16,054 bases of DNA from Candidatus Sericytochromatia bacterium (GTDB lineage Bacteria; Cyanobacteriota; Sericytochromatia; S15B-MN24; UBA4093): assembly GCA_036676495.1 (NCBI GenBank), contig JAKFCT010000009.1, positions 1-16,054 of the forward strand, given 5' to 3'. Both the position numbers and the translations under genes were made by a program. Of the stretch, positions 1-16,054 are shown one piece after another (the first letter of the stretch is position 1; each line of letters opens with the position of its first letter). The notes below the pieces were generated by a model that saw nothing but the letters and a program-made list of their open reading frames with translations, did not search any database and was not told where the DNA came from.

Positions 1-57
1 AAGCAAGAGGGCCGCACCCTGTTCATGATCCTCGCACCCAGGAAGAAGGAGAAGTAA
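1..57 (+). CDS. infC: Translation initiation factor IF-3, C-terminal fragment (5' truncated by window edge)
   Basis: Frame 1 reads [18 protein letters not shown], matching the IF-3 C-terminal EGRxxxMxLAP motif. It lies directly upstream of rpmI-rplT, the conserved operon order. Confidence 0.9.
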
Positions 58-62
58 TCCCC

Positions 63-272
63 ATGCCCAAGATGAAGACCCACCGCGCGTCGGCCAAGCG
101 CTACCGCGTGACCGGCTCGGGCAAGCTGATGCGCCGCAAGGCCTTCAAGAAGCACCTGCTGGTCAACAAGAGCTCGCGGCGCCTGCGCCAGATCAGCGGT
201 TCGGAAGAGGTCCACGAGACGGACGAGCGTCGCGTCAAGCTCGCGCTCCCCTACCCTCAGTACTTGCGGTAA
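63..272 (+). CDS. rpmI: 50S ribosomal protein L35
   Basis: [21 protein letters not shown]...KHLL is the L35 signature; infC-rpmI-rplT context. Confidence 0.98.
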
Positions 273-287
273 CGAAGGAGTTTATTC

Positions 288-647
288 ATGCCTCGCGTCA
301 AACGCGGTAACGTCAACCGCAACAAGCATAAGAAGGTTTACAAGCTCGTCCGCGGCCATCGCGGCAGCCTCAAGAAGATCTTCCGGGCAGCCAACCAGTC
401 CATGATGAAGGCGCTCCGGTACATGTACCGGCACCGCCGGGAGCGCAAGCGCGACTTCCGCCGCCTCTGGATCCAGCGCATCAACGCGGCCGCCCGCATG
501 AACGGCATCAGCTACTCGCAGCTGATCAACGGCCTCAAGAAGGCTCAGGTCGAAATCAACCGCAAGATCCTCGCCGACCTCGCGGTCAACGATTACCCCG
601 CCTTCGAGCGCCTGGCCTCCGTCGCCAAGGAAAAGCTCTCGGCCTAA
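288..647 (+). CDS. rplT: 50S ribosomal protein L20
   Basis: MPRVKRG...[18 protein letters not shown]...NRKILADLA is the L20 signature; AAGGAG RBS upstream. Confidence 0.99.
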
Positions 648-658
648 CGGTTCCAAGT

Positions 659-688
659 AAAGCGCGGTCCCTTCCGGGGCCGCGCTTT
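659..688 (+). terminator. Probable intrinsic terminator after rplT (short U tail, possibly leaky)
   Basis: AAAGCGCGGTCCC-TTCC-GGGGCCGCGCTTT hairpin (one G-U pair) 11 nt after the rplT stop. Confidence 0.7.
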
Positions 689-711
689 GCGCTGAATACA
701 GGAGTTTTCCC

Positions 712-1284
712 ATGAAGGTCATCGATACCGGCATCCCGGGCCTGATCGTCGTCGAACCCAAGGTCTTCGGAGACGCGCGCGGCTTCTTCCTCGAAACCTA
801 CGCCGAAAACCGCTACCACGAGGCCGGCATCACCGAACGCTTCGTCCAGGCCAACCACTCCCGCTCCCGCCGGGGCGTCCTGCGCGGCCTCCATTACCAG
901 CTGATCCAGCCCCAGGGAAAGCTGGTCAGCGTCGCCCGCGGGGCGGTCTACGACGTCGCCGTCGACATCCGGCGCGGCTCTCCCACCTTCGGGAAGCACT
1001 ACGGCCTCGTGCTCGATGATGTCACGCATCGCCAGATGTACGTTCCGCCCGGGTTCGCCCATGGCTTCGCCGTCCTCTCCGAGGAATGCGACTTCCTCTA
1101 CCAGGTCACCGACTACTATCACCCGGCCTCGGAGCAGGGCATCGCCTGGAACGACCCCGCGCTCGGCATCGAGTGGCCCCTATCGGACGTCCTGCTCTCC
1201 GAGAAGGACAAGCTTCACCCCCGCCTGGCGGACCAGGACCCCGACAAGCTTCCCACTTACTCCGGTGCGCGTGTCCTGTCTTAA
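712..1284 (+). CDS. rmlC: dTDP-4-dehydrorhamnose 3,5-epimerase
   Basis: PKVFGDARGFFLE, QANHSRS..GVLRGLHYQ, DVAVDIRRGSPTFG, PPGFAHGF and WNDP motifs; AGGAG RBS near 700. Confidence 0.96.
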   Translation: MKVIDTGIPGLIVVEPKVFGDARGFFLETYAENRYHEAGITERFVQANHSRSRRGVLRGLHYQLIQPQGKLVSVARGAVYDVAVDIRRGSPTFGKHYGLVLDDVTHRQMYVPPGFAHGFAVLSEECDFLYQVTDYYHPASEQGIAWNDPALGIEWPLSDVLLSEKDKLHPRLADQDPDKLPTYSGARVLS

Positions 1285-1320
1285 TCAAAGCTGCGCCTAG
1301 GCTTAAACTTGGCTTAAGAA
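1280..1320 (+). promoter_or_regulatory. 11-bp-phased CTTAA direct repeats (Pho-box/OmpR-PhoB-type site candidate)
   Basis: CTTAATCA (1280), CTTAAACT (1302) and CTTAAGAA (1313) lie at multiples of 11 bp upstream of the lipoprotein gene. Confidence 0.4.
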
Positions 1321-1388
1321 TATTGGCCGGATCGGGCCCGATAACCCTCCCAGCAGTGGACATGAAAACGATTGCAGGGAGGACTTAC

Positions 1389-1877
1389 GTGAAGGCAGTT
1401 TGGACCGTGGCGTTGGTGGCTCTCCTGGCCGGATGCGGCACCGCCCCTCAGATGGTTGACGGAGCCTCGGGGAACGCCCAGGCAAATGGGCTCTTTTCCT
1501 CCTTCAAGGAGAGCCAGTACACCCAGGTGGCGACCCTCGACCAGATCGGCAAGTTCCAGAACGACGAACAAGCCAACCGCGCGGCTGCCGGCAAGCGCTA
1601 CATGGCCACCGGCACCCTTGGCTACTCCATCGGAGACATGCAGCTCGTGGATGCCAACGATGTCACCCTGAGCCTGACCGGCGCCGAGGGGGGGTACGTC
1701 TACATCCACCGCGAGAACTTCATCCTGCGGAGCAAGGCGGAAGCCTTCGTGAAAAAGGTCTTCGGCGAAGCGAAGGGCGCGTCGACGGTCTACTTCACCG
1801 TGAAGACCGGCAACCTCCATGGGCGGATTCACGTGGATGCCATCAAGCGTCCCGACGGCAAGCTCGTCACCCTTTAG
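1389..1877 (+). CDS. Uncharacterised lipoprotein (162 aa)
   Basis: GTG at 1389 follows a GGGAGGA RBS and gives MKAVWTVALVALLAG-C, a classic lipobox. The in-frame ATG at 1362 is an alternative. The track start at 1086 overlaps rmlC and is not used. Confidence 0.8.
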   Translation: MKAVWTVALVALLAGCGTAPQMVDGASGNAQANGLFSSFKESQYTQVATLDQIGKFQNDEQANRAAAGKRYMATGTLGYSIGDMQLVDANDVTLSLTGAEGGYVYIHRENFILRSKAEAFVKKVFGEAKGASTVYFTVKTGNLHGRIHVDAIKRPDGKLVTL

Positions 1878-1880
1878 TCA

Positions 1881-1936
1881 AACGGCGACGAGGCGCCCCC
1901 GGATTCCGGGGGCGCCTCGTCATATTTGTCGCCGTT
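1881..1936. terminator. Long GC hairpin between convergent genes (probable bidirectional terminator)
   Basis: GACGAGGCGCCCCCGGA-T-TCCGGGGGCGCCTCGTC (1887-1921). AACGGCGAC (1881-1889) can also pair with GTCGCCGTT (1928-1936). Confidence 0.75.
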
Positions 1937-3070
1937 CTATTCGCCGAAGACGGCCTTGATCGGGTCCACCGCCCCGTGACCGAAGCGGATGTCCTTTCCG
2001 GGCTTCCCCAGGTCCTGGGCGGTCTCGGCCAAGTGGTCGCGAATCTGGGCGGGGGTCCAGTCGGGGTGACGGGCAATGATCTGGGCGACGACGCCCGCCA
2101 CGTACGGAGCGGCCATCGAGGTGCCGGACATCTCGTCGACCTTGCCCTTCTTGACGGCGGAGACGATGTCCGTCCCCGGAGCGGCGAGATCCACGGCGGG
2201 CCCGATGCTCGAGTTGGAGCTGAGCTTCAGGCCCTCCTCCGGGGAGGTGTCGTCGAGGTTGGAGACGGCGAGGACCGTCGGATGGGTCGCGGGGAAGTTG
2301 ACGTTGTCCTTGTCCTTTTCCCCGTTTCGGTTGTTGCCCGCGGCGACCACGACCACGACGCCCTTCGCCTCGGCGTAGTCCAGGGCCTCCTCGAGGTTGC
2401 GAATGCCCTTGGCGTGGAGGCTGCCCAGGATCCAGTTGTTCGTCTGGGTGCCCATGCTGATGTTGATGACCTTGGCGCCGTTGTCGACCGCGTGGCGGAC
2501 CGAATCGGCGACGCGCGTGAACAAGCCCGAGTTGTAGATGGTCGACGTGCCGAACTTGATCGGCAACAAGGTCGCCCCCGGGGCCACGCCGTGAACGCCC
2601 TCTTCGGGCAGGGAGCCCGCGATGATGCCCGCCACGTGGGTGCCGTGGCTGAAGAACGCGTCGACGTCGTCCGTCTTGGACTTGCCGTTGTAACCCGGCA
2701 GGATCTCGCTCTTGCTGAAGGCTGGATGGGTCACGTCCATGCCCGAGTCGATGACGGCCACCGTGACCTTGCTCAGGTCGACCTCGGTGAAGCCGTCGTC
2801 GGTGTGAAGGACCTCGGCCTGCTTTCCGTCCACCTTGAGCGAGTCCCCCTTGCTGATGGCCTCATCGGCGGACTGGTGGGCAATCTTGCTCTCGGTGCGG
2901 TAGGCCCCGCTCAGCAAGAGGAGATCATTGCCCTGCTTTGCCAGGATGCTGGGCTTACCATCCTTGGAGGCTTCTTGGCGTAGCCGATCCCGGTTCTGCG
3001 CGGTATCCGGCAGCCGGATGTCGTGCGGGCCCGTCTTCAGCGACGGAGTCGGGCGAATCGAGTTGGACAT
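1937..3070 (-). CDS. S8 family subtilisin-like serine protease (377 aa), no Sec signal peptide
   Basis: Catalytic triad motifs VAVIDSG, HGTHVAG and GTSMAAP, plus oxyanion AAGN. Start MSNSIRPT at 3070 follows a GGAGG RBS. The track extension to 3679 overlaps the next gene. Confidence 0.93.
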   Translation of the reverse strand: MSNSIRPTPSLKTGPHDIRLPDTAQNRDRLRQEASKDGKPSILAKQGNDLLLLSGAYRTESKIAHQSADEAISKGDSLKVDGKQAEVLHTDDGFTEVDLSKVTVAVIDSGMDVTHPAFSKSEILPGYNGKSKTDDVDAFFSHGTHVAGIIAGSLPEEGVHGVAPGATLLPIKFGTSTIYNSGLFTRVADSVRHAVDNGAKVINISMGTQTNNWILGSLHAKGIRNLEEALDYAEAKGVVVVVAAGNNRNGEKDKDNVNFPATHPTVLAVSNLDDTSPEEGLKLSSNSSIGPAVDLAAPGTDIVSAVKKGKVDEMSGTSMAAPYVAGVVAQIIARHPDWTPAQIRDHLAETAQDLGKPGKDIRFGHGAVDPIKAVFGE

Positions 3071-3225
3071 GGGGACCTCCAAGCATCTAGCGGGCGGGCT
3101 CCCCTGCTCAAGAGGGGGGTCACCGCTCGTGCTCGTTGAAGCGGGCGACGAAAGGAACGTGGCGGGGCCGCCGTCGTGGCAAGCGGGCCTTCTTGAGGTT
3201 ATACCCAGAAATTGGCGACTTCCGG

Positions 3226-4095
3226 TCAGTAGCCTGCGCGCTGGAAGAGGTACCGGGCGAGCATCATGGCCTCGCCCCCCTGGGTCACCATCCCGGTCTG
3301 GGCGTTGACCAGCATCACCGGTTCTCCCTGGGTTTGACTCGGCATATCGGCGAAGACCCACAGAGGGCCGTAGGTCTTGATGTCCAGGAGGACGGCGGCG
3401 CCGTACTTGTTGGGGACGTAGCCCATGCGCTTGGCGATCGCATGCGCTTCCTTCACGTCGACGGCATGGCGATCGCGCGCCTCGTTGAGCACCAGGGTGG
3501 CCTGGTCGAAGCCGTCGGCGGGCTCTTCGAAGGACTTCGAGAAAAGCGACGACAGGGTGAACTCGACCTTGAGGGCCTTCCCCTTGGAGGGCGAGTAATA
3601 GGCATGGCGCGTGACGCTCAGGGCGGGAAGCTTCCAGTAGGCCCAGATCGCGTAGAGCTGGCGCGCATCCGAGGCCCATTCCCGAGCGATCCGATCGGCC
3701 TTTTCCTGGGAGTTGCGGGGAACGACCTGGACCTGGTAGGAGCTGGCTTCGAGCTGGCTGGCCATGGCCGGCAGGTCGTTGACGATGCCGCCTTGGCGGG
3801 CGATCGCCCCGGCCAGCTCCAGCAAGGTCGGCTCAGCGGGAGGCGCCGGAAGGACCGGGCTCTCGGGACGCGAGACGGGGGGATGCGTCATCGGCAGGGC
3901 TGAGGCCGGCACCGCCGGGGCTGGCAGGACCGGCGATTGCCAGGTCGCGCGGGAGGGCTGGGAGGTGAAGGGAGCCGCGCTCGGGACGAGGGTGGAGCGG
4001 TTGCATCCGGCGAGCAGCAATATCGCCGGCAAGCAGGAAGCGAGCAGCAAGCCCGAGAGCAGGGGCGCGGCGTGGCCGTTCGATGCGAGGCGCAT
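3226..4095 (-). CDS. Uncharacterised lipoprotein with Pro-rich N-terminal linker (289 aa)
   Basis: Hydrophobic N-terminus ending LLLAG-C, then a P/S/A-rich tether and a globular C-terminal part with GC3-biased codons. The GGAGGG RBS (4102-4107) fits ATG 4095 better than ATG 4101. Confidence 0.75.
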   Translation of the reverse strand: MRLASNGHAAPLLSGLLLASCLPAILLLAGCNRSTLVPSAAPFTSQPSRATWQSPVLPAPAVPASALPMTHPPVSRPESPVLPAPPAEPTLLELAGAIARQGGIVNDLPAMASQLEASSYQVQVVPRNSQEKADRIAREWASDARQLYAIWAYWKLPALSVTRHAYYSPSKGKALKVEFTLSSLFSKSFEEPADGFDQATLVLNEARDRHAVDVKEAHAIAKRMGYVPNKYGAAVLLDIKTYGPLWVFADMPSQTQGEPVMLVNAQTGMVTQGGEAMMLARYLFQRAGY

Positions 4096-4115
4096 GGGCA
4101 TCCCTCCAAAGGGGT

Positions 4116-4134
4116 CTTAAACCAGCCTTAACCT
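4116..4134 (+). promoter_or_regulatory. Pho-box-like tandem CTTAAACC-agc-CTTAACCT overlapping the predicted TSS of the lipoprotein gene
   Basis: Two 8-mers 11 bp apart. The second equals the cyanobacterial SphR/PhoB consensus CTTAACCT. Confidence 0.45.
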
Positions 4135-4138
4135 CCAT

Positions 4139-4167
4139 AGCATAGCGGTCTGCCCCTCGCATGTCAA
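4139..4167 (-). promoter_or_regulatory. Sigma70-type promoter for the 4095 lipoprotein gene
   Basis: Minus strand TTGACA (4167-4162), 17 nt spacer, TATGCT (4144-4139). Confidence 0.75.
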
Positions 4168-4168
4168 A

Positions 4169-4195
4169 CCCCCGGGGCCGATCCGGCCCCGGGGG
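4169..4195 (-). terminator. Intrinsic terminator after the lipoprotein subtilase
   Basis: Perfect 12-bp stem CCCCCGGGGCCG / CGGCCCCGGGGG with a 3-nt loop, followed on the minus strand by TTT. Confidence 0.7.
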
Positions 4196-4215
4196 GTGCG
4201 AGTTGGGTTGCGACG

Positions 4216-5718
4216 TTACCAGAAGCGGACGGTGTTGCGCCAGCCTTGTCCGGGATGTTCCTTGGTGGCGGAGACGGCCTTGAAGGCGTTGACCCGGCCT
4301 TCGCCGAAGTACGCGTCAAATCCGGCGCTTCCCAGGTCGTCGGCGGTCTCGTAGAGGGTCTCGACGACTTGCTTGGGCTGGGCGCGGAAGTGGCCGCGCT
4401 TCGAGATGACCAGGGCGGCGACCCCGGCGACGTGCGGAGCGGCCATGGAGGTGCCGGCCAGCGTGAAGTAGGGAGCCGGCTGGAAGGGCATGCCGTCGAC
4501 GGTCTGCTTCACGGCCTTGGTGCTCCAGGTGCTGTAGATGAAGCCCGCGGAGCTCATCTGGCCGTTCTTGATGATCACGCCGCCGCCCGGCGCCGAGAGA
4601 TCCACCAGCCGCTTGCCGTAGTTGCTGTAGAAGCTGGCGAACGAGTCGTAGTCAGTGCCCGTGGCGGGACCGGTGGCAGAGACGCCGATGTTGTGATCGA
4701 GCATGGCCGGCAGGAGGAAATCCGTGGTGCTGTCGAAGTTCCGCATGCTGTTGCCCGCCGAGCTCACGACCACGGCTCCGCGCCGGAAGGCGAAGCGGAC
4801 GGCGCGTCCCATCTTGCGGTTGAGCTCTTCACCGCGGGGGTTGCCCACGGCGAACGTGCCGCCGAAGCTCATGTTGATGACGTCGGCTCCGTTCATCGAG
4901 GCGTAGTAGATGCCCTTGATGACGGTGTCGAAGTTGGAGACGCCCTTGTAGTTGTTGACCTTGAGCGCGAGGATCTTCGCGTGGGGGGCGACGCCCGTGA
5001 CGCCCTTGCCGTCCGCCTTGGCGGCGATGATGCCGGCCACGTGGCTGCCATGGCCGCGCAAGTCCATGACGTCGAAGTTATCGGCGTTGGGGCCGTCTCC
5101 CTCGATGAACGAGCGTGAGGCCGGGTGGAGCTGGCCTGCGAATTCGGGGTTGGTGTAGTCGATGCCCGAATCGAGCACCGCCACCGTGACGCCCTGGCCC
5201 GTGGCGCCCTGGTTCCAGGCCTCGGGAGCCTGGATGGTCCGGAGGCCCCACTGCTGGGCACCGTAGGTAATCGCGCTTCCCGCCTGAGCATCGTCCATGC
5301 CGTCGGCCGGGGCGGCGAAGGTGAGGTCGTCCTGGGACCAGTCGACCTCGTAATCCTCGATCACGCTCGCCACTCCGGAAATCTTGCCAGCTTTGGAGAG
5401 GAAGTTCGGATCGGACGAGAGCACGGTGGCGAGGCCCGCGCCGTCGAAACGCGTCGAGAGCTTGCCGCCGGCCTTGGTGAGGTCTTTTTCGAAGTTGCCG
5501 GGAATCTCGTCTCCCGAGAACTCGACCAGGTACTGGGTCGCACCGCCGACCGTGGCCACCTTCCACTCCGCGGGAGCCTTGGCGGCCGTCGCGGCGAGGT
5601 GGCTGGGGGCGACGGTGGCCGGCGCGAGCGTGCTCGAGGGGACCGTTTGGCAGCCTGCCAGCAGCGTGAGGCCCAGGGTATAGGCGATCGAACGTTTGAC
5701 GTGACGGCTAACTTGCAT
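4216..5718 (-). CDS. Lipoprotein S8 subtilisin-like serine protease with I9-like propeptide (500 aa)
   Basis: Lipobox LLAG-C; QYLVEF...VIEDYEV propeptide-like region; triad VAVLDSG, HGSHVAG and GTSMAAPHVAG; GAGGAG RBS. Confidence 0.93.
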   Translation of the reverse strand: MQVSRHVKRSIAYTLGLTLLAGCQTVPSSTLAPATVAPSHLAATAAKAPAEWKVATVGGATQYLVEFSGDEIPGNFEKDLTKAGGKLSTRFDGAGLATVLSSDPNFLSKAGKISGVASVIEDYEVDWSQDDLTFAAPADGMDDAQAGSAITYGAQQWGLRTIQAPEAWNQGATGQGVTVAVLDSGIDYTNPEFAGQLHPASRSFIEGDGPNADNFDVMDLRGHGSHVAGIIAAKADGKGVTGVAPHAKILALKVNNYKGVSNFDTVIKGIYYASMNGADVINMSFGGTFAVGNPRGEELNRKMGRAVRFAFRRGAVVVSSAGNSMRNFDSTTDFLLPAMLDHNIGVSATGPATGTDYDSFASFYSNYGKRLVDLSAPGGGVIIKNGQMSSAGFIYSTWSTKAVKQTVDGMPFQPAPYFTLAGTSMAAPHVAGVAALVISKRGHFRAQPKQVVETLYETADDLGSAGFDAYFGEGRVNAFKAVSATKEHPGQGWRNTVRFW

Positions 5719-5788
5719 GAACGCTCTCCTCGGTTTAATGGAGTAGAAGGGAGTCCTAGGCCCCCTTCACGGAGGGCTCACCTCCCGC

Positions 5789-5818
5789 ACTATACCTCGG
5801 GACGAGGCCCTAGAAACC
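5789..5818 (-). promoter_or_regulatory. Candidate promoter of the lipoprotein subtilase
   Basis: Minus strand -10 TATAGT (5794-5789). It can also be read as GGTTTCT-N14-AGGTAT, a degenerate SigB/SigF-type site. Confidence 0.4.
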
Positions 5819-5820
5819 GC

Positions 5821-5857
5821 AAAAACAGAGGGTTGACGAAGTTTTAACGGAACCCTC
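5821..5857 (-). terminator. Possible terminator after the M50 peptidase gene
   Basis: GAGGGTT...AACCCTC inverted repeat (5828-5857) followed on the minus strand by TGTTTTT. The 16-nt loop weakens the call. Confidence 0.4.
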
Positions 5858-5888
5858 GCTCGCTGCAACAACGGAGTAACAATTCCGT

Positions 5889-7328
5889 TCAGGAGAGGCC
5901 GGTGGTCCGCAGGATGAAATGCGCGAAGCGCCAGGTCACGAGGCCGGCGATCGCCACGGTATACGTGCCGCCGAGGATGCCGTACCAGAGGAAGGCGCGG
6001 CGCTCCCGCCGCTCACCGATCATGGGCAGTCCGCGGACGCGGCGGTCCAGCATGTCGAAGGCGCGGGGGCGGAGGTTGGGGATTTCCAGCCAATCGGCCA
6101 GGATGTAGTACCCGTCGAACTTGAGCAATGGGTTGATGTTGGTGACGGTCGAGACCAGGGTGATCGCCACGATCTGGGCCAGCACCAACTCCACGGCGTT
6201 TGGGAGCTCCAGCCATGCCCACGCGAGCCCCGCGACGGAGGCCAGCATGAGCTGGAAGTAGATCCCCGCGGCGCTCACGGCGATGCGCTTCCATTTCTCC
6301 GGGAAGCGGTGGGCATCGCTCACATCGCAGAAGGCCATGGGGATGAAGACGTAGATCATGATTCCCATGCGCCGGACCTGACCTCCGAAGGCCCGACAAG
6401 CCATCGCATGGCCGTACTCGTGAATCGTCGTGCAGAGCAGCATGGCGATCAGGAAGCTGCCGATCCCTCCCACCCAGCGATGGTCGAAGTTCCGGAGGAT
6501 CAGCTCCACCAAGGTGCCGGCCTGCATGGAGAGCGCGATCGCCGCCACGGCGATCAGGATGCCGCCACCCATGAAGCCCGCGCGGGAGAAGAGCGCTTGC
6601 CCCAGGGGAGCGGTCAGGTCGAGCAGGCGGCTGGGATCGTGAAAAGGAAAGCGAATCTGCATCCAGCGGGCCCAGCCGGCGCGGGGCGCCAGGGAAACGG
6701 CGGGGGGCACGGGCTCCGGGGCTGGCGCGGTCGCCGGATCCGCTCCGGTCGCGTTCTCGGGAGCCGCGGGGGGATCCATGGAAAGGAGACCGAGCATCCA
6801 GAGCCGGGTGGTCAAGGCGAGCAGTTGCTCGGGCCAGACGAGCTGTCCGGTCGATTCCCAGCAGCGCCGGACGATGCTACTGAACGTTTTTTCGCTGACG
6901 AGGCCCTCCGCGAGCTGGTACTCCTCGGGGCTCAACTGGACGTGGCGATCGCCGATGGAAAGGACGACGGCTTGCCGATGGGTCTCGTTGATGGGCGTCG
7001 CCGTGAGGCCCTCCTTCCAGCGGAAGGATCCGAGATGTTTCCATAAGGGCGAGGATAAGACGGCCTGGGCACTGAGCGCCTGAGAGATCTGCTCGGGGGT
7101 ACAGACTCCGTGAGCAACCAGGATTTCCCCCAGGAGGCGGGGGTGCGCTTGCTGTTCTTCAAGTGCGCGCTCCACGTCCTCCGCGCGGGCCAGGCCGAGT
7201 TCCGTGAGCATTTCGCCGAGACGCCGCGTCCGGGGCTCGAAGCGCAGCAGCTCCTCCACCAGTTCGGGGGGGGCGTCGGGACTCTCCTCCATGGAGGAGG
7301 TCGGAAATTGGGAGGAGGAGTGGTCCAT
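5889..7328 (-). CDS. M50 (site-2) membrane zinc metallopeptidase with N-terminal MshEN c-di-GMP-binding module and PqqD/RRE-like domain (about 479 aa)
   Basis: HEYGH and NINPLLKFDG zinc motifs within TM helices. Two tandem 24-aa MshEN motifs at 7223-7065. A strands-then-helices segment ending LWMLGLL at about 7025-6783. Start is uncertain (see finding at 7328-7362). Confidence 0.88.
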   Translation of the reverse strand: MDHSSSQFPTSSMEESPDAPPELVEELLRFEPRTRRLGEMLTELGLARAEDVERALEEQQAHPRLLGEILVAHGVCTPEQISQALSAQAVLSSPLWKHLGSFRWKEGLTATPINETHRQAVVLSIGDRHVQLSPEEYQLAEGLVSEKTFSSIVRRCWESTGQLVWPEQLLALTTRLWMLGLLSMDPPAAPENATGADPATAPAPEPVPPAVSLAPRAGWARWMQIRFPFHDPSRLLDLTAPLGQALFSRAGFMGGGILIAVAAIALSMQAGTLVELILRNFDHRWVGGIGSFLIAMLLCTTIHEYGHAMACRAFGGQVRRMGIMIYVFIPMAFCDVSDAHRFPEKWKRIAVSAAGIYFQLMLASVAGLAWAWLELPNAVELVLAQIVAITLVSTVTNINPLLKFDGYYILADWLEIPNLRPRAFDMLDRRVRGLPMIGERRERRAFLWYGILGGTYTVAIAGLVTWRFAHFILRTTGLS

Positions 7329-7501
7329 GGTGGTGCGTTCAATCCTGCATGCGTGACTCCTTGCCCAACATACCCGACGGAGCGGCTCTCTACCCGGAAT
7401 TACGCCCGTTATGGGGAGGTCGTGAAGATTGCACGATTGTTGCATCACTTTTAAACAACCGTAGGATGCGTTTCAAATGTTGATTATTACTGGCTTTTAG
7501 C

Positions 7502-7527
7502 GGTTTAGCCGGTTGTGAAGAGGGTAC
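7502..7527 (+). promoter_or_regulatory. SigB/SigF-type promoter upstream of the precursor peptide
   Basis: GGTTTAG-N13-GGGTAC, close to the B. subtilis SigB consensus GTTTAA-N12-14-GGGWAW and to the actinobacterial SigF consensus. Confidence 0.6.
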
Positions 7528-7581
7528 AAGAAGTGTGACGGATGTTACACGCACCCCGCAATGCTGGAAGGAGACCACGGT

Positions 7582-7809
7582 ATGAACAACAAGATGGTAA
7601 TCGACTTCGTGAACCGCCTGGCCGTTGATGAGTCTCTCCGTGAGAAGCTGGAAACCGATTTCGAAGGCACGCTCACCGAGCATGCGGTTGCGGTGACTCC
7701 GCGCGAGTTGGCCTCCCTGAAGGCGAGCTGGCGCTTCATCAAGGATGTCAACCCGATGGAGCTCGAGGCTCGCTTCGTGGCGGACGGTGACGGCGGAGAC
7801 CACTGCTAG
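7582..7809 (+). CDS. Putative RiPP precursor peptide (75 aa), NHLP/Nif11-clan-like leader, C-terminal core FVADGDGGDHC
   Basis: AAGGAG RBS (7568-7573). The helical leader IDFVNRLAVDESLREKL resembles NHLP/Nif11 leaders. An ELEAR motif precedes a short D/G-rich tail ending in Cys. It is followed by a hairpin and a radical SAM gene. Confidence 0.8.
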   Translation: MNNKMVIDFVNRLAVDESLREKLETDFEGTLTEHAVAVTPRELASLKASWRFIKDVNPMELEARFVADGDGGDHC

Positions 7810-7830
7810 TTCTGCTGGTTTACTGCATGG

Positions 7831-7863
7831 GGGGGGCAGGCGCAAGCCCTGCCCCCCTTTTCT
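7831..7863 (+). terminator. Intrinsic terminator/attenuator between precursor and radical SAM gene
   Basis: 10-bp stem GGGGGGCAGG / CCTGCCCCCC, C-GCAA-G loop, followed by TTTTCT. Confidence 0.75.
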
Positions 7864-7883
7864 ATTTCGAGGACGGAGGACGC

Positions 7884-8918
7884 ATGTCGCCAGGTAATGA
7901 GGACCGCCCGGATGTCTTTCATCTCCAACTCTCGGTGACCAACGCCTGCAATCTTCAGTGCGTGCACTGCTACCGTGACGAGAGCAAGGCCTTCCGCGAC
8001 GAGCTCTCCGTGGAAGAGATGATCGCACTCTTCGAGCAATTCAAGGCCTTCCTCGATAAGCGAGGCATGGAGGGGCTCATCACCTTCGGCGGCGGAGAGC
8101 CGCTGCTGCGCCGCGATCTCGGTTTGCTCGCGCGAGTCGCCCACTCGATCGGCCTGGCGGTCCGGATCATCACCAACGGGGTGCTCTCGGCACGGCAAGC
8201 CGAGCATCTGGCCGAATGGGGCATCCGCCTGGTCCAGGTCAGCTTCGACGGAGCGACCGCCGAGGTGCATGATCGGGTGCGGGGCGCGGGCATGTTCGAT
8301 AAGGCCCTGGAAGGCTGCCGACACCTCCTGGCGGCCGGCATCCACGTCAACCACAAGGTGACGCTGCTAAAGGGCTTCAACGACCACCAGATCCCCGAAT
8401 TCTTCGCCCTGGCCAACCGCGAGCGGATTCCCTTGCTCTCCTTCGGCCACCTCATCCCGATCGGCTCGGGGGCTCAACTCAACCGGCTCACGCCCGAGGA
8501 GCATCGGGCGATCTACGACCGCATCGCTGCGGAGGGAGCCCGCTCGGAGTTCACGCGCTTCGAGTTCCGGGAGCCGGGCTTCGACCGCTCCATGGCCTGG
8601 GGACGCCACCGCCCTTACCGGTCGAGCGAAGGAGTGAGCCATCTGGCCATCGACGCCGACGGTACGGTCTTCACGAGCCGCCGGATGGGGATGAAGATCG
8701 GCAACATTCGCGGCTCCTCCTTGGAGGAAATCTGGCAGCACCCCTTGCTGGTCACGCTGCGCGAAGGCAAGATCGAGGGCAAGTGCGCCAGCTGTGAGCT
8801 CTTCTCGGTCTGCGAAGGAGGGTCGCGCGCGGCGGCTTACGCCCTGACGGGGAACCCCATGGCCTCGGATCCCGATTGCTGGTATTCGCCTCAGGCCTCC
8901 CTGGTGACCACCGCATGA
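7884..8918 (+). CDS. Radical SAM/SPASM-domain protein (344 aa), putative peptide maturase
   Basis: CNLQCVHC (CxxxCxxC), GGGEPLLR, ITNG and VSFDG core motifs. C-terminal CASCELFSVC...DPDCW. GGAGGA RBS before ATG 7884. Confidence 0.93.
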   Translation: MSPGNEDRPDVFHLQLSVTNACNLQCVHCYRDESKAFRDELSVEEMIALFEQFKAFLDKRGMEGLITFGGGEPLLRRDLGLLARVAHSIGLAVRIITNGVLSARQAEHLAEWGIRLVQVSFDGATAEVHDRVRGAGMFDKALEGCRHLLAAGIHVNHKVTLLKGFNDHQIPEFFALANRERIPLLSFGHLIPIGSGAQLNRLTPEEHRAIYDRIAAEGARSEFTRFEFREPGFDRSMAWGRHRPYRSSEGVSHLAIDADGTVFTSRRMGMKIGNIRGSSLEEIWQHPLLVTLREGKIEGKCASCELFSVCEGGSRAAAYALTGNPMASDPDCWYSPQASLVTTA

Positions 8919-10072
8919 GCGGGAGGGCGCTCGGCATCGACCTTGGCAACGCCAAGGTCAAGTTCGTGGCCTTGAACGAGGCTTCAGGCGGCCCCGAGGC
9001 GCTCTGGGGTGGTGGGACCATCCCTTACACCCCGAAGCGCCTTCCCGATCGCCGGCATGACTTCGACGAAGGCCTTCCGGCCGCCCTGGCGCGCTTCATG
9101 ATCACCCATGCCTTCACTCCCGAGGATTTCGAGCGGGTGGTCGTCTCGACCAGCCACTTCTTCTCGTATCCTTCCTTCGAGGCGGCTCACCTCCATACGA
9201 TGGAGCTGCTGGAGCGGATCTTCCCGGCCTCCGCCTTGAGGTTTCTGGGTGCCGAGGGGCGCCTCTACACGCTTGCGGAGGCCCGGGCCCTGACGGGATC
9301 TCAGGTCGTGCGCTTCGCCGCCACCAAGTTCTGGGGCTCGGCCTACCTGGCCTCAAAGCTCATCCCGCACGGGCTCTCCATCGACACCGGCACGACCTCG
9401 ACCGATCTCATTCCCGTCGTGGACGGGAAGCCGGATCCGCTGGCGGCAGGGGACCCCGATCGCTACAACCTCGACCGTCTCAAGACGGAGCGCTTCATCT
9501 GGTACGGGATGACGGCCACTCCCCTGGATTACCTCGCCCATGAGGCGGAGGCGGCGGGCGAGATCTGGCCGCTCTATCCGCGCGTGGCCAAGACGGAGGT
9601 GCTGACGGCGATCTTGGGGCTGGCCCCGCGCGAGCTGACCGAGGCCCATGCCTACGGAGGCCAGTTCCCGAGCGTCGAGGAGGCGCGCTTCCAGCTCGCT
9701 CAGGCCTGTGGGCTCGATGTTCACCTGATGGGTGAGAAGACCCTCACGGAGATTGCCCGGGATCTGACGCGGCGCATGGTCGAGCGGATCGCGGCGTCTG
9801 TCCGCAAGGTCGCGGGCCATGCGGGTCTGGGGCCGCTCGAAAACGCTTATGGCGCGGTCATGGGTCTCGGGCGCGAGTCCGTGGCGCGAGAGGCGCTCTT
9901 GCAGGCAGGTTTCCGCGCCGAGCATCTGGTCGACGTCGAAGCGGTGCTGGGCGCAGGGCTATCGAGCGTGTCGACCGCCTACGGCGCAGCCCTCAGAGGG
10001 CTCGAGGATCTTCTCGGGAAAAGGCTCGAGATCCGGAGCGAGCACGCGGCAGGCGCTACGCGCTCGTCTTGA
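8915..10072 (+). CDS. MfnF-like / hydantoinase-oxoprolinase (ASKHA-fold) family protein (385 aa)
   Basis: ASKHA phosphate loops LGIDLGNAKVK and SIDTGTTSTDLIPV, and DRLKTERFIWYGMTATPL, resemble MfnF and H4MPT-linked C1-transfer proteins (GxDIGGANxK, DxGSTTTDIIP, DxxRL...VYxGxxRTP). ATGA overlap with the radical SAM stop. Confidence 0.75.
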   Translation: MSGRALGIDLGNAKVKFVALNEASGGPEALWGGGTIPYTPKRLPDRRHDFDEGLPAALARFMITHAFTPEDFERVVVSTSHFFSYPSFEAAHLHTMELLERIFPASALRFLGAEGRLYTLAEARALTGSQVVRFAATKFWGSAYLASKLIPHGLSIDTGTTSTDLIPVVDGKPDPLAAGDPDRYNLDRLKTERFIWYGMTATPLDYLAHEAEAAGEIWPLYPRVAKTEVLTAILGLAPRELTEAHAYGGQFPSVEEARFQLAQACGLDVHLMGEKTLTEIARDLTRRMVERIAASVRKVAGHAGLGPLENAYGAVMGLGRESVAREALLQAGFRAEHLVDVEAVLGAGLSSVSTAYGAALRGLEDLLGKRLEIRSEHAAGATRSS

Positions 10073-12479
10073 GCGTGACCAGGGTGATGTCGTCGAACGG
10101 CGGACCATCTCCCGTGAAGTCGTGGATCTCGCCGAGCAGGCGCTGCTGGATCTCGTCCGGGGAAAGGTCGAGGTTCTGGGAGACGATCTGCTCCACGCGC
10201 TCCTCACCGAACTGCTCCCGCTCGGAGTTCATGGCGTCCTCGGCTCCATCCGAGTAGAGGACCAGCATGTCGCCGGGATTCAGGGTGAGGGTCTGCTCCT
10301 CGTAGGTCATCTTGGCCAGCACGCCCAGCGAGACCCCCTTGGCCTCGAGCCTGCCCACGGAGCCAACCGGGAACGGGTTTCCGGCATTGGCGACGCAGAG
10401 ACTCTGGTCGCGAGAGTCGTAGATGGCGTAGAGGGCGGTGACGAACATCTTGCTCGACGGGCGGTTGAGGTAGATGAGTTCGTTGGCCTTGGCCATGACC
10501 GCTGCGGCCGACTCGTTGCCGCGCGCGATGGAGCGGAAGATGACCAGGGTCATGGCCATGAGGAGCGCGGCGGGGACCCCCTTGCCCGAGACGTCTCCGA
10601 TCAGGATGCCCAGGCGATGGGGGTCGACTCGGATGATGTCGTAGAAGTCTCCTCCGACTTCCAGGGCGGGCTTCGAGAGGGCGGCCAGCTCGATGCCGGG
10701 CAGGGTGGGAATCTTGGAGGGCAGGAGGCCCGCCTGGACTTCGGCGGCGATTTCCAGCTCGCGCTTGAGGCGCTCCTGGCCCGCCACCTGGCCGATGAGC
10801 TGGGTATTCTTGAGCCAAACCGAGAGCTGCTGGGCGAGGTTGACCAAGAGGAGCCGGTCGATCTCCTTGTAGTCGAGGTCCGACTTGCGCGGGCCGATGA
10901 GGACGCACCCGATGAGATCGTCCTTGTCGAGCAGGGGCACGACGAGCGCGTGCTTCATGGGGCCGAAGTCGTCAGGCTCGGAGGCGATGCCCTTTCCGGA
11001 GCGGCCGACCAAGGCCAGCCTCGGATCGATCACGGAAAGGGCGAGTTTCGTCCCCGGCTCGAGTCCGAGGGATTCCTTGAGGTGAAGGTCCTCCGTGCCC
11101 TCCTGGCGCAGCAGGATGGCGAGGCTGTCCGGGTAGAGCGCATGTTCGACTTGCTTGATGAAGGCGCAGAGCAGTTGCCGGGAGTCGAGGGTTTCGCGGG
11201 CCTCGTCCCCGAACTCGGTGACGATCTTCTGGAAGTCGTAGCCGGTCCGGAAGAAGAGGCGGTCGACGAGGCTCTTGGTGCGATCGCGCATGGGGGAGAA
11301 GGCGATGGCGACGACCGCCGTGGCGATGATGTTGGCGGCTCCCGATTGCTCGCCGATGAGCATGCGCACGCCGCCGATCAGCAGGAAGTAGAGGCCCAAG
11401 AGCGAGGACGTGACGATGGCGTAGGTAATCGTCCGCTTGATGATGACGTCGATGTTGAAGAGTTTATGGCGGACGATGGTGTAGGCGACCGCGAGCGGGA
11501 AGAGCGTGATGGCCAGGTAGGCGAGTTCGGCGCCCGGGAACGAGAGGCCGAAGAAGAAGCCGATGTTGATGCCGATGGCCGGGATGAACGCGGCGGTGGC
11601 CCCCCAGAGGATGACCTTCGCTTGCGCGCGCTGGATCGCGGTGCTGGTTCGACTGAGCAAGCTCCAAGTGGCCGCCGCGGGCAGGCTCACGGTGCCCAGC
11701 GACCCGTAGGCGGTCAGCAGGAGGTAGGTCGAGAACCAGCGCTCGGAGGCGAAGTAACTGCCGAGGACGAAGAGGGTGACCCCGATTCCGAGCGCGAAGC
11801 TGGCCCCGCGGATCCATGGGTATCGATCGAGCAGGGGGGCCCGCCGCGGCAGCTGCAGGGCCAGGTCGATGGCGAAGGTCCCCAGGAGGCAGAAGGCCGC
11901 GGTGTGGGGAATCAGGGAGAAGTAGTAGGTGGTGGACGCCTCGAAGTGGCTGAGGAAGAAGAGGGCGAAGACCGAGCAGAAGAGCAGGTAGGCACGCGCG
12001 ACCGGGTCTCGCGGCTTGACGATCGCGACGAACGCGCCGATGGCGATGTGGAAGACCCCCATCAGCCAGAAGGAGCCGAAGATGCCGGCCCAGTCCCAGA
12101 AGGTGAATTTCTGGGTGGGGACGACCTTGGTCATGCGGATAGGCTCGTCAGAGCCGTTGGCCCGTTCGATGCCGTAGGTGATGGAGCTGCCCACCGGCTT
12201 GGCGGCCGCGTACCGGTAGATCATCTCGCTGGAGGTCACGGGCATGCCGTCCACGGAGACGACCCGATCGGCCGCCTGCATGCCTTCTTGAATCCCGTTC
12301 CATCGCGGGGAGTACAGCGAATCGAGGCAGTGGTTCTGGAGGATGACGAAGCCCGGGAACGTGCGATTGATCCAGGCCGCCGAGAGCACGAGACAGATCG
12401 CACTGAAGACGATCAAGAGGGTCATCGACGTCCAGAAGGCGGTTTTTTCGAGTTTCCGGGGTAACGTTATGGCGTTCAT
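10056..12479 (-). CDS. Membrane sensor PP2C/SpoIIE (RsbU-like) phosphatase: N-terminal TM, PDZ-like domain, multiple TM helices, GAF-like domain, PP2C
   Basis: PP2C motifs VGGDFYD, IGDVSGKG, LYSDG and FDDIT. PDZ-like GMQAADRVVSVDGMPV. Many hydrophobic helices. GAF-like LVVPL...LIG...LGPRKS. Start is ATG 12479 or GTG 12482. Confidence 0.9.
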   Translation of the reverse strand: MNAITLPRKLEKTAFWTSMTLLIVFSAICLVLSAAWINRTFPGFVILQNHCLDSLYSPRWNGIQEGMQAADRVVSVDGMPVTSSEMIYRYAAAKPVGSSITYGIERANGSDEPIRMTKVVPTQKFTFWDWAGIFGSFWLMGVFHIAIGAFVAIVKPRDPVARAYLLFCSVFALFFLSHFEASTTYYFSLIPHTAAFCLLGTFAIDLALQLPRRAPLLDRYPWIRGASFALGIGVTLFVLGSYFASERWFSTYLLLTAYGSLGTVSLPAAATWSLLSRTSTAIQRAQAKVILWGATAAFIPAIGINIGFFFGLSFPGAELAYLAITLFPLAVAYTIVRHKLFNIDVIIKRTITYAIVTSSLLGLYFLLIGGVRMLIGEQSGAANIIATAVVAIAFSPMRDRTKSLVDRLFFRTGYDFQKIVTEFGDEARETLDSRQLLCAFIKQVEHALYPDSLAILLRQEGTEDLHLKESLGLEPGTKLALSVIDPRLALVGRSGKGIASEPDDFGPMKHALVVPLLDKDDLIGCVLIGPRKSDLDYKEIDRLLLVNLAQQLSVWLKNTQLIGQVAGQERLKRELEIAAEVQAGLLPSKIPTLPGIELAALSKPALEVGGDFYDIIRVDPHRLGILIGDVSGKGVPAALLMAMTLVIFRSIARGNESAAAVMAKANELIYLNRPSSKMFVTALYAIYDSRDQSLCVANAGNPFPVGSVGRLEAKGVSLGVLAKMTYEEQTLTLNPGDMLVLYSDGAEDAMNSEREQFGEERVEQIVSQNLDLSPDEIQQRLLGEIHDFTGDGPPFDDITLVTLKTSA

Positions 12480-12488
12480 CACGGACGG

Positions 12489-13556
12489 TTATACCCAGTC
12501 GTTGGCGGCATGACTCATTTGTGCGGTCAAAAGGGCTCCCAAGGCCAGGGCCGTCGTGACCTCACGGCTCTGATAGGCGCTTTTTCCGAGGGTGAAGTAC
12601 AGCGGTTCGGCTTGCCAGGCGCCGTCTGCTTCCTGGCGGTCAGCGAGCCAGTCCGCGGCGAGCCGGATTGCGTCCCGGCTCTCCGGCGGTGCCCAGTCAC
12701 CACCGGCAGCCAGGGCCTCGAGGCAGAAGGCGGTTTCCAGGACGGAGGGGCGCAAGGCCGCATCCTGGTACTTGGGGACGGGCGAGCGATCGGGGATCCA
12801 GTAGCCTTCGTGGGTTTGGCGCTGGAGGAGGGTTTCGAGCGCCTCCCGGACCGCGGGGCGCGCTTCGGCCGCGAGTTCCGGCTGCCGCGCGGCCACGGCG
12901 CGCAAGGCGCGGGTCCCTTGCAAGGTGCCGTATCCCCAGCCCCAGTACCAATGCGCCGCCCAGCCTTCGGGTTGCTTCTTGCGGATGAGCCAGCGGGCTC
13001 CGTTTGCGAGCCGCTCGGCAAATCGCTCGGGAGCGTAGTTCGCCAGGGCAGCCAGGAGGTTCGCCAGCACTTCCGGGTGGCAGAGGTCGTCGCCACCCGC
13101 CCAGTTGAGGCGCGCCGCATGCGCCTCGTCAGGGTGCTCAACCAGCCAGGTGTTGCAACTGCCGTCGGGGTGGAAGTTCGTTTCCAGGAAAGCGAGCGGC
13201 CCTTCCAGGATCGCGTCGCGATCCGGCCAGCTCAAGCGGGTGAGCAAGTGGATGACATGCGCGAGGTCGTCGGCATCGGGAGGTATGTCCGGGTAGAGAT
13301 TGAAGTAGCGCCATCCCTGCGGCTCGCCCAGGTCGGCGATGTTCGCGGCCTCGCGTTGGGCAAGCCGCCATGCGGTGTCGGACTGCAACTCCGGGCGCGC
13401 AAGCGTGAGCGCGATGAACGCCATGGGGAAGACCGTGCCGATGAGCAGAGGAACTCCCCGATAGCCCGCCTGGACTTCCCAAGCACCGCGGAAGCTCGAG
13501 TTGCTGGCCTCCACCATGTAACTCAGTGCCTGGGCGACCGCATCGGTTTGCTTCAA
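12489..13556 (-). CDS. Prenyltransferase/squalene-oxidase-repeat (alpha/alpha)6 barrel protein with DxDD motif; single-domain class II terpene-cyclase-like (355 aa)
   Basis: GWRYF...YPDIPPDADD (DADD at 13277-13266); QW-type repeats KQPEGW, RQTHEGYW and RQEADGAW. GAGGAG RBS 10 nt before the in-frame TTG 13556. Confidence 0.72.
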   Translation of the reverse strand: MKQTDAVAQALSYMVEASNSSFRGAWEVQAGYRGVPLLIGTVFPMAFIALTLARPELQSDTAWRLAQREAANIADLGEPQGWRYFNLYPDIPPDADDLAHVIHLLTRLSWPDRDAILEGPLAFLETNFHPDGSCNTWLVEHPDEAHAARLNWAGGDDLCHPEVLANLLAALANYAPERFAERLANGARWLIRKKQPEGWAAHWYWGWGYGTLQGTRALRAVAARQPELAAEARPAVREALETLLQRQTHEGYWIPDRSPVPKYQDAALRPSVLETAFCLEALAAGGDWAPPESRDAIRLAADWLADRQEADGAWQAEPLYFTLGKSAYQSREVTTALALGALLTAQMSHAANDWV

Positions 13557-13575
13557 GGGGTGACATCTCCTCAGC

Positions 13576-13606
13576 AAAAAGGGGAGGGCCTTACGCCCTC
13601 CCCTTT
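13576..13606 (-). terminator. Intrinsic terminator after accA
   Basis: Minus strand GGGGAGGGC-GTAAG-GCCCTCCCC followed by TTTTT. Confidence 0.85.
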
Positions 13607-13608
13607 AT

Positions 13609-13634
13609 TTACCCGAGAGACTGGATTATCAACC
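13609..13634 (-). promoter_or_regulatory. SigB/SigF-type promoter for the cyclase-like/PP2C operon
   Basis: Minus strand GGTTGAT-N13-GGGTAA, with the same geometry as the 7502-7527 site. Confidence 0.5.
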
Positions 13635-13642
13635 CTTTCGGG

Positions 13643-14620
13643 CTAGTACTCCTCGGCGTACCGACCGATCTGCCGGTACTTTCCGTAGCGGTCCGAAACC
13701 AGCTGGAAGCCCGGAACCTTCGTGAGCTCGTCGAGCTGGATGCCGAGGGCCTCCTTGAGGTTCTGGGCAGCGGCCACGGGGTCGCGGTGCGCTCCCCCGA
13801 TGGGCTCGGGAACGATGCTGTCGACGACTCCGAAGCCGATCAGGTCTTCTCCGGTGAGCTTGAGGATCTGGGCGGCCTGCGGGGCCTTGGAGGCGTCCTT
13901 CCAGAGGATGGCGGCGCAACCCTCGGGACCGATGACGGCGTAGTAGGAGTGCTCGAACATGAGCACGCGATCGGCGACGCCGATGCCGAGCGCTCCGCCG
14001 GAGGCTCCTTCCCCGATGACGACGGAGACGATGGGCACTTCGAACTGGCTCATTTCGAGCATGTTCTGGGCGATCGCCCCCCCTTGTCCCCGCTCTTCGG
14101 CCTGAATGCCGGGATAGGCTCCCGGGGTGTCGATCAGGGTGATGATCGGGAAGCCGAACTTGGCGGCATGCTTCATCAGGCGCAGGGCCTTGCGGTAGCC
14201 CTCGGGATGGGCCATCCCGAAGTTCCGCATGATGTTGTCCTTGGTGTCGCGTCCCTTCTGGTGGGCGATCACCATGACGGTCCGGCCGTTGAAGCGGGCG
14301 AGACCGCCCACGATGGCCCGATCGTCGAAGCCCATGCGATCCCCGTGCAGCTCGGTGAATTCCTCGGTGATGGCGAGGATGTAGTCGAGCGCGGAGGGGC
14401 GCGCCGGGTGGCGGGCGATCTGGATCCGCTGGATGGGGGTGAGGTTCTCGTAGATGGCGCGGCGGATGTTGAGGGCGCGCTCCTCGAGCAGGCTGATCTC
14501 CTGAGTGAGGTCGCCGTCGGACTCCGTGGCGAGTTGCTTGAACTCTTCGATCTTCTCCTCGAGCTCCAGGATGGGGGCCTCGAAGTCGAGCGCGAAGCGG
14601 CGGGATTCCTTGATCTTCAT
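13643..14620 (-). CDS. accA: Acetyl-CoA carboxylase carboxyltransferase alpha subunit
   Basis: LDFEAPI, ARHPARP, ELHGDR, RNFGMAHPEGYRKALR, IDTPGAYPG and GEGASGGALGI motifs. Confidence 0.98.
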   Translation of the reverse strand: MKIKESRRFALDFEAPILELEEKIEEFKQLATESDGDLTQEISLLEERALNIRRAIYENLTPIQRIQIARHPARPSALDYILAITEEFTELHGDRMGFDDRAIVGGLARFNGRTVMVIAHQKGRDTKDNIMRNFGMAHPEGYRKALRLMKHAAKFGFPIITLIDTPGAYPGIQAEERGQGGAIAQNMLEMSQFEVPIVSVVIGEGASGGALGIGVADRVLMFEHSYYAVIGPEGCAAILWKDASKAPQAAQILKLTGEDLIGFGVVDSIVPEPIGGAHRDPVAAAQNLKEALGIQLDELTKVPGFQLVSDRYGKYRQIGRYAEEY

Positions 14621-14621
14621 G

Positions 14622-15506
14622 TTAGCCTCCGGTGACCCGCGCGGGGGCGGGGGCCGTGTGCATGGCGAGGAGCTGGGAGAGCATGTCGCGCAGCTTGGGA
14701 CGCGGGACGATCATGTCGATCAAGCCGTGCCGCAGGAGGCTTTCGGCGGTCTGGAAATCGGCGGGAGTCTTCTGGCGAATGGTGGCCTCGATGACCCGCT
14801 TGCCGGCAAACCCGATGATGGCGCTCGGCTCGGCGATGATGATGTCCCCCAGCGTCGCGAAGGAGGCCGTGACCCCGCCGGTGGTGGGATCCGTGAGCAC
14901 GGTGATGTAAAGCCCCCCGGCCTTGCCGAAGCGCGCCAAGGCCGCGCTGGTCTTGGCCATCTGCATCAGGGAGAGGGTGCCTTCCTGCATGCGGGCTCCG
15001 CCCGAGGCGGCCACCACGATCAGGGGCTGGCGCGCTTCGAGCGCATGCTCGATGGTCCGGGTGAGCTTCTCTCCCACGACCGAACCCATCGACCCGCCCA
15101 TGAAGTAGAAGTTCATGACGGCCAGCGAGATCGCTTGACCCTCGAGGGTCGCGGTCCCGGTGATGAGGGCGTCGCCCGGCCCGCGAGCCGCCGTGGCCTC
15201 CCGCAGGCGCTGGGGATAAGGCTTGCTGTCGACGAATCCCAGGGGATCGACCGAAAGCAATTCGACGTTGGTCTCCCGGAACGAGCCAGGATCGACCAGT
15301 TGCGCGATCCGCTCGCGCGCCTCCACCCGGAAGTGGTAGCCGCACTTGGGGCAGACGTTGAGATTGTGAATGAGTTCCTTGGTGTAAAGCGGCTCGTGGC
15401 AATCCGTGCACTTCGTCCAGAGGCCGTCGGCGACCTCTCGCTTCTCGCGCTCCGTATCGACCAGGGTTGCCTTCTTGCGGGCGGCGAACCAATCCCGTAA
15501 CGACAT
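14622..15506 (-). CDS. accD: Acetyl-CoA carboxylase carboxyltransferase beta subunit (294 aa)
   Basis: GLWTKCTDC...VCPKC zinc finger, MGGSMGSVVGEK, SGGARMQEG and PTTGGVTASFA. Start MSLRDWF at 15506 after AGAGG. Confidence 0.98.
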   Translation of the reverse strand: MSLRDWFAARKKATLVDTEREKREVADGLWTKCTDCHEPLYTKELIHNLNVCPKCGYHFRVEARERIAQLVDPGSFRETNVELLSVDPLGFVDSKPYPQRLREATAARGPGDALITGTATLEGQAISLAVMNFYFMGGSMGSVVGEKLTRTIEHALEARQPLIVVAASGGARMQEGTLSLMQMAKTSAALARFGKAGGLYITVLTDPTTGGVTASFATLGDIIIAEPSAIIGFAGKRVIEATIRQKTPADFQTAESLLRHGLIDMIVPRPKLRDMLSQLLAMHTAPAPARVTGG

Positions 15507-15602
15507 TTTATATCCTCTGTATTCAGCTTCGGCAGTCAGCCCACACGGGCGTTTCAAGGGCTCCGGCCGCAGTCGGGGACCGCGCCGGGGCGCCAACGTT
15601 TC

Positions 15603-15631
15603 ATTATACGGGGGCCTTGGGGCCTTGTCTA
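15603..15631 (-). promoter_or_regulatory. Sigma70-type promoter of accD-accA
   Basis: Minus strand TAGACA (15631-15626), 17 nt spacer, TATAAT (15608-15603). Confidence 0.75.
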
Positions 15632-15692
15632 ACGGCGCCGCCGCGTGACGTGCCCCCCGCCAAGCAGAGGGAGTGCCCCGTCAGCCGGTAAG

Positions 15693-15722
15693 CTTAAAGC
15701 AGCCTTTATGCCGGCTTTACCG
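15693..15722 (+). promoter_or_regulatory. Three 11-bp-phased CTT(A/T)A repeats
   Basis: CTTAAAGC (15693), CTTTATGC (15704) and CTTTACCG (15715) upstream of the 15818 ORF. Confidence 0.4.
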
Positions 15723-15817
15723 ATTTTCGCCGCCACATCGCGATAACCTTCCTGACCTCTCTTGAGCGGCCCCGGGTCGAGGCGCCGTCAGGAAACGACC
15801 TCAGAAAGGGATGAGCA

Positions 15818-16054
15818 ATGGCGATCAGGCAGTTCTCTCAGGCATACCGGCCGGCGGTCCAAGGACTTTCGGCGGGCGCGGCGACGGCGATCCCTGCGGA
15901 GTTCAAGGCCCTCCACGCGCATCTCTTCGATCCCGGCAACATGCCCGATGGTAAATTCATCCCCCAGCCTCCGATTCACGTCCCCGAGGTCCAGTCGGTC
16001 CTGGCGGGCGGCATCGCCAAGCCGCGGGTCATCTCGATGCCCTCGCCGAACTAC
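15818..16054 (+). CDS. 5' part of an ORF running off the window; possibly an Amidase_2 N-acetylmuramoyl-L-alanine amidase
   Basis: Open frame MAIRQFSQAYRPAVQG...KPRVISMPSPNY to the window edge, after an AAAGGGA RBS-like site. PSPN(Y/F) typically opens Amidase_2/AmpD domains. No catalytic residues are visible. Confidence 0.5.
   Translation, partial: MAIRQFSQAYRPAVQGLSAGAATAIPAEFKALHAHLFDPGNMPDGKFIPQPPIHVPEVQSVLAGGIAKPRVISMPSPNY

Follow-up and report, generated by a model that had tools for sequence, protein, structure and literature searches.

A divergent sister of MfnF coupled to a radical SAM enzyme and a Cys-terminal peptide in Candidatus Sericytochromatia: a candidate tailoring enzyme of a small RiPP-like pathway

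The window analyzed here, the whole stretch of 16,054 nucleotides from the start of contig JAKFCT010000009.1 of a Candidatus Sericytochromatia bacterium, encompasses a block of genes in which an ASKHA-fold protein related to MfnF is encoded next to a radical SAM enzyme, a precursor-like peptide and several peptidases:

1937..3679, minus strand: second S8 peptidase (Pfam Peptidase_S8, 192 bits)
3226..4101, minus strand: conserved lipoprotein of 291 aa, inside the block, with no Pfam or NCBIfam match
4216..5718, minus strand: subtilisin-like S8 peptidase with a lipoprotein-type N-terminus, LLAGC, the lipobox being read from the translation (Pfam Peptidase_S8, 179 bits)
5889..7448, minus strand, divergently transcribed: intramembrane HExxH metalloprotease, M50-like and daptide-protease-like, with an N-terminal MshEN-type c-di-GMP-binding domain
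7582..7809, plus strand: precursor-like peptide of 75 aa, with an NHLP-like helical body, a short variable Gly/Asp spacer and a C-terminal Cys
7829..7869, plus strand: terminator-like GC hairpin and T-run between the precursor and radical SAM genes (12-pair stem with 9 GC pairs, T-rich tail)
7884..8918, plus strand: radical SAM/SPASM-type enzyme of 344 aa (Pfam Radical_SAM, 99 bits; SPASM, 32 bits)
8915..10072, plus strand: ASKHA-fold, MfnF-like protein of 385 aa (stop codon at 10070-10072)
10056..12482, minus strand: membrane PP2C/SpoIIE phosphatase that contains a GAF-like region; the gene is convergent with 8915..10072 (Pfam SpoIIE, 155 bits)
12489..13577, minus strand: single alpha/alpha-barrel protein, a relative of squalene-hopene cyclase domain 1 (Pfam SQHop_cyclase_C, 56 bits)

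The start codon of the ASKHA gene (ATG, 8915-8917) overlaps the stop codon of the radical SAM gene (TGA, 8916-8918) in the context ccgcATGAgc, so that the ATGA overlap noted in an earlier, sequence-only reading of this DNA is confirmed at 8915-8918. The order precursor, radical SAM enzyme, ASKHA protein is kept in all five loci read (the window and loci L001-L004). The last two genes overlap as ATGA in the window and L003 and by a single nucleotide (TAATG) in L001, and 4 nt separate them in L002 and L004. Given that the coupling recurs in five of five loci and that the ASKHA proteins of L001-L004 are only 52-80% identical to the query, it is more than chance. The block as a whole is kept, with 33-53% identity between its proteins, whereas the flanking genes vary from locus to locus; conserved co-location with a precursor and maturases, by which RiPP tailoring enzymes are recognized, is found in five of five loci. 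The ASKHA family is rare, with 28 close clusters among 5.8 billion proteins; the precursor family comprises 17 clusters, and the radical SAM family comprises 11 clusters with identities of at least 45%, beyond which identity falls to 36%. Contigs of four sizes (14363, 232422, 9277 and 14630) are common to the ASKHA and radical SAM families, and one size (4521) is common to the ASKHA and precursor families. Of the four genome-collection loci, three lie in MAGs with a Candidatus Sericytochromatia label and the fourth carries the label Stenomitos; shared ancestry could therefore explain part of the synteny. The radical SAM linkage is read from these five loci, and the ASKHA clade in the tree described below comprises 37 rows.

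The precursor-like peptide scores 26.4 bits against NF038399 (Os1348 NHLP clan), below the cut-off of 40, and this model is matched at E<=0.01 by 18 of the 19 members of the precursor family. Cys is the C-terminal residue in all 19, preceded by D in 13, S in 3, E in 2 and H in 1, which leaves the backbone and the thiol as the sole invariant features of the tail. In 9 of the 19 peptides, the "core" that follows the conserved body consists of two residues (DC), which is unusual for a RiPP. The AlphaFold2 (AF2) model comprises five helices (pLDDT 67) with a disordered tail (residues 69-75), and a Foldseek search with this low-confidence model produced no significant match, the top entries being Os1348, SonA and a proteusin precursor (best E 1.8). 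Among the candidate activities considered for the ASKHA protein, a Ser/Thr kinase for dehydration was rejected because no Ser or Thr is conserved in the precursor tail.

The nearest NCBIfam families of the radical SAM protein are TIGR04053, AhbC, NirJ1, AhbD, NirJ and MftC, all below their cut-offs, and among solved structures the decarboxylase BlsE is closest to it (7vob, E 7.6e-17); the enzyme appears to belong to a branch rich in decarboxylases (AhbD, NirJ, MftC, BlsE). Seven Cys are invariant in the family, C22/C26/C29 and C301/C304/C310/C332. The cluster motif starts at residue 22, leaving no N-terminal extension to serve as a recognition domain, and Pfam and NCBIfam scans detected no separate PqqD-like gene in the block. 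The gene most likely starts at the ATG at 7884 rather than at 7827, since GGAGGA precedes the former and the latter lies at the foot of the terminator-like hairpin (7829-7859). This hairpin is likely to be an attenuator; its fold z-score is only -1.75, and similar GC hairpins lie 3' of the precursor gene in L001, L003 and L004.

The divergently transcribed HExxH protease scores 191 bits against NF041824 (daptide_HExxH; cut-off 300), 56.5 bits against NF053729 (cut-off 38) and 36 bits against Pfam Peptidase_M50; it has an orthologue in L004 at 34% identity and is also present in L001. S8 genes occupy the same place as 4216..5718 in L001 and L004, and L004 also carries two S8 genes. The true start of 1937..3679 is probably internal because the S8 domain spans residues 304-569. 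The lipoprotein encoded at 3226..4101 is 33% identical to the product of L004:3149-3967 (E 9e-45). The SpoIIE phosphatase gene overlaps the 3' end of the ASKHA gene by 17 nt, and an ORF of this size occupies the same position in L001-L004 (SpoIIE confirmed by Pfam in L001 and L004); its membership in the pathway is uncertain, and the STAS-domain gene nearby in L004 suggests an unrelated partner-switching role. The barrel protein matches residues 369-599 of PDB 1gsz (E 4e-9) and carries a DxDD-like motif, PDIPPDADDLA, which is kept in its relative in L004 (L004:14417-15568, 39% identical). The barrel gene adjoins the block in L001, L003 and L004, with the orientation flipped in L004. The sequence-only reading had proposed that this protein might supply an activated donor; the motif points to a class II cyclase-type acid catalyst instead.

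In the ASKHA protein, the phosphate-1 loop (DLGNAKVK) corresponds to residues 9-16, the phosphate-2 loop (DTGTTSTD) to residues 157-164 and the GxG adenosine-type motif to residues 317-319; together with the two-lobed fold, the DxGxxxxK, DxGTTxTD and GxG signatures of the ASKHA superfamily are all present and conserved across the family. When the window protein is aligned with 28 homologues, D157, G159, T160, S162, T163 and D164 are invariant, D9, G11, N12, K14 and K16 are conserved in at least 90% of the sequences, and the invariant residues number more than 70, including many polar pocket positions. Both loops had been described as present but diverged. They are indeed present, and the first is diverged, with N12 and K14 against G (100%) and N (96%) in TIGR03123, but the second has the same pattern in the ASKHA family and TIGR03123. 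An Fe-S "archerase"-type activator, another candidate, was rejected because the family has no invariant Cys.

TIGR03123 is the best-scoring named family for the ASKHA protein, at 84 bits (cut-off 244.1), and the MfnF equivalog model NF040623 is matched at 41.3 bits (E 1e-10), below its cut-off of 520. Against Pfam Hydantoinase_A (PF01968), the window protein gives a 26-residue local match only, at 19.9 bits (cut-off 22.9), whereas the L004 orthologue reaches 29.1 bits, and precomputed PF01968 annotation is found on 10 of the 28 homologues. Comparison of the family profile with 16 true TIGR03123 proteins using hhalign gives a probability of 100 (E 5.6e-43, 24% identity, 349 columns). The AF2 model (pLDDT 92, pTM 0.90) has its best Foldseek match in 3cet/3c0b (E 1e-20, TM 0.70/0.80-0.85), that is, Q6M145, a structural-genomics relative, and putative orthologue, of MfnF. 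Among the next matches, MK0840 (4bgb), PilM (5eou) and HgdC (1hux) are interspersed with the acetone carboxylase beta subunit (5svc_B, 5m45_B) and acetophenone carboxylase (5l9w_b). The leading matches are all ASKHA proteins; HgdC-type activators and RACo appear as distant matches at E 1e-7. The profile comparison and the best structural match bear out the earlier description of the protein as MfnF-like. The ESM Atlas look-up of the target and of sister-clade protein P0031 returned generic Hydantoinase_A clusters only.

When 66 representatives were scored on both the target's own profile and TIGR03123, the 31 with at least 111 bits on the former reached at most 132 bits on the latter, and the 24 that passed the TIGR03123 cut-off scored at most 100 bits on the target profile. 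In a 73-row tree, the target falls in a 37-row clade (SH-aLRT 96), and the 24 TIGR03123-passing rows make up one side of a branch with support 94. The AU test rejects the union of the target clade with these rows (delta lnL 195.5, p 9e-118), a grouping that was named after the tree had been seen. The residues G7, K16, D157, G159, T163, R188, G198, T202, D268, G317 and G319 are common to the target's own clade, TIGR03123 and the sister clade, and D9 and G11 are conserved in the first two but in less than 70% of the third. At twelve positions with 92-100% conservation in TIGR03123, the target carries a different residue that is at least 96% conserved in its own clade, in an alignment-dependent comparison: G12N, N14K, E80S, L81H, N138K, W139F, E193R, Y196W, R201A, E223R, T246A and R263Q, with charge reversals at E193R and E223R. 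There is also a 5-residue insertion at 181-185 relative to TIGR03123. Within the Hydantoinase_A superfamily, the ASKHA protein is a full-length homologue of the MfnF/TIGR03123 branch and its divergent sister; by these scores and this tree, it is not a member of that branch, and its substrate pocket is rebuilt in comparison with TIGR03123.

The window had been described as devoid of other methanofuran or H4MPT genes, which holds for the 17 ORF translations scanned (11 against Pfam and NCBIfam, 6 against Pfam only): none matched an H4MPT, methanofuran or methylofuran family (mfnB/E, fae, mch, mtd, fhc/fwd). The stored flanks of L001 and L004 (up to 10 kb a side) likewise contain no H4MPT or methanofuran gene. 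By contrast, both true TIGR03123 genes whose surroundings were examined, out of four plasmid matches, lie within H4MPT/formylmethanofuran clusters, and of the 24 true TIGR03123 proteins, 5 have an MfnE-like kinase as a fusion partner. Accordingly, the grouping with true MfnF in a methanofuran context that the sequence-only reading had named as the outcome contradicting it was not seen. Searches of the plasmids with sister-clade proteins P0031, P0038 and P0047 (tblastn) gave no match, an Rfam scan of the window matched no family, and Pfam and NCBIfam scans of the window, L001 and L004 detected no donor-making gene (MfnE-like kinase or prenyl diphosphate synthase) in the block.

Given the tight coupling to a radical SAM enzyme and a precursor-like peptide, conserved in five of five loci, the ASKHA gene is at present best read as encoding a new type of RiPP tailoring enzyme. 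The same proposal in the sequence-only reading is thereby partly supported, for an enzyme that is MfnF-like but not MfnF. We suspect that a sister of MfnF has been recruited into a small RiPP-like pathway of Candidatus Sericytochromatia, where it serves as a dedicated tailoring enzyme, with a probability of about 0.4 for this reading as a whole. That the protein is a dedicated partner acting on the Cys-terminal peptide is probable, and if so, we somewhat favor MfnF-type transfer over ATP-type activation. Under the recruitment reading, the C-terminal Cys of the precursor might first be activated by the radical SAM enzyme, through oxidative decarboxylation or in another way; the phosphate loops of the ASKHA enzyme would hold a diphosphate-activated donor (R-CH2-OPP), the group of which would be transferred to the Cys sulfur in parallel to the MfnF reaction; the DxDD barrel might then act on the transferred group; and processing of the product would fall to the intramembrane HExxH protease and the S8 lipoprotein proteases. 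In its most specific form, which we consider improbable, the enzyme would be the first ASKHA-fold peptide alkyltransferase, attaching a diphosphate-activated group, most attractively a prenyl chain, to the sulfur of the C-terminal, perhaps decarboxylated, Cys, with cyclization by the barrel protein yielding a peptide-terpenoid hybrid or a lipid-anchored small protein.

An ATP site and a diphosphate-donor site are indistinguishable by sequence in this protein, and the alternative that deserves the closest attention, although we find it doubtful, is ATP-dependent carbonyl activation of the hydantoinase/oxoprolinase type. Here, the enzyme would phosphorylate the backbone amide or C-terminal carboxyl beside the Cys, the thiol would cyclize to a thiazoline independently of YcaO, and the radical SAM enzyme would decarboxylate or oxidize the product, for example, to a C-terminal thiazole. 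The membership in the Hydantoinase_A superfamily (with the L004 orthologue and 10 of the 28 homologues recognized by PF01968), the acetone and acetophenone carboxylases that follow 3cet/3c0b among the Foldseek matches, the intact phosphate-1, phosphate-2 and GxG motifs, the tail in which backbone and thiol alone are invariant, and the decarboxylases nearest to the radical SAM enzyme are all consistent with this chemistry. Yet the window protein stays below the Pfam cut-off (19.9 vs 22.9), no HyuB/OplB-type partner subunit was found in the block by Pfam and NCBIfam scans, no sequence feature tells an ATP site apart, and MfnF, the closest characterized relative, is a diphosphate-leaving-group transferase and not an ATPase (PMC8141765). 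A true MfnF or Orf9 acting in methanofuran or methylofuran biosynthesis would share the fold, the full-length homology and the best-scoring named family with the target, but this possibility is close to refuted by the scores (84 bits vs 244.1; 41.3 bits vs 520), the separate clade with the union rejected by the AU test, the twelve replaced TIGR03123 positions and the lack of any H4MPT or methanofuran gene in the window or in the L001 and L004 flanks, unlike both true TIGR03123 genes examined.

Two further explanations would sever or loosen the link between the ASKHA protein and catalysis on the peptide. To our knowledge, the characterized relatives other than MfnF all act on small molecules. 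MfnF does so as well (PMC8141765). The protein might therefore act on a phosphorylated metabolite or co-substrate, or have a housekeeping role, with the gene order inherited in a narrow lineage, in line with the three of four genome-collection loci labelled Candidatus Sericytochromatia. We consider this distinctly unlikely because the overlapping or 4-nt-spaced coupling is kept in five of five loci down to 52% identity while the flanks, and even the orientation of the barrel gene, changed over the same divergence, and because the ASKHA, radical SAM and precursor families agree in rarity and distribution. Less probable still is that the protein assists the radical SAM enzyme in a non-catalytic or ATP-driven role, as either a leader-binding scaffold that replaces the recognition element missing from the radical SAM protein and from the block, which has no PqqD-like gene, or an activator of the HgdC/BcrAD type, as the HgdC-type proteins and RACo among the distant Foldseek matches might suggest. 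These activator matches are far weaker than the MfnF-like match (E 1e-7 vs 1e-20), the family has no invariant Cys for an Fe-S cluster, and the more than 70 invariant residues, with their many polar pocket positions, argue for catalysis.

Our literature searches found no enzyme of the ASKHA/Hydantoinase_A superfamily as a peptide tailoring enzyme and nothing that links MfnF or hydantoinase with radical SAM RiPP systems; the literature on C-terminal Cys and SPASM proteins, Sericytochromatia gene clusters, and NHLP and decarboxylation likewise yielded nothing on this system. If the ASKHA protein acts on the Cys-terminal peptide, it would bring a new enzyme fold into ribosomal peptide chemistry, either as a diphosphate-leaving-group alkyltransferase or as a YcaO-independent ATP-dependent activator, and would provide the first functional handle on an uncharacterized sister clade of MfnF with about 30 representative clusters at 50% identity. 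Should the alkyltransferase reading be true, non-photosynthetic relatives of cyanobacteria would have a new RiPP class whose maturation involves an intramembrane metalloprotease. Three genes and the proteases make up this compact system from an uncultured and poorly known class, so that the hypothesis is directly testable.

Among the known systems, the closest parallel is MfnF or bacterial Orf9 (NF040623, TIGR03123), the methanofuran/methylofuran core synthase, which has the same fold and full-length homology and shares with the target the phosphate-1 and phosphate-2 loops, GxG, R188, G198, T202 and D268. In PMC8141765, MfnF is described as a diphosphate-leaving-group transferase, not an ATPase, which joins furfuryl diphosphate (F1-PP) to the phenol of gamma-glutamyl-tyramine; the reaction is given as condensation of F1-PP with gamma-glutamyl-tyramine or -tyrosine. 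Gamma-glutamyl-tyramine is a dipeptide with a decarboxylated C-terminal residue. The acceptors of MfnF and, as proposed, of the ASKHA enzyme would both be peptide-like and carry a nucleophilic side chain at their C-terminus, but the target has neither an MfnE-like kinase as fusion or neighbor nor an H4MPT context. The ATP-binding subunits of hydantoinase A, 5-oxoprolinase A, and acetone and acetophenone carboxylases (PF01968) belong to the same superfamily, with the ASKHA fold and phosphate loops. Enzymes of the hydantoinase/oxoprolinase type activate amides with ATP, so that this likeness offers a possible mechanism of carbonyl activation; these subunits are about 650-710 aa long, compared to 385 aa here, and the target block has no B-subunit partner.

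The overall logic of the block resembles mycofactocin biosynthesis (MftA, MftC), in which a small, highly conserved precursor is modified only at its extreme C-terminus and peptidases are encoded alongside; MftC decarboxylates the C-terminal residue, and the radical SAM protein of the window matches the MftC model over its whole length at 136 bits, below the cut-off of 265. The present system differs in the absence of an MftB-like recognition protein, in the C-terminal Cys instead of Val-Tyr and in the single auxiliary-cluster Cys set of its radical SAM enzyme, and the mycofactocin pathway is not known to include an ASKHA enzyme. Daptides are C-terminally modified RiPPs with an intramembrane HExxH protease, and their clusters, as far as we know, encode neither an ASKHA nor a radical SAM enzyme; the protease of the window has an additional MshEN c-di-GMP-binding domain, and no daptide tailoring enzyme is present. 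The divergent membrane protease nevertheless matches the daptide protease model over 353 residues (191 bits; cut-off 300), and both systems center on the C-terminus of the precursor.

The MfnF-like gene (here the ASKHA gene), read as an open reading frame, encodes a protein of 385 amino acids in a GC-rich window (59–68% GC), and its ATG has three bases in common with the TGA of the upstream radical SAM gene (8916–8918), within 'ccgcATGAgc'. The ATGA overlap described in the sequence-only reading is thus present at 8915–8918, as are the two phosphate loops that it quoted, DLGNAKVK (residues 9–16 of the translation) and DTGTTSTD (residues 157–164). It had also remarked that the window holds no other methanofuran or H4MPT genes, and indeed none of the 17 window ORF translations that we scanned (11 against Pfam and NCBIfam, 6 against Pfam only) matched a methanofuran or H4MPT family. 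The features of the window that enter the argument are as follows.

3–647 and 712–1284, forward strand: rpmI, rplT and rmlC, housekeeping genes of the left flank
5889–7448, reverse strand: intramembrane HExxH protease, M50-like (191 bits on the daptide protease model, cut-off 300)
7582–7809, forward strand: ORF of the 75-aa Cys-terminal putative precursor peptide, with 17 cluster relatives
7829–7869, forward strand: terminator-like hairpin (7829–7859) and T-run, between the precursor and radical SAM genes
7884–8918, forward strand: radical SAM/SPASM gene, most likely start ATG 7884 behind GGAGGA
8915–10072, forward strand: ASKHA gene, ATG at 8915, stop codon at 10070–10072
10056–12482, reverse strand: membrane SpoIIE/PP2C phosphatase, convergent with the ASKHA gene and overlapping its 3' end by 17 nt
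12489–13577, reverse strand: squalene-hopene-cyclase-like single barrel (39% identical to that at 14417–15568, forward strand, of the related locus L004)
13643–15596, reverse strand: accA and accD, housekeeping genes of the right flank

Judged by the curated models, the ASKHA protein is near MfnF but outside it, scoring 84 bits on TIGR03123 (cut-off 244.1) and 41.3 bits on the MfnF model NF040623 (cut-off 520) in NCBIfam, and 19.9 bits on Hydantoinase_A (cut-off 22.9) in Pfam. When the protein and its 28 close homologues were compared, as a profile, with one of 16 true TIGR03123 proteins, 349 columns aligned (probability 100, E = 5.6e-43, 24% identity), which indicates homology to TIGR03123 along the full length. 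The AlphaFold2 model built from the alignment of the protein with these homologues is confident (pLDDT 92.0, pTM 0.90), and its best PDB matches in Foldseek are six chains of 3cet/3c0b (E from 1e-20 to 2e-18; TM 0.67–0.70 by query and 0.80–0.85 by target; 18–19% identity), that is, Q6M145, a structural-genomics protein of a methanogen; a PDB sequence search returned 3c0b as the sole match (E = 2.5e-5). The following Foldseek matches are much weaker (E = 6e-8 and above) and comprise acetone carboxylase beta, MK0840, PilM, HgdC-type activators and ROK kinases. The likeness to MfnF proposed from the sequence is borne out by both the profile and the structure comparisons.

An exhaustive profile search of 1.84 billion representatives yielded 720, 143 and 30 proteins at thresholds of E ≤ 1e-3, 1e-10 and 1e-30, respectively, and 66 of the best 150 were scanned with NCBIfam. 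Among these 66, the 31 proteins with at least 111 bits on the target profile score no higher than 132 bits on TIGR03123, the 24 that pass the TIGR03123 cut-off score no higher than 100 bits on the target profile, and none reaches the cut-off for archaeal MfnF. A tree was built from 73 rows, namely the 66 scanned proteins, the window protein and 6 of the latter's 28 close homologues. In it, the target falls in a 37-row clade (SH-aLRT 96) separate from the 24 TIGR03123-passing rows, which make up one side of a branch with support 94. Uniting the target's clade with the true TIGR03123 rows, a grouping named for the AU test only after the tree had been inspected, is worse by 195.5 log-likelihood units (p-AU 9e-118); together with the lack of methanofuran or H4MPT genes in the window, this speaks against the protein being one that groups with true MfnF in a methanofuran context. 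Five of the 24 true TIGR03123 proteins (P0093, P0095, P0139, P0146 and P0167; 539–595 aa) are fusions with an MfnE-like kinase, as fits two enzymes, MfnE and MfnF, that act in consecutive steps. Among the best 150 profile-search matches, those in the target's clade include no fusion of this kind.

Comparison of alignment columns shows that the phosphate-binding core, with G7, K16, D157, G159, T163, R188, G198, T202, D268, G317 and G319, is common to the target's clade, the sister clade and TIGR03123; D9 and G11 are likewise conserved in the first and last of these, but in less than 70% of the sister clade. The target's clade has other residues at twelve positions that TIGR03123 conserves at 92–100% (G12N, N14K, E80S, L81H, N138K, W139F, E193R, Y196W, R201A, E223R, T246A and R263Q), N12, S80, W196 and R223 being found also in the wider 37-row clade, and the target carries a clade-specific insertion at residues 181–185. 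Taken with the model, these comparisons show a predicted MfnF fold with intact phosphate loops and a rebuilt pocket. Gene context was examined for true TIGR03123 genes in two of four plasmid tblastn matches: the Azospirillum oryzae gene lies amid mtd, mch, fae and ATP-grasp genes, and the Cupriavidus oxalaticus gene (324 bits on TIGR03123) adjoins an MfnD-like ligase and formylmethanofuran dehydrogenase subunits. These H4MPT and formylmethanofuran surroundings agree with the target not being true MfnF, an identity all but ruled out by the sub-cut-off scores, the separate clade, the AU test, the replaced residues and the context.

The ASKHA family is rare: only 28 homologues (48–92% identity) came out of a word-seeded search of 5.8 billion clusters, and a scan of one genome per species, with 177 pattern matches and 5 stretches confirmed, yielded four loci, three in MAGs labelled Candidatus Sericytochromatia and one, L002, in a MAG labelled Stenomitos. 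The carriers of L002 (Stenomitos sp.) and P0023 (Pantanalinema sp.), both MAGs, are labelled as photosynthetic cyanobacteria, and every other carrier with a name is Candidatus Sericytochromatia. The L002 contig is 4955 bp long, its third-position GC is very high, and it may be mis-binned.

The order small ORF, radical SAM gene, ASKHA gene is kept in the window and all four related loci (5/5), so that the ASKHA gene is obligately coupled to the radical SAM gene and the Cys-terminal peptide; the two enzyme genes overlap as ATGA in both L003 and the window and by 1 nt (TAATG) in L001, whereas 4 nt separate them in L002 and L004. Upstream, on the opposite strand, are the M50-like HExxH protease, one or two S8 peptidases and a conserved lipoprotein of unknown family, and downstream of the ASKHA gene are the SpoIIE-type membrane phosphatase and the barrel. 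The most distant locus, L004 (ASKHA protein 52% identical to the query), retains all the block genes at 33–53% identity, although its flanks consist of a TPR protein and STAS/SpoU genes instead of rpmI-rplT-rmlC and accA-accD and its barrel gene is inverted, which speaks for a functional block rather than for mere frozen synteny. The accA/accD side is common to the window, L001 and L003 and absent in L004, and the flanking housekeeping genes help place the limits of the block at about 1937–13577. The radical SAM orthologues form a tight group of their own, of 11 clusters of at least 45% identity, after which identity falls to 36%. Several ASKHA, radical SAM and precursor clusters have longest contigs of equal length, a weak sign that these genes share contigs.

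The precursor alignment (19 rows: 17 clusters, the window's own included, and the L002 and L004 copies) shows a highly conserved body, the sole variable parts being a Gly/Asp/Ser spacer of 0–5 residues and the penultimate residue (D in 13, S in 3, E in 2, H in 1). The last residue is Cys in all 19, and nine end plainly in ...RFVADDC. The Os1348 NHLP-clan model is matched by 18 of the 19 at E ≤ 0.01, under its cut-off. The AlphaFold2 model, of modest confidence (pLDDT 67), has five helices and a disordered tail (69–75); Foldseek gave no significant match for it (best E 1.8), the top ones being Os1348, the SonA borosin precursor and a proteusin precursor. A GC hairpin with a T-run lies 3' of the precursor gene in the window, L001, L003 and L004, and such hairpins commonly serve to raise the expression of a precursor above that of its enzymes.

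For the radical SAM gene, ATG 7884 is a more likely start than ATG 7827, because the latter lies at the foot of the terminator-like hairpin. Its product has the CX3CX2C motif and only four further invariant Cys (C301, C304, C310 and C332), without the first two of the usual seven-Cys SPASM pattern, and therefore probably holds one auxiliary cluster. Among named families, those closest to it, each with a score below cut-off, are TIGR04053, AhbC, NirJ1, AhbD, NirJ and MftC, and the nearest solved relative is the decarboxylase BlsE; many of these remove or rework carboxylates.

At its N-terminus, the HExxH protease carries an MshEN-type c-di-GMP-binding domain (NF053729, 56.5 bits, cut-off 38), which also aligns in the L004 orthologue and points to control of peptide processing by c-di-GMP. 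Extracytoplasmic S8 lipoproteins together with an intramembrane protease suggest an exported or membrane-associated product. The stretch YPDIPPDADDLA of the barrel is identical in the window and the L004 orthologue and resembles DxDD, the acid motif of class II terpene cyclases; the barrel gene adjoins the block even where orientation and flanks differ. Each of the four related loci has an ORF of the same size where the window has the phosphatase, and those of L001 and L004 are SpoIIE according to Pfam; given the STAS-domain gene near it in L004, the phosphatase may be part of a partner-switching module rather than of the peptide pathway.

The family of the ASKHA protein is new and rare, a sister of the MfnF family, and its RiPP-like context is new as well. 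The proposal of a new type of RiPP tailoring enzyme was a sound lead and is only partly supported, in family and context, the chemistry being conjectural; the literature searched holds no report of a RiPP pathway with an enzyme of the MfnF-like, hydantoinase-like or ASKHA kind. We suspect that the enzyme holds a phosphorylated co-substrate and modifies the C-terminal Cys of the precursor. It might do so by hydantoinase/oxoprolinase-type, ATP-dependent activation of the carbonyl neighbouring the Cys, the main rival, which would yield a thiazoline and, after decarboxylation, a thiazole; or it might transfer a group from a diphosphate donor to the Cys thiol as MfnF does, and the block contains no donor-making gene. 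Sequence alone cannot separate the two.

We slightly favour MfnF-type transfer, because MfnF is by far the closest characterised relative, because the DxDD barrel would gain a substrate if a prenyl chain were transferred, and because of the natural acceptor of MfnF, a dipeptide with a decarboxylated C-terminal residue; according to PMC8141765, Orf9/MfnF is thought to join F1-PP to a glutamyl-tyrosine/tyramine dipeptide. Where MfnF has this decarboxylated dipeptide, the present system has the precursor and a decarboxylase-like radical SAM enzyme, which could create the same kind of acceptor.
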